A DNA stretch of 63,999 nucleotides, the filler included, from Chrysochromulina tobinii (Eukaryota), in assembly GCA_001275005.1 (NCBI GenBank). It is 5 parts of 5 records of this genome, joined end to end, with 100 filler letters (N's around TTAATTAATTAA, not from the genome) between each part and the next. Parts side by side here need not be neighbours in the genome. Positions count along the whole stretch, not along the records: positions 22,587 to 38,346 come from JWZX01000913.1; 4 more parts are not named here. The stretch is one strand, 5' to 3'. Positions within the stretch are counted from its first letter, which is position 1. Each line of letters begins with the position of its first letter. A model generated the notes under the pieces. It had not been told where the DNA came from, made no database searches, and saw only the letters and a list, made by a program, of their open reading frames with translations. Made by a program: the position numbers and the translations under genes. This document shows positions 1-63,999 of this stretch, one piece after another.

Positions 1-461
1 GCGAGCGGTAGTGCGTAAACACAGCGGGTGCGTATACGTACCCCCTCGCGTATACACAGGTTTCTGCGTATACGCACCCCCGACCGCGTAAACGCAGGAA
101 ACGACAAACCGTAATGGCAAGACTTGAACGTTGAAGTCACGCATAGAACGGAGCGAGTATGTTCGGCATGTCTCTCGTCTCGCACAATCATCAACATCAT
201 CACAAGAGCCAGCGGCAGCGCGGAGACCGGAGTAGAGATGTTGACCGCTCCGGCCGCGGCCCGCGGGCGACGGGCGTGGGCCTCCGTGGGGCGACCGCGG
301 CGGGCGCGGGACCGCGAGCGAGAGCAGAGAGAGATCGCTTTTGTTTTGCCGTGCGCACTCGCGGGCGGGCCGGGCGCGCTCTCCAAGTGCTCATATCGTC
401 ATATTGCCTTGCCTTCGAAGGCGGTGCATCTAAAACTCATATTTCCTCTGTCCAATGCGTC

Positions 462-1345
462 TCACAGGCGATCCCGTTGGCCTCGTCGTTGCCCGTGCCC
501 CGTATGGACGCTGCGAGAATGCGTGAGAATCGAGACGCAAGAAACCGTAATGCTGTGTACTAACGAAGCAGGCCGAATGCAGGAGAGCCAGGTGGAGCGG
601 CGAGCGCACTTATTGGAGTGTCTCGCTGCAAGCCGTACAGAAACCTCCGTAGCCGGAAGCATCACGCCACCACGCTTGGACCGAACTGGCTTGCTCACCC
701 ACATGTTGGCGAGCTGGGGCGCAGACTTCGATTTTGGCATGAGCGGCGGCAGTCTGAGCGCGGGCCGGCTGGTCGCATCCGCGTAGAAGTGTGCAGCTTC
801 GGCATGCGCATGGTCAGAATCCACCTCTGATTCGTGCGACGTCTCAGCTTCCATCTTCCTCGTTATGGGGTCATCCATGTGCCATTTCGCCCGATACCTG
901 TTCATGAAGGCTTCCTCGCTCTGACGGGCCGCCCTCATGAGCTCCTCTTCCGCCGCTCTTGCTTCTGCCGCCTCCGCTACCCGCTTGGCTGTCTCCCTCT
1001 TGGACTCCTCCTCAGCTGCTGCCCTCGCAGCCCACTCCTCCTGCATTCGCATCGAGCGTTGCGTTGGCCTGCGGAAGGACCGACAACCAAGCTGGCTCAG
1101 AGAGAATTATTTAGGGAAAGGTAAGCAGAGTAGGCATGCATGCTTGCGCGCCTTACGGGTGATAAACGGGGGCAGTCTGCTCACCTGCCGTACGCCTCTT
1201 CGCGCTGGAGCCAAAGTGCTGCTGTGCGATCAGCGACGGCCACAGCTTTCTGTGCACGTGGCGCTAGAATCTTAATGTCGCAACCACGGTCGCAACTCGG
1301 TCGCGCCACGACTTCCATGCCTCTGAATCCACACACGATGTCCAT
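462..1345 (-). CDS. Hypothetical protein, at least 2 exons, charged coiled-coil segment
   Basis: ORF 1181-1558 joins ORF 462-1052 in frame through a GTGAG...CCTTCCGCAG intron at 1069-1184 (YGR|PTQRSMRMQEEW). Start and 3' structure uncertain. Confidence 0.5.
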
Positions 1346-2214
1346 GTCTTCGTGCACGCGAGGGCCGGGCTGCGCCGTGCGTTCTCGGCGACCGTCGCAG
1401 GGGTCACCGCCGGCGGCTCGTACAAAACGCTTGACTGCCTCGAGCTCAAACAAAATCAAGCGCCGTTTTGGGCCATTTTTTGCTTCGCTATTGGTAGATA
1501 CACATACAACAGTCCATATCATTAACCTTTGCATAATGCACCTTACACGATGCATCACCTTTTGGAGAGCTATTAGATGACATATCGAGATGACACACTG
1601 TTTTGCGTTTTAGATGTCTCCACTGAGAGTCTGAGACCTCGTCTGTGAGTACTGATCTCCGCAGAGAGCTCCACTGAGGACTGAGCTGTGCACTGGCGCC
1701 ACTGCGCACACGCACAAAGACAAGGACCACCTTCGAGGTCTCTGTCGTCCAGTCACCGAGCAGAGTCAGGGACTGTGGCTCTGCCCGGATACTTGCCCCG
1801 AAAAGGCAACCATGAACTCGTGGACACGAACATTTGGACAACCTCGATCATACGACGATGATCGGTAGATCGGTACTTACATCCATAGACAAGGTTACAG
1901 ACAACCACCACTATTCACACATGAACACATCGGTTGTGTCAACCTTAGACATCAAAGTCCATCCCACAACGGTGAATGGCAGCGTCTGGCCAGCACAAGC
2001 GGGCCCCCGAGCGCTCTTTCAAGCTCAGTGACCTCAGGGTTGGAGGCTGTCGGCTGACTCCAGCCACTCGACCACACGCACTGCGACAGACATAAGGTTA
2101 CATGTAAAGTCGACCGACTCACTCCAGACCGACTCACTCCACCCGACCTACAGAATGTAGCTCGATACCTGCCCTCGAACGAAGCATTTTTCACGGTTCA
2201 AGTCATGCTGAAGT

Positions 2215-4383
2215 TTAATAGCTGAAGTTGCCCTCGTACATGAAATCGCCTCCGCGGCACAGGCGAGCCATCTCTCTGCGGCACTGCTCCGTCACCGGGA
2301 AGGCACGCTGCAGCCGACCAGGCGGAGTGAATCGAGTATCTGATGTGGCACAGCAATGGCGTGAGTAAGAGAGGTTGATCCACTTCAATTCAAGCTCATG
2401 GAAGTATTTCGTCAACGTGGGGGTATAGGTTGGTATGGGTGAGGTATGGGTGAGGGAGCAGGCAGAGGATGAGGACCCAGACATATGTGGATGGAGGCAT
2501 GGAACATGGCGCGAGTCCGCGAGAAGGCAGAAGCAAATGTGATGAGGTCGCGTTGCACGACCGCGGGGCGTGGAGCGTTGGGCGTGCGCACAAAGGTTAT
2601 CATTCTTCCAGCCCGGTCGCAGTGAGCAGCCGAGTACGGGCCCTCCGAAATGCTGATGCATCATTTGGAGGGTGACTTGCGACCACGCCGAGCCAAACGA
2701 GCCGATCAGCGCGACGCCGTGCTGGGCGATCGCGAGGTTGAGGATCGAGTGCCATCCGATGTGATGGAGCATTTCGCGAGTAGAGCTGAAAGGACGTGCA
2801 GGGGACGGTTGCTCTGTACTGCTGTCGTCGACGCCGAGTCCTCGAGCTCGACGAGCTCGCGTTGCATCTGCCTCGGGTGCTGCCGAGGGTACCGATCGGT
2901 CACTCGGCCTGCTCGTGCGCGAGGATGACACATCGCCATCGCCTGCTGCAATTGGTGTGCCGTTGCGCGAGTTGGCGCCAAAAGCCATTTGCAGCAGCTT
3001 CTCACGCTGCTCTTCGCCGTATTGGTTCCGATAGTCACCCGGATTCCACGGGTCGATCTTGAGGTCAAAGCGGCGTTGGTCTGTCCAAAAGCAATTCCAG
3101 CTGCGCTGCTTGCACTCGGCGCTGAAATTGGCGACGACGGCGGCTGTCTCAGTGACCAGCAGCACGTGGCGCGTTCCGAAGCAAGTGGAAGACAAGAGCT
3201 TTGCCAGGGGAGGCAGGTACTGTTTGAGCAGCAGAGGCTTTTCCTCGACGTGCTTACCGCCCATACGCACGAGCACAACCACGAAGGGCTCCACCAGCAA
3301 GGTTCCATCGGCTTCTGCCACCGTTTGCGCATGGCGAAGCCGAGCGGATGTGGACAGCACGCCTGCTTGCGAGGAGGAAGCATCCCGACTTCCGCCTATG
3401 CGATGGCGACCAATTGAGCGACCACCTACGATGCGTGCCTCGCCGACCCGGCTGCCGCCGCCGCCACCGCCGCCACCGCCGCCGCCGCCGCCGCCGCCAC
3501 CGCCGCCGCCGCCGCCACCGCCGCTGCCGCTGCCACCACTGCCGCCACCGCCGCTGCCACCGCCGCTTCCACGGCCGCTGCCACCGCCGCCGCCGCCACT
3601 TTCGCTGCCGCCACCGCCACCGCTGCCGCCACCGCTGCCGCCTCCGCTGCCGCCTCCGCTGCCGCCTCCACCGTTTCCGTTCAACATGCCACGACTGCTG
3701 CTGAGCAGCCGCACGCCGTGCTCGTGCAGGAACTCAAGGGACGTTCGGTGCACCCACGGCCGAAACTTGAGGAGCACGTCCCAGCTCGCACCGAACCAAA
3801 AGCTGCGGCCGAGCGCCGGTATGCAGTGCATCCAGCGTGCGTAGAGCGCGAAGATGCCGAGGGAACGGTCGTCGTTGGCAAAGCTCAGCCGCACGACTGC
3901 ATGCTGAAGCGTTGCTTTGCCAAAGCTCGGAGCATCCCATTGCACAGGCGGTCGCCGACGAGTAAGAAAGTCGGCGATCAGATTTGGGTCGTCCTCGCAC
4001 GTCGACCAGGGCTCGAAGTAGCAGCCATGGGATTGTGGGCCTTCGTCGCACCATCGCCATGAGTGGCCACGCATGAACGCTGAGGTCGAAAGAAGTGTGC
4101 GATTCTCCGACATCGCCTGCAGTAGGAGGGCATGGAGAACAAGGAATGAGAAGCCCATGCCCGACTGCTCGTTGAATTCGTCCAGCAGCAGCACGCGTGA
4201 GTTGCTGCAATCGACAGGGTTCTGTGCTCTGTGTAGAGCATCAAGGAGGAGCGCCCTGTCTGGACCGTGCATAAACCAGTGACACGTGCCGTCGACGCCC
4301 TCGGCGGCGAGGCCGAGCAAGGGCTTGTGACGACCGACGCAGACGCAGCAGCAAAAGCCGAGCAGCGAGGCAATGCGCAGCAT
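2215..4383 (-). CDS. GT23/FUT8-like alpha-1,6-fucosyltransferase with a poly-Gly insert
   Basis: N-terminal signal/anchor; LHRAQNPVDC, GMG..., CYFEPWSTC, VLVRMGGK, LLVTET and IGSFGSAWS parallel the FUT8 motifs QNPKDC, VHVRRTDK, YLATDD, VCTFSS. An intron near the 3' end is probable but not resolved. Confidence 0.7.
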   Translation of the reverse strand: MLRIASLLGFCCCVCVGRHKPLLGLAAEGVDGTCHWFMHGPDRALLLDALHRAQNPVDCSNSRVLLLDEFNEQSGMGFSFLVLHALLLQAMSENRTLLSTSAFMRGHSWRWCDEGPQSHGCYFEPWSTCEDDPNLIADFLTRRRPPVQWDAPSFGKATLQHAVVRLSFANDDRSLGIFALYARWMHCIPALGRSFWFGASWDVLLKFRPWVHRTSLEFLHEHGVRLLSSSRGMLNGNGGGGSGGGSGGGSGGGSGGGGGSESGGGGGGSGRGSGGGSGGGGSGGSGSGGGGGGGGGGGGGGGGGGGGGGGSRVGEARIVGGRSIGRHRIGGSRDASSSQAGVLSTSARLRHAQTVAEADGTLLVEPFVVVLVRMGGKHVEEKPLLLKQYLPPLAKLLSSTCFGTRHVLLVTETAAVVANFSAECKQRSWNCFWTDQRRFDLKIDPWNPGDYRNQYGEEQREKLLQMAFGANSRNGTPIAAGDGDVSSSRTSRPSDRSVPSAAPEADATRARRARGLGVDDSSTEQPSPARPFSSTREMLHHIGWHSILNLAIAQHGVALIGSFGSAWSQVTLQMMHQHFGGPVLGCSLRPGWKNDNLCAHAQRSTPRGRATRPHHICFCLLADSRHVPCLHPHMSGSSSSACSLTHTSPIPTYTPTLTKYFHELELKWINLSYSRHCCATSDTRFTPPGRLQRAFPVTEQCRREMARLCRGGDFMYEGNFSY
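3452..3672. repeat. (GCC/GCT/ACC)n trinucleotide low-complexity tract encoding poly-Gly/Ser
   Basis: Directly visible. Confidence 0.9.
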
Positions 4384-4821
4384 GTTCTGTCTCTACGATT
4401 CGATTTTAGCAATAATCCTCAAGGTGGGTCAATATCCGGATAGGTCTCCACAGGTAAGAAAGGAAACCGAATGCATGCATAGACCCATATAGATTCCTTC
4501 CGAGAAATCCATTTTCTAAATTTCTGTCAGCCCCACAGCTAAATTTTTGTTTTGGTGAGCTTGATGCCTTGATCATTTTCAGTGATGGCAACCATTCCTC
4601 TAGAGAGCGAGCGCTGCGCAACAAAGACGTCCGTCGCTACACGGTACGGCTTTCAGCTGTAGACGTCTGTATGCGCTATGGTTGCACGTCGAGGTTACAC
4701 GGTGGCCGCCGCGATAGAAATTTTTGATGTGAATTTCAGAAAGCGCGCCGTGGCGGTGAGCCGCCCTCGGTCAAACCAAGACCCGCGTCCTCTCCTGTTC
4801 AATACACTGAGCCGAACCAGC

Positions 4822-7776
4822 ATGGCGGCCAGCAGCGCAGCTGACCCGTGGGCCCTGCCCGAGGACGCTGCCGCTAAGTACGATGCCTTCTTCACTATCT
4901 GCGCAAGTGGCGGCAGCCACGTCAATCGTACGCAGGCAGGGCCGCTCTTCGAGCGTGCGGAGCTGCCGCCGCAGCAGATGGCCATCATCTGGTCTCTCTC
5001 TGACATCGACCTCGACGGTCGCCTCAATAGTAACGAGTTCCGCGTGGCCATGCATCTTGCGACGCTCGCCGTGGCAGGGCAGCCGCTTCCTTCGCGGCTG
5101 CCTCCCGTACTTGAGCTCATCGCCCGTCCCCGACGAGCGAGCGACGAGCGATCCACGAGGATGACGACGCAGCCGCCCCATAGTCCCGAGACCAGTTCGG
5201 GCACGAACCTGATCGCTGACTCACGAATCACCATGTACAAGGTCGTGACCTCCGCGTTCGTCAATGCACAGGACTTGCTTGATCCGGGCGTGATTTTGAT
5301 GTGGATGGACATTGCGGCGTGCTTGGCAGCCGAAAGGCACACAAAGACGAGCTCCGTGACGCTCTCGATGGACGATCTCCACTTTGACACGATGGTGCGT
5401 CTCGGAGCGACCGTGCACTTGGAAGCGACGCTCCACAAAGTCTTTGGCACATCGATGGAGGTCGGATGCACCGTGTCTACATCGCAACCATCGGGCCGCG
5501 ACAAGTTCGTGTGCGCCGCATGCTTCACCTTCGTGGCGCTCGGTACCGACGGCAAGAAGATGCGCGTCGCCGAGGCGCTTGCAGTGACGCCCGAGGAGAA
5601 GTTTTTGTCGACGATTGCGACTGAGCGTCGCGCGTGGCGGCTGAAGCGCTCGGCGCTGGAGCTCGAGGCGCGCGAGGGCGCCGAGTCGAGCCAATCGCTA
5701 GACGTGGCCATCGAGGAGGATGCGGTGCTAAGCGGCGGTTGTGCCGCCGGTGGCAGCTGCTGTGAAGGCGGCGTGGAAGAAGCGGCGCCGACGCCCTTGG
5801 TGACCTACTCGATGACTCAACTCGTGCTGCCTAATATGGCCAACCACCACGGCAATACCTTCGGAGGTCAAGTGATGGCGTGGATGGCCGAGGCCGCGAC
5901 AGTCGCCGCCAACCGCCAGGCGTTCGAGTCGGTACCCGCCTCCCACCTCGGCGCGATCTCGCACGTCGAGATCGCGCTCGTGGATGCGCTACAGTTTCAT
6001 GCCAAGTCAGTCGTAGGCGATCGCGTCGTGCTGCATGCAAAAGTGACACGTGTCTTCGGCTCGTCGATGGAGATCTGCGTCACCGTCGAGGCGTACGGCG
6101 CGACCAGCACCGAGGTGCGCCAGCCCCAGCACGGCCTATTCACAGCACGGCCTATTCACAGCACGGCCTATTCACGACGACGCATGCGACCTTGAACCCT
6201 TCGCATGCCAAACCCAGCCCTCGTCCGCATCCAGGGGCGCCTTCTGATGGCCACTGATGGCCACTAATTGCATCCAGGGGCGCCTTCTGATGGCCACTGA
6301 TGGCCACTGATTGCCTCCCTCATTGCCTCCAGGTGCGTCACATCAACACGGGCTACTTGACGATACATGTGAAGGCCCAGAGGCGCCGAGGTGGGCGCTA
6401 CCTCGACCTGCCCCTGCGCCCGTCGCGCGCGCCACCCGCGACGGACTTGGATGCGCATGCGGCACACGCGGGGGCGCTCGTGCGTCTCCGCGTGCGTGTA
6501 CAGCGTCGCCAGATGCTCTCGTTACGCTCGGACGCAATGACGTGGAGCCCGTTGCTCACAGGTGCGCCCTGCGTCCGAGTGCCTCTAAGTGCCTCTCTAA
6601 GTTCCGCTGATGGCCTCTCTAAGTGCCGCTGATGGCACCTCTCTAAGTACTCTGCGCGATTGCTGACTCGCAAAGGAGCCCTGATGACCGCTGATGACCA
6701 CTGATAACCGCTGATGACCTCTGATGACCGCTGATGACCGCTGACTCGCAGAGGAGCTTTGCATTTGCAACGTGCTCGGGCTGCTCCGGGTGGTGGGCCA
6801 GCAGCCACCGGCCGTGCACTGGGAGGTCCTCTCGTTGACCTTCCCCGGGCAGGTACTCACCTGGACTCGAACCTGGACTCGAACCCGAACCCTAACCCGA
6901 GCCCGGAGACCCTGCCTGGAGACCCCCCTGCGGCAAATAGTTGATGGCCGCTGATGACCTCTGATGACCTCCCAGGGCAGATGGTGCGCCCTGATGACCG
7001 TTGATGACCGTTGATGACCGCTGATTATACCGCTGATGACCTTCCCCGGGCAGGTTGTGCGCCGAGGTTCGCTACCCTTTGACGGCTCGCTCAGCGCAAG
7101 CGACGTGATTTGCGTCGCGCATGCAACTGATCTCTTCGGGCGTGGCACGCATGCGCTCAAGGCGGTCACTGTCGTGCAGGCGAGCACGACGCGCACCTTC
7201 GCGGCGGTGACGGACCTGCAGCAGCGCGTGCGCTGGGATAGCCTCCTCGAGGCGGGCAAAGTCCATCGCACCCTTGATGAGAAGAACGCTCTCGTGTACT
7301 TCAAGATGAAGCCCCTCATTACGGGCGGCCGACCACATGACTACACGTTGCTGCAGTCTTGGCGGCGGGAGGCGGACGGCAGCTACGTGATTGCATCTCG
7401 CTCGGTGGTGACTCCCGAGCTGCCCCCCGTGCGCGGCTGCACGCGCGGAGCGGTCCTCCCCTCTGGGTTTCAGTTAGAGCCTCTGGACGACGGGCGTACG
7501 CGGGTGACGTACATCGTCCAGATGCAGCAGCAGCGCGGCATCACCGGCGCCTTCGGCTCGGCCATCCTGCGGCGCGGCGCCGAGCTCATGCGGCGCAGGT
7601 TCGTGCTGCTCGAGGAGCTGCTGCGCACGGAGGCGGCGCCCAAGACGGCGCCGACTGCGAGCTGGGCGCCGCGCTGGGGCGCTCGCGGCTCGGGCATTTC
7701 GGCCGTACCCACGCCCGCGCCCGTGGCGCTTGAATTGATGATGCCGGGCGCGGCCGCGAGTGCGACGGACCAGTAG
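4822..7776 (+). CDS. EH domain + two hotdog acyl-CoA thioesterase domains + START domain (ACOT11/12-like); exons 4822-6114, 6333-6561, 6752-6852, 7054-7776
   Basis: EH: IIWSLSDIDLDGRLNSNEFRVAMHL. Hotdog motifs WMDIAACLAAERH, FGTSMEVG, ANHHGNTFGGQVMAWM, FGSSMEI. START: RVRWD, YVIASRSV, RGAVLPSGF, TRVTYIVQ. Three GT-AG introns restore the frame. Confidence 0.8.
6115..6332 (+). other. Spliceosomal intron with a 16-bp x3 repeat and TGATGGCCAC minisatellite
   Basis: GAG|GTGCGC ... TGATTGCCTCCCTCATTGCCTCCAG|GTGCGT; splicing gives TE|VRHINTGYL. Confidence 0.8.
6562..6751 (+). other. Spliceosomal intron with TGATGACC(G/A/T)C minisatellite
   Basis: ACAG|GTGCGC ... CTGACTCGCAG|AGGAG; splicing gives LLT-E-ELCICNV. 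Confidence 0.75.
6853..7053 (+). other. Spliceosomal intron bounded by an exact 19-bp direct repeat
   Basis: TGACCTTCCCCGGGCAGGT at 6836-6854 and 7037-7055; internal 10-bp minisatellite. Confidence 0.85.
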
Positions 7777-8275
7777 GAGGCACATACGATGAACCGAGGG
7801 GCTGGCTCACGGGTCGTACCAGGGGGACCGACTGCGCCAGACAGTCTGGAACCGTCTGGAAGCTCTACTTGGCGGCTTTCGGTCGCCTGCTCTCGTCTCT
7901 TTGTATAGCTGTGTGCGAATGTCTGGTTTTCGATATTGTGCTGATCCGATCGTGCAGATCAGGGGGGATCGGATGGCTTGTGACGTGAAGCGAGACCCTA
8001 GCGAGACCCGTCAGACCTGTGAAACGCTCCTTGAATCCCACATAGGCGACCCGAAGGGAAGAACAGACTGCATCAGTGTGCCGCTGACACACACTCTCTC
8101 ACACAAACCCCAAAGAAGGGACACATTCGACCCAGCAGCAATACGCCAAGTTATGGTACGAAAGTGTTCAACAGTGCGTGCAACCATCTCTGCAGATGAG
8201 TAGATGCCCAACTTGAAGCACAATGTGTTTGCATGCATTCATTCCTGAAAGAGCTTCCAGATCACAAAGTTGGAC

Positions 8276-11200
8276 ATGCGCGTAGCGTTCATGGATGCGT
8301 TGTCGCTGCGGGGCCGCAAAGCCAAGGCTTCACCACCACCAGACATCGCTCTGCCGGCGACCACGCCAGCCTGCGCCGAGCCACAGACCATGGCATCGCA
8401 ATTGTTACAAGGCGCACTGGATAACGAGTTGACCAGCACGCTCGTCCTTGCGCGGCAGCACTCAACAATCATGGACGAGTCAGTCGACGAGGCTAGGAAC
8501 CTCGCGCCGGATCCGCATCGGCGCGAAACAGGAGTGGCCGTGGAGGCCGCGAGATGGGTTGCCGCACTCACGGGCGCTGCACTGCCCCAGGCGGTGGAGG
8601 ATGGCGACAAGGTGCTTGATAGCCTACACGAGTGGCTGCGCGACGGCGTCATCCTATGCCGCCTCGCTCATCGGCTCGGCGCGATGCCGAGCCTGCTGCG
8701 CGCAGAAAGCAACGGCAGCAGTAGCAGCAGCGGCGGCGGCTGCAGCAGTAGCAGCAGCGGGAGCGCCAGCAGCAGCGGCAGTGGAAGCGGCAGTGGCAGC
8801 GGCAGCGGCAGCGGCAGCGGCAGCGGCTGCAGAAACGGGAGCGACGCGCTGCACAAGGCCAAGAGCCTCGACCGTATCTCCCAGTTCGTTGAGGCGTGCC
8901 GCAAGCTAGGGATGCCTGAGCCTGACCTCCTATGCGGAGCCGACCTCGCCGAGGGCAAGAACATGCAATCGGTCGTGCGCAGCCTCCACTCGCTCGGGCG
9001 CGTCGTGCAGCGGCTCGACAGCTACGAGGGCCCCACGCTTGGCGTCAAGCTGGCTGTGAAGAATGAGCGCTCCTTCACAGCGCAGCAGCTCGCCGAGGCG
9101 CGGGCGATGCCCACGAGGCTCGGGCGCGACCAAGCGGCCGCGGCGAAGGCGGCGGGCGGGCCTGGCCTCGTCTCCGCCCCTAGGCAAGTCTCCTCTGGGG
9201 TCGGAGGCTGGGGCTCACCATCCTCGTCCGTATCGGAGGTCATCTCGGAGGTCATCTCGGGCTCACCATCCTCGTCGGTACATGTGGTCTCACCGTCAGT
9301 CATCAGTCTGGAGCCGCCCTCATCGCCGCAGACAGCTGCGCCGGGGACGATACAGAAGCTGCACGGGCACAAGGGCAGCCGGTCGGTGGAACCAGCGGAC
9401 GTGACAAAGCAGTCGGAGGCGATACAGATGGGCCGGAGTCAAAAGATGGCCTTCGAGCAGAAGCGCGCGGCCTTCGAACGCTCGATGGAGCCAAGTGGAG
9501 ACGAAGCAGGCGCCGTGACGGGCGCGCCAGAGGCCGGCGCGATGCCGCCGCCGAGCGGCGGTCGTATGGCGCTCGGTACGGCGCGCAACTGTCGAGGGAC
9601 GGCCGAGCCCGCGCCGTACCGAGCGCCCACGCCCACCCCGGCCGTCCTGTACAGTCGTCCTCATATGTCGCCCATGGAGCGCAGGGAGATGCGCCATGGG
9701 GCAGAGGCGCTCGCCGGGGAGGTCTCCGCCAGGGCGGCGCAGCTGCTGCAGCTCAGGCCGGCGACGCTCGATGAGCTGCCCGAGCCGCGAGAGCCGGCCC
9801 CGCTCAAAGTCTACTCGCGCTCCATGCATGGCGCCATGCATGCACGGGCCCTTCCGCCGGTGGCTGCCGTAACCTCAACGGCTGCCGTAACCTCGAAAGC
9901 TGCCGTAACCTCCACGGCTGGGACCCCATCGCTGGCGGCGCCCCCGCCCCGTGCAAGAGTGGATGTGACGCCTTTCTCAACGAGCGCGCCGGTGGCTGCA
10001 ACGGCGGCGCCGACTGCGCCGGTGGCTGCAACGGCGGCGCCGACTGCGCCAGCGGCTGCGACTCTTTCGCTCGAGGAGGAGTCCGCGGCGGTGGAGGGGG
10101 CAGCGGAGGCACCGGCGGCGGATACGGAGGTGATGATGGCGCCGGCGAAGCACCCTGCCGAGGCGGAGGCACAGATCATCTCGGAGGTAATCTCGGACCC
10201 TGCCGAGGCAGAGGCACAGATCATCTCGGAGGTAATCTCGGACCCTGCCGAGGCGGAGGCACAGATGATCTCGGAGGTAATCTCGGACCCTGCCGAGGTG
10301 GAGGCACAGATGATCTCGGAGGTATTCTCGGGGGCGCGGGAGCGAGTGGACCGGATGCGAGCAGCCCCAGTCCCGGCTAAGACGCCCACGACGCTGCAAG
10401 CCATGAGCCCGTGCAAGGATTCGCGCTCGGTGCTGCGCTTGGAGCTCGAGATCGTAGCGAAGGAGGCGAAGGAGGCGAAGGAGGCGAAGGAGGCGGCGGC
10501 GGAGGCGGAGGCGGAGGAGGTGGAGGAGGCAGAGGAGGAGGAGGCGGCTGCAGCTACTACAGCCTTGCCGCCGCCAACTGCCACCTGCAATGCAGCACCC
10601 TGCGACTCAGAGCCTGCCAAAACCGAGGCCATCGCTCCATGGCTGGTCGTGTCGGCGGAGGCGCTTGAGACGGCGCCCGACGCGTCCGACGCGCCCTTGC
10701 GGCCTTCGGCAGCGGAGCGACAAGCGCCGTCTCAAGCGCCCTCGGGGGAGGCAGGCCTGAAGCGATCGCCAGTGCTAGCTGAGACGGCAGCTACGAAGGC
10801 CACTTCAACGGCGGATCAAGTGACTGTTGAAGCATCAGAGGTTGCTCCGAGAGCAGAAGACGCTCCGAGATTACCTCCGAGATTACCTCCGAGATTACCT
10901 CCGAGATTACCTCCGAGATTACCTCCGAGATCACCTCCGAGAGCAAAAGACGCCATCGACCTCGCCACGGCCCCCAAAACTTCAAGCTCCGCTGCGGCAG
11001 ATTCTCGTGCCAACGCCACAGCTTTGTCAATTGCTTCGTCGGTGAGCACGCCGCCGGCCGGCCCCGCCGCTGCTCCGTCGTGTACCGGTACGCTGCCAAA
11101 GACAGCCCCACAGCCATCGCCGAAGACGCCCCCGCAGCTGCCGCCGGACGTGCAGCAGCCAGTCGCTCGTCAAGAGAGCCCTGCCGAGCGCGCGGTGCGT

Positions 11201-12575
11201 CTCTCTGGCGAGCGGCTTGAGTTGCTACACTCGTCTCGCTCGTCACGGCGCTTGACCCGTAGAGCTTGTGGGGACTTGAGCAGCCAGGGCAGTGGGGACT
11301 TGAGCAGCCAGGGCAGTGGGGTCTCGAGCAGCCAGGGCAGTGGGGTCTCGAGCAGCCAGGGCAGTGGGGTCTCGAGTGGCCAGGGCCTGGGCTCGCCGCG
11401 GCGGCTGCCCTTCAATCTCGTGACCCGAGATCGCCCCTCGTGGAACAATCATTCGACCCAAGATCGCCACTCACCGAGCTCTGAGCAACTTGAGTCGCCG
11501 ACGGGACGGCCCTCGCTCCCACCGCCGGCGGGACGGCCGCTCTCGCTCAAACCGCCCTCGCTCCCGCCGCCGCTGCCGACAAAGGTGCTCCCCTCGCCAG
11601 CGGCAACGCCACAGCCGCCAACGACAGCTTGGGAGCCGATACTCCCCCCACCGATACTCCCCCCACCGCCGACACTCCCCCCATCGCCGATACTCCCCCC
11701 ACCGCCGCATTTAACGGCCGCACTGACATCGTCGTCGGTGCCATCGGCGCAGTGGAAGGAGCCCTCAATTCGATTGGCACTGCCATTGGCGCCCCCTGCG
11801 CCATTGCCGCCAGTTGCAACGGCGGGAGAGGCGTGCGGCGTGACGCCGATGGCAAAGTTGCCGACGCCAACTATGGCGGCGGTCACGGCGCAAAGGTCCC
11901 CATCACCATCACTCGCTACGCCAGCCTCTTTACCGCCTCAGCCATCTCCACCACGCGTCCCGTCAACACCGCTGCCGCTTGAGCGACCACCACCACCAAG
12001 CCTCATGCCAGCATTGTTGCCGCTCGAGCTACCACCTCGCGCGACGGCGGGCGGGACGGCGCTCGGGACGGCGCTCGGTGCCTCGGAGGCGGCAGATGAG
12101 GATCTCGCCGATCAGGATCTCGCCGATCAGGATCTCGCAGATGAGGATCGACGAACGGCGAGCGTCCAGAAGCTTTGCGACGCGTCGGCGGCCGACATCT
12201 CGACCCTGTACACAGTGCAGGACCTGCTCGGCGAGGGCCGCTTCTCCAAGGTCTATTCGGTCGTGGAGGAGGCGACTGGGCAGGTGCTTGCGCTCAAGGA
12301 GCTCGACAAGGGCGCGATCGTTGAGGATGAGGAAGGCCTCGAGATGCTCGAGGCGGAGGTGCTGGCGCTGAAGCGCGCGGGCAATGCACCGCACGTCGTA
12401 CGGCTCCAAAAGGTCATCGCCTCACCCGATGCCATCTATCTCGCCATGGATCGCGTGCCCGGCCGCGCGCTCGTCGACGTGATAGACGAGCGCGGCGCGC
12501 TCGAGTGCAGCTACGTGCGCCACCTGATGCTGCAGCTGCTCACGGCTTTGGCGGCGCTCGCCGAGGTCGGCGTGG

Positions 12576-12607
<32 letters not shown>

Positions 12608-13528
12608 GTGAGCGAGGAGGAGACGGAGCGGCCGCACCTGACGCTCATCGACTTTGGGTACGCGGCACTGCTGGGCGGCGGCGACGCGCCCAATGAGCTG
12701 ACGGGCGTCGCCGGCTCGCCCGAGTACGCGGCGCCCGAGGTGCTCTCGTGGATTGCGGCGGAGGCAGACGAGACGGGCGAGGTGGTAGGCGAGCCATACG
12801 ACGCGGGCTGCGACGTGTGGAGCGTGGGTGTGACGGCGCACGTGCTGCTGTGCGCTGAGCTTCCCTTTGACCTGCCCAAGGAGGCGACCGAGGAAGCGCT
12901 CGTCGCCGCCGCGCGCCACGTTGACCTCTCCTTCCGTCGTCTCAAGGGTGAGGCGAGGGTGAGGCGAGGAAAGGTGATGGCGACGCTGGAGGGCGAGGCG
13001 GCGATGGCGCCGGCGCGCGCGTTTGTACGCGCATGCATGGCAGTGGCGCGCCCGGAGCGCCCTTCGGCACAGCAGTTGCTGGACCACCCGTGGCTTGGCG
13101 GCAAGGCAGTAGCGCAGGTGGCATCGGTGGAGGTGGTGTACGTGTTCACCGCCGAAGCGGCCTCCGACGTGAGAGAGCAGCTGGGCGTGACGCTGTCCGC
13201 GGGCGATCCGCTGACGGACCCGCTGCTGGCCGCAATGCGTGAGGGTCTCCAAGTGCCGGCAAGCATGACGAACGACCAACTCAAGGCGGCATTGGTGGCC
13301 CAGGGCTTTCTCGAATGCAAGACCGACGAGAGCGGCCTCAGTCACGGCCTCCGCGCCACCCCGTCTGCTCCGACCCTTGCACCCAAGCCGCTGACGGCGC
13401 TGGCGACGACGGCGCTGGCGACGCCTGCATCTGGCCCTGGCCAGAGCGCGACGCACGCGGGTCCCGCGAGGTCTATCCAACGCACGTACGGTGCGCCGCA
13501 CTATTGTAGCCCGAGACAGGCCCCGTAA
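8276..13528 (+). CDS. Calponin-homology domain + long low-complexity linker + CAMK-like Ser/Thr kinase
   Basis: CH: LHEWLRDGVILCRLA, ISQFVEACRKLG, DLAEGKNMQSVVRSLHSLG, calponin-like NERSFTAQQL. Kinase: GEGRFSKV, ALK, HRDVKPEN, DFG, APE, DVWSVG. Single open frame. Confidence 0.8.
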
Positions 13529-13918
13529 CCAGAGGTGGGGCCATGGAGTGTGAGCCCACCTCGCGTGATCCCGTGTAAGTAAGTAAGTAACTCACGCCTA
13601 TCGGCAGCGTACACGTGGCGAGAGCCCACCTCGCGTGATCCCGTGCAACGCCTGATGAGCCCGCTGTGCGACCACGGGACCTGATGATCATGTTTTGCCG
13701 TAAGTACTCAGAGTGATGACGAGACTTACTCAGATCTCAGTAGAGTGCTGTCTTCTGGGACTAGGAACTGTGCATATTAGTGTGTGCTGGATATGCAGTG
13801 AAATCACACTTCACGGGAGGGTGGTGCTGCGCTGACGGTCGTTAGCGGGACCCGGCACGAGCGCGAGCGTGGCTGTGATTCCTGCAGCTTCCCTCGGATG
13901 ATTTTATACAACAACTCG

Positions 13919-16847
13919 CTACCCGCGCGTATCACCGCGCGCCGCGGCGGCTCGGGTCACCGACGCAGTCGCCACGGCGCGTGCGGCAGGCGAGTGCAGC
14001 AGCGTCGTAACCTCGCGCGACGCGACGACCTTGCGCGCGGCGCGGCAGCCAGCGGAGTACTCAAACTGTCGCAGCGCGCTGCTCAGCGCTTGGCGGGAGC
14101 GGGCACGCCTCTTAAGCGGATGCATGCGCATGTCGACGCCCTCGCACCGGATCGCCGCGGCTTCATTGGCGGCGGCGGCTACGTCACCGAGTCTCGCGTC
14201 CAAGAGCACGCTCGCGAGCTCGGCTGCATCGAGCAGGGCCTGGTTGGCGCCTTGTCCTTTGAATGGTGCCATCGGGTGCGCCGCGTCGCCGATGAGGGTG
14301 GTGCACGAGGCGAGCCCAGATTGCATCTCGTCGCGCGAGATGGCGCCGTCGCCGTTGAGGGTGGCGGCGCTAGCCAGCATTGGCGGTGCTGGCCCCTGCG
14401 TTGGCGGCGCATGCAACGAAGTCGGCGGCGCACCCTCAACGGCGCGCGGCATGGCCGTTGGAAGCGAGGCCATCAGAGGTCATCAGAGGCCATCAGAGGT
14501 CATCAGAGGTCATCAGAGGCAATCAGAGGTCATCAGAGGCAATCAGAGGTCATCAGAGGATGACGATCACCTGCATGGCCGTTGGAAGCGAGGCCACTGA
14601 CGCCGCGGAGGCCGGCAGCGCTCCACCCGGGGTCGGCGCTCGATACGGCGCCCCTAAATAGGCAGGTGGTGCTCGATACGGCGCTCCTTCCGGAGGCACG
14701 GGTGCTGCTGCAGCCGCGCTCGAGACGGCGCGCTCATACGGACTCAGCCGGTCGTAGATTGGGTAGCCCGTCACGTCGTTGGCACGTGTGGCCGCTAGCA
14801 GCGCGTGCACCGCAGGCGAGCACCATGCGCTACAGCGCTGCCGGGCCTCAGCGAGCAGAGCCCCGCCGCCGCGAGATGAGAGCTCCCGCGCCGCCTCCTC
14901 GGCCATCGGGAATGAGAACTGCCACATGGTGGCGCTCGCCATGTCGCTCGTCGTGTCGCTCGTCGTGTCCACGCTCGCATCCGAGGCCACGCCCGCGCGC
15001 TCAAATGGCATCGCGTACATCCGATTGGCGCCATCGACCCATTCCACGACAGTGTGCGCGTCGAAGAGCGACGTGACGTGCGACGTAACGTGCGACGTGC
15101 TGGGCGCCGTGCTGGGCGTCGTGCTGGGCGTCGTGCTGGGCGCCGTGCTGGGCGCCGTGCTGGGCGTCATCTCCTCGGCCTGCGCTCGCAGGGCGGCCGT
15201 TGCAGCGATGCCGAGGATGACGATCACCTGCATGCAATGAGGGAGGCAATCAGAGGTCATCAGAGGCCATCAGAGGTCATCAGAGGATGACGATCACCTG
15301 CAACGCGCGCAGCGGCGCGCTGTCTGCCTCGCCGCTCTCCTGCACGAGTGCCGCGCGCACTGCGGACCGAATCCCATCGGCACCGACGAGAACCTTTGCC
15401 CGGACGGTGCGGCAGGTAAGCGGCAGTGGCGCTGCCTCCTCTGCACCCTCTCCATGGCCGCCGATTGCCACTGATTGCCTCTGATTGCCTCTGATTGCCT
15501 CTGCACCCTCTCCATGGCCGCCGTGCTGTGCTTGATCGCGGTACTGCTCGACCGTCACTTGGACGATGTTGCATGGCCTGGTGGACGCCGCCACGCCCGC
15601 CGCCGCCACGCCCGCCGCCGCCACGCCCGCCGCCGCCACGCCCGCCGCCGTCACGCCCGCCGCCGCCTCGCCACACATCTCTTTCTCATCATCAGGAGCC
15701 GCCTCGTCCAAAGGCGTGACGCTGATTGCATCGCTGATTGCATCGCTGATTGCATCGCTGATTGCATACTGATGATCTCCCTCATCAGGAGCCGCCACGT
15801 CCATCGGCGCTTCGCCGCTCGACCCTTCCCTACGCACACGTGCCCCGCGGAACCGGAAGCCCCAGCGCACCGTACCCGGCGACAGGCCCGCGTACAAGAG
15901 CGCGCGCAGCGACTGGCGTGGAAGGTGAACCTGTGGGGAAGTGGCGCGCCGTGGTGAGCACGTGCATGCAAGGCGTACAAGAGAGCTCGCAGCGACTGTC
16001 GCGGGAGGTGCACATTTTGCTTGTGTGCTGCCGTCGAGCCCGCCCGCTTGCACTGTGCCGCCATCGAGCCCGCCGCCGGCGCGCCACTGGCGGAGGCCAC
16101 GCCCGTGCACGCGCTCTCGGCCGCAGCCGCCGTCCCGTCAATTGCCCTAGGAGCCTCGATGGGTTGCTTGCCCGACGCCAAAGCCAAAGCGCTGTCGACT
16201 CGCGTCGCCGCGTCAGGCGCAGCGGCGCGCGTGGCGGCGCCATGGCTGCCAATCAGAGCGCCGGAGAGCGCGTCGAAGGAGTAGTGTGCCGTGCTGTGCA
16301 GCCCGGCCGTCGTGACCGCCTGCGTAAGCCCAATGGCGCGCAGCGCGGTACCCCCCTGCTGCATCGTGAGCCCGTAGCCCTGACTGCGCTCGCCGATCGA
16401 CTTGTCACGCTCGTACACGGCGCATCGCACCCCTCGCTGCTGCAGAGCGAGCGCTAGCGCGAGGCCTCCGATCCCGCCGCCGATGATCGCGACGTCCACG
16501 GACTCGATGACCATGCCGTCCGCTGGAAGAACACGGCCGCCATTCTCTGCACCGCCACTTACCTCGTTGGCGTCGGCACTTTGGACCGCGTCGCCGCGCT
16601 CCGCATCTGAAATCGGGCTCCGAAGCATCAAGCCACTGCCGCTGCAGGCCGAGCAAGGCACCATGGGCGGCGGAGTGGGCGGCGCAGTGGCGACTTTGCG
16701 CTTCTTTTGATGAGGCACCTGGCCCGTGCCATGGCAAGCGACACAGCTTCGATAAGCAGGGATCGCAAGTTTGCACAGGCGAACCCATTGGGGCTCGTGC
16801 TGACTAGCTGCAAGAGCTGGCGCGTCGCTCCACGCTGGCGACGCCAT
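13919..16847 (-). CDS. FAD-dependent monooxygenase with N-terminal CxxCxGxG zinc finger; introns 15931-16013, 15228-15297 and about 14396-14570
   Basis: IIGGGIGG, VYERD, LVGADGIRSAVR and LIGDAAHPMAPFKGQGANQALLDA spread over four ORFs joined in frame by GT-AG introns; CVACHGTG and CSACSGSG at the N-terminus. Confidence 0.8.
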
Positions 16848-17041
16848 GGGGCAGCCGAGGCGTCGTGCACCAGGTGTGAATTGCTGTTCACACCTTTGAT
16901 ACTGTACCCCACGTTTTGGCAGGTTACTAGTAAAACAACACTTCATTATAATTTCTCCTCGCGTTTTCGAGCGGAGGTGCGGAGCGTTCACGTCCATATA
17001 ACAATCTTAGATCGGCCAAGCGTGCGGCGCAAACTCGCCCA

Positions 17042-17635
17042 CTACGCACGCCTTCGCGCGTGCACCCTCCCACTCCACGGGTCCTCGTCGCGGTGGTGGC
17101 GCGGCAGCCGTCGGGCGTGCCTCTCAAGCCCTTCGTGGAAGACCTCGTCAGTGAGCCCTTGCGATCGTGGACAGTGAACAGCGGTGCAGCCCAGCTGTTC
17201 GACGTGCAAGATGTCCTTGTAGGAATCGTCGAAGAAGAGCATGTCTTCGAACGGCACTTGCGCACGCTTCGAGATTTCTCGTAGGTGGGAGGCCTTCGCT
17301 CCGTCGGTGATCACAATGGGCGAGCTGCCCACGACAGCTGCCAGCGTTCGAGATTCGTCAACACGTAGAATCTGCATCCACTCAAGCGCCCATCTCTTTC
17401 GGTGGGTCCTCGACGCCAATGCGACGGGCACTCCCAGATCTGCAAGCGTTGCAAGCGCGCGGGCGGCCCCGTCATAGAGACGTAGCGTCTCGCCGCTTGA
17501 TGCGCGAATGCCGCCGAGCCCATCATCAATAGACACCCATGGTGGCCCGTTTCGAAATCGTGGACGCGCCCAGAGCGTCCAGTCAAGGTCGCAAACGACG
17601 AGGGTTGGTAGCGGCGACGGCAGAGGACGCACCAT
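17042..17635 (-). CDS. MDP1: Magnesium-dependent phosphatase 1-like HAD phosphatase (subfamily IIIC)
   Basis: DLDWTLW (DxDxT), ASRT, conserved Lys, MLFFDD. Confidence 0.8.
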   Translation of the reverse strand: MVRPLPSPLPTLVVCDLDWTLWARPRFRNGPPWVSIDDGLGGIRASSGETLRLYDGAARALATLADLGVPVALASRTHRKRWALEWMQILRVDESRTLAAVVGSSPIVITDGAKASHLREISKRAQVPFEDMLFFDDSYKDILHVEQLGCTAVHCPRSQGLTDEVFHEGLERHARRLPRHHRDEDPWSGRVHARRRA

Positions 17636-17781
17636 TATTCTTGTGGACGGCGAGCGCCGTCACGGGCGTTTCGAAAAGATAGATCGCAAAAAAGCTCCGC
17701 ACCACCTACCCATCATACGATGGTCCGAAAACGCTACGTTCACATACATGTAGCGCCCCCAGGGCCCCTATGCGCGTACAT

Positions 17782-19263
17782 TCATGCGTCCAATGATGAC
17801 TGCGTTTGAGAGTGTGGAGAGGTTTTGTGATTCGATGCAGGGGGAGTTGGCGGAGGTATGCTCAACTTCAGTGCCGCCGGCTCGACACGGGAGGTGCCAT
17901 CGATCGCCCTTGGCGCGACGCCCGTCAGACGGGTCGCAATGCCGTGGCGGTCAGTCGGAGCCCTGGCGGTGGCATTCCCGAGCGCATAGGCGGCGTCACA
18001 GCTCTTCTTGTATTCATTGAGCTCATGCCGCAGGGCTCCGGTCAGACCGCAGCACAGACCGCCCTGGGTCAGTCCGCCCCTCCATTTGCCCCACGCCTTC
18101 TTCAGAAACGTCCCAAGGCGCGGCGGGTAGACCTTCGGGTTCGCCGCCATTACCTTGTCCTCCGCCTTCTCCTGAACCTTGCCCGCGGCGACGGCGCACA
18201 CGATCGAGGTGATAAAGGGCACGTTCTGTGCGAAGGCGCCCGGCCACGTCTGACCCTCAACGTAAGTGTGATAGATCACGTGCGTGGTCTGCGACACGTA
18301 GTGCAGGATGTACGCGAGGTTGAGCAGCACCGAGATCACGCGCCGATCGCGCACGGGCAGCTGGAACCAGAGGGTTTTGGTCCTTCGCCCGTAAAAGTCA
18401 AAACCAGGCTCCCGGGTCCGGTGGCTGAGCCACACGTGATGAAAGATCGCGAGCCGCCACGGGATGGGCAGGAAGTTGATGTAGCTGAAGCAGCCGGTGA
18501 ACCACTTGATGGACAAGTTGAACAACCTCTGACTCTCGTTGCAATAGTCGACTGGGCTGTCCCGACTCCAGCCCCATCGAGCTCCAGGTGGCCGTGGAAC
18601 GTCCTGTGGCCTGAGGGTCTGATTATACGACGCGGCCAGCTCCAAGCACTCCAGTGACATCTGTGTCCCGCCATTGTCACGGTTGAAGTACAGGCCGAAA
18701 ATGGACCAGACGATAACCACACCCCAGCAACCGATCAGCACGAAGACGCACTGCGCGAAGAAGATGAAGATGCTTGCCACCAACGGACGGCAGAAGAAGG
18801 CGAGCGTGTGGTCACGGCACTTCTCGAGACAAGTCGCGTTTCTCGGCGGTGGCACGGCTACCAGGTCATTCCTTGTGTCGGTCGTGTCGGCCACAGGCAC
18901 TGCTACCTTGAGATCACGAAAAACGTCCTTGATGAGATAACGAAAAACGTCGAGCAGCCATTGCGCCTGCTTTCCCCCCGGCTGGACTTCAACGATGGCT
19001 GGGGCAGCGGTGGCGTCCTCGAGGACGGCCACAGACGTCACCATGCAAGAATGATTTTTCATTTTTTCCTGCGGAATTCCCCTTATCAAACGATGGAATT
19101 TCCGTTTCGCCAAAATTATCAAATGAGTTCTGAACGGAGTACTGTACGCGGCAGATATTCTCGTTGCGCTTAGCGAATGTGAGGCCTTCACGGAAGCGAT
19201 GGCCACAGGAAGGCCTCTGCCACCTTGCTCTGCCATCGATGCCTCTGCAGAGCGCGCAGCCAT
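17782..19263 (-). CDS. Hypothetical multi-pass membrane protein
   Basis: Long ORF with several hydrophobic segments; start uncertain. Confidence 0.55.
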   Translation of the reverse strand: MAARSAEASMAEQGGRGLPVAIASVKASHSLSATRISAAYSTPFRTHLIILAKRKFHRLIRGIPQEKMKNHSCMVTSVAVLEDATAAPAIVEVQPGGKQAQWLLDVFRYLIKDVFRDLKVAVPVADTTDTRNDLVAVPPPRNATCLEKCRDHTLAFFCRPLVASIFIFFAQCVFVLIGCWGVVIVWSIFGLYFNRDNGGTQMSLECLELAASYNQTLRPQDVPRPPGARWGWSRDSPVDYCNESQRLFNLSIKWFTGCFSYINFLPIPWRLAIFHHVWLSHRTREPGFDFYGRRTKTLWFQLPVRDRRVISVLLNLAYILHYVSQTTHVIYHTYVEGQTWPGAFAQNVPFITSIVCAVAAGKVQEKAEDKVMAANPKVYPPRLGTFLKKAWGKWRGGLTQGGLCCGLTGALRHELNEYKKSCDAAYALGNATARAPTDRHGIATRLTGVAPRAIDGTSRVEPAALKLSIPPPTPPASNHKTSPHSQTQSSLDA

Positions 19264-19402
19264 CGAGGCGGTCGGCCCCGCGGGGCTACTTGTAACCGTA
19301 CCTCGAGTCCTCGAGACTTCGTCTCCCACGGAGAGAAGTGAGGTCCAGATCGCAATCTGGCAAAACTCTCCACGAGTGTGAACGTGCCTGATTAGCCACC
19401 TC

Positions 19403-20608
19403 ATGCTGCCCAGTCACCTCCTCTGCCTTGCCGCGGCTGCGTTCGTCAGCACAAGCCTCGGCACCGCTCGGCAGTCTGCTACTCGATGGACGTCTCCTCA
19501 ATGCCGCGTAGTCCAGTACACGAGGGAAGGAGGCGACACCGCAGCGATCGACATCGCCAAGGTGGAGGAGCTCCTCTTCCAGAGGTCGCAGTCTCGTCAG
19601 GACCGGAATTTTGCAGAGTCCGATCGGATTTACAACGAGCTCAGTCAGATGGGCGTCACCGTCTTTGACCGCGAGATGAAGTGGTTCGTCGGCCGAGGTG
19701 GGCGCGGGCGCGGCGGAGCGGGGCGCGGCGGAGCCGGGCAAGGCAGAGGCGGAACGTTCCAGAGCGGGTTCCAGCGTCGCGCTGCAACGAGGCAGGTGTA
19801 TACTCGCGAGAGTGGAGACGTGTACCCAGTCGACGTCGCGGCGGTCGAGCAGCTCATCGAGCAGCGAGTGGCGCTGCGGCTCTCGCGTGACTTTGAAGGT
19901 GCCGACCGTCTGCGAGACCGTCTCAAGGAGGAGTTTGGAGTGTACGTGGTGGACCCGGAGCTCAAGTGGTACGTGGGCAGCGGCGCACGAGCGCGCGACC
20001 GAGATTTGTACGCCGACGGCGAGCGGTCCGAGCGTCGCAGCGCACAGTCGGAGTCTGCGCGCGGGCTGCCTGCCGATCCGGATTTCGAGCGCTCGGCACG
20101 GCGGACGCAGGGCAAGCGCGAGCGGCAGTCGGTGACCCGCAGCAGCAAGGCGGAGCCTTACAGGCGCGCGCCGAGCGATCGCGCCACGCTGAGCGCATCC
20201 ACCGTCGCCGAGATCGAGGAGATGGTCGACCGGCGCCTCCGGGCCAAGCTCGGGAAAGACTTTGGGGCTGCTGACGCTCTGCTCGACGAGTTGCGGAGCA
20301 TGCACGGCGTGGCCATCTCGGACGATCAACGGCTCTGGCGCGCCGACGGTGAGCAGTTCGAGCTGCACGAGTACCACGAGGAGGGGAGTCCGACGAATCC
20401 GACGCCGCCATGGATTGCCGAGGCCATCGCGAGGCGCGGCGAGGCGCGCAAGGCGCGGGACTTTGAGCTCGCGGACGAGATCTTGGCGAGCCTGGAGAGC
20501 GAGGGTATCGGGCTCGACGACGCGCAGCGGACGTACCGGTACCTGCCGCCGCCGCCGGGTGGCTACAAGCGGCCGCCCATGAGAGACCGGCTGGCTGGTG
20601 GTGAATAG
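19403..20608 (+). CDS. Probably plastid-targeted protein with four CysRS C-terminal (anticodon-binding)-like repeats and an RGG tract
   Basis: Signal peptide ending AAAFV; four units such as VEQLIEQRVALRLSRDFEGADRLRDRLKEEFGVYVVD and IARRGEARKARDFELADEILASLESEGIGLDD. Confidence 0.7.
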   Translation: MLPSHLLCLAAAAFVSTSLGTARQSATRWTSPQCRVVQYTREGGDTAAIDIAKVEELLFQRSQSRQDRNFAESDRIYNELSQMGVTVFDREMKWFVGRGGRGRGGAGRGGAGQGRGGTFQSGFQRRAATRQVYTRESGDVYPVDVAAVEQLIEQRVALRLSRDFEGADRLRDRLKEEFGVYVVDPELKWYVGSGARARDRDLYADGERSERRSAQSESARGLPADPDFERSARRTQGKRERQSVTRSSKAEPYRRAPSDRATLSASTVAEIEEMVDRRLRAKLGKDFGAADALLDELRSMHGVAISDDQRLWRADGEQFELHEYHEEGSPTNPTPPWIAEAIARRGEARKARDFELADEILASLESEGIGLDDAQRTYRYLPPPPGGYKRPPMRDRLAGGE

Positions 20609-21386
20609 TGCGACAACGCGCGCGCGCAGCGTGTCGTCTCGTTCGTGAGGCGTCGCGCGGCCCCGCGGTCACACCCGGAGCAGTAAAGTTACTCCGAAAG
20701 TAGAGTGTACACCGAGCAGTAACGCCTTACAGCTGTACACTCTGGTCTTGCCGCTTTACGTATGTAGTTACGGTGTCATGAATCAATTTACGTATTCCCG
20801 TCCCCCGCCTAGACGCACACGATGCCACTTACGTTACGCGTTTGGTAGTTTTTTGCATCACCCCTCCGCGGCAACGCGGCATTGTCGGCCTTTACAATTT
20901 ACAGCCTTACACTTGTTATTTCCTGTTCCCCGGTTCCGGCTTCGATTCTGCTACGCATGCTCCACGTCCGTGGACATCACGCCCGAACAACCCCCGCGCG
21001 ATTCCCATTCCGAGAGAGCCTGCGACGCTCGGAGCTCACACACGTCACACGTTGCGACCAGGTTCACACTTGGTCCTCCCCGAACGTCTGAGGGCTTCTT
21101 GCCCCTTCATCATGCCTGCATCATTCTATGCAGGCATGATGAACAGTTTGGCGCCTCCATCATGCCTACATGCTCCCCGACGCGCCGCTGCTGCTGCCGG
21201 AGGCGCGGCGCCCTCCATTGCCCCCGCCGTCGCCCCCTCCATCGTCCCCTTCCTTGCGAAGCTCATAGCCGCTCAGTTTTTGCTTGCCTGCGTCGACGTG
21301 ATAGTCATGACAGTCGATAACGACGGTGAGGTCATGTGTAGCCGATTACCAGCCGACCAAAGTATCCCCCATCGCCCCCCAGCATG

Positions 21387-22486
21387 TCACAAATAATGGT
21401 CAAGATGGTGCATACGGCTGTCAAATTTCCCCAGATTCACACCCTGCGTCGGCGGTGCCTGTGTGTGCTTCGAGGACTCCGGGTCCGTCGCGCCAGGGTT
21501 GAAGGTTCTGAGCTCGAGCTCGGACCCAGAGTCGGGCTTCGGGGCCGTCATTGCGAACGCGGGTTCTGGCTCCGGGTCCGCCGTTACAGTCACCATCACC
21601 GCCGTTTGAATCGGTTTAGGCACATGGGCCTTGATCGTAACATGTTTGTTGATCTCCTTGATAATCTCATCCAGAGTACTGGGCACGTTGAGCAACGTGC
21701 CGGGGTTTGGGATGTCGTTGATCTTGCCCAGGTGCTCCTGCACATTCGCTATCATCAGCTCCGATCGTTCGTCCGTAAACTTTGCCCACTGCTGTCTTCT
21801 TACGGGCAGATTCTTCTCCTGGAAGCAAATCGGTATGAGGGGGATTTCTCGTTCAATCGCGCTGTTGATCTCTTCCAAGCACGGCTTGGACTCGTACAGT
21901 GCTGCAGTCTTGATGATGATGAGCACCTTGGCGTTTGCTAGTCGCCCCTTCAGTCGCAGCATGAATACCTTCCAGTCCCTCCCAACAGGAACGTGCAGCC
22001 CGCTGAAGCATTGCAGGCCGCACTCGTGGAGGATCCGGACGACACCAGCCGCATAATACATGCCTGGGCCTGCGCCTGGGCAATCCTGCTCACGGCGACC
22101 CGTCGCATATGACAGCACCACTTCAGGATAGTATTCATCGAACGCCGTGCTCTCCGGTATGAGCGAGCGCACGTAGCTCTTCACTTCCTGCGTCAACTCC
22201 TCTGTGATAGTGGGAGGCACCATGAAGACCTCAGCAACATACTTGGCCAACCAAGCGGCCCTCTCCGCTCTCGCTTTCCGAGCTTCGGGCTGGAACACGA
22301 CTGTGCTCATGGACATGTTGCGGAGCCAGTGGTTGACGTCTGCGCGCCGCAGCTGGACTTGTCTGCGCCTCGTCCACCAGCCAACCATCGCCAGGCAGCA
22401 CAGCACAATAATCGCCGCGGGCACGGCGATTGCGAGGATGGTGATGGCGCCACCACCGGCGCTATTTAGCGCGTCCGGCGGCTGTT
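21387..22486 (-). CDS. Single-pass membrane protein with cytoplasmic TIR-like domain, 5'-truncated
   Basis: TM ITILAIAVPAAIIVLCCLAMVGWW followed by TRRR; VVLSYA, VPVGRDW, VLIIIKTAALYESKPCLEEI, IPLIPI; frame open to the contig edge. Confidence 0.7.
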
Positions 22487-22586
22487 NNNNNNNNNNNNNN
22501 NNNNNNNNNNNNNNNNNNNNNNNNNNNNNNTTAATTAATTAANNNNNNNNNNNNNNNNNNNNNNNNNNNNNNNNNNNNNNNNNNNN
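22487..22586. other. Artificial contig linker (N44-TTAATTAATTAA-N44); also at 38347-38446, 48991-49090, 61209-61308
   Basis: Identical spacers with stops in all six frames. Confidence 0.97.
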
Positions 22587-22587
22587 C

Positions 22588-23118
22588 TTGAGCACCGTGC
22601 GGAGCAACCTGCCCGACGAGACTGCAGCCGGTGCTAGGAAAGGCATGTCGATTTCGCACTATGACGAGACGTCCGAACAGCTCCAGGAAATCAACCACGC
22701 GTTTCAGAACTGCTTGAAGATCCGAGACACGCCGATGGTGTACACCTATGTAACCACGCTGCGCTCCTTTCTGATCGTGTGGCTTCTCACGCTGCCGTTT
22801 GCGCTCGTGGGCAAGTTCGGCTGGCTCGCAGTGCCCGTCCACTCCCTTCTGGCCTTCCTCTTTCTCTCCATCGAGCAGATGGCCGTTGAGATCGAGCAGC
22901 CGTTTGGCAACGACGCGAATGATCTTCCGATGGAGAGTTACATCATGGATGCCGAGAAGACGATCGTCGAGCAAATCCCCGGTTACAGATTCGATGGGAG
23001 CGAGGAGTTGGAAGAGCGGCTCGCGCAGCTCGAGGCCGCGTACTACAAGCGAAGTGGCACTCCAATTAGCCCCTTTGCGCGGATGGGATCACCCATGAAG
23101 TCGCCGATGGGCGTATAG
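22588..23118 (+). CDS. Bestrophin-like (UPF0187/YneE-type) anion channel, C-terminal part
   Basis: CLKIRDTPM, WLLTLPFALV, IEQMAVEIEQPFGNDANDLP. Confidence 0.85.
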   Translation: MSTVRSNLPDETAAGARKGMSISHYDETSEQLQEINHAFQNCLKIRDTPMVYTYVTTLRSFLIVWLLTLPFALVGKFGWLAVPVHSLLAFLFLSIEQMAVEIEQPFGNDANDLPMESYIMDAEKTIVEQIPGYRFDGSEELEERLAQLEAAYYKRSGTPISPFARMGSPMKSPMGV

Positions 23119-23468
23119 CGAATTCTCAGATCATTCTTCAACTCGACCAGGAAAGATGCCTGCGAAAGGCAAGCGACGGGGCCGGGGGGTGGGTTGACCC
23201 TGCCTTTTCCGCATTTCATTGCGTGCCATGTTGTTCAGTGCTGTTCGGCCGCAGCTACGCAGCTCTCGAGAGAAGAGAGGCAGGCGCGCCTGTGATGCTT
23301 CGGTGAGCTTGCCAGTGTGGCGCTGGCAAGTTTCCGGACACCGACTGTAGCGTTATTACTCAGAGGTTCCGGCCGTTAAAAGTGACTTTCACGCGAGACA
23401 CCGTCTAACAGTTTATCGATATTGGTCACGATCCTCACGGTGCACAGTCTCGTGATCTCACTCGTACG

Positions 23469-25592
23469 TCACGCGATTCGGCCGGCCTCAAAGTAGAGCC
23501 GCATCCCCCGTCCGGTGGCACGGGCGGCGGCGGGCGGATAGAAAGGCGGGTTGAGCGCGAGTACAGCGCATGCGTGCATGATCGTCAGGCCGTGCGTGCG
23601 TTCCAGCGCGCAGAGGAGCGCCGATTGAACCGCAAGGCCGATACGATTGTTGGCCAGGAAGATGCGGCACTTCGAGCCGGAGACTTCAAGCGCGGCAGCC
23701 AGTGCCATGCCCCCCTCGTCGGCGATGTCATTTAGGTTGAGATCCACCAGGGCCAGCTTCGAAGGCAGGCCGCCAGACTGGAGGGCTATGGCGAACGACG
23801 AGGCGCCGGCATCGCCAAAGAGGCAGCCAGAGAGGCCCAGAAACTCCAGCTTCGGCGCCACGCCGCGGCGAAACGCGCCAGTGAGCGTGCGGACGCCGAC
23901 GACCCCGAATCGATTAAAATTACAGTCCAAGATCTTGAGAGCTGGGAGGGCGTCGGGATCCAGCGCATCCATCAGAGCTGCCATGCCTTCGTCGCTCAAC
24001 CTGGTGGCGGTCAGAGTGATGCTCTCCAAGCTTGAGCAGTAGTTCAACGCTTCAGACAGGCGCGAGGGAGAGCACCACTCGTCATCCTGCTGCAGCGCGA
24101 GGCCCTGGTAGTTTAGGGACACAATTGTCCCGAGCACCGCCGAGGCCGTCCTTCGGTAGAGCTCGAGGACTGCCCCCTTGTCGGCACCGTTGGTGAACTG
24201 CCGAGTCTCGAGGAGTGCTTCCATCCGCTCCGGCGTCGTGGGGAGCCGCCGGCGCGCACCGCCCTTGCCCTCGTTCCCATCCAGGCCCACGTCGATCACC
24301 AGCTTCCACTGCGCCCTGTTGAGCTTGAAGCTCTTCGCGAGCTCCGCACTGCATTGCTCAAACGTGGTCCACCCTCGCGCCGCATACGTGCGTGTAACAT
24401 CGAACCCGATCGGGAGCTCGTCCGGCAATTCGGTGAGCAGAATGACCGTCGTCGCGCCATGGCCGTACCACAAATCCATTGTATTCTCCAGCGCGCGGCG
24501 GAACGCAGCCGTTTCCTCCGAGCTTCGGCTCTCATTGTACGCATGCCGCTCGGCCACCATCTTCGGCCCGTCCACGGCCACTACGGCCAGGTCCTGGTCG
24601 CTCTTCCAGCGAGCGGGCCCATCCATCCAACTTTGCCACTTTTGGGGGTCTTTCTGGTAGAGGGACGCCCAATCGATGAACACGCCCATGTCTGAGAAGC
24701 CGTACTGCTGGCATGCACCGAGCAGCCCACCGCGACCATAGAGCTCCCGAAGCTTTCGGAACATGAGCCGCAGCTGGGCGCCATGCTGATCCGGGTGCGC
24801 CGCCTCGAGCCAAATGTATGAAACCGCGACGATGGGCACCAGATGATCGACATTTCGTTTCCGACGCACGAGAGCCACGAGGACATCTTTCACAGCCGTG
24901 AAGAGTGGCTTACCTGCCGCCGCTGCCACGGCCAGAAAGAAGCCCTCTACGTAGAAGGCGGCCTTGGCACCCGCTTCGATCTTTTTCAGCCGCGCAGAGT
25001 CGATGAAAGCCTCCTCGGGGAGCTCTTGCCGCCGCGCCAGAGTGCCACCCCTCTCTGCGAGGGCTGTGAGCCACTTGAGGCTCACAAGGCGGACGTCGCC
25101 ATTCTCCAGCGCGGCCCACAAGGAATCGGGCTGCCGGTACCGGTTACCGTCGAGTTGCATATTTTCGCTCGATCGCTGCTTCTGGATGGAGATTGGTGCG
25201 CTCGACGCCGGCGTGCCGGCCGCTTCCTCGTCAAGCGGCCTCGTCTGTGTTTGACCAATCCCTCGCAGGAGCCCAAGCACGTGCAGCAGCTCCATGACCA
25301 CGTGTGCAGCAGGATGGAACACGAGGATGGAGAACGCGCTGAGCACGAAGAACGCGCTGCCCACTGGGATGTCCACGAATATGGTCGTCGGAAGAGAAAA
25401 CGGCAAGCGATGCCAGTGCTTTGGAAGGCCTCGGCCGTCTTTGACGATGAAGCCGGCAGTGATGAAAGGGAAGACGAGCACCACCACGACAGGCACGAAG
25501 GGCAGGCCGACACCCAGGATGCTGAGCACGACCGTGTAGAACTGCAGCAGGTGAATAATCGCCGGCCCGAGCCGAGTCGACATGGTGCTCAA
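23469..25592 (-). CDS. N-terminal TM segments + HET-like domain + RNI-like LRRs
   Basis: AVSYIW, VFIDWASLYQ, MDLWY, RGWTTFE; LRRs LKILDCNFNRFG, LEFLGLSGCLFGDAG, VDLNLNDIADEG. Confidence 0.65.
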   Translation of the reverse strand: MSTMSTRLGPAIIHLLQFYTVVLSILGVGLPFVPVVVVLVFPFITAGFIVKDGRGLPKHWHRLPFSLPTTIFVDIPVGSAFFVLSAFSILVFHPAAHVVMELLHVLGLLRGIGQTQTRPLDEEAAGTPASSAPISIQKQRSSENMQLDGNRYRQPDSLWAALENGDVRLVSLKWLTALAERGGTLARRQELPEEAFIDSARLKKIEAGAKAAFYVEGFFLAVAAAAGKPLFTAVKDVLVALVRRKRNVDHLVPIVAVSYIWLEAAHPDQHGAQLRLMFRKLRELYGRGGLLGACQQYGFSDMGVFIDWASLYQKDPQKWQSWMDGPARWKSDQDLAVVAVDGPKMVAERHAYNESRSSEETAAFRRALENTMDLWYGHGATTVILLTELPDELPIGFDVTRTYAARGWTTFEQCSAELAKSFKLNRAQWKLVIDVGLDGNEGKGGARRRLPTTPERMEALLETRQFTNGADKGAVLELYRRTASAVLGTIVSLNYQGLALQQDDEWCSPSRLSEALNYCSSLESITLTATRLSDEGMAALMDALDPDALPALKILDCNFNRFGVVGVRTLTGAFRRGVAPKLEFLGLSGCLFGDAGASSFAIALQSGGLPSKLALVDLNLNDIADEGGMALAAALEVSGSKCRIFLANNRIGLAVQSALLCALERTHGLTIMHACAVLALNPPFYPPAAARATGRGMRLYFEAGRIA

Positions 25593-25723
25593 GGATCCTC
25601 GAGCGAGATGCGTGATGAGTTTCCAACGTGCTCGCGATCGTTACCGGTAGAGTCATTTGAACGGTACATGACTCCTTCAAGCAACAGACCTTTTCCAAAT
25701 TAGGGGCTGTGAAAGCGCGGGCG

Positions 25724-26524
25724 ATGCTGGAGCCCGCTCTCAAGTGCTTGTGGACGTGCGCGACGGCAGTTGGCACACGAAAGCTTGGCTGGCTCGTCAG
25801 CCGCATTTCCACCTACAGCGATACTGCCTTCTACTTCGAAGGCGTCGAAGGCGTGGTTGCGCTCACCATCGACGATGGGCTGGCGCGTGGCGGGGTGGAG
25901 ACGAGCCTGGTGAGCGAGGTGCTCAGCTTGCTCGAGCGTCACGATGCGCGGTGCACGTTCTTCGTGTGCTCCAAGTATTTGGCTTCGTTGGGGGCCGACA
26001 GGGTCGTCGCTGCCGGCCACGAGTTTGGCAACCACATGGAGGAGGACAAGTTTGGATACTCGAAGCTCATGCCTGACGAGTTTGAGAGGGCGCTCAAGGA
26101 GTCGAATGACGTGATCGAGGCGGAATCGGGCGCCACCGTCCGCTGGTTCCGTGCGCCGCAGGGCGTCCTGACGTCGAGCATGCGTCGCGCGATCGTGCGA
26201 TTGAAGCTTCGCCACGCCATCGGCGACGCCTACTGCGACGACTGGGCAGTGAGCGACGCCGATTGGGTGGCGCGGACGCTGCTCCGCCAGGCTAAGGCAG
26301 GCTCGATTGTCATCTTGCACATGCCAGAGCGAGGCCACCGAGAACACACGCTGGAGGCGCTCACAATGGTGCTCCAGGGCCTGTCGGATCGTGGTCTAAA
26401 GTGCGTGACGCTGACGGAGATAGATAGAGGCGAAAGCAAAAGGGGCGCGGGAGATCCCGGTGGAGGTGCTGTAGACGTTTTACAGGCGTCACACTATCAC
26501 GTGAATATCATGGCTAAACGGTAA
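25724..26524 (+). CDS. Polysaccharide deacetylase (CE4/NodB family)
   Basis: ALTIDDG, CTFF, HEFGNHM, FRAPQG, GSIVILH. Confidence 0.85.
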   Translation: MLEPALKCLWTCATAVGTRKLGWLVSRISTYSDTAFYFEGVEGVVALTIDDGLARGGVETSLVSEVLSLLERHDARCTFFVCSKYLASLGADRVVAAGHEFGNHMEEDKFGYSKLMPDEFERALKESNDVIEAESGATVRWFRAPQGVLTSSMRRAIVRLKLRHAIGDAYCDDWAVSDADWVARTLLRQAKAGSIVILHMPERGHREHTLEALTMVLQGLSDRGLKCVTLTEIDRGESKRGAGDPGGGAVDVLQASHYHVNIMAKR

Positions 26525-27416
26525 ACTGTGGTATCCCATGCGAAACCGACTGAGACCGGACGTGACCAATGCATGATCGACCGACACCGGCATGGCACGC
26601 AACTCAGTCTCTCATCTGTACACATTGACAAAGTGTTCCTGATGAACCGCGAACCGGATGCACATCGCACCGGTCGCGCTGCGCGACGTCGGAAGACGAG
26701 ACCGATATCCCTATCGCGGATGATCGACATGATTGACAGAAGCGCTACCCACGCACGGACCGTAGACCTGAGGCTGCGGCAAGACAACCGAACGACGGCA
26801 GAGTTATGACGACGGTTGACAAAACCCTAACCCAGCTCCCCCCTCCCCCCTCCCCCCACCTGATTGCCTATCACAATCCCGCCCGGTAGTATAGGGCAGC
26901 GAGCACCAGAGATCACCCTGTGTGCTGGGAGTGACGCAGTGACCGACCCCTCACTAGCGAAATTGAGTAGGAGGCCGTCGTAGCCCGAGAGAGCGAGTAC
27001 CAGTACTTGTGTTGACCGAGGGGAACGGAGCCGTCCTTTGAGACGGTGCATGCACTCCCATATCTAGCAGAGGGTGATGGATGCGCATTGTAAGTGCGGG
27101 GGGACCGACACATGCCTGTGGGGTGCGCGCTGTGCCCTGAGCCGGCTGAGGCCTGTGAGCTGATGCAGAGGAGAGAAGATGTTTAACGGTGATCGGACGT
27201 TCCGGACAGTGTGGGATGCCCAGAGAAAAATTTCGACAATTTCCACACAAGGAAAGATGCACCAGTTGCTTTGGGCAATTCGTCAAGGTGGTTACGGAAA
27301 TCCCACGCGCGTGAGCGGGGCGTGTGGGCAGGACCGTACATGTAGTCCATCTCTTCTGTTGTCCTCTCCGCCTTCCCAACTTGTCCCTCTGAATAACCGC
27401 ATTAAAGCCTTAAGTT

Positions 27417-27718
27417 TGATTTTGTATCTCGGTATATCTTGATGTATCTTGATGAAGAGTCCAGGATACATGTACATGTATCCTGATGTATCTTGATATG
27501 TACATGTATCCAGTGTGACACCTTTTAGTGACACCAAGGAAGCGCGCAAGATACATGTATCTTGATGTATCTGATATGTATCCCCTATGTGTACTTGTAT
27601 GTGTATCTTGGACTCCTTTAGGGTAGGGAGATTCAGGTTACGTGTAGAATAAATGCAAAACATTGAGATACATGTAAGATACGTGTATTCTCTTCCAATG
27701 TAACAGAGCATGTAAGAT
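27417..27718 (+). repeat. Solo internal fragment of the GATACAT-rich transposon family
   Basis: Colinear with about 30847-31110 (shared TGATGAAGAGTCCA, GTGACACCAAGGAAGCGCGCAAGATACATGTATCTTG, TAACAGAGCATGTAA). Confidence 0.85.
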
Positions 27719-28222
27719 AGAGTCAGCCTCGACAGGCTCATACGCGTCGCATCGGCGGCGTCGTTGCGAATTCAGATAGTTCGCGGAGCTGTATTTTTGA
27801 GGGGTTACGGCCCGAAGCGGCGCCCGCCGGTGTCGATCACCCCTAGACACAGGCGTGCCCGCCAGGGCGCGCAACACATTTCACTCCATCACGCCACTTC
27901 GTTTCGTCACGAATGGCCGGCCCCGTCCGTCACTCGACAGACTCGGCCCCTCAGCCGGCATCGACCTCGATGCCTTGTTGCCTTCCCATCGCAGACGCCT
28001 CAACCCGTCCTCGCGCCCGCGCCCATGTAGGCATCAGCCGGCTGCAGTTCTTCTTTTTCCCCACCCAATGCCGTGCATCTTCCCGACCGCCTGGTCCGGA
28101 CCGCCCGGTCCTTCTTGGCGAGCGCCCACTCTCGCCACAATCCCCTTCTTCACACTCGTCTCTCGCCACCGCCCCCCCGGACATCGCTGCCTTGATGCTC
28201 AATGCCGTTGCCGTTCCCGACA

Positions 28223-29959
28223 CTATTCCGACACGACGCTTTGTATGTCTCGGCACATGCCTCGTGACAAGAGCAGGCTCTGCCCCTTTCCGAGCTCCGG
28301 ACGGTCACAACTCCCTTGCTCCTTCCGCAGTTCTGCGGATCCTACGTGGAACAGGTGAAAGTCTCTCAGGATAACGGTCAGGTTGCCCAGGTTTCCCGCC
28401 TCTGCAGCGAAGCTTGAGCCGGCGGTCCCAATGAGGACGGTCGAGGCCGAGAGCACCGCCATCTCGAGCAGAGGGGCCAGGTGATGACCGGGCGCGCTGT
28501 GGAACCCAAAATCCTCGTTCGGGGCGTATCTCGCATCGGGCCCCAACTTGTGGATGGCATGCCTCAGAGCTTGCCACGAGCTGCTTGACACAAAGATCGG
28601 CGCATTGCACATGATCGACCGCTGTCGGCACGAGGCTTTGCGCGCCTCAAGGGCACAGCGGACGGCGTCGTCGATGTCGCGCTCTTCTCTACTCGTCAGA
28701 TTCTTCTTTTGGGGCCACGTGTGCCTATCCCACCGCTGGCAGTTTTGTCCACCGACAACCCGACAGCCCCGCATCAGCTGCCTGAACTCATTGCCACCGC
28801 CGACATCGACTCGGAGCTGCAGCCCAATCCATGGCCGATGAAATGAGAGATTGATTGCTTTGAGGTGGGTACAGGCCGCTTGGACGAGCGCAGGCGTCGG
28901 CGCGAGAAAGTGACGATACTGTGCGTACGCGATTGGGACGGCGTCTCTCTGCTTCCAGAGCGGGTGCACTGCGTCTTGGAAGAGCCCATGGGTCACGACG
29001 ACTGGATGCGAGCTCGTCGCTGACAGGTTGATGAACGTCTGAACCGCGGTGAAGTGCTCCTTGACCCGTGGAAACAGGTTATAGATCATGGGAGCGCACA
29101 TCCGTCCACGGTACCCGTCGCTGGCCGCCCTCGCCTCGGCCGCGTCCAGGGGTAGGTTGGTAATGGTGAGTCTGTAAGGGAATCGCCAACCAATCTTGCC
29201 ATCGGCATCGGAGTACGGCCCTTGCATCCACAAGTCGCCCATAAGCCGTCCGCTGTTGACGAGTCCAAGCACCTTTGCCGACGTCCCATTCGGTGTGGAG
29301 CCGTCCGCAGGTTGCAGATACGGCCCCTCGAGCCACTCACCCCAGCGAATCGCCAAACTGCGACCCGACGCCCGGGCGAGCTCAAAGCTGGCCCGGAGCC
29401 CCGCGAGTCGGTTGCCCAGCCCGTTGCTGGCGACCGGGTACGTGACGAGCCAGCGTTCAGCGGCCGAGCTCGAAGGGCGATAGGTGGCATGCTGGCTGCA
29501 AATCATCTGGAGCACCGGCTTGCCTTGCCACACCATCTTCGTAAGATTTGCATGCCGAGTGGCTTTCGTGTAGGTGCAGCTGTGAATTCGCGTACTCTCC
29601 CATTTCGTGTCTTTGCAGGCCGAGATGCGCTTCTCCAGCATAGCCGACTTGAAGCCCGTAGGTGCGTTTTTCAGCGCGTCCATGTCGCACTCATGGAACC
29701 ACGAGCAGTCATTCCACTGAATCGAAACTGATATGTAGCGGCAGCGCTGGCAATTGGTGCAGCGCTTCGCGCAGTAGTCAAAAGCTGCTTCCCACGAGCT
29801 CCGGTGCCTAGGGCCATTCAACGCCCACGAGCCTTTGTGGCCTCGCTTGCAGTTGCTAGCAGATGCTGCCTTTGTGACTTCACAGTACCCGGTGCGGCAG
29901 AGTGAGCCATTAGCCTTGATCTCGACCACTTGATTTACCCATGCGAATGAGGTGAGCAT
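28223..29959 (-). CDS. Fucosyltransferase-like (GT-B, NodZ/POFUT-type) protein with N-terminal Cys-rich domain
   Basis: NGLGNRL, WIGLQLRV, IFVSS, LLEMAVLSASTVLIGTAGSSFA; Cys module CAKRCTNCQRCRYISVSIQWNDCSWFHEC. Confidence 0.65.
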   Translation of the reverse strand: MLTSFAWVNQVVEIKANGSLCRTGYCEVTKAASASNCKRGHKGSWALNGPRHRSSWEAAFDYCAKRCTNCQRCRYISVSIQWNDCSWFHECDMDALKNAPTGFKSAMLEKRISACKDTKWESTRIHSCTYTKATRHANLTKMVWQGKPVLQMICSQHATYRPSSSAAERWLVTYPVASNGLGNRLAGLRASFELARASGRSLAIRWGEWLEGPYLQPADGSTPNGTSAKVLGLVNSGRLMGDLWMQGPYSDADGKIGWRFPYRLTITNLPLDAAEARAASDGYRGRMCAPMIYNLFPRVKEHFTAVQTFINLSATSSHPVVVTHGLFQDAVHPLWKQRDAVPIAYAQYRHFLAPTPALVQAACTHLKAINLSFHRPWIGLQLRVDVGGGNEFRQLMRGCRVVGGQNCQRWDRHTWPQKKNLTSREERDIDDAVRCALEARKASCRQRSIMCNAPIFVSSSSWQALRHAIHKLGPDARYAPNEDFGFHSAPGHHLAPLLEMAVLSASTVLIGTAGSSFAAEAGNLGNLTVILRDFHLFHVGSAELRKEQGSCDRPELGKGQSLLLSRGMCRDIQSVVSE

Positions 29960-31193
29960 ACAGTCAGTATGACGGTGCGGATGGAGGCGGCGTTGATGCG
30001 GTTCCAGCGCGCCTCGGCGCTCGGGCGGTGTGGGGGAGTCGAGAGGGTACAGTACAGTATACTGTAACCGGGAACAGTATATACGGGGTCGACCTTGTAC
30101 GGCCACGAACTAGGAATTAGTGTTTCGTCACTAGGACTACGTACGCAATCTCCGTATTATAGTCACACCGCGCGCTACACGCGCCCCCGTGGGCGTTCAC
30201 ACAACACACACCTCGTCAGCACTCACGTGCTCTCCTCACCTAGAGGGATCGGCATCCTCGCGCAGTCCCCACGGCGCGACCAAAGGGCAGGAGGGCGACG
30301 CACGCGTCGGACCCCCCTACACACTAGCCAACACACAGGGGGGTCAGGGGGGGTTTCTTCTCCTTTTGGGGGGGGGCTCCTATCGGATACGTATCCTGAT
30401 GTATCTTGATGTTTTCTTGATGTATCCTGCATGTATCCAGATACATGACACACAAGATACAATCACGATACAAGTCAGATACATGCGTGATACATTTAAA
30501 GATACACACAAGATACGTATATCGAGCCCTACTTGCGACCGCGCTTGGATACCCCCAAACCCCCGAGATACGTGTCCCGCATGTATCCCGCATGTATTCC
30601 GCATGTATCCCGCATGTATCTTGATTACCTCTGAGGATACATGTATCTCGCATGTATCCTGCACGTATCCCGCATGTCTCCTTCATATCAGATACATCTC
30701 TCTCTGGATGCATTTGAGATACATGTATCTCATCATGTATCTTGGATGTATCCCGCATATATTTTGATCACCCTTGCAGATACATGTACCTCGCATGTAT
30801 CCCGCAGATACGTACCTCGTCATGACGCGTCCAAGGTACATGTATCATGATTTTGTATATCGGTGTATCCTGATGTATCACAAGATGTATCGTGATGAAG
30901 AGTCCAAGATACACGTATCCTGATGTATCTTGATATGTATCCAGTGTGACACCAAGGAAGCGCGCAAGATACATGTATCTTGTTGTATCTGATGTCGTGA
31001 TGTGTATCCCAAAATGTATACATGTAATGGACTCCTTTGGGATACGTGTAAAACACATGCAAAATGTCAAGATACATGCATTCTCTTGGAATTAACAGAG
31101 CATGTAAAGATACATTTGAGATACATCTGGAAACACTCAACGTGTATCCTTCAGGATACATGCAGGCCACCATAGGCGCCCAGATAATGACCC

Positions 31194-31571
31194 CTATCTC
31201 CACTGAGCGTCCAGCCATTTGCCCCTTGGGTTAAGAGAGAGCTGTGGTGGTGTCTGTTCAGCTACGACTCGGAGCATTTCCCTGACATAATCTCGCATCG
31301 TCAACATCTTCTTCACTAGATACCCAAACAGATACCCGGGACCTAAGAAAGCTCGGTGCCCCCAGAAGAGAAGCCGAGTGTATCAGCGGCGCCCTCAGAA
31401 AGCATAAACATTCCTGTCAGTCCAGTTCCCAGGCATGTTAAACAAATTCCCACTGGATACCAACCACTCTCGCTCGCGACGTAACCTTTGCGAGTGACCA
31501 ACAATTCCTCGTGGTTCTTTACGCATTGCACGCAGTGCGAGAGTTTGTATAGAAGGTACATTAGACGCCAT
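31194..31571 (-). pseudogene. Cargo ORF C (126 codons, two internal TGA)
   Basis: MASNVPSIQTLALRAM...VYAF*GRR*YTRLLFWGH...KWLDAQWR-TAG; TGAs at 31395-31397 and 31383-31385. Confidence 0.5.
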
Positions 31572-31618
31572 TTTCAGGAAGGGGTTGGAAATTGCGGTTA
31601 CCGCGTCGTGTTGGGCGC

Positions 31619-32044
31619 TTACCGGTGTGTATAACCTCGCCATTGCATGTATTGTTGGTCGCGCGCAGCTAAATCCACAATGTCATTGAAACCCCGTCGG
31701 TCTCTGGTGTGCCACCCTTCTTGACCCGGGGTCACTCTCCAAAGCCCATCTTCACGATACTCAAAGGGTGACCCGGTGGGCCCAAACTGACTATAATGAT
31801 TTGGATACCTTATGTAATAATCAGGCGCAATAGTGTGAATGTAAACGAGGTTGATACGCGGGATTCTAGCTCGCGCAATGATCTTGCGAAAAATCTCGTT
31901 TAATCTCTTTAAAAGCTGTTGGGTCCGAGTCACAATTGGTCGTATGACCCACTCCCAGGCTCCACTCACACGTCTTAGTTCCGTGTTGTCCCCTGCGTTA
32001 AACCAGTTAATGAATAGGGGGCGATTCGCGCGCGTCGCGGGCAT
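31619..32044 (-). CDS. Cargo ORF B, 141 aa, unknown function
   Basis: Intact ATG-TAA frame, intronless, visibly less GC-rich than host genes, flanked on both sides by the 27-bp motif. Confidence 0.55.
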   Translation of the reverse strand: MPATRANRPLFINWFNAGDNTELRRVSGAWEWVIRPIVTRTQQLLKRLNEIFRKIIARARIPRINLVYIHTIAPDYYIRYPNHYSQFGPTGSPFEYREDGLWRVTPGQEGWHTRDRRGFNDIVDLAARDQQYMQWRGYTHR

Positions 32045-32100
32045 AAGCTGTCACAATACTTTTAGAATATGCTCATGCGGTTGCCACGTCGTGTTGGGCG

Positions 32101-32310
32101 CTAGAGGGGGTCGAGCCACCATTGATCTCACGATCCATCGTGCATAGGCGGTCGGATTGGACGCGGTGGATCAAATGGACCCATTGCACCAAAGCCTTCG
32201 TCAACATAAATCATAATTCAAGCGCATCCATTCAGGACGTCGTCGGCCAGGTGGGGGGTTTCGAAACGCCCTTCTAAACATCTCCCTAGCCACTCTCCTT
32301 AATGATTATG
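32101..32310 (-). pseudogene. Cargo ORF A remnant (5'-truncated, probable frameshift, one TGA)
   Basis: RRVAREMFRRAFRNPPPGRRRPEWMRLNYD then in another frame YVDEGFGAMGPFDPPRPIRPPMHDGS*DQWWLDPL-TAG abutting the motif. Confidence 0.35.
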
Positions 32311-32951
32311 AGGTATGTCGAAATCAAGATACAATCAAGATACATGTACTTGTACATGCAGGATACATCAAGATACATCCAGATACGTATCCGATAGGAA
32401 ACTCCCCCCCCCCAAAGGATAGGAAACCCCCCGTCACCCACACACAGGGTACGAACGCGGCACGGCTCCAGTGACGGTAGTCTCAGTCCTCCTCACACTC
32501 TGTACTCTCTCAGCAGCCGTTCGGTTGAGGGCGGGCCGCGCCGGGTGGGCAACCAAGAATGGGCGGCTGCTGCGCTCCCACCTTCGGACCAGACGCGCGG
32601 CACCCGCGATACATGTAACCGCGACGGTCTACGCGGCTCGACGCGTACAGCGGTCCCAGTACCACAACACATACAAGATTATAAATCGCGCATTAAATCG
32701 CACATGGCATGGCCCAACACCTCTCAGACACACACCTCCGCGGACCGAGATCGAAACAGGGGCGGGATGCCTAGCAGGGGCGGGTATCTCGATGGCTGAT
32801 GCTGTGTCCATTCCCACACAGTCCGGTCGCACCGCATGATCGCTTCGAAGAACCCGTGCTCAGATGCCACCCGCCCTCGCGCAGCTCCAGTTGCACAGCA
32901 CCACTCGCCTCACCCCTGCGAACTCACTATCTCGATCTCACCCCTGCGAGC

Positions 32952-35900
32952 TCACTGCTCGGCTGTGCGCCCCCAGTAGAAGAGCCGTGAGCGCATCTCC
33001 TGGAAGAAGGATCCCGAGGCCGAGGCCTCATTGTACACGAGCGTCGATGCCTCGGGCTCGTCGAGTTGGGCGATGGGCTCATCAGAGGCACGGCGATGGC
33101 TGGCATTTCGCATATCTGGCGCATCGGAGGCATGGCGGCTCGGAGCAATCAGTTCACTCGCCTCCGACCGCCTCGATGCCTGACGACTCGGCCGCAAGGA
33201 AGCTGACGCCTGCCGGCTCGGCAAGAGCGGCAGCGCACCGTTCGTGGCGGTCGCGGAGCGGGAGACGGGCAGGCCATTCGAAGAACGGCTTCCCCCTTCC
33301 CCCTCGGTGCCTGGGGGCGTCCATTGGAGCCACGGCCAGTGGCCGTCCAGTGGCCGAGTAGCGGAGACCCCACGGCGGACAAGAATTGCCGACGGCTGCC
33401 GACTCACCGACGGCATTGCCGACGGCTGCCGACTCACCGACGGCATTGCCGACGGCTGCCGGCTCACCGACGGCATTTCCGACGGCTGCCGACTCACCGA
33501 CGGCATTTCCGACGGCTGCCGACTCACCGGTGGCGAGCTCATCGATGGGACGGGCTGCGAGCTGGACTGCGAGTTGGAACGTGTCGGACGAGGCGGCAGC
33601 GCCGCGTTGGAATCCATCGCCTTGTGCGCCTGGATGATCGCCTTGAGGGCGCGGTTGGGCAGCAGCATCTCCGATGCCAGCGACTGTCGCGACACAGGCG
33701 AGCGAGGTACCCGCCCCTGCGAGCGTTCGTGCCGAAAGTAGCTGAGGATCCCCTCGCGCTCGTACGTGACGCCGTCCATAGCGATGACGGGATCCTCGAT
33801 CGTACAGAGGGTGAGCGGGCACAGCAGCGCCTCCGCCATGTACTGCTGCGGGTTCGTGATCACGATCGCGTCATCCGCCAGGCGACGCTCCTCGGAGAGG
33901 TCGGCGGCCTCGGGTCCCTCTGCGGCGAGGACGGCAGCGAGGATGATGTCGATGAGACCATCCGAACGCGGGTCGGCGTCGAGCAAAAGGTGTGTCGCCC
34001 GCCGCTCGCCACGCCGCATCTTTCGCACCGCCTCCGTGATTTCCCAACCGCCCTCTTCCTCCATCTTGAGAAAGCCCGCCTCGATCTTCGCCCACCCATC
34101 CTCGTCATCGGCCCCCTCGGTGATGAGCCGTACGAGGGTCTTGATGCCGAGCTGCACATGCAGTCCCTTGGCGTGGCCTTCGAGGTGCACCTGCGGTGGG
34201 TAGTACCGCTTGGCGGACTCGCACGCGCACACGTAGCGCCAGATGTGCTCGATGAGCGTCTGCGTATTGCCGTCTCCAGGGGCCGTCGCCACCAAGTTCC
34301 AGATCGCGCGCTCGCCCTGCCGCATCGCGTTGACCGCATCCTTGATTTTCCAGCCCGATCCGACCAGTGCGTCGATGGCGAGCACGACGTCTGACACGTG
34401 GGAACCCGCGGCGCGGTCGCCGACGAGGATGTACGCCGTGAGCAAGGCGAGCATCGACTTCTTCTCCCCCTCCTCCTTGATGAGCGCCTTGGCCTGCCCT
34501 TTGATGGGTAGCTTGGGGACCGGTAAATGTGCTGGGTCAAAGTAGCCAATCTGGCTCGGCTTGAGACCCACTAAGTCACGCCCGACACCCTCCAAACCCT
34601 CCACACCGCCCAGCGCGGCGCGGAGGGCACCCTCCACACCGCCCAGCGCGGCGCGGAGGGCATCGTGGTCGAGGGCGCCGTCGGCGCTGAGGGCGTCGAG
34701 GTCGACCCCCATCGCGGCGCGGAGATCGCTGAGAGGGTCGCTTCCAGCGAGGTGCCTCGCCATCGCCTCTGCCATCGACTCCACGTCGGGCCGTTGGTAA
34801 GCCGCTTCGCCAGTCGCGATCGCCGCTGTGGGCACCGCATCTGGAGGCTCTTCCCCGTCCAGGAGGCTCGTCAGGAGGTCCATGCCGTGCACCGACGCCA
34901 CCAACCCGTCGAGAGTGGCCACACGCGCCCGGAGCACGTGGGCCTCACGTCGGGTCTGCTCGCGTGCAAGCACGAGAGGCGCGCCCGCCTCCATCGTGGC
35001 CACCGCGATGGCGTTGTACCGGTCATGCCCGCCGTCAAAGCCGCGCTCATTCCAATGGTAGTCTCGGGGGTGCGACGGAGGGTCGGGCAGCGGCAGGAGG
35101 CGGATGAGAGCGCCGCCAACACTCCCGTACAAAGCCTCGGTCATCGCACCGCGGCCGCCGCCGTCCGTCACAGCATGGACCAGGACTGTGAACGATCGGG
35201 GACCCCCGGGGGCATGTGTGACCTGTTGCGACGCCATCGCCAAAGGGCTGAGGTCGGCTTCGTCACGACTCTGTCGCTCTAGGTCGACCCGACGAGGCGG
35301 CGCCGCCGCTGTGGCGGCGAGCAGGGTTGGAGTCTCGCGGCGCACGACCACGACGACCTGGTTGCGTGTGAGAACGTGCTCGAGATGGCGCGCCTCCTCC
35401 TCCGTCTGGGCCCGTGCGATGAGCCCGAGGCCGTTGGCGGTGATGCCTGAGCGCGCAGGGTGGGCGTGGGAGTGGGGGCGTTCGTGAGAGAGCATCCAGG
35501 GGAGATCAGGGGAGGTCAGGGGAGATCAGTGGAGGTCAGGGGAGCTCGCCACGCACCAGCGCGCATCTCGAGCATCATTTCGCCACTCGTGTGCCAACCA
35601 CGATCTGGCCACGTCAGGGAGGCTCCGCTCGCATTCGTCCCTATGGCATTGATCACCTGCATCATCGCATGGGCAACGTCAATCGCATAGGGTCAGATCC
35701 AGGGAGATCCAGGGAGATCCAGGGAGATCCAAGGAGATCCAAGGAGATCCAAAGAGATCTGGGTAAATTCAAGGAGATCCGGGGAGATACATGGAGATAC
35801 AATGAGATCCTAGGAGATCCAAGGAGATCCACGGGAGATCCACGGGAGGTCATCTCACGGGCTCCGCCGCAAAATGTCAAGGAAGACATGGCAAAGGCAT

Positions 35901-37297
35901 TCCGAAGAACGCCCGAGGCGCGCGTTGCGCAACGTATGGGCACCTTGGGGAGCGAGCATGCGCAGAGAGCATGGGCACGCGCGTGCACGCACCTTTCGTT
36001 CCGTCTCGCTGCCCGGTGTCGCGACGGTGGTTCGCACGTACACGCAATACTCACGTGCCGTCGCCACTAGCGTGGGCGCTGGCGTGGGCGTGGGCGTGGG
36101 CGTGGGCGTGGGCGCGGGCGCTGGTACCGGCACGGGCGGCGGCGCCGGCGCGGTGCCAGCCGAGGGCGGTGGCGGGGCATCGGCTGCGGAGGGGGTGAGC
36201 TCATCGAGGTCGAATGCATACCACGAGTTACTTACTGAAGGGAACTCGACCTTCACTAGCCCATGGGAGAGCACACGGCGCACGAAACCGACCGTCGAGT
36301 GGTCTACCCCATCGGGCCAATCGCAGCGAGGGCGCTGCGGCCACAACAAAGGGGGCAAGTGGCGGACGAGAGTGAGCGAGGCGCGGGCGAGGCACGAGGC
36401 AAAGGGAGTGGATGGGAGGTGTGAATGTGAACGTGAGGAGTGCAGATGGGTCGCAGCTGGCGTACTCACCTCTAGCCCGGGGCGTACTTGTACGCAGACG
36501 CCGACTTTGATGGTGGAGTCGCCGTCCCACGCCTCGAGCTCATCGGGCGCAGCTTTCCACGTGCCCACAGAGAGCGGGAAGGCCACAAGCACGGTCGTCA
36601 CCCGAGCAGATGGCGCCGCCGCCTCGAGAGCGAGCGTGAGCGCGCCGAGCAGGTCCGACTTTTCTGCGAGACCCGCGAGCGGCACGCCGCGCGCACGCAG
36701 CTCGGCCTTGAGCTCGCGCACGCTGAGCGAGGCCGCGCGCTCGGCCGAGAGCGCCGGCCGCGCCTGCCCGGCCGTGCGCATGCCAACGATCCGCCCGACA
36801 GCGTGCCGATGGTCTTCGAGATTCCCCCAGCCACCACGGGGCCGGTCCAGGCCCGTTCGAACTCGAACGGCCGATCCGATCCGCAGACCGTCGTCGCCGC
36901 GTCGCAGCACAGCGTCTGGCAGAGTGTAACACAGGTTTTCTGCGGAAGGGACGACCTCCAGCTCATTGGCTCGGCAGTTCCAACTACCTTGGCCGACGGA
37001 CTCAAAGGCGACCTTGCACTCATCCTGCTGATTGCGGCTCCGCAGCACGCCGATTTGGTCGTGGGTCACGGCCCCCCAACCAAACGATGGACTTGTCACG
37101 TCCTGACGCACCCTCACCACGACTCCAGGGATGAGTTCGGGCTGCAGGCGCTCCGGATTGTCGTCGAGGTCCCTGCAGTCTTCGTCCGTCCCAAGCATGC
37201 CGAGCGCGCGCCCGAGGTCAGCCATGCCGCCTTCCGGACCATGCGCCTCCCCATGCGCCTCCATCAGCATGCGCAAGAATGGAGCAAGCTCCTCCAT
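32952..37297 (-). CDS. U-box E3 ligase with N-terminal KEG/Mind-bomb-type SH3 repeats and a SAP-like motif; multi-exon
   Basis: Repeats VRVRQDVTSPSFGWG and VRVRTGLDRPRGGWG; SAP-like LSVRELKAELRARGVPLAGLAEKSDL; U-box LLCPLTLCTIEDPVIAMDGVTYER...SPVSRQSL...LLPNRALK; introns 36335-36469, 35447-35556, 35657-about 35860 and probably one near 35945-35990. Confidence 0.7.
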
Positions 37298-37450
37298 CCT
37301 CGCAAAAACTTGCGAGCGAGGCCACACGGACGGGCGCGCCACTGTGGACAGAGCGCGCTCGCTTTCGTCAAGTGCGTCGACTTGTGCGTCGCGAGTCTTG
37401 TCGCCCCCCTCTCCACAACTTTGCGATTGAGGCAGGTAATGTATCTGCAG

Positions 37451-37479
37451 CTTGACTTGACTTGACTTGACTTGACTTG
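37451..37479. repeat. (CTTGA)n pentanucleotide microsatellite; reverse complement at 53463-53488
   Basis: Directly visible. Confidence 0.9.
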
Positions 37480-37537
37480 CTGGCACGAGGTGGCGATCGC
37501 TTTCTTCAGAGCTCGCTTATTTTTTCCTCGCACAAAC

Positions 37538-37837
37538 ATGGAGTACGTTGACCCTTCGACCATCGAGAGAACGGAGGAGATCAGCAGGAAATTGATGATG
37601 CGTCGTCAAACTCTCCTCCAGATGAAACAGAATGGCTTTGGCGCCGGCGAACTCATGGCGGCTGGCTACAAGCTGGAGGAGCTGAGATCTGTCGGAATCG
37701 TTCCAGCAGAAAAAGCACCGCTCCCCACGCGGCAGCCCTCTCCAAGGCCCTCTCCGCGTGGCAGCGGTGCTGGCACCGCTGCCGTGGGTCTTGGTTCAGC
37801 TGCTCTGTTTTTGCTGCTGCTACCTTTCGGTTTGTGA
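37538..37837 (+). CDS. Small hypothetical protein with C-terminal hydrophobic tail
   Basis: ATG in ACAAACATG context, coding-like composition, FGAGELMAAGYKLEELRSVG. Confidence 0.5.
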   Translation: MEYVDPSTIERTEEISRKLMMRRQTLLQMKQNGFGAGELMAAGYKLEELRSVGIVPAEKAPLPTRQPSPRPSPRGSGAGTAAVGLGSAALFLLLLPFGL

Positions 37838-38446
37838 AAATTTCCGACTTCAATCGAGGGGAGCGCGCGGCGCAGGCCGCGGAGCCGCGGACACTGACAG
37901 TAACACGAGCGGCACGAGCGCCTCGCGCGACTCGGGGACCAGGAGCCGACATACAACGCTGTTCAGCCCCAGTTCACACGGCACACGCCCTAGTTCTCGT
38001 GCTGTACTCGCTTACTGTGCCTCCTTACAGTGAGGTGTGAGCCGAGTTCCAATGTCAACAACGCAGACCGCACCATACTGTCATGCACACTACATATTCT
38101 CACCACCTGTAAGTACGCGCGCCCATCTCTAGGGGCGAGGTAACGACTGTGAACGCCCTAGGGTGCCGGTGCGTGGTATACTACGGTCTTGGTCCGGTCA
38201 CCAAAAGCAAACTTTCCTTCAACGCGCGGCGCACAGCTGTGTAGTACACCTTTATGCTTTAAAGGCCCACGTCACGCTCTGGCGAACGACCCGAAAAAAG
38301 GCTCTTTTGCACACGCCTCTCCGCTGCGCGCCCTCGCGCCAGGCCGNNNNNNNNNNNNNNNNNNNNNNNNNNNNNNNNNNNNNNNNNNNNTTAATTAATT
38401 AANNNNNNNNNNNNNNNNNNNNNNNNNNNNNNNNNNNNNNNNNNNN

Positions 38447-39476
38447 GCGACGCCTGCGCGTGCTCCTCAGCATACGACGTCCACGTGTTCAGGCTCGCAC
38501 GCACGCTCGACTGCAGCATCGACGACACCGCGCGCCGCGTGGCAGCGTCGCGCTCGCAGCTGCTGCACACGTGCTCGTGCCACGTGCTGAACGCGACACG
38601 CTCCTCGCGCAGACGCATCGCAGCAGCGCCGCGGGACAAAGCCCGTATCGTGTACACATACTCGATCCAGCTGTTGATCGCCTTGAGCATGCTGCGTTTT
38701 TCAGGAGACAGCGAGCTTGTGCACGCCCGCAGTTGCTGCTTCGTCACAGAGACCTCGGTCGCGGACACCCACGACGCGAAGCCGGCGCGCTGAAGACGAT
38801 GCGTCAAACAGTTGATTGCAGTCTCCATCAAGCGCCGATTGTGCAGCAGGCCCAGCCAGCCGTTCCACGCCTTGCGCATACCGTCGCCGCGGAACGACGA
38901 CGCAGCAGAGCGTAACAACCGTTTTAAATGCTTGCGACCCGTATAGAAGTCGATCCACGCTCTGCTTCCAGCGGCCAGCTTCCGACGTTTGAATGCTCCG
39001 ATTCCTTTCCGGAGGATCCGCATCTTCTCCGCACGGCTGCTTGCGCGCGTAGACCACTGCCGACATGCAGCTTGAAGAGTGCTTACGTATGGTTTGATGA
39101 GGACCGCGAGCTGGACTATCTCCTCTTTTTTCTCCGCTTTTGCAACCCGTCGGACTAGTTGATGCAAATAGGGCACGCTCTTCTTGGAGTCCAAGCTGCC
39201 GCTTTCGGCGTCACTCTGCGTCGGAAGCTCGCGGCCCACAGGCGTGGTCTCCTCCCCAAATGCCAAGTCGGCGGCAGCAACTAGCGGGCGCGTCGGCTCA
39301 TTGGATCGCCGAAAGGTATCCTCCTCATCTACCGCATCAACAGACTGCGTCGTCGGAGCGTCGGAGTTACTCTGCCCCGGAGGCCGGCGGCGCACAGGCG
39401 CGGGAGGTGATGGTGGAGGCGAGGGTGGAGGAGGCGAGGGAGAGGTTGAGGGCGGTTGCCTTCTCTTCATCTTCAT
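38447..39476 (-). CDS. Sfi1-like Trp-repeat helical protein, 3'-truncated
   Basis: Periodic units RKAWNGW, RAGFASW, LKAINSW, RVAFSTW, RASLNTW. Confidence 0.55.
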
Positions 39477-40217
39477 CTCGGCGGCCACAACTACCACGCG
39501 GAGAGCACGAGCCCTTCGTGGTCGTCGCGGCCGCGCGTCGGAATCTCGACGCCGCACAGGGTCGGCGAGGCAAGTTTACGCTCTAGAGATCTGTTTTTGT
39601 AACGACTTCTCAAAAAGGCCCATCTTTCCATGACGTCTCAAGCAAGCAAGCAAGCAGCTTGCTTGCTTGCAGGCGTCTCGTGCCTATTTTTCTTGCCTCC
39701 GCTTTCCGCTGTTGGTTGAACTGTTGGATGGTCGACCCGGCCCGGCGCATTGCCCTGGCGTGTGCCGAACGATACTGACTGTGGAGTGTGGTGTCGACAG
39801 TAAGAACACGTGCGCATACGGCATGTGCATGCACGCACGGCGCCCATTAGTGTGAAGTACGCCATACGGCGATCGTATTGAGCAACTGGAGCGTATTTTC
39901 CCCATTTTTGCGTACAAGTGTATTGTAGCGTCGAATGACTGCAATTTTCACATTCAGTTTAAGCCTCATTCCGTATTGCGCGCGTAGTCGCACACAGACC
40001 ACCCCTTGCCCGCACAATTTCTGACGTGTTACAATTGTAACGTTCACACGTGTATCAAGCTCACCATGGGCATGTCGCCCTTCTAAACCGCCCCCGCGCG
40101 GTACCCGCCATGGTGTGAATGTGTGTGAATGTGTCTGTGTGATTTCTAACACGTGATTTTCGCGGCGAAGTTGCCAAGAGCTTTGTACAAAGCGACCACG
40201 AGGAGCGGAGCCTTTCA

Positions 40218-41519
40218 ATGTGGGACGAGCCCTCTCTTCCGCCCTTCCTTCCATCGTCGCCGCGCTCGCCAACCACAGCGATGGCAGAGATTGATGCTGC
40301 CAAGCAGTGGGAATCTGACTGGAACGAGGTCGAGGTCGCTGCCGCAGTCGCTGATCAGATTGCTAGCGAGGAACACGCCCTTGCGATGGCAGAGGCAATG
40401 GCCACTGGACTGGGAGCAATGAGCATCATTGCGTCACCGCCACCATCCGCTACTGCTGAATTGCCTGGAGCGCCGATCCCGATCCCACCACCAGCGGTTC
40501 CCGCCGCCAAAAAGCTTGCGGTCGCCTTCGCATCCGACATCGTCTCCGATGCTGGGGTCATCATCGAGCGCCACTTCTTTGCCTCCGATGGCACGCATCC
40601 CAACAATGAACGGTACCCGCTGCTGCTGTACCGGCAGGTCTGCACGGCGATCGAAGTGGCGATGCTCGAGAGCCATGGATGGAGCCGGCCAATGCCGAGC
40701 GGCTCCGCCACCGACCACGTCTACTACTCAACTACGTGGGTGGCGCTCCTCTGCATGGATGGGGAGGCCGACGTGCAGTTTGGGGGGCCGCTTGGCCCGT
40801 GCCTGCGCCCGATGTGCGGCGACCTCGTGCTCGTGCCGCCTGGCGTGCCCCGCCTCGTGCACGGCGAGGGCGCAAGCGGTTTCACCATGCTCGTCAGCTA
40901 TCCGCGGCACGACGGAGGCCATCTCCCCACAGCGAGCGGCGAAGGCGCGGAAGTCTCCCGTGGCCCGGCCTCGCCTCTCGATGCGGTCAACATCGTGACG
41001 GTGCCGCCGCCCTTTCGGTGCCCGCGCTACGGGGACACGCCGCCATGGGCGGGTGGCTTTGCTCGTCTGTTCCTCCACCCAACGCATAAGCCCAGCGCCA
41101 TCGCAGAAATGGCGAGCCAGCTGCAGCAGCCACCCACGGCGTCGGGCAGGACAGGAGCCGACGAGAAGGCACCGCAGCGCGTCGCACGCCCGGAGGTGCC
41201 CGTGCTCATCATCGGTCCACTGCGCGGCGCTGGCAAGCAGCGCAAGTTGCCTGATGGTACCTGGGAGTATCCGCGACGCAACGTAGTGTACGCGCGCTGC
41301 GACGGCGGGGCGACAATCATCGAGCTCGGCTGCGGCGACCTGCGCGTCGTTACGGTGGCGGATCTCAAGCGGTGGATAGCGACGAGGCCTGGACAGCTGC
41401 CCTCGGGCCGCATGCATATCCATCTGGGCACAGGCGGCGGCGCCGAGCTGGAGGACGCCACCACGTTGCACGAGGCGGGTGTCGACTATGAGGGCGAGGT
41501 GACGGTGCGTTTGGAGTGA
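40218..41519 (+). CDS. YjlB-like cupin (degenerate) + C-terminal ubiquitin-like domain
   Basis: PNNERYPLLLYR, YSTT, DVQFGG, GDLVLVPPGV; TVADLKRWI...ELEDATTLHEAGV...VTVRLE. Confidence 0.6.
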   Translation: MWDEPSLPPFLPSSPRSPTTAMAEIDAAKQWESDWNEVEVAAAVADQIASEEHALAMAEAMATGLGAMSIIASPPPSATAELPGAPIPIPPPAVPAAKKLAVAFASDIVSDAGVIIERHFFASDGTHPNNERYPLLLYRQVCTAIEVAMLESHGWSRPMPSGSATDHVYYSTTWVALLCMDGEADVQFGGPLGPCLRPMCGDLVLVPPGVPRLVHGEGASGFTMLVSYPRHDGGHLPTASGEGAEVSRGPASPLDAVNIVTVPPPFRCPRYGDTPPWAGGFARLFLHPTHKPSAIAEMASQLQQPPTASGRTGADEKAPQRVARPEVPVLIIGPLRGAGKQRKLPDGTWEYPRRNVVYARCDGGATIIELGCGDLRVVTVADLKRWIATRPGQLPSGRMHIHLGTGGGAELEDATTLHEAGVDYEGEVTVRLE

Positions 41520-41627
41520 TTTTTCCGAAAGGTGTTGGCAGCACTGTTATACATGTATTGGGTGTCGAATTATAAACATTGGCTGTGAAACTATTTTGTT
41601 GTGAATCGTTTTTTTTCCTTCCATATC

Positions 41628-43046
41628 ATGTTGGTCACCGAGGAGATACTGGTAGACCGCTCGCCGGTCGGGCGGTTAGCGCAGCTCCGTGCAAGCGTAT
41701 CGACAGGACGTGCCGAGCTTCGGGAGCTCGAAGCGCGGCGGAAGCAGCGCGAGGAGGTCCTCGCGGAGGTGGCATCGATCGAGAGTGAAGCCTCAAAGCT
41801 GCGCGCTCAGGCACAGGCGATGGCCAAGCGCGCAGACGCGGAGGAGGAGAGCATCAAGACGGCTCCGAAGCAGCGGTGGACGGATCCGGCACAAAGCGGA
41901 GCGCCCGATGCGGAAAAGCTGGCCGAAGTCGTCAAAGCGATGCGCAGTCGCAACACGAAGCTCGTCGCACTCAAGGCCAAGGTGAGTGATCTCTCGGTGG
42001 CCCAAGTGGAGGAGGAGGCCCTACAGAAGCTTCAGTCGCAGCGGCAGGCCATTGAGAAGGAGCTGCAGGGTTGCGAGAAGGATCTGCTCGTGCGCGAGAA
42101 GCAGATCGCCAAGGCGAAGGCACAGGCGCTACTCATGCGTGCGCCGATGGTCGCAACGAGCGGCGACGAGTCACAGGACGCGGAGTTGGTGCAGGCGTAC
42201 GTTCACCGGCTCACGACGCTCAATCAGACGACCAGCGAGGCGAAGGATCGCGCGCAGGCCCAGATGATCGCGCTGCGCGCCGAGTGGCAGGTGTGGCATG
42301 CCATTCTGAGCGGCTGCGTACGCAAGCTTCAGGCGCGCGCCGATGCGGGCGATGCACTCGCCCAGCAGGCACTCAGCGATCCCACGCCCGCTCCGGAGGG
42401 CGGCGCGGGCGCGGCGGGTGAGGGCGCCGCAGCCGGCGTGCCCTCAGCCGAGCCGTCGGAGCCGTCCGCTGTGCTGCGCGTGCTACAACGGCTGCGCGAC
42501 CTGACCATCGAGGCGGCCGTGCTTGGCAAGCGTCGGCGCTCAGTGGACACGAAGGAGAACGCCGCCAAGCTGCGGCTGCAGACAATCCAGACGCGCGTGC
42601 GCGAGCAGAGCGTCGCGCTCAAGAATCAGCTCCAGCGCGAGAGGCGCGTCGCCGCAGCGCTCGCGGCTGTCGAGGCTGCCGCGGCCGCCGAGGCGGCAGA
42701 AGTGGCCGAGACCGAGCGGGCAGCAGCCGAGGCCGAGCGGGCAGCAGCCGAGGCCGACCGGCTGATCGCGCAGGCGGATGCGGTGGCCATAGAGGCCGAG
42801 GCTCAGGCGGCCGCCGCCACGAAGAGGGCAGCGCCTAAGTTTAAGTCCCCAGCGAAGCCGCCGTCGCCCGTGCCGCCACCGCCCGAGGCGCCGCGCGCCG
42901 CGGTGGCACCTGATCCAGCAGTGGCGCCCGAGGCGGCCGCCGCCGCCAAGATTCAGGCCATGAAGCGCGGCAATGCAGACCGGGCCAAGGTGGCCAGCAT
43001 GAAGGCCATCCGTAATGGCGCCGGCGATGTCTATCCGAACCCATAA
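41628..43046 (+). CDS. Coiled-coil protein with C-terminal IQ motif
   Basis: Heptad-rich E/K/Q/A sequence; AAAKIQAMKRGNADR. Confidence 0.65.
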   Translation: MLVTEEILVDRSPVGRLAQLRASVSTGRAELRELEARRKQREEVLAEVASIESEASKLRAQAQAMAKRADAEEESIKTAPKQRWTDPAQSGAPDAEKLAEVVKAMRSRNTKLVALKAKVSDLSVAQVEEEALQKLQSQRQAIEKELQGCEKDLLVREKQIAKAKAQALLMRAPMVATSGDESQDAELVQAYVHRLTTLNQTTSEAKDRAQAQMIALRAEWQVWHAILSGCVRKLQARADAGDALAQQALSDPTPAPEGGAGAAGEGAAAGVPSAEPSEPSAVLRVLQRLRDLTIEAAVLGKRRRSVDTKENAAKLRLQTIQTRVREQSVALKNQLQRERRVAAALAAVEAAAAAEAAEVAETERAAAEAERAAAEADRLIAQADAVAIEAEAQAAAATKRAAPKFKSPAKPPSPVPPPPEAPRAAVAPDPAVAPEAAAAAKIQAMKRGNADRAKVASMKAIRNGAGDVYPNP

Positions 43047-43266
43047 CGACAAATGCGCCCGCCAGGGCGCGCGCCGAAAATTCACGTTCACATCATCATG
43101 CAAGAACACACACAAGAAACAAGCGCTTTCGAAGTCTCTCACTACAATGTAGCCAGCGTGCCAGCCTCCCATGGCCTCCCTGTCCCCCCTCTTTTTACCG
43201 GTATGAAGACTTTCGTGTCGCTCGCGCACACGCTCGCGCGCAATTCCTTTCGGTGTCAACCGCGCC

Positions 43267-44337
43267 ATGAGCTTGCTCTGGGTGGACAAGCACCGCCCGA
43301 AGACGCTCGATGCGCTTGACTTCCACAAGCCACTTTCTGCCCAGTTGAAGCGCATGGTCACCGCCGGCGACTTTCCGCACACGCTCATCTACGGTCCGTC
43401 TGGCGCAGGCAAGAAGACGCGGGTCATGGCGCTGCTGCGAGAGCTGCACGGCCCGTCGGTCGAGCGGCTACGCGCGGAGCAGCGCACCTTCAAGTTCGGC
43501 ACCACGCAGCCCGTCGAGCTCACGATCCTCACGTCGGCCCACCATATCGAGCTCAACCCGTCAGACGCGGGCATCCGCGACCGTGACGTGGTGCAGGAGG
43601 TGATCAAGGAGATTGCGCAGTCGGCGCCGGTGATCAAGCAGACGGGCGAGGACGGCGCGCCGGCGCCCGCCCACTTCAAGGTGGTCGTGCTCAACGAGGT
43701 CGAGCGGCTGAGCAAGCCGGCGCAGCACGCGCTGCGCCGCACGATGGAGAAGTACGTGGGTACGTGCCGCCTGCTGCTCTGCTGCGTGAACCCCTCGAAG
43801 GTGATCGCGCCGATCCGGTCGCGCTGCGTGTGCCTGCGCGTGGCGGCGCCCACGCACGAGGAGGTATGCACCGTGCTCAGCGCCGTCGCGCACAAGGAGG
43901 GCGTGCAGCTGCCGCCCAGGCTCGCGATGCGCATCGCTACTGGCTGCGAGCGCAACCTGCGCCGTGCTATCCTGATGCTCGAGGCGTGCAAGGTGCACCA
44001 GTACCCGCTGAGCGCCGAGCAGCCGGTGCAGCAGCCCGACTGGCAGCTCTTCCTCTCCGCCACCGCGGACGAGGTGCTCGCCGAGCAATCTCCGCGCCAG
44101 CTCATGAAGGTTCGTGGAAAGCTCTTCGAGCTCTTGAGCAACTGCATCCCGCCCGATATGATCATGCGGGAGCTCGTGCAAGCGCTGATGAGAAAGATTC
44201 CGGTGGCTGTGCGCCACGAGACGATCCACTGGGCCGCCATCTACGAGCACCGCATGCAGTCGGGCGCCAAGCACATCTTCCATCTCGAGGCCTTCATTGC
44301 GCGCTTCATGTCGGTCTACAAGAAGCACTCGCCCTAA
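43267..44337 (+). CDS. RFC3: Replication factor C small subunit (human RFC3 / yeast Rfc5 orthologue)
   Basis: LWVDKHRP, YGPSGAGKKT, AQHALRRTMEKY, SRC, FHLEAF. Confidence 0.95.
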   Translation: MSLLWVDKHRPKTLDALDFHKPLSAQLKRMVTAGDFPHTLIYGPSGAGKKTRVMALLRELHGPSVERLRAEQRTFKFGTTQPVELTILTSAHHIELNPSDAGIRDRDVVQEVIKEIAQSAPVIKQTGEDGAPAPAHFKVVVLNEVERLSKPAQHALRRTMEKYVGTCRLLLCCVNPSKVIAPIRSRCVCLRVAAPTHEEVCTVLSAVAHKEGVQLPPRLAMRIATGCERNLRRAILMLEACKVHQYPLSAEQPVQQPDWQLFLSATADEVLAEQSPRQLMKVRGKLFELLSNCIPPDMIMRELVQALMRKIPVAVRHETIHWAAIYEHRMQSGAKHIFHLEAFIARFMSVYKKHSP

Positions 44338-44370
44338 TTGAGAAGTGCCCTAATTGAGAAGTGCCCTAAT
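44331..44370. repeat. 16-bp tandem repeat x2.5 spanning the RFC3 stop codon
   Basis: GCCCTAATTGAGAAGT GCCCTAATTGAGAAGT GCCCTAAT. Confidence 0.9.
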
Positions 44371-44675
44371 GGGGCGCCCACCCCCCCCAGTGCGCGGCTT
44401 CGGTGGACGCGTCCGCGCCACGCACGCGCGATTCGGAGGCGCGGGGGTCTGGCGGAGTCGCACGCACGTACGTGGGACAAAATGGAGCAGGAAAGCCACT
44501 GGAGAGGCAGAGGATGCGAGGCATGAGTTGAAAGGGAGAGACCTTAAAGTACGGTCGTTTTGTGTTCCTGCCCTTGCGCGCCGCCTAACGCCAATTTTTT
44601 ATCAGCATGCATCGCATTCAAAGGTTTTCCAAATGAGGACGGCCCGTGAGATCCTAAATAGGATTAAGAGCGTCC

Positions 44676-45110
44676 ATGCTGTACCGATATGGCGTCGTCG
44701 GCCTCTTGCTTGTCGTGAGCTTCACGGCCGTGACTGCCTACGGGCTGCCCGACGAGCCAATGGCGACGATCATTCACCCGGTCGGGCTCCACAAAACGGC
44801 TGCCGAGCTGTGGTCGGATGTTTCAGGAGCCGAGGTTGCCAAGGCCTCCGCGAACAGGTACCGCTCATGCGAGGAAGTGCATCTCGATGGTATGTGCGTC
44901 CACGAGCTGGCGAAAAAGAACTGCCGGATCACGTGCAGCACCACCAAAATGATGCGCTCAAGCGACCTGCAAGCTACAGCAAACAAAGATCCCCCGCCGC
45001 CCCCGCCGCCCCCGCCACCGCCGCCACCCTCGCCCGAAAACGACTGCGCCGGGAAACTGCCGGAGCTCTGTAACCCAGATGCTATTGGCGTTAAAAAGGC
45101 GCTTCCTTGA
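44676..45110 (+). CDS. Secreted protein with ShKT-like Cys motif and poly-Pro; 3' end uncertain
   Basis: Signal peptide; CEEVHLDGMCVHELAKKNCRITC. Confidence 0.55.
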   Translation: MLYRYGVVGLLLVVSFTAVTAYGLPDEPMATIIHPVGLHKTAAELWSDVSGAEVAKASANRYRSCEEVHLDGMCVHELAKKNCRITCSTTKMMRSSDLQATANKDPPPPPPPPPPPPPSPENDCAGKLPELCNPDAIGVKKALP

Positions 45111-46493
45111 AGGCGTGTCCCGGTGTCCGGCCCGCGTCGAGTGTGATCCTGGCAACAGAGCGTGTGCTGATCTGCGTGCGTGCAACGCTGGGTAAAGTAG
45201 GACAAAGCATCGAGCATGAGAAGGCAGACCCAGGCAGACGCAGGCCGACGCTGCAGGCCGACGCAGGAGGATACAGCCGCCAATCTGTACTTCATCTCTC
45301 GCCCGCGTTGGCCAAAGTATCGGTCCTCGTCGTATTTTTCTTGGTCCGCCCGCATTGAGCATGGTGTGTTTTCCGTGTGCAGACCCTAGAAGCGAGTACA
45401 TATAGTTCGACGTGAATTTGCCCTGGTGACAACGCAAGTGATTTTTAAAAATCAGCTTAAAGCACATGGATAAAATGCCGCGCGCGCGTTCCTACGCGCA
45501 CCGTCACCGATCACCGTAGAGCGTAGTCAAACGCGTACGGTATACAGTATTAATATACTATTAGTTATACGCGCGCAGCTCCTCCGTAGCGTGCGCGCGT
45601 CAAGGCGCGCGGCGAAAGGGGAGGGCAAGTCGATGGCCAATGGAGAGATGGTTGGGAGCACCAATACACTGACAGTACTGGTGGTGTCAAGGGGATGGTG
45701 AAAAACCGCCAATCACACGAGTGCTCACGAGCATGCGTTGGCCCTGACTGCTGGTGCTGCGCGCTGAGCTTCGTGGGGTTGCCACCGAGGATGTCCACTT
45801 CAAACTTCTACTTGATTTCATTGTCGTGTTCTCGCCTTGGCCAGTGGTCGTGCGCACGTGAACCAGTACTCCAGTAGGTACCCCGTCGCGATCGGCGATT
45901 GCGTGTTGGCCATCGGGTGTTGCCCATCGGGTGTTGCGTTAAAACACACACTGTTTTCGTAACAACACTCTCAGTTCAGTTCAGTTTCTTCGCAACACTC
46001 TCGCACACGCACCTCTCACACACATGAACTCAAGAACTCAAGAAGACCCTGTTTCCGTCACAGCCCGCTCCACCCGCGATACAGATACAGCACCCGAATA
46101 CCACACAATGATGGTCAAATCCCACAGCGCATCCCTGGTATGTCGAACAATGATGCGTCCTGACGCCTGCGGGCCGCCACACGAGGCACGAGCGGACGCA
46201 CGGCAGTAGACACGCCCGTCATCATCCACCACATTATCGAATAATTATCGAGGCCATCGGGACTCATGCCCTTACGCAGCCTCTCTGCGACGATATCAGG
46301 CAGCGGGAAGCACAGCTGTCAGCCGCTCGCCTCACAACGCCAGGGGATCACGCCACATGATTCCAGCCAAAGCAAGCCAGCGCTTGACACTGTACGAAGT
46401 ATAGTGTGATGACCAGCGCTTCGATCCAAAGCATACTTCCCATCGCATCGTTCCCAGCTTCCAGTCGTATCATGCTTCGAGTTGGACGGAGTC

Positions 46494-48990
46494 TCAAATG
46501 CGAGCCGCACCAATAGCCTGCTCCACACTCATTGTCACGTTGTCGAGGAACAAGCTCGTGTCGCCTGCCAGGTCGCAAACGTCAAACTTCTGCCCGCTGC
46601 CGTGAGCCGTCTTACGGAACTTTTCAGTCATCGCATCGGTAGACGTGTTCATCTTAAAGAAGAAGAAATGACACTTGAACTCGTTCATGAGCTTTTTCAG
46701 CATGTCGCACGCTGTAGCAGTATGCGCAAACAAGAGGTGCGCGAATCAGCGGTGGGTCTTGAAGCATGTGGGTGGCGGGAACTCAGACAACCATGGTTAG
46801 AGTCCTGCGGCGGCAGCATACGATCGGGATCTTGGTGCCCTGGGTAATTGTCGCCCATTCCGCCATTGTACTCCGAGCCGTGCGCCGGAGCGTCGGCGAT
46901 GTGGATGATTATGCGCGTATCTCCCTTCCAAGTGAGGGACAGCGCCTTCTTTAGGCCGCCAGCGACGTCTTCGGGGCCGTCCCCACCGCCCATGGCATTT
47001 GAGCGGGCAATAAACTTGTGCAGGTCCGCCATATCCTTCTCCTCGACAAAGTCTTTGAAGTCGTAACGGTCCTTGTCCGAGCAGTCAAAGTCACGGTCTG
47101 CGCATGGTTCGATCCGCCACGTCAGATGGTGTGATCTCAGAGCAGCGTATGGGAGCGAGACAGTGAGCAAGCAGTGGAGGCGTGGAAAGAAGGCAGTTAA
47201 CTGAGCTAAAATGCTGCAAGGAAGGACGACGGTTCAATTCCGAAGGGCTGTAAGCCGAGCGCACATCCGACATAGGCGACGCGCATTTTGACTCCGAGCT
47301 TCGCCTTGGTGTTCTCGACAATCTTGAAAAGCTGCGTCTTCGCCACTTCGATCCACGAAGCCATCGAGCCGGTGCAGTCCATCAGGAATGCGAGGTCCAC
47401 AGAGCCGGAGCCGCAGTGCTTATCGGCCACTTCATGCAGCATCGACAGCAGCTTGTGCCGCGGAAGCTTGCGCAGGTAGTACTTGCGCGTGTTTTCGAGC
47501 AGCTCAAACGTTTGGTTATGCGCGTCGCGGAAGGACTCAGCCTTTGTGCACTGCTGCGCGAAGCCCTCAGAGCACGCGGCGTTGCGCAGCTCGTCAATGC
47601 GCTTGTAGAGCTGGCTCGCGCTCATCGAGGCGGCAGAAAGCTTCAACTCATCCGCCTTGGTCGGGTTGACGCGCTCCCGCACATCGGCCCAGTTGAGAAT
47701 GAGGGCGTAGCTGCCCGGCTCATTCTTACGCGCGACGCGGCCACGGATCTGCACCTCGTCCGCTTTATTGACCGAGAGGAAGAGCTGGATGGCGTGGCCA
47801 CCACCCTTCTCGAGCACGGACGGCCGATACTTGAAGTCTTCTCCTCGACCGTAGGTGGCGGTCGCGAAGGTGATGGCCTTCGGCTCGCCAGCACTCCGGT
47901 AGATGATCGTCTCTTTGTCTTTGCGCTCGCCCTCCGTGGAGTCAAGCTTGTGGATCTTGCCGAAGCTCGCCTTAGCGTGATCGTAAAACTTGTTGAGCAT
48001 TTCTGAGTCGCGCACAAAGACGAGCACCGAACGCTCTAGGCGCACCACCTCTTTGATCTGCGCCATTGCCTGCTCAAACGCCTCCGGCCAGCCTTGGGCC
48101 ACCTGGAAGTGGTTTTCCATTGTGTCCTTGGTGAGATCGTTCTCAGCCCATGCGAGCTGGCGGTGCCCCCAGAAGCTTGGAAAGTAGCTGAACTGTGAGA
48201 CGTCGTAGAACTCTTTGAGAACGGAAAGTTGCTTGGGTGGCAACACGCCCAAACTGCCTGTGACACCGAAGATGGCCGAGAATTTCTTAGGAAGCTCTGC
48301 GTACGACAGCTTGCCCAATGGCACATTGAGGTACCCATACTTGAATTCGCAACTGCGCCCCTTCTCGCCGAAGCCCTCCTGGCACAGCCTGAGGTACTGG
48401 AAGGCGTTTTGGTAGCCGAGGATGATGCTCTTGTCGAACATCTCAATGCCATGCTCCACGTGCTTGTAGAGCACGAAGCCCTTTTTCTCAGGGCCATCCT
48501 TGTCAGTGCCGATGCAAAAAGCGCAGTCGGGTGGCACAGATTTGTCGGCCATCACTGTGCGCAGCCCATCTGCCATCTTCTCGAGGTGGCCCGCAAACAT
48601 CTGCGAGTTATGCAGCTCTATGTCCGCGTCGCCGCCTTCAAGGCCCGTGAGCACGGCCTTGGTCGTCAACTCATCGAGGGGCGCCTTTGCATCCCACATC
48701 TTGCTCTGCAGGTCGCCGCACTCCTTGGATGCCACCAACGAGACTGGGTTGATGCTGGTGCCGTACAACTCGCCAAAAAGCACATCGACCTCATCGATGA
48801 GTAGCACTGTTTTGCTTTCCATGCCCAGCTGGTATGAGTCCATCTTCTCATACGCCTCCTCTTCCGCGGCCTTTGGGTTGGCGATCGCGTCTGCGATGAG
48901 CCCTTCAATGCCGAGCGGCCCAACCGTCTTGTTTGCTGTCTTGGCGGTGCTCTCGAGCATCGACCAGCACATCTCGCGGTACGTCTGGTA
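46494..48990 (-). CDS. SecA-like SF2 ATPase/helicase + C-terminal VWA domain, 5'-truncated; introns 47098-47264 and 46712-46821
   Basis: LLIDEVD, FGVTGSL, TFATATYGRGEDF, GGGHAI, QIRGRVARKNEPGS; VWA DLAFLMDCTGSM, VG|YRDFD, GGGDGPEDVAGGL, IADAPAHG. Confidence 0.75.
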
Positions 48991-49090
48991 NNNNNNNNNN
49001 NNNNNNNNNNNNNNNNNNNNNNNNNNNNNNNNNNTTAATTAATTAANNNNNNNNNNNNNNNNNNNNNNNNNNNNNNNNNNNNNNNNNNNN

Positions 49091-52000
49091 CAGCCGCCGC
49101 CGCCGCCGCCTCCGCCAGCCCCGCGCCCACCGCGGCGCGTGCGAGCCTGCCGCCGTCCTCGCCGGCAGTCGGTGGGCGCGCTGTCTTGGGCGCCTCGCCG
49201 GCCGGGGGCTCGCTACTATCGGGGCTCACTCTGCGCACACCCGCGTCGCGCAACGTCGCCACCCCCAGCACGCCTTCCGCCGCCGCCACCACCACACCCG
49301 CCGCCACCGCCGCCGCCGCCGCCACGCCCGCAGCCAACACGTCGGCCGGCTCCACCCTCGAGTCGCAGCCGCCCGCGCGCCCAGCCGACGGCAGCATGGT
49401 GGTGGCCGTTGACACGCCGAGGCCATCCGAGGTTTCGTCTACCGGTAGTAAACCTACGAACGAGATACAGCCTGTGCCAACGGCCACCCCCAATCGGGAT
49501 GGCTTCTCTGCCGCCGCTCCCGCGAGCGCTGTCGCAAGCGCTGTCGAGCCGTCGCAGACGCCCTGTGGGAAGAGCGCGGCAGTAGCGCCAGACAGCGTGG
49601 CAGTAGGGCCGCCCGACACCGCCGCCGCTCCCACCGCCGCCGCCGCTCACACCGCCGCCGCCGCTCACACCGCCTCCGCCCCTACCGCCGCCGCAAGCGA
49701 AGCAGCGTCGGCCAGCTCCTTAGACGCGTCGACGGCGCTCGATGCCAGCGCAGTGGAAGCACTCGAGACGCTCCGCAACGCGGCGCCGAGCGTGCTGAGC
49801 GAGCGCACGGAGGCGGCCGCCGTGGTGGTCCAGCTCGAGGCGAGCGTCGCCAGCATGGAGGCGGCGCAGCTCGAGGCGACCGCCAAAGACGAGTTCGAAG
49901 TGGCCGAGGCGCTCGAGGAGCCGCTCAGGACGGCGCGCGCCGAGCTGGGCGCGGCGCACGCGCGGCTCGCCTCCGCCACCGCCGCGCTCCATGAGTACCG
50001 GTTGGAGCTGCTCGCGGCCTCGGGAGCAGCCCTCGAGGAGCTTCAAGGCACTGCGCTGCAGCTCGTGCGCTCGCGCGACGAGCAGCTGGCGCAGGTGGCG
50101 GCCATGCGTGAGGCGGCGCGCGAGGCCAGCGCGGCGGCCTCGGAATGGTGCCAGGGCGAAGCCGAGCGGCTCGCCCTCGACACGGCGCGTCTGAGGGAGG
50201 ACGAGGCGGAGCTTGCGTCGGAGACCGAGGCGATCGAGGGGCAGATACGAGAGGCAGCCGCCCCCGAGGACGAGGCGCGCGCGAGCTGGCTCGTGAAGCA
50301 CACGGCCGCGCAAGCTAAGGTCGAGGAGCTGCGTGCAATGCTCGCGGCGGCGCTCGTGGAGGAGGCCGAGTGCGCTCGGCAGGTAGCTCGGCATGACGAG
50401 AAGCTCACGGCCGTGCGCGCGTCGTTCGAGAAGCCCCTTGCGAAGCTCGGGCTGCGTCGCGACGCCCTCTTGACGAAACTGGGCGCTCTCGAGCACGCCG
50501 GCGCGGAGCTCGCGCGCCAGCGGCGCGAGCGTGTCGCGTCGTGGCATGCCGCGCGTGGGGAGGTGGCGGCCAAGTCCGCCGAGCTTCGTGCTCTGCGGGA
50601 GAGGTGCGTCGCAGCTCTGCGGATGGCCTCTGATGACCCTCCTCATGACCTCTGATGGCCTTCTGATTGCCTCTGATGACCCTCCTCATGACCTCTGATG
50701 GCCTTCTGATTGCCTTCTGATTGCCTCTGATGACCCTCCTCATGACCTCTGATGGCCTTCTGATGGCCTCTGATGACCCTCCTCATGACCTCCGATGGCC
50801 TTCTGATTGCGTCCCTCATCAGGTACGTCGCCCTTCGTGCCGAGCGCGAGACGCGGCGCGCGGCGGCGAGGCTGCTGCGGCTGGTCTGCGAGCACTCTCG
50901 AGCGAGCGAGCAGGCGACGGCGGCCAGCCGCGCTCGGTTGGCGCCCACGGAGGAGGAGGCCGCCGCCGTGAGCGAGGCGCTCGGTGCGGTTCGCACGGCC
51001 GCTCTTGGGCATAAGGCCGAGCTCGAGGCAGTCCGAGAGGCACTCAAGAGCCTCGCGGAGCGTCAGCCGGAGCTCGTCGAGAGGAAGAGGGCCGCGGCGG
51101 CCGCTCGGGAGTTCAAGTTGGCGGGCCTGGTGGCGGTGGAGCTCAAGGCGATGGCGGCGGAGGAGGAAGCACTGACCGCACGACAAGAGGCTCTCCGTCG
51201 ACAGACGCTCGCGGATGACACGTCCATTCTCGTGCTTGGCGCGGCCGAGGCCGAGGCGCGTGAAGAGGCACGCCGGCAGCGCGCGGCGGCGGACGTGCGG
51301 CTGAGCAGGCTGCTGGCGGCGCAGCAACGGATCGGCCGGCGGATGCTCGACGAGGCACTCGCCGAGGGCAAGGGCGAGGGCGGTCGCGAGGCGGACTCCG
51401 GCGCCGTCCTGAGCGCCGAGCAAGCGCTGCTTCGAGCGCACCTCGACGCACTCGCCGAGTGGCGCGCGGCGCTCGTGACGGCGCGCGCGCCCAAGGCGGG
51501 GGACGGGGGCGTGGGCGAGCCGGAGGCCCAGGTGGTGGAGGAGGAGGCGGGCGCCGTGGTGAGCGCTTGCATGCACGGCGAGCAGGAGGCCCAGGTGGTG
51601 GTGGCGGAGGAGGAGGCAGGCGAGGCCCATGAGCCACATCGAGCCGTGGTGAGCACTTGCATGCACGGGGAGGCCGACGAGCCCAGAGAGCCACGGGACG
51701 ATGCGACTGACGCAACCGACGGGGACGATAGGGATGACGGGGACGCGGCGGCCGAAGTGGACGACTCTCTTGAGGCATGGCAGCCAGCGCCCGACACGGC
51801 GCTCGACGACGAGGCCTACGAGGAGGTAGAGCTGTCTGCCGAGGCGCCGACGGTGGCCACGTCCACCGATGAGGCGAGCGCCGAAGCCGAGCGCGTCGTC
51901 GCGGCAGCGGTGGCTCAGGCGTTGCTGTCGACTGACGATGCGTCGGTGGCCGATGCTGCCGATGCTGCCGATGCTGCCACGGCTTCGGCACTCGTGGGCG

Positions 52001-52461
52001 CCGCCGTTGCACGAGCGCTGCAGGAAGCGAATCCAGAGCGCAGCGCCGCCGTGCCCGCGCTCGAGGCTCATCTGGAGCCAGTGGCGGAGCTAGAGACAAA
52101 GCCAGAGGAACCAAATGCGGAGCCGTCCGAATCTTCAGTGACGAAGCCTGAGGAACCAAATGCGGAACCGTCCCTATCTTCCGTGACGAAGCCTGAGGAA
52201 ACAAATGCGGAACCGTCCCAATCTGGAGTGGACGCGGCTGCGGGCGCGATGGCAGCTGACGAAAGCGCGGCGGCAGCTGGCGTGAGCGCGGCGGAGGTGC
52301 AGGCGATGCGGGCGCGCGTGGGCGCACTCGATGAAGCCATAGATGCCGCCTGCGCTGATGAGGACTATGACTTGGCCGACGAGCTCGAGACAGCGCGGCG
52401 GGAGCTCACCGAGCGGCTGGCAAAGGCCGAGGTGGCCACAGGGGACGGCGAATGGCTATGA
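49091..52461 (+). CDS. Long coiled-coil protein with UVR-like motifs, 5'-truncated; intron 50604-50822
   Basis: AKDEFEVAEAL, AAAAREFKLAG, ACADEDYDLADEL; two same-frame ORFs joined by a 219-nt GT-AG intron. Confidence 0.65.
50604..50822 (+). other. Spliceosomal intron composed of higher-order TGATGACC/TGATTGCC repeats
   Basis: GAG|GTGCGTCGC ... TGATTGCGTCCCTCATCAG|GTACGTCGC. Confidence 0.85.
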
Positions 52462-52873
52462 GTATGACGTACTACGCCGCGCGCATGATACTTGAAAGAG
52501 AAAGTGGAGTGGTACATGTAGAGACGACGTCTGAAGCGGTCCGGATGATTCATTGATCGATCATCCCGGATGTATCAGTTGAGTTGAAAAAGCGCGCACA
52601 TACGATATGATTGCAGATTGGATTTTTTGCTTCGGTGTACACACAGAGAGAGCCAGAATGGCACCGTACAAGTGGGCGTCATCTGCACGAAGAGGCTGAA
52701 CTCGTCAAGTTCATACGATAGAAGAGCGTGCCGACCCGACGTAGCATCGTGTGGACGAGGGCCCGGGCCCGCGCACACGTCGCAAGCCAGACCGAGCACT
52801 GTGATGTGTTCCCCGTCCTCGGGCGCGGCCTCGCAAGCTCGCACAATCTGTGAATAAGTGCTTTGTCCTCAAC

Positions 52874-53446
52874 TCACTTGGCAGGCTCCGGAGTGCCCTC
52901 GGAGTGCGGTATGCTAGCTCGGCGCCGGCTCCGCGCTGGCCTTGGTGGCGGCGATGTGGGTCGCTGTACTTGGGGCCCTTGAGCATCAGCCTCGTGACGC
53001 TCCCGCAAAATGAAAGCACCACCGCCGCTCTCGCACAGCAATTCGAGCGCTCGATTGCATGTACCGATCGCACCCGACTCGTCCTCCTCAAGCTCGAGCA
53101 TGTGCAAAGCCTTGCCAGCACATGGCCCGTGAAAGCACTCGCCATTCGTCGGCGAGAACTTTGCGCCGTGGCTCGTGCATAATAGTGCCGTGCCATCACG
53201 CGTGAAGAAGCGGTCGGGCAGCATGTTGAGCGGGCCGCCGGCATGTGGGCAATAGTTTTCGAAGGCACGCAGGCGGCCTTCGAGGTCACGACACACAAAT
53301 ATGTCAAGCAGCCGCACTTGTGTGTCGTTCTTAGCCACACGCACTGTGAGCTGGCGAGCTGTTCCCGTCGCGAGCGTCTTAGCTTCGCTCGCGTCCAGCA
53401 GTGTCAATCGCGAAGCGACGGAACACACGTGGCGAGTAAATCGCAT
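52874..53446 (-). CDS. Rieske [2Fe-2S] ferredoxin-like protein
   Basis: NYCPHAGGPL ... LLCTSHGAKF ... GECFHGPC. Confidence 0.85.
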   Translation of the reverse strand: MRFTRHVCSVASRLTLLDASEAKTLATGTARQLTVRVAKNDTQVRLLDIFVCRDLEGRLRAFENYCPHAGGPLNMLPDRFFTRDGTALLCTSHGAKFSPTNGECFHGPCAGKALHMLELEEDESGAIGTCNRALELLCESGGGAFILRERHEADAQGPQVQRPTSPPPRPARSRRRASIPHSEGTPEPAK

Positions 53447-53782
53447 TGAGAAACCAAGAACAGTCAAGTCAAGTCAAGTCAAGTCAAGACAAGAACACAC
53501 AAAACTACTATCATATTAAAAGAGTGGTGAGACGTGAGCGATTCTCTCACTCACTCACAACTGCAAGTGGGATCATATTTCCACGGATTACGGGTGGACG
53601 CACGACCAACTCTGCGCCCCCCACGTTGTGTCTCCACGGGACCTGTGGCTGTGCGTCTTGCTGAGATGGCATATTAACGTGAACGTGAACGCGTACGTCG
53701 CGCGACCATTAATTTTGACGATTTCCGAAACCTCGCAGGAAGATCGGGAGATCATCTCATTTGCAGCAAAAATTACTTGGAA

Positions 53783-54456
53783 ATGTCGGGTGCTCAAGAC
53801 GCCACCGTGACGGCGGCTTTCTCGTCGGCTATGTCGCAGGAGATTATAGACTTATTGATAGGCACGACGGTCATGATGGTCATCATCGCCGCAGTCGCCC
53901 TTCACCAGTGCCGCATTGCCCTGCGGCCTGTCGCCGAAGCGATGCAACGGTGCAAACGGTCCCCTATACTGCGGGCTCGTGCCTTGGAGATCGGGAACGA
54001 CGAGATGCTACGGGCTGCTCGCGACATGATGGTTGCCTTCGAACGGCGCAGCCCTAGCACGCTGCGCCGCTCGCGCGCCTCCAGGCGGCCGAGCCTGCCC
54101 ACACTCATCGAGGATGGGAGTGGCGACCAGGAGGCACTCCATGCCAGATGCCGCCGCAACCCTTCGGGCAGCCTTGCCACGAGCGGGCCAACAGGCCTTT
54201 ACGCGCTGCGCTCCTCCTTGGGCCCTCGCGGCCAGGAGGACGACTGTGACGCCGATCAGGCTGGAATCGCTGACGCGGTGGCCAGGCTTGCGCCCGAACC
54301 CACGAATCTCGAAGAGCTCTACAGCGCCTACGAATGGTTTCAAGAGCTCCTCCTACCCACGCTCAGGGCGCGCCCGGCTTGCAGCCCGATCAGGCGCTCG
54401 GATGGGCGACCGTCGCCAGCTGCCCCTCTGCCGGTTCAGCCGCAGACGCAGCAGCC

Positions 54457-54520
<64 letters not shown>

Positions 54521-54754
54521 GCACCACTCTCGCCCCTCTCGCCCCTCTCGCCGCAGTGCTGCAACGTCAGGTCTCCCAAGTTCCCTCGACGAGGTGCGCC
54601 GGCGGCACGACGTCCCACTTGCACGTCGAGCGGCAGCACCAAGGACAGCGACGCTCACGCCTCCACCATGGCCGTTATGCTCGACGAGCATGTCGACGTG
54701 TCGCTCGTAGAACAGGAACTAGAGGACACACCCACGGGCGGTGGACATCATTAG
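53783..54754 (+). CDS. Hypothetical protein with one TM segment and a poly-Gln tract
   Basis: LLIGTTVMMVIIAAVAL; (CAG)n at about 54458-54520. Confidence 0.55.
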
Positions 54755-54947
54755 TGAGAAGAGTTGGAGGGGCGCGTGAACTTGACGAAACTGAGTTTCC
54801 AGGGACTTCCGAAGTCTGAAGTACTTTTTGACCCGAAAGCGTTTTCGGCGGAGCCCTCGTGAACCCGAGAAAGCTGCAACTTTGCTCACCGTGCTGACCG
54901 TGGACGACGGCGATACCAAACACTGCGCAGTAGTTCTCACAGCGACG

Positions 54948-56849
54948 ATGATGCGCCTCATGTTCGGTAAGCCCAGGAAAAATCCCACACATGCGCTCGA
55001 GCCGGGCGAACTGTGTATGGCGCTGCCGGTAGAAGATGAGCGCCGCGTCGGTGAGGGCTCAAAGTACTTCCTCGCCACAGTCGTCGACTTCAAGAAGCGG
55101 ATGGTCATCTTCTTTGACGACGGCTCCGAGTCTGAGGTGGAGGTGGCTGCCCTCTCGGAGGCGACCCGCGACGATCGCGAAGCCGCCAAGGCCGTGTACG
55201 GCTCCACGCTCTCCGAGTGCAAGACGCTTCTGGCCAACGACCCGGAGGAGATCATTTCCGCGGCGATCGCGAAGGTGAAGGCGCAGATGGGCGGTACACT
55301 AGGAGATGATGGCATGATCTCGTACACGCAGGCAGCCGGCGAGGAGATGATGGAGGGCCAACTGTTCCTCGAGGCGCTCCTACAAAACTTTGGCGCCATC
55401 GCGAAGCAGAGCCCGGCCATCGACTGGATGCGCTCGCACTGGCAGGAGGTGTGTGCGGAGCATGACATGGACAGCTCGGGGACCATCTCTGATGCGGAGG
55501 CGGCGTCCATCTGGGCGCAGATGGCCATGACAATCAGCGAATTCGTCGCCGCCAAGTTGGACGTACTCGGCGCGCCAGCGCGCCTTTACCGTGGTGACCT
55601 GTGCCTCGCGTCGCAGACGAAGCAGCCCCTATCAGCTCTTCCCGCCGGCGCCGGCGGCGACCTTGGGGTCTGGGTCAGCTCCCTCGGCAGCGACCCAGGA
55701 CCGAGCCTCGCGACGTACATGAGCAGTACCCAGGTAGTGTTCCTCGACGGCGACGGCAAAGTCGAGAATGCCGTTGGGATCGCGCCCGCGTCTGCAGCGG
55801 CCAAGGAAAAGGCCATCTTGCGCTACACGATGGCGGTCGCGCAGTTGAAGGCGATCGCTCGCCGCCCTTCGAAGCAGCTGGTTCGCGAGGCGATCGATAA
55901 GGTGCGCGCGGCCATGGGCGGCACCCTCGGCAAGGACGCGGCCATCAGCTATACCCAAGAGGCTGGGGACGAGGCGCGCGAGGGTCAGCTGCTCTGCGCA
56001 GCGCTCATGGAGAACATAGGGGCGCTCAAGACGCACAGCCGCGCGGCGGCGGCGGTGGCGGCCAACTGGCAAGTCGCATGCGCTCAGGCGGACGAGGACG
56101 GCTCGGGCACCATCACGCCCAAGGAGGCGGTCGCCATCTGGGACCGGATCCTTCTCGAAACGATGCGTGCCATGACGAGCAAGCTGGATAAGCTAGGCGT
56201 GTATCCACTGCCGCTACTCCTTGAAAAGGGCGACTTCTGCATGGTCCGATGCATTCCGAGCGAGGCGTCCGTTTCCGACCCCCAGCGCCTGTACCTCGCC
56301 ACGTACGTGGACACGACGCACGCGATCTTCTTCGACGACGGCACAGACGAGGTGCGCGAGGTGTCGAGCGTTGGGCCGGCGACCGAGGCGGACAAGGACG
56401 TGTACGTCGTCAAGTACATGAAGGCTCTCGACCAGTGCACCCAGCTCGCGGGGTACGATGAGCAGGGCGTGGTCACGATGGCCATCGAAGACGTCAAGAA
56501 GGAGTGTGGCGGCAAGCTTGGCCCCAATGGCGAAATCGACTATACCGAGTCCGCGGGCGACGAGGCGAAGGAGGGAAAGCTTCTCGTCGAGGCTCTGCTC
56601 TCCAACTTGGGCGCGCTCTGGGATGAAGCCCCCTCGCTCCGATACATGATGAGCCACTGGCGCGAGGTGTGCAAGGAACTCGACGTCGATGGCAGCGGCA
56701 CCATCTCGGAGGAAGAGGCTGTCCAGATTTGGGACAAGGTGCTCTCCGCCTTCAGGATGATGGTGCTCCGCAAGCTGCAGCTGCTCGGCGTCGTCGAGAG
56801 GATGGTGGCCAGGATCAACAACGTCGTGACGGGGCCGCTTGCTGCATGA
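54948..56849 (+). CDS. Protein of three tandem about-200-aa modules, each with an EF-hand loop
   Basis: DMDSSGTISDAE (55464), DEDGSGTITPKE (56091), DVDGSGTISEEE (56682); shared G(E/D)xC...LAT...F(F/L)D...GGxLG...I(S/D)YT..AG.E..EG.L. Confidence 0.8.
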   Translation: MMRLMFGKPRKNPTHALEPGELCMALPVEDERRVGEGSKYFLATVVDFKKRMVIFFDDGSESEVEVAALSEATRDDREAAKAVYGSTLSECKTLLANDPEEIISAAIAKVKAQMGGTLGDDGMISYTQAAGEEMMEGQLFLEALLQNFGAIAKQSPAIDWMRSHWQEVCAEHDMDSSGTISDAEAASIWAQMAMTISEFVAAKLDVLGAPARLYRGDLCLASQTKQPLSALPAGAGGDLGVWVSSLGSDPGPSLATYMSSTQVVFLDGDGKVENAVGIAPASAAAKEKAILRYTMAVAQLKAIARRPSKQLVREAIDKVRAAMGGTLGKDAAISYTQEAGDEAREGQLLCAALMENIGALKTHSRAAAAVAANWQVACAQADEDGSGTITPKEAVAIWDRILLETMRAMTSKLDKLGVYPLPLLLEKGDFCMVRCIPSEASVSDPQRLYLATYVDTTHAIFFDDGTDEVREVSSVGPATEADKDVYVVKYMKALDQCTQLAGYDEQGVVTMAIEDVKKECGGKLGPNGEIDYTESAGDEAKEGKLLVEALLSNLGALWDEAPSLRYMMSHWREVCKELDVDGSGTISEEEAVQIWDKVLSAFRMMVLRKLQLLGVVERMVARINNVVTGPLAA

Positions 56850-57149
56850 GCGTGTGCCTCTTTATACGTAGGAATGCAAACTTTCGAAAACGTTGTTGGT
56901 TACAGTCAGACTGCGTTCGTTTTGATTGAGTTTCGTCAGCCTCGTCAAAAGCGGTATGAATGTGTCCGTACATTGTTGTCATCAGAGGTTATCCGAGGTC
57001 ATCCGAGATCATCTGTGGGCGATATCAAGCTTGCGCGCCATCAAGCTTCCCATGTCCGAACATCAACGAGCAGAAAGTGTTGGTCTTCTAACAGGTCGTG
57101 AAGTAGGCCTAGAAGGCTAGCTCTGAAACGTGCACGCCGCGTCCAAAGC

Positions 57150-57980
57150 ATGCCTTTGCCACTGCCTCTTCCTGTGCGTTCACTCTTGACATTTTCATGG
57201 GCTGACAACGCTTGGTCCGAGGTGAACGGGCTGAGCCAACTGCCTGTCGAGCTCCTGAGCCACATTCTTGATCATCTCTCGACGATCGAGTGCATGACTG
57301 CCAAGTGCGTGAGCCGCTCACTCTGCAGTGCAGGGCGCGGTGTGCTCCCACGTCGCTGGCCCGGTTTGAGTGTGGAAACCGGCTTCTTCACGTTCGACGC
57401 TCTGCCTACGGCGCTCGTTCCCATCGGCTGCCACGGCGGCCGCATGCGCTTACATTCGGATGGCACACTTTCCGGTGTGTATTCTCACTTTCTGCTCGAC
57501 CAACCCGTCAACCTCGCGGCGCTGGCGACCCCAGCCGCCAAATGCCAGCGCGGCCCATATTCCAAGATTCGTGGCACATGGACCGGCGATGCGCTGAACA
57601 TCGAGCTGCTCGACTATTGCGCAAGCCAAGATGGGCCGAGCCTCGCCTCCTTTGAGCTTCGCGTCAGTACGTCCGAGCTCACGCTGCAGGGACACATGCT
57701 ATGCCTCGGGGGTCAATGGAGGCTGCATGTGCTCCCAGAACAGGGCGGCGATACAGATCACGTTGGCGACCTGCATCGGCTGAATCTCAACTACTCACCT
57801 CCAAACCGACGACCGCCACAGGCGCAGCAACGAGGCAGGCGTACTCACCGCGAGCGTGCCGCACACATGGCCGAAGAAGAAGAGCACCCTTCCATCATAC
57901 GTGATGTTCTGAGTCGGCCGCCACCGTTGCGCGATGGATGCGCTCGGAGCTGGTCAGCCTGTCCGTGCGGAGATGCATAG
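57150..57980 (+). CDS. F-box protein; 3' structure uncertain
   Basis: LSQLPVELLSHILDHLSTIECMTAKCVSRSL. Confidence 0.65.
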   Translation: MPLPLPLPVRSLLTFSWADNAWSEVNGLSQLPVELLSHILDHLSTIECMTAKCVSRSLCSAGRGVLPRRWPGLSVETGFFTFDALPTALVPIGCHGGRMRLHSDGTLSGVYSHFLLDQPVNLAALATPAAKCQRGPYSKIRGTWTGDALNIELLDYCASQDGPSLASFELRVSTSELTLQGHMLCLGGQWRLHVLPEQGGDTDHVGDLHRLNLNYSPPNRRPPQAQQRGRRTHRERAAHMAEEEEHPSIIRDVLSRPPPLRDGCARSWSACPCGDA

Positions 57981-58700
57981 CGTTATTGTAGTCGACACCG
58001 AGACCCCTCACGTCAGACACCAAAAGTCCATCGGTCATCATTTCATGTGTGGTTATAATCCTGGGACTTGCGACTTCTCTGAAAAGGATATTGGATTACG
58101 TACGGATTATGCTGACCCACGCTGGATCCAACCTTCCAAGAATGCACATTCCATGGGCATGGCACATTGACATTCATGATATTGCATTTATTGCTGCCCT
58201 GCCGCTTGACCCCAACAGTTAAGCGGCCGTGAACTCAACGTGGGATGAGACTGTTGGCAGAGCTACCACAGGGGCCCAACCAGGGGGAAGGGGTATTGGG
58301 CATATGGGGTACCGTGCGGACGCATACCGGGAGATATGCTGCTCACGTTTCAGATTCAAGGGAATCTCGAAACTGTTTGATGCGCATCCCGATTTAATTC
58401 CAACGGAAGGCACGGACTGGGTGCATACACCTCGTTGGGGAGACCCTCGAACGATGGTCGCATTCTCGTCTGGCTCTCTGATGAGAGCGGAGTGGTCCCG
58501 CCCACCCACCGCGATGTAAGCCTGGTCTAGCTTTAGCAGGGACCGGGTTGTCGCGCTCACCAGGCTGCTTGTGTAGCTCTGATGAACAGCAATTCAAGTC
58601 AAACACGCGACCAAGTTTACGAGGCGGGGCGCCTGCCAGGGCGCGACTCATCTTCTCACCAACTTTCTCACCCCTTTTTGCCGCCGACGCCGTACGCCAA

Positions 58701-59894
58701 ATGCCAAGCAAGAAGGCTGAAACATCCGAGCCCGAGGAATATTTGGTGGAGAAGCTCGTGGATATGAAGATGGAGGGCAAGAAAAAGCTCTTCCTCGTCA
58801 AATGGAAGGGCTTCTCTGCCAAGCACAACACGTGGGAGCCCGTCTCAAATCTAAAGGATTTTAAGGATGAGATGGCGGAGCTCGAACGCTCTAAGAAGGA
58901 GGAGGAGGAAGAGGAGGCGGAGGAGGAGGAGGAGGCGGTAGAGGAGGAGGAGGTCAAGAAAGAGGAGAAGCCAGCGGCAAAGAAGCGCGCCAAGGCAGAA
59001 GACGAGAAGAACGTGGCGGCGCCGCCCGAGCGCCGCGCGGCCAAGGAATCGCGCATGGCCATCTCGGAAGGGAGTGAAGCACGCGCGATGCCCAAGCGCG
59101 GCGGCCCATCGGCCGAGGAGGAGTCGCCGTCGAAGCGCGCCAAGGCGGCGGCATCTAATGAGAAGAAGCCCAGGCGGCCAGCGATGGACGTGGTGGCACT
59201 GGCGCAGCAGCTCAAGGCAGAGATCCAGAAGAAGCGGCGGCCGGGCAAGGAGCCTGGCGAGGAGAAACCGCCCAAGGAGAAGAAGCCACGTACCAAAAAG
59301 GCTTCGGCAGAGGTGGTCGAGGTGGATAAGATCCTCGCCGTGAAAGCAAACGTCAAGGGCGGTCTGCTCTACCAAATTCAGTGGATGGACGGTACAAAGA
59401 CATGGGAGCCTGAGGGCAACGTGATGGACGACGACCTGATCGACGACTTTGAGGCAGCGGAGCAGGCCAAGGCGTACAGCGACCACGATATCCAGGTGGG
59501 CTCCGAGGTCGAGGTCAAGAACGTCACCGAGGGTTTCGAGAACTCGTGGACGGCAGCCAAGGTGACCAAGAAGGACAAGGGCGGCAAGTGGACGGTCGAG
59601 TTTACGGGCTTCGTGGACGAAGAAGGCGAGGCGGAGACCGAGAGCGGGGTCGAGCGCGAGCGCCTCCGCCTGGTGCCCGACGAGGTTGAGAAGGGATGGG
59701 TACCCATCGTGGGCGAGATGATCGAGGTGAACGAGGATGACTGCTGGTGGGAAGCGCGCGTCGTCGAGATTTCGGGCAAGAAGGCCAAGCTGCAGCTGCG
59801 CGTCTCCGACGAGTTCAAGACCTCCACCATCGGCGCCAAGAAGCTACGGCCCTGCGGTTGGCTGCATATGGCCGGAAAGCGCGCCAAATCGTGA
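58701..59894 (+). CDS. Two chromodomains + tandem Agenet/Tudor domains
   Basis: EEYLVEKLVD...FLVKWKGF...NTWEPVSNL; EVDKILAV...YQIQW..GTKTWEPEGNV; VGSEVEV....EGFENSW..AKV; VGEMIEVNEDDCWWEARV. Confidence 0.85.
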   Translation: MPSKKAETSEPEEYLVEKLVDMKMEGKKKLFLVKWKGFSAKHNTWEPVSNLKDFKDEMAELERSKKEEEEEEAEEEEEAVEEEEVKKEEKPAAKKRAKAEDEKNVAAPPERRAAKESRMAISEGSEARAMPKRGGPSAEEESPSKRAKAAASNEKKPRRPAMDVVALAQQLKAEIQKKRRPGKEPGEEKPPKEKKPRTKKASAEVVEVDKILAVKANVKGGLLYQIQWMDGTKTWEPEGNVMDDDLIDDFEAAEQAKAYSDHDIQVGSEVEVKNVTEGFENSWTAAKVTKKDKGGKWTVEFTGFVDEEGEAETESGVERERLRLVPDEVEKGWVPIVGEMIEVNEDDCWWEARVVEISGKKAKLQLRVSDEFKTSTIGAKKLRPCGWLHMAGKRAKS

Positions 59895-60374
59895 GACGAT
59901 GCACGGAGAGGCGCGCGCAGGCCCTCGCAGCCCGCGGTGCATACAACAAAGTGTGGTATGGCATGTGTGCCCAACGTGGCGGCCGGTGATGTGCACCTGG
60001 TCATCTGGGCTCCTGAGTGTCATGCTCATGGGAGCGGTCTCGCATGGATATCTCGCTCGCGCGCGGCCGCGCGCACCACACGTGCGGGTCTGGGCGTGGC
60101 GAGATGGCGAGAGGGCCAGATGCCGAGATCAGATGTACACGCGAACCTGCTCTCGCTCGAGTGAGTCGTTTTATAAAGGTGCCCGCGCGTGAGGCGCCGT
60201 CAGAGTTTGACAGGACGCAAAAACTCTTTTTGACACCTAAAAGCGCCGTGCTGGCGACTTGCATGGCTTTAGCCCCCGTGCTTGGGGGTCCGGAGAGCGT
60301 GCGCGTTTTGTGTTTCACAGCAGCAGCAGCGTTGGCCACATGTCGCGCTTCCGCGCTGCTCTCCGATCCTCGTG

Positions 60375-61055
60375 ATGAAAACGGCCGAGGGCGAGCGACT
60401 AAAGGCAGCGCTCAACGCCGTATTGCAGGTGGAGGATGCGTCGACACTGCTACTCGGCCTCGTGCTAGATGCGGAGGCGAGCGCTGCCGCGCGCCGCTGC
60501 GCCTTCGGCGCGCTGATGAGGCCTGCGGTGCTCGGTGCTGAGAGTGCCGAGGCGATCTTTGCGCTAGCTGCGCTCTGGAGCAACGGCGTCGACCCGCACG
60601 TTGCGAGCGCTGTCGCTGATCTCGGACTCAACTTGTATAACGAGGCGAGGGGATTGCCTCTGCAGGCGCTCATGCACCGCTGCGGCTGTGCGACGGCACC
60701 TCAGTTGGAAGCGATGCACAGCGCCAACCTCTGCACGGTGTCCGACCTCGTGCACTACTGCAGCGATGTCGATAGTTCGGGCGCTGGCGATCTGGATGAG
60801 TCATGTAGCAGCCTGTGGATGGAGATGGAGGGCGCGCTATCGCTGCCCAAGCTGAGAGCACTCGTGCACGAGGCGCGCGCGCTGTGCGACGTGACTGCGA
60901 AGCTGCATGGCGTCACGAGCGAGAGCGGGAATGCTCTCGGCTTGGCCAAAGAGGACTTGATCGTTAAAGAGGTGGCCGACGACGACGACGACCTTGAGGG
61001 CATCGACTGCGAGGAGGAAGGGCCGGTTCCGGGGACTCGATCCGTTGGTTGTTAG
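60375..61055 (+). CDS. Hypothetical protein
   Basis: GC-rich coding-like ORF with acidic tail; no recognised motif. Confidence 0.45.
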   Translation: MKTAEGERLKAALNAVLQVEDASTLLLGLVLDAEASAAARRCAFGALMRPAVLGAESAEAIFALAALWSNGVDPHVASAVADLGLNLYNEARGLPLQALMHRCGCATAPQLEAMHSANLCTVSDLVHYCSDVDSSGAGDLDESCSSLWMEMEGALSLPKLRALVHEARALCDVTAKLHGVTSESGNALGLAKEDLIVKEVADDDDDLEGIDCEEEGPVPGTRSVGC

Positions 61056-61310
61056 TTTACTGTCCTAAACACTGACAGGGGAGCTTTGTTCTGTGACAGT
61101 GCCTGTTTCCATGTGTAACATGTCGCAAGAGCGCCGTAACCGTTCCCTAAACCCCCTTGCTGAGAGGACTCGGGACAAGAGGACAAGCACGAATGCGATA
61201 GCCACTCTNNNNNNNNNNNNNNNNNNNNNNNNNNNNNNNNNNNNNNNNNNNNTTAATTAATTAANNNNNNNNNNNNNNNNNNNNNNNNNNNNNNNNNNNN
61301 NNNNNNNNCG

Positions 61311-63998
61311 CCCGAAGTCTGCGCGTCGGGCTCGACCGGCAATCCAACGGTTGCCTTTGCACAAGAGAGTCTCATCCCGCCCCACTTTGAGGCGGTCCAG
61401 AACGCCATCCCAGTCTGCGCGCAGAAGCGCGGCTGCCTCTGGAGCTTCATTGCAGAACACGTGCCCCGCTATGTGGAGCAGCGTGGTATCTGGTGCCCTG
61501 GCACCATAAAGGGAAGACAAGAGAGCGCGGAGAAGTTTGCGATCCATGACATGCACGGTGCGATGCTTTGCTCTTGGGCCGATCGCTTGCTGACGATGTA
61601 CCCCAATCGCACCAGCTACTCCGACCTGGGCGGGATCCAGGCACTCTGGAATCTGTACGAGCAGAACGTCTTCTCGATGGCAACGGATCTCATCCCGTGC
61701 ACCCAGGCGTGCGGCTTCAAGCCCGTCCGCATGCTCAAGTTCATGCGCGCGTGGGCCCAGCCGATGATGAACGGAAGCGAGCCGGCTTATTCGTGGCGCG
61801 AGAACGGCGATGCGCCTAAGTATTTTGTGGGCGACTTTGCGGGCGAGCACTGCGATGGCGAGGCCCTGCCGGGAGGAGGCTGCGGCGGCAGCGAGGCCTA
61901 CTTGCCAAAGATCAACTGGGACGCATACAAGGTGGTTGAGCTCACCCGTTGGAATCTTCTCGATAGTTGCCTCGCGCAGACTGAGTTCGCCATCGGGATC
62001 ACCGAAGACCCGACGATGACCATTCAGTCGTCCAACATCGTGACAGGCGATGTCGACTTGGACGAGATGCTGCGCTGCATCAGATACTCCGGCGCGCAGC
62101 GTGACGCGGACCTTCTGCGACGTAATGTGTTTTCCGGCGACCGAGTCTCTGACTGGATAACGCTCCCCTATGAGATCTGTTCCATGCCGAGCCATATCCA
62201 GGAGTGCGTCGATGCAGCGGCGGCCCACGTCGTCGAGACACCCTTTTATGACGTGTCCAACCCTGTGAGGTTCGACGCGACCTTCAAGCTGGTTGAAGAT
62301 TTGAAGCGCCGGCGCTGGCGGCGGTCGAAAGGTAATCAACTTGAAGCCTATCGGCGCCCCCGATACCAGCTTGCCTCGACGAAGTACGTGGAGACGCTGG
62401 ACGCGGAATGGTTGTCGAACCTCCAGGAGGACAGTTTCGTCGCAGCACTCCAGCGGCGGGTGTCGCCGCCGCCGCCGCCGCCGCCACCGCCGCCCCCGTC
62501 GCCGTCGGAATCGCGTGATCGGGATCGGGATCGGGATCGGGATCGTGAGCCGCCGGCGGTGATGCACCCGCCGCCGGCGGTGAATCGTCACTCGTCGCCG
62601 CCGCCGCCGCCGGTGAAAGGAGCAAGAGTTGCGAAGGCGTGTTGCAATGATGAGATTTTGAAAGGAGTGGCTTTCACGAGATGTCGTTCCAAAGGCGTTC
62701 CTGTTTGCTGCAAGCCTTGGGATAAAGTGTGCCTCAAGATGCAAGCCGGCGGTCGCATCGATCCAATTACTGGCGTGTATATCCCTGGACCGGACTTCGA
62801 CTCTAAGTATGACCCAACCGCGATAGGTCCTCCTCCTGCAGGCTGGAAAACTCCCAGTCGTAGCAGTGGAGACACCTATTCCTATTCCTACGATGACGAG
62901 AATGGTGGAGGAAGAAAGAAATGTAAGAAAGGCAAGCCATGTCCCAACGGAGAGGGCGGCTCGTATAGCTATTCCTATTCCTACGACGAGGAAACTGGTG
63001 TTGGCGGAAGAAAGAAGTGTAAGAAAGGCAAGCCGTGCCCCAACGGAGAGGGCGACAGCTATTCGTATGACGAAGATGAAGAAGGAGGTGGCGGTAAGAA
63101 AAAGTGCAAACCCAAACCAGGCAAGCCCTGTCCCGCCGGAGATGACGACAGCTATTCTTACGACGATGAAGGTGGTGTCGGGAAGAAAAAGTGCAAACCC
63201 AAACCAGGCAAGCCCTGTCCCGACGAGGACTCCTACTCTTACGACGAGAATGGTGCTAGACGGAGAAAGAAGCCCGGAGCAGAAGGTGAAGAAGGCGATG
63301 TGAGTGGAGGACGCAGAAGGCGGCCCGGCGGTGAAGACTCCTATACTTATGACGAGAACGGGAATAGGAGAAAGAAGCCCGGAGCAGGTGAAGACGAGGA
63401 TGGTGGTTCACGCGTTCCACGCGCTCCCCGCGGGGCTGGCTATGGTCCCCATGGATTCACTCGCCGTACCATTCGCCGCGGCACCGTGCTCGAGCTGGCC
63501 GCTGCTGATGTAGAGCATGGTCGCACGTCGCGCTCCTCTCGATGGATGGGTGTTGCGAACGCCGAAAAGCTTTCCGCCGGTCTCATCCACGCTGGGTTCG
63601 CCACCTTCATCCAGCCGATCTACTGCTTCGCGTGGGAGGCGCATGCCGACGGCGACGAGATCGCCAAGTACCTCGCGCTTCTACCTGAGCAGTACATTGT
63701 CCCCGGCTCGAGCGCGATGACGACTTTCGACGAGCATGTCTTCAAAGCCAGCTTCGACGAAGCAATCGACACTCGGGCGCATGCGCTCATCGCATTTGGC
63801 CAGGTCGACAACAACACGTGGGTGCACTCAGTGCGCTCTGCTACGAGCCGACCCATCGTGGTCCTTGGCCTCATGCGCGACGTGCTCGCTCATCGCGTCC
63901 AGCTCTTCTACAGCGACGACGCGCGGCGCCAGATGACTGAACGGTCGTCGTCGACGTTTGTGAAGGCGATGATGCATTCGTGGATGCAGAGCGACGAG
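61311..63998 (+). CDS. Internal fragment of a large protein (896 open codons, truncated at both ends) with SYSY-acidic / KKKC-PCP repeats
   Basis: Manual translation from CCC GAA GTC TGC to AGC GAC GAG found no stop; absent from the ORF track because no stop lies in the window. Confidence 0.8.
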
Positions 63999-63999
63999 T

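Follow-up and report, generated by a model that had tools for sequence, protein, structure and literature searches.

The thioesterase gene and its three introns

The window, a stretch of 63,999 nucleotides of Chrysochromulina tobinii DNA, carries on its plus strand a gene whose product is an ACOT11/12-like thioesterase; the gene belongs to the cluster of Chrysochromulina parva, a freshwater haptophyte. Exon 1 (4822..6114), which has RNA cover, encodes an EH domain and two HotDog (4HBT) domains; exon 2 (6333..6561) agrees with the C. parva reference model P0095; exon 3 (6752..6852, 101 nt) starts with AG, not GT; and exon 4 (7054..7776) encodes a START domain. The three introns, I1 (6115..6332, 218 nt, phase 0), I2 (6562..6751, 190 nt, phase 1) and I3 (6853..7053, 201 nt, phase 0), are all of the GT-AG type, their removal yields a product of 781 aa, and their junctions are identical to those of P0095.

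Splicing at these junctions, which an earlier note on this DNA had left to RNA data, was found for all three introns. An RNA contig joint of X13 skips the 218 nt of I1 from GT to AG, in agreement with a loose end of X16. The joints skipping the 190 nt of I2 and the 201 nt of I3 come from a single X17 contig of a strain about 96-97% identical, at a depth of about 4 and with a short side of 23-27 bases, and this strain could carry an intron-less allele; a loose end of X13 also reads exon 3 after I2. I3 is kept in RNA contigs of X13 and X14, and exon 3 is left out in one X17 contig. The GT..AG excision is that of U2 spliceosomal introns. An assembly artefact as the source of I1-I3 was rejected, because four assemblies (99.97%) and three strains (97-98% identity) carry the introns wherever covered, with differing unit numbers. 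No intron-less allele of I1-I3 was found among seven same-species loci.

As the earlier note had claimed, each of the three introns holds copies of its own junctions around a 10-bp minisatellite. I3 is bounded by the exact 19-bp repeat described there, with the first copy (6836..6854, +) giving the donor and the second (7037..7055, +) the acceptor. The first 6 bases of the second copy continue the 10-mer satellite (6942-7040, +), the decayed third copy was found at about 6962-6990 and also reproduces the first 10 nt of exon 4, and degenerate telomere-like hexamers lie at 6868-6905 (+). Over its first ~29 nt, I1 reproduces in decayed form, again as noted earlier, the beginning of exon 2; the anchored score is 24, and p=0.004 in a comparison with 250 coding positions that share its first two bases. 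The interior of I1 holds 16-mer and 43-mer duplications and the 10-mer satellite; the 43-mer duplication is missing in L027. I2 contains a satellite (6681-6744, +) and the dead acceptor copy (6662-6679, +), which matches the live acceptor (6740-6757) over 18 bp with one mismatch. The duplication in I2 concerns the acceptor side alone, and this intron resembles the last part of exon 2 only weakly (p=0.024). Both dead acceptors, that of I2 and that of I3, arose as second events within existing introns. In addition, the proposed shared intron 3' end occurs three times in the window, in I1 at 6308-6323 (+) and at two other loci (15252, -; 50804, +); it is absent from I2, I3 and others.

Relatives read through the I1-I3 sites with a single copy of the duplicated segment. 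The I1 site is intron-free in P0008, L032, L033 and L034, in a comparison that excludes the closest sister, P0007, which ends before the site; the I2 site is intron-free in P0008, L032 and L033, and the I3 site in P0066 (80% identity), L032 and L033. Most of these empty sites were read from predicted proteins, those of L032 and L033 from DNA. The sister and outgroup rows on a quick tree are likewise empty, and relatives bear introns of their own at other positions (P0007, P0008, P0009/L031, L033 and L034). I1-I3 are lineage-specific; intron-less orthologues with one copy of the segment, which the earlier note had proposed to look for in sister strains, exist in these relatives, and the positions, which that note had allowed might be ancient and shared, are unoccupied in every relative readable across them.

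The same design in neighbouring genes and in relatives

Two genes nearby also show duplications of 13-42 bp with satellite filler, some as predicted introns and others as coding inserts that keep the reading frame. The kinase gene (+) has three inserts, all in frame: an 18-bp duplication with 48 bp of 12-mer filler (9211..9276), a 19-bp duplication with 90 bp of 12-mer filler (10845..10953) and a 13-bp duplication with 45 bp of 15-mer filler (12092..12149).

Five events were found in the monooxygenase gene (-). At 15.2k (15213..15302), an exact 20-bp junction repeat delimits a predicted intron of 70 nt (15297-15228), whose position is occupied by other filler in P0076 and P0077 and empty in P0079, whose contig is 1.2 kb long and could represent a transcript. 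The 14.5k event (14449..14596) shows a 24-bp duplication around filler, with a predicted intron from 14570 to 14435 or 14396. Over its first 60 bp, this filler was copied from the 5' section of the 15.2k intron (59/60 bp), 727 bp away, and the copied sequence includes a 15-nt exon-derived tag which occurs only three times in the window. Two inserts hold antisense satellite in frame: that at 15.46k (15438..15523; 26-bp duplication, 60 bp) has a single-copy empty site in P0072 (an allele), P0076 and P0077, and that at 15.7k (15689..15803; 22-bp duplication, 93 bp) terminates in the shared intron 3' motif. The 16.0k event (15889..16013) comprises a predicted intron of 83 nt (16013-15931) which begins by repeating 42 bp of the exon that follows, takes its acceptor from non-satellite filler and has a single-copy empty site in P0076 and P0077. 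Its 42-bp copies differ only synonymously, which does not fit simple gap filling, and one X13 RNA contig keeps the filler unspliced. Among the RNA-contig joints listed, none is a splice joint of the predicted 14.5k, 15.2k or 16.0k introns. On another contig, a predicted satellite intron of 219 nt (50604..50822, +) carries, in decayed form, the beginning of the exon that follows (p=0.048), together with the shared 3' motif.

Outside the window, L024 contains a further intron that resembles I3: its junction repeat, of 25 bp, also has a third copy. In the marine orthologues L033 and L034, telomere hexamers occupy three introns, flanked by repeats of 15, 16 and 21 bp, and the one in L034 is missing in L033 (86% nucleotide identity upstream). 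In L035, all four telomere arrays have flanking repeats of at most 7 bp. No junction copy was found in four of ten tested introns (two U-box introns, L119 and L031). A GTDB scan gave 17 loci, two of which (L110 and L119) look like eukaryotic contaminants, and no further algal contigs were found in the five GTDB genomes searched. In viral contigs, pattern scans turned up 23 matches put down to chance, on contigs of 46-54% GC, and none with a longer pattern; an RFC query of the same contigs returned none.

The proposal that a duplicated AG|GT supplies both splice sites agrees with I1, I3, 15.2k, 50.6k and L024, and fails for I2, the 16.0k intron and L033a, in which one splice site comes from the filler.

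It is highly improbable that I1-I3 are old introns lost from the relatives, with ends merely remodelled by duplication and satellite. The dead acceptors in I2 and I3 are indeed later events of such a kind, the I2 donor lies outside any duplication, and P0076 and P0077 share the 15.2k intron with a different filler. However, this explanation is already weakened by the empty sites in P0066, P0076 and P0077; the I1-I3 positions are unoccupied in all relatives readable there as well as in the sister and outgroup rows, and the relatives' own introns sit elsewhere. In addition, the repeats of I3 and 15.2k extend to either side of the junction, which is what one insertion event would produce.

Repeats, microhomology and a proposed mechanism

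Flanking repeats of at least 10 bp were found for 8 of 14 satellite arrays (seven without one satellite-internal match), compared with 4.6% of 1472 random flanks and 2.7% of 182 cross-paired flanks, in counts that cover about 73 kb and events chosen because they had repeats. The direct repeats thus exceed chance, as the earlier note had expected. Among the unspliceable coding inserts with measured repeats, five of five are multiples of 3, a class partly set by the open frame itself. CTRAY words occur on the filler strand only in seven of seven ten-mer events, and the intron fillers carry them on the sense strand, consistent with the suggestion that the filler supplies branch-like signals; the branch role is predicted from sequence.

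With the filler read in the orientation of the satellite, microhomology at its 3' end sums to 37 bases in 10 events, where 8.7 are expected (p=2e-4); six of the ten have at least 4 bases. On the 5' side it is 10 against 6.9 bases (p=0.18, or p=0.036 with each event's own unit allowed), in a test which is conservative because the template is undefined for several 5' joins. Junction microhomology, as put forward in the earlier note, therefore holds for the 3' end of the filler and not for the 5' side, and a symmetrical two-switch MMBIR is disfavoured, as only one side is significant. The postulated shared repeat pool is supported in that the filler is common to several loci and one source is an identified neighbouring intron, 15.2k for 14.5k.

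Plain tandem duplication followed by slippage, in which the satellite grew from a chance seed and the microhomology is that seed, seems very improbable. The strains do differ through slippage, and the 10.9k and 12.1k matches show only when the event's own unit is allowed. Against this stand one satellite family and its 3' motif at unrelated loci on three contigs, six events that retain 4-8 bases of microhomology in a leave-one-out pool, and the 14.5k filler, demonstrably copied from another locus.

We propose, with a probability of about 0.6, that the spliced introns I1-I3 arose from the repair of staggered breaks, in which 13-42 bp of exon were duplicated and sequence copied from the satellite of other introns closed the gap. 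Offset nicks or a stalled fork would bare a 3' end, which would pair through 4-8 bases with the satellite and be extended, giving the strand that reads AGAGGTCATC. Rejoining of the ends would then take hardly any further homology, if any at all, and the stretch between the nicks would be duplicated as the gaps are filled in. Selection would sort the products by filler orientation and type. Sense filler would bring CTRAY branch-like words together with stop codons in all three frames, and would therefore survive only when spliced, relying either on a duplicated AG|GY or on a splice site that the filler contributes; antisense or 12/15-mer fillers could persist as in-frame coding inserts. The event would recur within young introns, producing the dead acceptors of I2 and I3 and altered unit numbers. 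If the filler is copied from the satellite of other introns, existing introns are templates for new ones. The process is not intron-specific, since it has also left in-frame coding inserts.

Templated insertions with tandem duplication are products of Pol theta end joining, MMBIR/FoSTeS and plant paired-nick repair. The events described here share with them the microhomology-primed copying of a nearby template and the duplicated flank; copying from a nearby locus was seen once, at 14.5k. To our knowledge, such products are known as mutational scars and not as a recurrent source of introns. One-sided microhomology suits end joining better than two-switch replication, which predicts it on both sides; a better fit is a staggered break filled by primed synthesis, with DNA or RNA as the template.

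An RNA template is unlikely but deserves consideration. A reverse transcriptase, from a non-LTR or Penelope-like element, telomerase or Pol theta, would prime at a nick on satellite-bearing pre-mRNA. In that case the filler would represent cDNA cut short at its 5' end, and the duplicated flanks a long target-site duplication. The microhomology lies at the filler 3' end of the satellite strand whatever the direction of the host gene (antisense at 15.46k and 15.7k), satellite-bearing RNA contigs are very abundant, and the telomere filler in relatives is polarised as telomerase predicts. Non-LTR retrotransposition (TPRT) would give long target-site duplications of variable length with a shared 3' end; variable repeats are present, and the 3' motif recurs in three window introns and the 15.7k insert but is absent from I2, I3 and others. 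However, no poly(A) tails occur in the fillers read, the sole identified template is 727 bp off on the same DNA, and the one-sidedness comes from 10 events (six versus one with at least 4 bases).

Relation to known systems and significance

I1-I3 are best placed with intron gain by break repair as in Daphnia, from which they differ in form, and not with the Introners. In Daphnia pulex, introns were gained through staggered double-strand break repair (PMC4202315; PMC3443670); the relevant passages report junction repeats of 4-12 bp, in 33 cases among 90 new introns, and AT-rich inserts. In both, sequence of the flanking exon recurs as a direct repeat at the other end of the intron, here above chance; young introns later acquire internal duplications; and close relatives or alleles lack the intron (here P0066, P0008, L032, L033, P0076 and P0077). 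In contrast to the Daphnia cases as described there, the repeats here are 13-42 bp long, the loci share a single GC-rich satellite as filler, one template has been identified, and by-products occur in coding sequence. Tandem genomic duplication of an AGGT-bearing segment also yields introns (PMC3443670). Similar to these, I1, I3, 15.2k and L024 use a duplicated AG|GT as donor and acceptor and leave the protein unchanged; whereas such introns, in that account, consist entirely of duplicated exon, only 13-42 bp are duplicated here, and most of each intron is foreign filler with branch-like words.

Short interstitial telomeric sequences are inserted at breaks in mammals (PMC7215372), where passages of that study likewise show a simple repeat at a break, in-register bases at the priming end and sometimes a duplicated target. 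The hexamer is identical to that of the marine relatives. Such duplication is rare there, being the sole change at 3 of 66 horse loci, and these passages place no human insert within exons and describe none as intron-making. Bases in register at the priming end are found for the 10-mer, and number 0, 0 and 2 in three telomere-filled introns. Telomere-repeat filler is present in the L033/L034 introns and part of I3; the C. parva filler, unlike the mammalian inserts, is mostly a 10-mer, which differs from the haptophyte telomere repeat TTAGGG as given in PMC3622300.

Introners, according to PMC9860276 and PMC12130899, likewise account for numerous new introns with related sequences within a single genome, with a splice site co-opted from the target duplication. 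Introner copies are highly alike from end to end and similar in length; their TSD is short and of fixed length, 3-9 bp, and a family from a marine Chrysochromulina MAG has a 4-bp TSD and no TIR (PMC9860276). It is scarcely credible that I1-I3 represent a decayed family of such non-autonomous transposons with long variable target-site duplications, even with this family as a precedent and a 3' motif common to three introns. In agreement with the variable length and lack of TIRs stated in the earlier note, seven introns of 70-219 nt show 29-64% global identity in 21 pairs and a longest end complement of 3-5 bp in seven of seven (TIRs mark some Introner families only). The repeats vary (13-26 bp and 42 bp), related lineages use a different filler, and one filler holds host-exon sequence of its neighbour, a tag moved between loci.

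Introns of Emiliania huxleyi were reportedly found by Read et al. in 2013 to be enriched in 10-11-bp tandem repeats. Calcidiscus is intron-rich with interstitial telomere tracts, which the passages on it do not link to junction duplications or intron creation (PMC13518057). Both resemble the present case in that short periodic repeats abound in the introns or genome of a haptophyte. The present design was not found described in the openly accessible literature on haptophytes that was searched; the Introner family tables of PMC9860276 and PMC12130899 may bear on its novelty.

Most new introns outside Introner bursts have no traceable source, and a 2012 review credits five gains unambiguously to break repair (PMC3443670, Table 1). 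Within about 73 kb of one cultured, sequenced alga, duplication, filler, one template, empty alleles and both spliced and unspliced products are found together, and therefore the source of introns and the selective filter become testable genome-wide. This filter would comprise orientation, frame and branch word, and existing C. parva and C. tobinii data suffice for the test. A wider reading, which we regard as possible but rather doubtful, is that of a transposon-free, self-feeding intron factory with fillers of each lineage's own (Chrysochromulina using the 10-mer and its marine relatives the telomere hexamer), in which repair would copy the simple repeats of existing introns, possibly their RNA, into duplicated exon sites as the main ongoing route of intron gain in haptophytes. 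The design may account for the repeat-rich introns of haptophytes and for the low-complexity loops of their proteins.

Splicing and structure of the thioesterase introns

In the window, which joins five contigs through N spacers, the thioesterase locus encodes an ACOT11/12-like acyl-CoA thioesterase whose domains are EH, two HotDog and START. A gene model labelled Chrysochromulina parva, from the 90% cluster of exon 4, has three junctions identical to those called in the window for introns I1 (6115-6332), I2 (6562-6751) and I3 (6853-7053), so that the organism is C. parva or a freshwater haptophyte nearly identical to it. Splicing at these junctions was examined in six RNA runs, all in contig form. 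An X13 contig skips the 218 nt of I1 (GT..AG; short side of 231 bases), and a loose end in X16 passes from exon 1 into exon 2 sequence. In X17, a strain at roughly 96-97% known from RNA only, the 190 nt of I2 and the 201 nt of I3 are skipped in one contig (depth 4.4; short sides of 27 and 23 bases), and an X13 loose end at 6561 continues with the opening 7 bases of exon 3. I3 is retained in some X13 and X14 contigs, and exon 3 is skipped in an X17 contig (6562-7053, 492 nt), shifting the frame with a stop after residue 516.

The earlier note had described junction copies within all three introns, and they were borne out. An exact 19-bp repeat spans the I3 junction; a third, decayed copy also takes in 10 nt of exon 4. 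I1 starts with a decayed 29-nt copy of the exon 2 start (p=0.004), and I2 carries an 18-bp dead acceptor; the end of exon 2 shows only a weak likeness to I2 (p=0.024). Among ten introns tested, a junction copy at p<0.05 was found in six and none in four. The introns are kept in all seven same-species loci wherever covered, three of which are strains at 97-98% identity with varying unit number; I1 of L027 is without one 43-mer and I2 of L030 has 20 extra bases.

The EH-domain segment (4790-5127) shares 95-99% identity with the opening part of a distinct EH/EF-hand protein (P0011, P0012, P0019) and is absent from L027; by these alignments, it is a recent, polymorphic domain fusion. Positions 1-4789 do not match the sequence that precedes the thioesterase gene in L024, L025, L026, L029 or L030, the switch lying at the EH repeat, where the contig may be mis-joined or rearranged.

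Empty sites in relatives

A quick tree places the window protein beside P0007/P0009 (100), with P0008 joining next (98). None of the three intron positions is occupied in P0008, P0066, L032 or L033 where read, contrary to an ancient origin shared with distant relatives. In P0066, which shares 80% identity with exon 4, the I3 site is read through with a single segment copy and an AG|GC-compatible junction. The I1 and I2 sites are read through in P0008 (56%). All three introns are absent from L032 DNA, where the whole gene is one open frame, and from L033 DNA, and I1 is absent from L034. The I1 site is readable in P0008, L032, L033 and L034 but not in P0007 or P0009. Members of the P0013 and P0014 clusters, which lie on contigs of 16-48 kb, are continuous. 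Relatives with introns each have positions of their own, and the P0007 frame end, from its peptide, appears to translate the same 10-mer satellite. Intron gain rather than loss is the simpler reading.

Neighbouring genes and the source of the filler

The adjoining monooxygenase gene (minus strand) holds five duplication-plus-filler events (14449-14596, 15213-15302, 15438-15523, 15689-15803 and 15889-16013) and the kinase gene three. The predicted intron at 15889-16013 and the insert at 15438-15523 are both absent from the close relatives P0076 and P0077, with a single copy of each repeat; these models were taken as genomic because both read into the predicted intron at 15213-15302. Allele P0072 lacks only the 15438-15523 insert. 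The two antisense satellite inserts of the monooxygenase, 60 and 93 bp long, keep the reading frame, as do all three in the kinase (48, 90 and 45 bp). In six of seven events the ten-mer filler has stops in all three frames of its own strand, and the branch-like CTRAY words are confined to that strand in all seven; therefore sense inserts would have to be spliced or lost. L024 has a further intron, whose junction repeat measures 25 bp and has a third copy in the middle.

The two 42-bp copies at 15889-16013 encode the same 14 residues with 7 differences, all at third codon positions, which should not be expected of a neutral intronic copy; one possibility is a copy taken from a diverged allele or paralogue. 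Allele P0073 reads through this site in frame (81 nt).

Several further structures were observed. At 13560-13645 (minus), between two convergent gene ends, a 24-bp direct repeat with AG|GT, 70 bp apart, encloses ACTT-repeat filler. Two in-frame inserts at L028:3532 and L028:4821 (window 8617 and 9855) are absent from the window's kinase, one of 15 bp (a 9-bp duplication plus 6 bases) and one of 75 bp without duplication. Kinase positions 10152-10331 comprise four 45-bp coding units with 12-mer filler inside each, probably an insert amplified later.

Within the first 60 bp of the 14449-14596 filler region, 59 positions match the 5' part of the predicted intron at 15213-15302, including a 15-nt tag (three occurrences in the window) that this intron took from its own exon. 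Thus the filler was copied from the neighbouring intron's DNA or unspliced RNA, and for that event the template speaks against both telomerase and a fixed element as the source. Microhomology at its two joins measures 7 and 3 bases.

Marine orthologues L033 and L034 contain three telomere-hexamer introns with junction repeats of 15, 16 and 21 bp, of which the L034 intron is absent from L033. The C-strand hexamer array contains CTAAC, a U2 branch core. In L035, four arrays lying in nearby genes show no long repeat. In another haptophyte, Emiliania, introns reportedly carry 10-11-bp repeats. U-box gene introns (35657-35992 and 35446-35556, minus) carry a variant 10-mer with no clear junction copy and are possibly older products. 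A second family of 10-11-bp arrays lies in lower-GC DNA (27423-27610, 30391-30686, 32322-32386). L024 also shows, at 4100-4450, an intron in which a 26-bp unit with an acceptor-like CAG is repeated in tandem about eight times; inverted telomere-like repeats cluster at the start of the contig (150-620). Of the 17 GTDB matches L104-L120, 15 are bacterial-looking stretches; they come from Verrucomicrobia, Bacteroidota, Cyanobacteria and other groups and carry short runs of a closely similar 10-mer. L119:970-1095 is an intron of the satellite family on a 1.4-kb contig in a Gemmatimonas MAG, an algal contaminant fragment; L110 looks similar.

Tests against chance and proposed mechanism of intron gain

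A fixed rule picked out fourteen arrays, twelve in the window and one each in L024 and L119, whose 70-bp flanks were compared. An exact flank repeat of at least 10 bp occurs at 8 of 14, or 7 after dropping a satellite-internal match at the predicted intron 50604-50822 (plus strand), versus null rates of 4.6% among 1472 random placements and of 2.7% among 182 cross pairs, giving p=5e-8 for 8/14. Direct repeats are therefore commoner than chance at these arrays; I3 is missed in this count because its first repeat copy lies further out. The junction microhomology proposed earlier held on one side. For 10 events with defined repeats and a leave-one-out satellite pool, the host repeat continues the satellite at the filler 3' end by 37 bases in total versus 8.7 expected (p=2e-4), whereas the 5' end, with 10 bases versus 6.9 (p=0.18), is not above chance.

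Alongside the observed splicing, duplication, filler family, empty sites, single template and one-sided microhomology, we propose that a staggered break would open the site, one 3' end would prime on satellite, and end joining with gap filling would follow, the products then being sorted by orientation and frame. Paired-nick duplications occur in plants. The symmetrical template switching suggested earlier is less well supported than such a primed fill, as the microhomology is one-sided, although the test of the 5' joins is conservative, assigned templates covering only some of them. A DNA template copied by a Pol theta-like enzyme fits, favoured by the nearby position of the identified template; an RNA template also fits, favoured by the polarity of the microhomology.

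In the parts consulted of the cited papers, the design is not described in PMC4580454, PMC13518057, PMC3622300, PMC8379373, PMC8226300, PMC10288648 or 10.1101/2024.05.26.595999, and haptophyte intron gain and loss is named an open question in PMC8379373. As far as the consulted text goes, the seven introns compared fail the membership tests for Introners (PMC9860276, PMC12130899). The design resembles interstitial telomere insertion (PMC7215372, in part) and works like break-repair gain in Daphnia, with repeats of 4-12 bp (PMC4202315), combined with AGGT duplication (PMC3443670), from the portions of both sources seen. Intron creation by this design, real and above chance, is well supported at the small scale of the loci compared. 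It is break-repair intron gain in a new form, with a traceable, shared filler.

Follow-up and report, generated by a model that had tools for sequence, protein, structure and literature searches.

Results

A monooxygenase gene interrupted by members of one repeat family

The window, by which we mean the whole analysed stretch of 63,999 nucleotides from Chrysochromulina tobinii, carries on its minus strand a gene for a FAD-dependent monooxygenase (Table 1). The gene opens with an ATG at 16847 and closes with a stop at 13919, three of its four exons match Pfam FAD_binding_3, and a homologous protein, P0031, is encoded as a single unbroken frame of 887 aa on a 29,475-nt contig. The window contains four pairs of 44-N runs, with 12 bases between (22487-22586, 38347-38446, 48991-49090 and 61209-61308), none of them inside this gene. 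The linker holds a degenerate EF-hand-like loop (14325-14365, minus; Pfam EF-hand_5, E 0.011, below the cut-off), which is doubled in a metagenomic copy of the gene, L007; at positions 1-100 of that copy the former exon that is now intronic contains a 21-nt unit three times, adding 42 nt in frame.

Table 1. Features of the monooxygenase gene and of its inserts, in window coordinates.
Feature	Position	Strand	Evidence
FAD-dependent monooxygenase gene (FAD_binding_3)	13919..16847	minus	Pfam; uninterrupted 887-aa homologue P0031
Exons of the gene	16847-16014, 15930-15298, 15227-14571, 14395-13919	minus	
Probable intron A, 83 nt	15931..16013	minus	Absent in P0031; splicing predicted
Related repeat insert, antisense in coding sequence; duplication 15 nt exact (28 nt at 89%), 93 nt, in frame	15689..15809	plus	Kept in RNA contig; absent in P0040
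Insert of the same repeat family, antisense in coding sequence; 26-nt duplication, 60 nt, in frame	15438..15523	plus	Absent in P0031
20-nt duplication at site 1, first copy; supplies the donor	15283..15302	minus	
Intron 1, 70 nt: head, four 10-nt units and 15-nt tail ending CAG	15228..15297	minus	RNA joint in X13
20-nt duplication at site 1, second copy; last 15 nt encode the VIVIL strand	15213..15232	minus	
24-nt target duplication at site 2, first copy (exon); ends with the 5-nt entry match, starts with the 7-nt exit match	14573..14596	minus	
Templated insert, 100 nt: AG, 15-nt head and nine 10-nt units; AG stays in the mRNA	14473..14572	minus	
Intron 2, 175 nt, GT..AG: 98 nt of new sequence, the 24-nt repeat in its second copy, and 53 nt that were once exon	14396..14570	minus	RNA joint in X14
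24-nt target duplication at site 2, second copy (now intronic)	14449..14472	minus	
Former coding sequence made intronic; provides the CAG acceptor	14396..14448	minus	Contiguous coding in 19 homologues; skipped in RNA

An earlier note, made from the sequence alone, had described a 20-nt duplication at 15213-15232 and 15283-15302, the recurrence of a 22-nt string at 14556-14577, and a 24-nt duplication starting at 14449 and 14573; strings and coordinates proved exact in all three cases. The 24-nt copies are offset by 124 nt, which is not a multiple of 3, and the insertion at site 2 breaks the frame as the note had said. With the three types of 10-nt unit abbreviated as A, G and T, intron 1 of the window reads head-A-G-A-T-tail and the insertion at site 2 (insertion 2) reads AG-head-A-T-A-T-A-A-G-A-G. 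At the entry, site 2 matches the tail of intron 1 over 5 nt (CATGC) and the exon upstream of intron 1 over 3 nt; at the exit, it matches a G unit over 7 nt (TGGCCTC). Both microhomologies had thus been given at their correct lengths, which random junctions reach at 0.004 (5-nt entry) and 0.0008 (7-nt exit). Each of the nine units of the insert carries a CTRAY motif that may serve as a branch point.

The 15-nt head occurs three times in the window, always within the monooxygenase gene (6e-5 copies expected by chance), and none was found outside this gene in the window and 35 fetched loci (about 90 kb, probably of the same organism, as is assumed for L009). The VIVIL residues that it encodes align with a conserved hydrophobic strand in the distant homologues P0004-P0008 (for example LRALGVAVVLG and LRFLGVVVVLG); judged by this alignment, the head is coding sequence of this gene and derives from it, and the note's view of it as exon-derived and gene-specific holds. 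The donor of intron 2 is a copy made from site 1, whichever the direction of copying. Exact matches of intron 2 extend to 37 nt with intron 1 and to at most 21 nt with the other seven window arrays compared; the longest, 56 nt, lies within L006, a lake allele described below.

Intron 2 is removed from RNA

Four RNA runs (polyA) were compared as contigs and joints were read from the listed rows; contigs alone cannot prove RNA origin. In X14, record 8 omits 175 nt with CT..AC ends, that is, on the gene strand, GT at 14570 to AG at 14396; it is one contig, from another allele, with 16 differing letters in its 698-nt record. A frame-restoring splice from this GT had been predicted, to be sought in RNA across 14350-14620, either to CAG at 14396 or to GAG at 14435: the first joint is the one seen in this contig, and no use of the second was seen. 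The in-frame AGs within 320 nt past the donor lie at 14435, 14396 and 14327, and RNA use was seen for 14396 only. In X13, record 5 joins 15212 to 15283, leaving out the 70-nt intron 1, with no differences from the window. Each intron joint was found in one of the four runs; among the rows listed, neither was present in X15 or X16, and the 175-nt joint was absent from three of the four. Among the 33 informative proteins of the database, there is none with the intron-2-joined form. All together, a GT..AG segment is removed from RNA and the frame is restored, as for a spliceosomal intron, at a net cost to the mRNA of 17 codons from a low-complexity linker.

A perfect 14-nt inverted repeat (14350-14363 and 14431-14444) spans the new acceptor, and none of 200 shuffles gave the like. 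Both of its arms differ in the other allele class, at the protein level. In the predicted fold the nearer in-frame GAG is fully paired in the stem, but the AG that is used is mostly paired too.

Insertion 2 is polymorphic

Among 41 close homologues from a protein collection, which are cluster members and not a population sample and some of which may come from the window's own culture, site 2 is uninterrupted in 19, ends at MQVIVIL, the entry junction of the insertion, in 14, and is not covered in 8. Nineteen proteins without the insertion and 14 from other assemblies with its junction make this a real presence/absence polymorphism; by its absence from these orthologous alleles, insertion 2 is judged to be derived, a recent gain. 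Since site 2 is contiguous in the homologues, the last 53 nt of intron 2 are former exon: they are coding in P0001-P0003 and P0031 and skipped in RNA. The acceptor was therefore exonic before the insertion, as had been supposed, the site being contiguous coding sequence in all 19 uninterrupted homologues.

Site 1 is covered by four of the 14 proteins that carry the insertion: the tail of intron 1 is present in two of them, a different insert in P0035, which is a recombinant, and no insert in P0040. P0040 resembles the window haplotype on both sides; it carries insertion 2, lacks intron 1 and one antisense insert, and next to site 1 its residues are ancestral. The 41 proteins included none in which this intron 1 occurs and insertion 2 is missing. 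Allele classes were typed by neighbouring residues, which differ between the classes. In P0039, from a 1164-nt JGI contig, a U-box protein is fused to the linker of this gene and ends at MQVIVIL; this is either a chimeric contig or a further spread of the segment with the new donor.

A metagenome scan yielded 34 loci, seven of which are this gene. From 13700 to 17100, L001 and L002 equal the window, and L003 departs from it by 30 nt within a coding repeat; all three probably derive from the window's own culture. Insertion 2 is spanned by L006 and not by L004, L005 or L007.

Site 1 carries more than one kind of insert

Site 1 occurs once in the window, in L001-L003 and in L006. The junctions of intron 1 show matches of 4 and 5 nt. 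A duplicated exon stretch with AG|GT that supplies the splice sites, as in the tandem-duplication model of Rogers, is found in the 20-nt repeat of intron 1 and not in the 24-nt repeat of intron 2. Among the homologues, site 1 is uninterrupted in P0031 and P0040 only, and P0001-P0003 carry a different insert there. In the other allele class, a different insert is found in P0012, P0020 and nine further proteins: a 13-codon duplication that ends at the same codon and apparently involves another repeat unit, in frame and without a stop in P0012. The insert of this second allele class, known from protein only, represents either a gain in parallel or an earlier state of intron 1.

A head-to-tail allele

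In L006, insertion 2 reads AG-head-A-T-A-T-A-T-tail-head-A-G-A-G-A, where the contig ends; this concatemer is seen in one short-read lake contig that terminates inside the repeat. L006 thus holds a whole intron-1 unit and part of a second, so that the copying took more than the donor. Deletion of T-tail-head (40 nt) from it leaves 105 nt identical to the window and accounts for the window's sole A-A pair. The common ancestor of the two alleles probably held a complete intron-1 unit followed by the beginning of another. Linear intron 1 does not have the tail-head-repeat junction. A simple assembly loop is made less likely by the one base in which the tail inside insertion 2 of L006 departs from the tail of L006's own intron 1.

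The repeat family in the gene and in the window

Five family inserts of the window are flanked by exact duplications, of 24, 20, 26, 15 and 19 nt. They lie in both orientations, two of the five being antisense in coding sequence and in frame. For two further arrays no exact duplication was found at the positions tried; one has an 11/12 match by eye, and one test met an internal tandem repeat. No terminal inverted repeats were found at insert ends among the 20 pairs listed. The nine arrays compared in the window have units and tails in common and private 5' ends. The repeat is abundant, with hundreds of matching contigs per RNA run; a protein search with the intron-1 tail peptide gave five matches, all to this gene, with only 15 candidates scored.

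Over its first 42 nt, probable intron A is a repeat of the exon that follows (15889-15930, minus), with seven differences, all at third codon positions, both copies encoding VHLPRQSLRALLYA. Differences confined to third positions suggest that the copies go back to diverged alleles or paralogues and hence to a switch between homologues. The region is identical in L004 and L005, and L006 has one difference, outside the duplicated part.

Elsewhere in the window, a family intron at 6116-6332 (plus) has an internal 43-nt tandem repeat that starts in a tail-like string and is possibly a second head-to-tail donor copy. At 6560-7053 (plus), in another gene, two adjoining family arrays are each other's best match (22 nt, the next being 21), a weak hint of local copying; in one of them, the end of the upstream exon is duplicated over 19 nt. 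L035 (259-321), a contig filed as viral with a GC of 0.37, bears two family-type intron tails at its end, as host carry-over or an integration junction would. In two scans of viral contigs, family tails turned up at 0 and 1 loci, and a scan of prokaryote genomes gave 0; these counts are uninformative about the family.

Discussion

How intron 2 may have arisen

Intron 2, described here at one locus, is a real, spliced and polymorphic new intron. Its source can be traced within the same gene, and one allele appears to be an intermediate. On balance, we think it was probably made by microhomology-guided template switching in cis, its donor end being an exact copy of site 1. A growing DNA end would have left its template at the 5-base match, copied intron 1 and returned at the 7-base match, 24 bases upstream. 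The strand would have copied one full intron-1 unit and begun a second, either by a slip between the 20-nt repeats of intron 1 or from a tandem donor allele, and a later 40-nt deletion would have produced the window allele and removed the internal acceptor. The same process, with other members of the family serving as templates, may have produced intron 1 and the other duplication-flanked inserts of the gene. The frameshifting insert would be able to persist because a donor and branch-like motifs come with it and an in-frame CAG is available in a low-complexity linker.

The hallmarks of a templated insertion are present: microhomology at both junctions, a nearby template and a target duplication. 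Indeed, variable duplications, junction matches and the lack of terminal repeats would fit a polymerase that quits the gene at a short match, takes a family intron as its template and resumes farther upstream, and the 700-nt distance favours a template in cis. General features of such repair-templated copying are described in PMC7407515; here and below, the comparisons draw on the accessible parts of the cited reports. In that account SD-MMEJ loop repeats measure roughly 30 bp, and a template about 700 nt away, much farther than this, counts against our reading. The earlier note had argued for template switching over transposition, with the donor spreading in cis from intron 1 to a daughter intron. 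Junction matches, variable duplications and the want of fixed ends bear out the first point. The source does lie in the same gene, but a whole intron unit and part of a second were copied, as L006 indicates; and insertion 2 is indeed derived, but P0040, with insertion 2 and no intron 1, would also allow the opposite order of the two events.

Copying in the opposite direction is unlikely, if still worth serious thought. Insertion 2 would then have come first, from the AG|GT-bearing exon stretch of site 1 and the family repeat, and grown head-to-tail in place, and intron 1 would have followed by gene conversion through the 20-nt homology. The make-up of P0040 (insertion 2 present, intron 1 missing, one antisense insert fewer, ancestral residues next to site 1) agrees with this order, but haplotypes recombine between the two sites, as in P0035, and repeat-flanked inserts can collapse precisely; P0040 could equally be a recombinant, a revertant through such a collapse or a partly spliced transcript. 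Insertion 2 is present in all 14 informative window-type alleles, whereas site 1 varies among those; the classes being typed by residues next to site 2, typing and site-2 state are linked. The last 7 nt of the intron 1 tail match the entry flank of site 2, as the opposite direction would have it, but this direction also requires an extra short-homology jump for a 17-nt piece. Moreover, site 1 gives rise to such junctions by itself, since in the second allele class (P0012, P0020) a separate insert departs from it at the same codon.

The tail-head-repeat junction is met twice in L006, with 7 tail bases at the entry and the whole tail inside. Such a junction would arise at every pass round a circular copy of intron 1, be it a 3'-5' RNA circle used by a reverse transcriptase or a 70-bp DNA circle formed between the 20-nt repeats, copied by rolling circle into a nearby break. 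True intron circles are reported from yeast, human and Entamoeba (PMC11146597). We nonetheless regard this origin as improbable: a free circle is expected to land anywhere and not 700 nt from its source, the order of units differs between the two passes in L006, and a slip between the 20-nt repeats yields the same junction. A more general form of the idea, which we put forward as decidedly doubtful, is that introns here reproduce without a transposase: a duplication-flanked intron would give a small RNA or DNA circle, copied more than once round into a break in the same gene, and head-to-tail daughters would be trimmed into working introns. If the circle reading were true, the repeat family would amount to a lineage of introns that template themselves and spread from one neighbour to the next.

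An enzyme-mobilised Introner or a Replitron-like non-autonomous element, making local hops and carrying parental flank, seems very improbable. The abundance of the repeat, with its hundreds of contigs per RNA run, would suit such an element, and Replitron-1 has variable duplications and parental flank, with one putative transposase in a Chrysochromulina genome (PMC10288648). However, the inserts have no fixed 5' end or terminal repeats, their heads are private, they lie in both orientations and they match at both junctions; the target of insertion 2 ends in GC and not RG; and published Chrysochromulina Introners have 4-bp duplications, as far as the accessible text of the preprint goes (bioRxiv 2022.06.06.494994). 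The chance of an assembly artefact is practically negligible and concerns the internal junction of L006: short-read contigs do break at these repeats, but 14 proteins from ENA and JGI contigs, which carry substitutions of their own, show the entry junction, as does L006, and the RNA joint uses the inserted AG.

In this one gene one can see source, junctions, empty allele, apparent intermediate allele and spliced product together. The exon-derived head acts as a barcode of origin. Private barcodes in family introns would permit a genome-wide test of cis template switching against circles and against an element, in a wild population in which the alleles are still segregating.

Relation to known systems

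Our literature search, which covered few subscription journals and did not extend to the supplements of the Introner preprints, where the family may be listed, found no description of this case or of a same-gene concatemeric intron copy. In Daphnia, introns were gained with flanking repeats and in parallel, from sources mostly unknown (PMC4202315). Intron 2 shares with these the direct repeats and the presence/absence polymorphism, and the locus may share the parallel gains at one site; unlike them, with their flanking repeats of 5-12 nt (PMC4540971) and mostly unknown sources, it has a repeat of 24 nt and a source in the same gene. Oikopleura likewise offers two near-identical introns in one gene (according to PMC3879977). 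Those are ascribed to reverse splicing, whereas the copy here comes with additional bases and a 24-nt duplication, includes a head-to-tail second pass and borrows its acceptor from an exon. Transposition by reverse splicing needs the intron to be inserted precisely, alone and with no duplication, and the extra AG, the 24-nt duplication and the partial second copy speak against it.

Tandem genomic duplication across AG|GT (PMC3443670) resembles the case of intron 1, whose donor comes from a duplicated AG|GT exon stretch, and it foresees imprecise gains that remove coding bases, as here. It differs in that a foreign repeat lies here between the copies and that the duplication at intron 2 has no splice site; with a 24-nt repeat lacking AG|GT, it was rejected for intron 2. 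The amphioxus 'mirage' repeats (PMC3087553) are also head-to-tail copies across a splice junction and were proposed as a route to new introns. Mirages, as that report presents them, amplify in place, whereas here the unit lies at a distance of 700 nt and splicing of the new intron is demonstrated. A mirage minisatellite was set aside, as the copy is about 700 nt distant and site 1 is single.

The Introners of Chrysochromulina and Polarella (bioRxiv 2022.06.06.494994, 2020.10.14.339549) likewise form a repeated intron family with target duplications, one splice site being carried and one co-opted. Their duplications, in the accessible text, are class-specific and 3-8 nt long and their ends defined, in contrast to the 15-26 nt, variable ends and gene-derived head seen here. 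A transposon-type Introner was rejected, the duplications (24, 20, 26, 15 and 19 nt) being neither short nor of fixed length and no terminal inverted repeats having been found at the insert ends among the 20 pairs listed. Some Introner families likewise have no terminal inverted repeats.

Replitron-1 of Chlamydomonas (PMC10288648) has in common with the inserts described here a variable duplication, a carried parental flank and a possible rolling circle. Its elements, as described there, measure 0.9-3.6 kb and have fixed terminal repeats and an RG target, none of which was seen here; a Replitron was rejected because the target ends in GC and there are no fixed ends, such as terminal direct repeats. 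All together, intron 2 works like a repair-templated insertion and, as far as each was tested, departs from transposon-type Introners, reverse splicing, mirages and Replitrons.

Follow-up and report, generated by a model that had tools for sequence, protein, structure and literature searches.

The window, that is, the whole stretch of 63,999 nucleotides analysed here, comes from Chrysochromulina (tobinii/parva group), a freshwater alga. Of 10 proteins of the window, 7 had exact entries in the protein collection, in clusters at 90% identity that include named members from Chrysochromulina tobinii and C. parva. As shown in Table 1, it contains a minus-strand gene for an FAD-dependent monooxygenase, and exon 2 of this gene carries two antisense repeat inserts, where sense and antisense refer to the strand of the repeat relative to that of the host gene. 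The strand of the gene was determined using Pfam, the alignment with homologues and a spliced RNA contig. When the three GT-AG introns of 83, 70 and 175 nt are removed, the spliced model gives a protein of 916 aa with no internal stop.

Table 1. Features of the monooxygenase locus and other repeat inserts in the window.
Feature	Position	Strand	Basis or remarks
Host gene, FAD-dependent monooxygenase (FAD_binding_3)	13919..16997	-	Pfam, homologues, stop-free spliced model, RNA contigs
Monooxygenase exons 1-4	16997-16014, 15930-15298, 15227-14571, 14395-~13919	-	modelled splicing
Sense family-B insert, modelled 83-nt GT-AG intron	15931..16013	-	donor from first duplicate, acceptor from element
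Sense family-A insert, modelled 70-nt GT-AG intron	15228..15297	-	20-bp duplication
Sense family-A insert, duplication offset 124, 175-nt intron	14396..14570	-	RNA junction
Antisense insert 1	15438..15523	+	26-bp duplication (15438-15463, 15498-15523), 34-nt family-A filler 15464-15497
Antisense insert 2	15689..15803	+	21/22-bp duplication (15689-15710, 15782-15803), 71-nt filler
Antisense 12-mer insert, offset 48	9211..9280	-	in + strand CH-domain/kinase ORF 8276-13528
Four 45-bp units, each with duplicated exon piece and antisense CCGAGAT-type 12-mers	10152..10331	-	in frame, kinase ORF
Sense CCGAGAT-type 12-mer insert, offset 90	10845..10953	+	in frame, stop-free (RLPP repeats)
Antisense family-B insert, offset 63	51514..51610	-	in + strand ORF 50773-52461

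The splicing of the 175-nt intron is seen in an RNA contig of the poly(A) library (X14 rec 12), which links 14394 to 14570. The filler of this intron contains the 19-nt donor junction of the 70-nt intron, 700 bp away, and this string was found only in the monooxygenase gene among 124 sequences. For the 83-nt intron, another RNA contig (X16 rec 26) ends at the predicted acceptor, at 15930, with 14 further letters unaligned, which is consistent with splicing. The 83-nt intron is missing from the relatives P0003 and P0004, and its allele in P0001 is 78 nt long and in frame; this shorter form is also stop-free, so that it could be read through. At the VIVIL site of the 70-nt intron, which resembles the repeat, P0003 and P0004 have an intron with a different repeat filler; this may reflect either parallel gain or turnover of the filler.

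Two repeat families dominate the inserts. Family A consists of CTGAT(T/G)(G/A)CCT arrays ending in CCCTCATCAG, and family B has a GCATGCAAGTGCTCACCACG core ending in CCCCACAG. The sense 10-mer arrays contain TGA in every frame within three units, whereas none of the antisense frames is interrupted by a stop.

In insert 1, the duplication is exact over 26 bp at an offset of 60 and encloses a GATTGCC(A/T)CT filler; the insert adds 20 aa, and the minus-strand frame gives GGHGEGAE-AIRGNQRQSVAI-GGHGEGAE. Its complete 34-nt filler matches exactly in 5 other loci, and the insert has three branch-site-like motifs on the plus strand, whereas the gene strand has none. Insert 2, at an offset of 93, consists of four GCTGATTGCATC 12-mers followed by an intron-type 3' end at 15773-15788, and adds 31 aa. 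In both inserts the repeat lies on the plus strand, and both are in frame without stops in exon 2. The initial annotation had described two plus-strand repeat insertions with offsets of 60 and 93; its coordinates and peptide agree with those obtained here, the second duplication being 21/22 bp. The neighbouring 70-nt intron was considered as the donor of insert 1 and rejected, as the match of 18 nt compares with 17.3 nt in the control, and the search for a donor of insert 2 gave a best match of 22 of the 71 nt.

The two relatives P0003 and P0004, which are 91-94% identical over exon 1, read QRGGHGDGAEEAAPLP without insert 1, and at the position of insert 2 they have a pure tandem expansion instead of the filler. 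Judging from these two close relatives without either filler, whose empty state is seen at the protein level only, inserts 1 and 2 are derived. In P0001, insert 1 is longer by 30 nt (30 aa long) and insert 2 is shorter by 24 nt; the latter allele is shared by P0002, P0121, P0122, P0124, P0125 and an RNA contig (X14 rec 13). The inserts are thus still changing between alleles, in steps of 30 and 24 nt, whereas the sense arrays often change by single 10-nt units. Both inserts lie in the loop between VRWG and GADGIRS, which is far shorter in the distant homologues P0005-P0007.

The RNA contig X14 rec 13 spans 15472-15975 and contains insert 2 minus 24 nt, part of the insert 1 filler and the 83-nt intron. 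Because this intron is also retained, the contig may be pre-mRNA and is no proof of mature mRNA. X14 has no comparable long pieces of high identity in the kinase gene next to it, a finding that speaks against a source in genomic DNA. In a second RNA mapping at 96% likeness, the matches were mostly repeat copies from other loci and neither insert was bridged, the uncovered stretches being uninformative.

The relation between orientation and reading frame was determined using a family-A pattern scan of metagenome sequences, which gave at least 123 loci; after removal of 19 redundant ones, the set comprised 105 sequences and 0.71 Mb including the window. The loci were thus selected by the family-A pattern and derive from mixed strains or species. 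Viral contigs gave no match to the repeat pattern. The 14-mers of families A and B occur in 60-170 separate bins of the 0.71 Mb, where the count for family A is inflated by the search pattern. A flanking duplication is present at 331 of the 1011 motif clusters, and the frequency is above chance, since duplications flank 314 of 942 real clusters vs 5 of 300 chimeric controls. The duplication length is continuous from 11 to 61 bp, with quartiles of 19, 25 and 32 bp and hence a median of 25 bp.

The host strand was assigned using a codon model, an earlier iteration of which assigned 103 of 105 confident windows correctly, these windows being partly training data. Both flanks were confidently on one strand for 91 of the 331 events, the other 240 having no confident strand, and the offset was divisible by three in 12/12 antisense and 34/79 sense events. 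In the final table, duplicate alleles were dropped (L074, L043, L109, L080), insert 1 was added by hand, and L065, whose antisense assignment was rejected because of stops in frame and intron-type ends, was moved to the sense class. The offsets divisible by three then amount to 11/11 for antisense and 33/75 for sense. Outside the window the values are 8/8 and 33/75 (Fisher p = 0.0024), or 7/7 for antisense without the weak case L015 (p = 0.005). Stricter strand cut-offs give 9/9 antisense events, and looser ones give 14/15 and 13/17. When the strand is taken from neighbouring intron ends, independently of the codon model, the values are 5/5 (4 distinct) for antisense vs 32/76 for sense. This tabulation over 0.71 Mb, of the kind that the initial annotation had proposed for the whole genome, indicates that antisense offsets are not random with respect to three, and the claim that antisense copies persist only in multiples of three holds in the independent sample outside the window.

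The antisense class might consist of chance cases or strand artefacts, namely sense introns of genes on the opposite strand, or dead genes. One case, L065, was such a miscall, and the antisense strand of the repeat, being stop-free, fools gene callers; metagenome "proteins" built of the antisense repeat peptide (P0233-P0352) are likely wrong-strand gene calls over introns. Matches to the repeat peptide were also rejected as a sign of translation, as a Pfam domain was found in 0 of 120 among the matches listed (120 of 151). Nevertheless, the strand of the monooxygenase gene is fixed by the three lines of evidence given above, Pfam domains confirm the host frame of L017 and L092 (the only two of 11 out-of-window frames submitted), and wrong-strand introns would have lengths divisible by three only about 44% of the time. 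An artefact is accordingly a highly improbable account of the antisense class.

On the sense side, an intron of the exact length with GT/GC-AG ends fits 62 of the 79 events, and among all 331 events a GT-AG fit is found for 147 when the element strand is read and for 41 when the opposite strand is read. By inspection, the sense events take two forms: the acceptor is carried by the insert and the donor comes from the first duplicate, or the donor is carried and the acceptor comes from the second. Among the sense offsets previously listed for the window, 70, 83 and 124 were recovered; 218 was not, and no exact duplication of at least 8 bp at that offset starts in 50571-50625. Sense cases with offsets divisible by three, absent from that list, are 78 (6662), 90 (10845) and 201 (6836). 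For the antisense offsets, 60, 93, 48 (9211), 45 (the array at 10152) and 63 (51514) were found again, and a second 48 was not located.

The sense insert at 10845-10953 lies inside the 1750-aa kinase ORF; no intron-type end was seen in it, and the TGA of the repeat is now CGA. It is apparently unspliced, and is an exception to the rule that sense copies are introns. It has 22 nt in common with the array at 10152, inverted, and a 12-mer of the kinase gene that occurs in only 3 of the 105 sequences is present in both orientations within 1.7 kb. Region 250-1100 of the kinase ORF gave no homologue at E<=1e-20 that could provide an empty site for either insert. The earlier division into sense introns and antisense in-frame copies is sound as regards the antisense offsets, but it is too strict for the sense class. 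Because the sense 12-mer with CGA in place of TGA persists in frame at 10845, survival depends on spliceability or an open frame, and a rule of "spliceable, or in frame and stop-free" describes the cases better than orientation as such.

Further repeats were observed in the window. At 6836-7055, a 19-bp duplication with an offset of 201 encloses an intron with telomere-like (CGAACC/TAACCC) repeats and family-A units; because of these telomere-like repeats, other sequences can be seen to serve as filler as well. At 13552-13645, a 24-bp duplication with an offset of 70 encloses a GTAA-repeat filler unlike families A and B. Clusters of the 10-11-bp repeats GATACATGTATC / ATGTATCCCGC at 27423-27690, 30391-30935 and 32322-32386 lie in low-GC non-coding sequence and form a separate family. 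Arrays of the 10-mers CAGGGGAGAT / AGATCCAAGG at 35497-35842, near the start of the minus-strand ORF 32952-35495, are probably diverged family-A-like introns. Four pairs of 44-N runs, with 12 bases between the members of a pair, are found at 22487, 38347, 48991 and 61209.

The anatomy of the insertions was examined in 92 events by inspection, where the fillers start and end at varying points of the repeat. The junctions show microhomology beyond that of random flanks, with means of 2.9 vs 1.3 nt at the 5' side (n=201) and 3.1 vs 1.0 nt at the 3' side (n=225), values that are inflated somewhat by the maximal extension of the duplication boundaries. The 12 rows called antisense show the same trend, 2.8 vs 1.6 and 3.5 vs 1.3 nt, and since splicing cannot select there, this trend does not come from selection for splicing. 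For 77 of 265 fillers, a neighbour within 1.5 kb matches better than random clusters do, where about 13 would be expected, and 75 of these 77 local matches are in the same orientation; the filler supply may therefore itself be sense-biased. L062 contains an antisense in-frame insert and, about 770 bp from it, a sense intron; the two have 37 nt in common, inverted, that are found nowhere else. The similarity between neighbours could also come from later gene conversion. Blocks of exon plus intron end occur in tandem, in up to about six copies, in L003 (13155-13572), L062 (10377-10525) and L018 (790-937), and give serial or recursive intron structures.

These features have the appearance of a footprint of template switching in the repair of staggered breaks, the enzymes and the nature of the template, DNA or RNA, being a matter of inference. 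Polymerase theta makes templated insertions. In the proposed process, long overhangs left by a staggered DNA break, or else a 3' end that has stalled, would anneal through 2-6 nt of microhomology to a repeat intron, which may be nearby or elsewhere, and 15-100 nt would be copied. Rejoining upstream would then leave a duplication of about 25 bp of the gene. A sense filler would bring branch-site-like CTGAT motifs and often an acceptor, CCCTCATCAG or CCCCACAG, or a donor, and the other splice site would be supplied by the duplicate, resulting in a new intron. With an antisense filler nothing would be spliced, so only stop-free copies with lengths divisible by three would persist, in tolerant loops. 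It is probable that intron-derived filler is captured in either orientation by such repair, and that selection keeps the copies that are spliceable or in frame.

The initial annotation had called the insertion strand-agnostic at the DNA level. Both orientations do occur; equal rates do not follow, as the antisense class is about 7-fold rarer (11 vs 75 events) and mutation bias is inseparable from selection. Selection could account for this ratio by itself, and so could local copying with a sense bias. As for the DNA level, an RNA template in break repair would leave the same marks, and that part of the claim is not established.

Such an RNA-templated capture, in which a reverse transcriptase (LINE RT or Pol theta) would copy either nascent pre-mRNA or the RNA of excised introns into the break under the same selection, is favoured by the great abundance of the repeat in RNA-library contigs and by the nearby, same-orientation local matches, as expected of a cis transcript. 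Target-primed reverse transcription also gives variable duplications. However, no poly(A) tails were found among the 92 events inspected, numerous fillers represent internal fragments that have homology at both ends, the telomere-like and GTAA fillers at 6836 and 13552 bear the same duplication footprint, and inverted local copies exist. We therefore consider an RNA template unlikely, albeit worth keeping in mind.

A model in which excised introns are reverse-spliced into mRNA and then recombine as cDNA, the antisense copies being unrelated accidents, would fit the sense excess of about 7:1, and sense-only orientation is the argument for this model in Micromonas in the accessible text of PMC3879977. 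The model predicts whole introns in sense only and without a long duplication, whereas partial fillers, long variable duplications and both orientations are observed, and the antisense copies share the anatomy and the duplicate identity of the sense copies (0.97 in both). The argument of the initial annotation against reverse splicing is upheld on these grounds. For the duplication-flanked events reverse splicing is refuted unless a separate step makes the duplication, and we regard it as having next to no likelihood as the general explanation.

Taken further, break-repair capture would amount to a self-feeding, transposase-free intron factory, in which repair copies a branch-point minisatellite from old introns in both orientations, the same mutation giving new introns in one direction and, in the opposite direction, recurrent de novo peptide modules (AIRGNQRQSE, VIRGHQRSSE, DAIS), throughout the genome and with alleles that still segregate in lake populations. 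The two outcomes would arise from the presence of stops on one strand of the repeat and their absence from the other. This wider reading is tentative, and we lean slightly against it as a whole.

The origin of new spliceosomal introns has long been debated, and reverse splicing has been argued for on the ground that insertions occur in sense only. The antisense in-frame class is what the present finding adds, and it is a variant of known routes of intron gain: a single kind of DNA-repair accident likely makes either introns or short protein insertions, depending on the orientation of the repeat. The otherwise missing antisense class is visible here because the reverse strand of the repeat has no stops, and it provides an internal control indicating that an orientation bias can be produced by selection. 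Since the alleles are polymorphic and the alga can be cultured, the insertion rate, the template (DNA or RNA) and the selection on each outcome are directly measurable. In practice, such arrays also lead to genes being called on the wrong strand in metagenomes.

No account of this system was found in the literature searched, most subscription papers lying outside the search, and the accessible parts of PMC2784329, PMC4580454, PMC12130899 and PMC11282704 contain nothing on these repeats. In Micromonas, introner elements are described in the accessible text as repeated introns at novel positions, in sense only, and explained by reverse splicing (PMC3879977); the Chrysochromulina inserts differ in that 11 antisense events exist and that partial fillers are flanked by duplications with a median of 25 bp, rather than whole introns inserted without a long target duplication. 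In the tandem genomic duplication model, as given in the accessible part of PMC3296678, a duplicated gene segment supplies the splice sites. A pure block duplication of 89 bp that makes an intron, and by which the alleles L018 and L080 differ, resembles this model, but in most Chrysochromulina events the two copies are separated by foreign filler. Small tandem duplications of <100 bp arise from staggered breaks with 3' overhangs in mammalian cells (PMC8355091), which is a biochemical precedent, although the accessible text draws no link to intron birth.

The introners share with the present inserts a related sequence at many new intron positions, here in introns of unrelated genes, and one carried splice site with the other taken from the duplication, and some dinoflagellate classes make introns in both orientations, according to the accessible parts of PMC9860276 and bioRxiv 10.1101/2020.10.14.339549. 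A transposase-mobilised introner, that is, a non-autonomous DNA transposon inserted in either orientation, would explain the terminal motifs common to dozens of introns, and the accessible text of PMC9860276 reports, for a marine Chrysochromulina MAG, introners that carry one splice site and co-opt the other. The same text cites target-site duplications of 3-9 bp, and 4 bp in the MAG example, whereas those found here vary continuously without a fixed, family-specific short length. Inspection of the 92 events gave neither end-to-end similarity nor fixed termini or TIRs; the ends and the length are not fixed, and the terminus is missing from most antisense fillers. In addition, the Chrysochromulina inserts contain an internal minisatellite of variable length and show junction microhomology and local templating, and the apparent fate of their antisense copies is translation, not splicing. 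Mobilisation by a transposase is thus very doubtful. Three repeat motifs do not occur in the accessible part of the supplement of PMC9860276, but the present families may overlap with its Chrysochromulina families.

The case of Daphnia pulex, as described in the accessible text of PMC4202315, involves new polymorphic introns of about 80 bp that are bracketed by a direct repeat of the adjacent exon and attributed to the repair of staggered double-strand breaks with inserted DNA. In Chrysochromulina, too, a direct repeat of the target flanks the new intron, intron-less relatives exist, the filler is traceable to other DNA and the junctions show microhomology, to which boundary bias and later conversion may contribute. 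The differences from that account are that Daphnia has AT-rich introns and exon-intron repeats of 4-12 bp, compared with the longer duplications found here, that its accessible text mentions no antisense in-frame class, and that the Chrysochromulina filler is copied from existing intron repeats, because of which the process feeds itself. Overall, the system would seem to work like the break-repair intron gain of Daphnia combined with an introner-like self-copying.

Follow-up and report, generated by a model that had tools for sequence, protein, structure and literature searches.

The locus lies in a 63,999-nucleotide stretch of Chrysochromulina tobinii DNA, filler included, which we refer to as the window. 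Its surroundings look eukaryotic, and by Pfam the flanking host genes encode a U-box protein (32952-35495, minus strand) and a polysaccharide deacetylase (25709-26524, plus strand). The cassette cluster is composed of six features.

31165..31571, minus strand: cassette C pseudogene, with a 51-bp insertion, a frameshift and an absent 3' end; BC-box-like motif at the N-terminus (a lead only)
31586..31592, minus strand: AATTTCC box, a candidate for the core promoter of C; the first A of the box is shared with the motif as its last base, 31593
31593..31619, minus strand: junction motif B to C, consensus form
31619..32044, minus strand: cassette B, an intact ORF of 141 aa whose family is unnamed
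32076..32102, minus strand: junction motif A to B, differing from the consensus at 2 positions
32101..32310, minus strand: cassette A remnant, 5'-truncated, containing TGA stops; the 3' part of A also lies upstream of B in metagenome locus L022

The two copies of the 27-bp motif are identical at 25 of 27 positions, and matches with at most three mismatches occur in 0 of 100 shuffles of the window, bearing out what a preliminary description of this DNA had reported. Each copy abuts or overlaps the stop codon of A or B, and the next ATG lies 31 nt (B) or 21 nt (C) further on, as described (32 and 22 nt if counted from the 25-mer, shorter by one base). The lower GC content of the cluster is also seen, 0.48 across 31001-32000 compared with 0.61 for the whole window.

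ORF B and the remnant state of ORF A are as first described. The preliminary description took ORF C as 126 codons; C is instead a pseudogene. Intact C, known from metagenome relatives, is 144 aa. In the window, both in-frame TGA codons of C sit within the 51-bp insertion (31347-31397), which intact relatives do not have, a frameshift lies near 31230, and resemblance to intact C ends at 31165. Recoding of TGA, under which genetic code 4 opens ORF C, is rejected because both TGA codons are inside the insertion missing from intact relatives, and also because the TGA in the 3' part of A aligns with TGG in L022. With A and C broken and B intact, the window copy is a dead fragment.

A small hairpin had been proposed in the 3' half of the motif. 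This half is the most variable across junctions, and none of four folds of the window copies is better than shuffles (z -1.3 to +0.7), so the hairpin is not supported.

The fragment is carried by a host transposon

A 2.1-kb inverted-repeat element with GATACAT repeats encloses the cassette cluster and is flanked by 10-bp direct repeats.

30331..30340, plus strand: target-site duplication, left copy, 10 bp (ACACACAGGG), from the sequence and the empty allele
30341..30424, plus strand: left terminal inverted repeat (TIR) of a host non-autonomous element, 84-86% complementary; probably Mutator-like, judging from the length of the duplication
30425..31164, no strand assigned: GATACAT-rich subterminal repeats of the host element; L006 contains this block too
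32353..32439, plus strand: right TIR of the host element
32440..32449, plus strand: target-site duplication, right copy, 10 bp

An allele without the whole element is present in run X15, where 30324 is joined to 32438, the empty site. The TIR arms comprise 36 and 57 nt at 84-86% and span about 85-100 bp, at the lower edge of the typical Pack-MULE TIR (100-500 bp). Between the TIRs lie truncated A and C and intact B, and no transposase-sized ORF.

Mutator-like elements are marked by a 9-11 bp target duplication, according to the accessible part of PMC3310237. Since the 10-bp duplication falls inside this range, the carrier reads as a Pack-MULE-like host element, probably of Mutator-like type. 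Like the Pack-MULEs described there, the window element has TIRs, a 10-bp duplication, no transposase and truncated foreign genes aboard. Unlike them, its cargo is viral, its TIR arms of about 85-100 bp contain a gap, and the cargo may have been inserted into the element rather than captured by it. A second, shorter GATACAT-rich repeat in the window (27417-27720) is related to the host element and has no TIR pattern.

The motif joins different genes in variable order

The exact 25-mer is present in 25 metagenome loci, which by their flanks represent about 10 distinct arrays besides that of the window. The window's own locus recurs letter for letter as L003 and L023 (identical over 31151-32330), possibly from the same organism. 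The arrays are all known from short-read assemblies, and one organism may account for several of them. Elsewhere in the metagenomes the motif lies at the boundaries of other, different ORFs, as the preliminary description had envisaged; it is real and not confined to the window.

Automatic clustering of the 29 junctions examined gave 23 upstream/downstream pairs. After two duplicates and one junction cut by a contig end were dropped, 26 junctions were retained, which comprise single-ORF units in variable order and make 21 distinct pairs of families, labelled by hand. Cassette C is preceded by four partners (B, X, E and F); cassette B is followed by C, by Y or by a terminal segment described below; and the orders B-to-Y and Y-to-B are both present. 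An open frame of at least 85 codons has its end within -1 to +11 nt of the motif in 17 of the 26 junctions, the other nine being broken or short units. The variable partners support the earlier proposal of modular cassettes with the motif tied to ORF boundaries. The longest array contains five motif-linked units.

Arrays also grow, as indicated by two cases. Protein P0027 contains a C-type end, the motif and the start of C in one frame, a tandem C, and L022 contains B twice, at a dS of 0.25.

The conserved part of the junction motif is 17-25 bp. Across 22 distinct junctions, positions 3-14 are near-invariant and positions 18-25 are variable, tending to track the downstream unit, a pattern that a crossover inside the core would give. 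Of 15 gene-facing motifs, 10 are followed by an AATTTCC-like box, and of 11 terminal-facing motifs none is; such a box also lies upstream of genes without the motif. Among the sequencing runs, X15 has Logan unitigs that are broken at 31607, a position within the motif. In run X6, seven contigs carry unlike sequence ahead of the motif at L015:5484, and one contig links the motif to gene E, which in L015 has no motif.

Gene-sized gain and loss is seen at motif-free junctions as well (L015 E-to-X, joints like 3241 to 3624, and L034 compared with L039), indicating that the motif is not required for turnover. L016 (1460-2410) and L010 carry an inversion whose breakpoints fall within cassettes X and D and not at the motif; it is seen in two assemblies, and runs X1 and X16 show it as a joint between opposite strands. 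Another host repeat is inserted into cassette Y (L022:1687-3508). Summed contig depth of the terminal segment and cassette C exceeds that of unique stretches, a depth sum being no copy number.

In the viral contig collection the exact 25-mer has no match. A 17-mer scan gives 20 matches there, which look like chance: single copies without array context in 30-40 nt of flank. A triple repeat in L030, considered as a junction motif, was rejected as a coding repeat.

Cassette families keep open frames and are probably fast-evolving

B has 10 and C has 22 homologous proteins; the two lists do not overlap, and none of the members is named beyond 'hypothetical'. B and C are therefore separate families and not paralogues from a tandem duplication, an outcome that would have undermined the cassette interpretation. 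The frames stay open and indels are in frame across 8-37% protein divergence, in line with coding ORFs. The dN/dS values, pairwise and from few sequences, are 0.55-0.94 for B, C, D and E, 0.16 for one close pair of X and 0.27 for the YqaJ nuclease described below.

Nothing usable for B and C came from Pfam or the Atlas, ORF B having no Pfam match. The predicted fold of ORF B (pLDDT 47) is too poor for a fold search, and none of 55 candidates in the viral contig collection is related to B by alignment. A profile of C matches no solved structure; against protein representatives it finds 6 family members and 13 weak matches, the latter long proteins aligned over 4-8 short stretches.

In a search for SOCS_box and F-box in 13 pieces, two pieces of X matched and the 11 others did not. 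The match is of SOCS_box positions 2-14 to the N-terminus of X (E 9.8e-5 for a 40-aa piece; 22.9 bits, just below the curated cut-off of 23.5). The N-terminal motif of X is doubled, and C, E and F open with a motif resembling it, without a SOCS_box match. The motif of X, C, E and F is a candidate BC-box. The SOCS_box match of X is the sole lead to a function, and with the like motifs of the other three it hints that cassettes X, C, E and F may encode Elongin-binding (BC-box) adaptors. Cassette Y looks F-box-like by eye and has no Pfam F-box match.

A PSL-x-x-L-A-like N-terminal motif, the one that is doubled in X, is seen in several unrelated accessory proteins (L001:1326-1445; L007:4036 and 4562; L013:1327; L015:2850; L008:3549).

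The array is linked to genes of a probable mriyavirus-like virus

In L015, L008 and L004, a YqaJ-family nuclease (Pfam 2e-20) and a gene of about 96 aa lie upstream of the array, and L015 also has a divergent 473-aa gene. Among the 15 ORFs covered, the Pfam scan finds YqaJ only, and no tyrosine recombinase or integrase. Used as a query against viral contigs, the nuclease finds 63 loci, of which 15 are 51-58% identical. In 22 viral loci tested, relatives of the 473-aa gene are present in 15 and of the 96-aa gene in 11; cassette proteins are present in none. The 15 closest viral loci, all partial, contain neither the motif nor a repeated junction word.

The viral relative L026 encodes Capsid_NCLDV, Pox_A32, Pox_VLTF3 and Pox_A22, and the order of its neighbourhood is that of Pleurochrysis endemic virus 2 in Table 1 of PMC11253617, a source accessible in part. 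By that gene order, the 473-aa gene probably corresponds to Mriya_1. All mriyaviruses encode a HUH endonuclease (PMC11253617) and none has integrases or integration genes (10.64898/2026.06.19.733378), as far as the accessible parts of these sources go. Such viruses are endogenous in haptophytes, according to the parts available of 10.1101/2022.07.28.501842, PMC12480563 and 10.1101/2025.04.19.649669.

Capsid and HUH genes are found only in relatives or in papers; the array-bearing loci end or are truncated before the capsid, packaging ATPase, VLTF3 and RuvC genes, and membership among the mriyaviruses is by linkage to three genes. The preliminary description had suggested looking for a recombinase, a HUH Rep or a capsid gene near other copies of the motif: a YqaJ/PDDEXK nuclease lies beside the array, and no HUH or capsid gene is seen on the array loci, which are partial. 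A crude HUH-pattern scan of ORFs in seven partial viral loci gave no convincing candidate.

The array likely belongs to a small giant-virus relative of mriyavirus-like kind, by inference of the Gamadviridae type. The linked viral core genes support the foreign viral origin proposed at first, and they point to NCLDV-type small viruses in place of the CRESS-DNA or Polinton-like origin that had been suggested. Polinton-like viruses are marked by a PLV-type capsid, pPolB/TVpol and an integrase, and have no VLTF3. A Polinton-like origin is rejected on the evidence of relatives, the closest viral locus having Capsid_NCLDV and Pox_VLTF3.

Two further features of these viruses deserve description. Close viral relatives differ in whether small Arg/Trp-rich ORFs, without the motif, lie between their core genes (L034:12900-13700 compared with L039:12270-12560). 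Telomere-like (TTAGGG)n tracts occur in mriyavirus-like contigs (L033:14640-15050; L034:11380 and 14460-14671; L039; L016:3440-3460), directly upstream of non-coding sequence rich in CGACC; in L016, a start codon follows a CCCTAA tract.

A conserved terminal segment probably marks a fixed end of the virus

The last motif of an array always opens a conserved non-coding segment of about 430 bp, which is 95-99% identical between arrays and is preceded by seven different families. That the segment is a gene is rejected, with dN/dS near 1, stops and a frameshift. It is rich in CGACC/GGTCG words and folds into a stem of about 270 nt (z -4.55, 0 of 200 shuffles). An Rfam search of L013 and L004 gives no match.

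In L016 a diverged homologue of the segment also begins with the motif (alignment score 64 with the motif removed, compared with a shuffle maximum of 45) and folds weakly (z -1.61). The motif opens two diverged non-coding segments without an AATTTCC box, and a pure promoter role does not explain those copies. The motif core itself has imperfect dyad symmetry with a loop of 6 nt, and in the L016 variant this symmetry is perfect. The L016 region (4130-4551, minus strand) has two motifs 42 bp apart followed by the diverged homologue and is internal to further viral genes; it is either a second subfamily or a nested element.

Of eight copies of the terminal segment, six end in CATATAC followed by unrelated host DNA (in one, 3 bases of it are visible), one is truncated, and one (L006) joins a GATAC repeat at a near-identical word. 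The L022 insert splits a host repeat of which an intact copy is present at window positions 1-100; there is no duplication, and the junction falls in shared TATAC. This TATAC-rich host repeat is seen at 1-100 of the window, as the empty target, and at L022:480-600 and 4690-4730. The left ends of the inserts are truncated and do not lie at the motif (L006, L007, L022 and the window). In L007 (5259-5575), another host repeat is inserted into the terminal segment. The viral relative L033 has a weakly similar CGACC-rich non-coding stretch (score 35, 0 of 100 shuffles), of low complexity.

Rolling-circle transposons leave no target duplication, according to the accessible part of PMC5714925. The HUH endonuclease of mriyaviruses, their lack of integration genes and the duplication-free fixed end together suggest HUH-mediated, one-ended insertion of the virus end, with two testable targets. 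Such insertion may explain why two viral pieces, in the window and in L006, lie in the same GATAC-rich element.

A model for the motif and its alternatives

We propose, with a probability of roughly 0.55, that the motif is a transcription-boundary signal that doubles as a point of homologous recombination, in the manner of the PeSL elements of phages, for the reordered accessory genes of an endogenous mriyavirus-like virus. The motif would end the upstream transcript, serve as the upstream half of a promoter with the AATTTCC box as its core, or do both. Because the same 17-25 bp bounds every unit, short-homology recombination between any two copies could swap whole expression units and leave the genes unbroken. 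The agents may be the YqaJ/PDDEXK nuclease beside the array together with a viral ssb, or host repair. The products would be fast-evolving host-manipulation proteins, some of them likely Elongin-binding adaptors. Pieces of the right end of the virus would have entered the host genome many times, and the window piece was either inserted into the transposon and then trimmed, or captured by the transposon. The outcome would be whole genes gained, lost, duplicated and reordered at the motif. Counting against this model, turnover also takes place without the motif, and most adjacencies can be fitted to one long master array with deletions, provided that every paralogue has a separate position in it.

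Alternatively, the motif could be the site of a dedicated viral enzyme, of which the mriyavirus HUH endonuclease is the likeliest. Cassettes would move as single-stranded circles, and the same enzyme would join the virus end to host DNA; the motif would be part of an origin or terminal region, and its internal copies would be working cut-and-join sites. We consider this unlikely overall, while noting that it explains the place of the motif at the terminal hairpin better than the PeSL-like model does. The common terminal segment and its diverged homologue both begin with the motif, the former being non-coding, rich in CGACC/GGTCG words and folded into a long stem; the core has dyad symmetry; and six of eight segments stop at CATATAC, with a duplication-free junction in L022 and a near-identical word in L006. 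The universal HUH gene and missing integrases of mriyaviruses, and the duplication-free insertion of rolling-circle transposons, agree with it, within the accessible parts of the sources cited above. However, no array-bearing locus carries a HUH gene. The distance from stop to motif is not constant even for one cassette (0-4 nt after C), and many of the internal copies are degenerate. The inserts have truncated left ends that lie away from the motif, and the diverged segment folds weakly. Moreover, the fixed-end evidence, from two testable targets, concerns integration and not the shuffling of cassettes.

A far-reaching form of this idea, which we offer as a speculation with the odds well against it, is that mriyaviruses run integron-like cassettes by rolling-circle HUH activity. 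An origin-adjacent motif would be duplicated with each added gene, the shuffled cargo would consist of effectors aimed at the host, among them several ubiquitin-ligase adaptors, and the HUH enzyme would also insert the virus end at TATAC-like host sites without duplication.

It is also improbable, in our view, that the motif is a transcription signal only and that the different orders arose by deletion, in the virus or by decay in the host, from one long, paralogue-rich ancestral array. Many inserts have indeed decayed, with nested insertions, the L016/L010 inversion and truncations; most DNA adjacencies can be placed in a linear order that has B at two positions; and turnover is seen also without the motif. 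Deletion does not readily give the tandem C of P0027 or two copies of B in one array at that dS, nor the fusion of an X start to an E-type end, given that E precedes X in L015. A master array would need more than 10 units, compared with the five of the longest array, and neighbour switches fall within the motif and not at random places.

Finally, it is very unlikely that the motif and terminal segment are the end of a host Helitron-like rolling-circle transposon that captured viral genes singly and left a copy of its end each time: a fixed 3' end, a subterminal hairpin, variable 5' ends and the lack of duplication would fit, but intact viral core genes lie collinear with the array, the cassettes are whole intronless genes and not fragments, and a weakly similar CGACC-rich stretch, of low complexity, is present in the viral relative L033.

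Significance and relation to known systems

Mriyaviruses are the smallest giant-virus relatives, and the accessible literature covers their core genes and not their promoters, the dynamics of their accessory genes or their integration without integrases. Among the accessible, mostly open-access texts on mriyaviruses, Polinton-like viruses, giant-virus cassettes and HUH or one-ended integration, none describes such an array, and a review of NCLDV promoters offers, in its accessible part, nothing that bears on the motif. Within the same coverage, motif-bounded gene shuffling is described for bacterial viruses and was not found for eukaryotic viruses. What the locus family provides is a boundary motif of 25 bp, candidates for a core promoter and for an origin or terminal hairpin, and a fixed integration end. 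A reshuffled, motif-bounded array of effectors would carry the PeSL principle of modular evolution from phages to a eukaryotic virus. If true, a HUH cassette system would explain how this virus class, which has no integrase, integrates.

Like the Mriyaviricetes or 'Gamadviridae', NCLDV-like dwarf viruses that include the Pleurochrysis endemic viruses and Phaglo-G, the array loci have PDDEXK/YqaJ divergent from a conserved gene, the closest viral contigs of the array carry NCLDV MCP, A32, VLTF3 and RuvC/A22, and these viruses are known to be endogenous in haptophytes. Genomes of this group measure 35-45 kb. A motif-delimited accessory array or a fixed integration end is not described for these viruses in the accessible parts of PMC11253617 and 10.1101/2022.07.28.501842.

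IS91/ISCR elements and Helitrons resemble the array loci in having one fixed end, a variable other end, no target duplication and a subterminal hairpin (PMC5714925, as far as accessible). Unlike them, the array loci have no Rep/helicase transposase, and the cargo is the end of a virus genome.

The array is not an integron, judging from the features of its sites and genes. Integron attC sites have paired inverse-core and core boxes that form a long imperfect hairpin. As in integron cassettes, each unit has one ORF with the site right after its stop codon, the order is variable, and units are gained and lost. Unlike attC, the array site is far shorter, and neither paired core boxes nor a long bulged hairpin is seen in it; the array ORFs scanned include no tyrosine integrase, and a start signal seems to be part of each array cassette. 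The comparison with an integron site in the preliminary description is accordingly not supported, the conserved part being 17-25 bp long and the window copies folding no better than shuffles.

The closest parallel to the proposed model is found in the T4-like phages RB49 and phi1, where PeSL (promoter-early stem-loop) elements have been demonstrated by experiment to act as promoter and terminator and to yield mini-circles (PMC2839356; PMC4122927; both accessible in part). For the array motif, such activity is proposed from sequence. The array differs from the PeSL elements of PMC2839356, again from its accessible part, in that the motif is 17-25 bp compared with about 100 bp and has no sigma-70 boxes, stem-loop terminator or Shine-Dalgarno sequence, as judged from the alignment, where the motif and the AATTTCC box alone are conserved, and in that the context is eukaryotic and virus-like, with the last copy opening a non-coding hairpin segment at the end of the element. 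In both systems, a conserved composite element lies between small ORFans in a variable region, and gene gain, loss and replacement map to it. In both, moreover, a stop codon lies directly before the element and a start codon shortly after it, and a dedicated recombinase is not needed, according to the available text of the same source.
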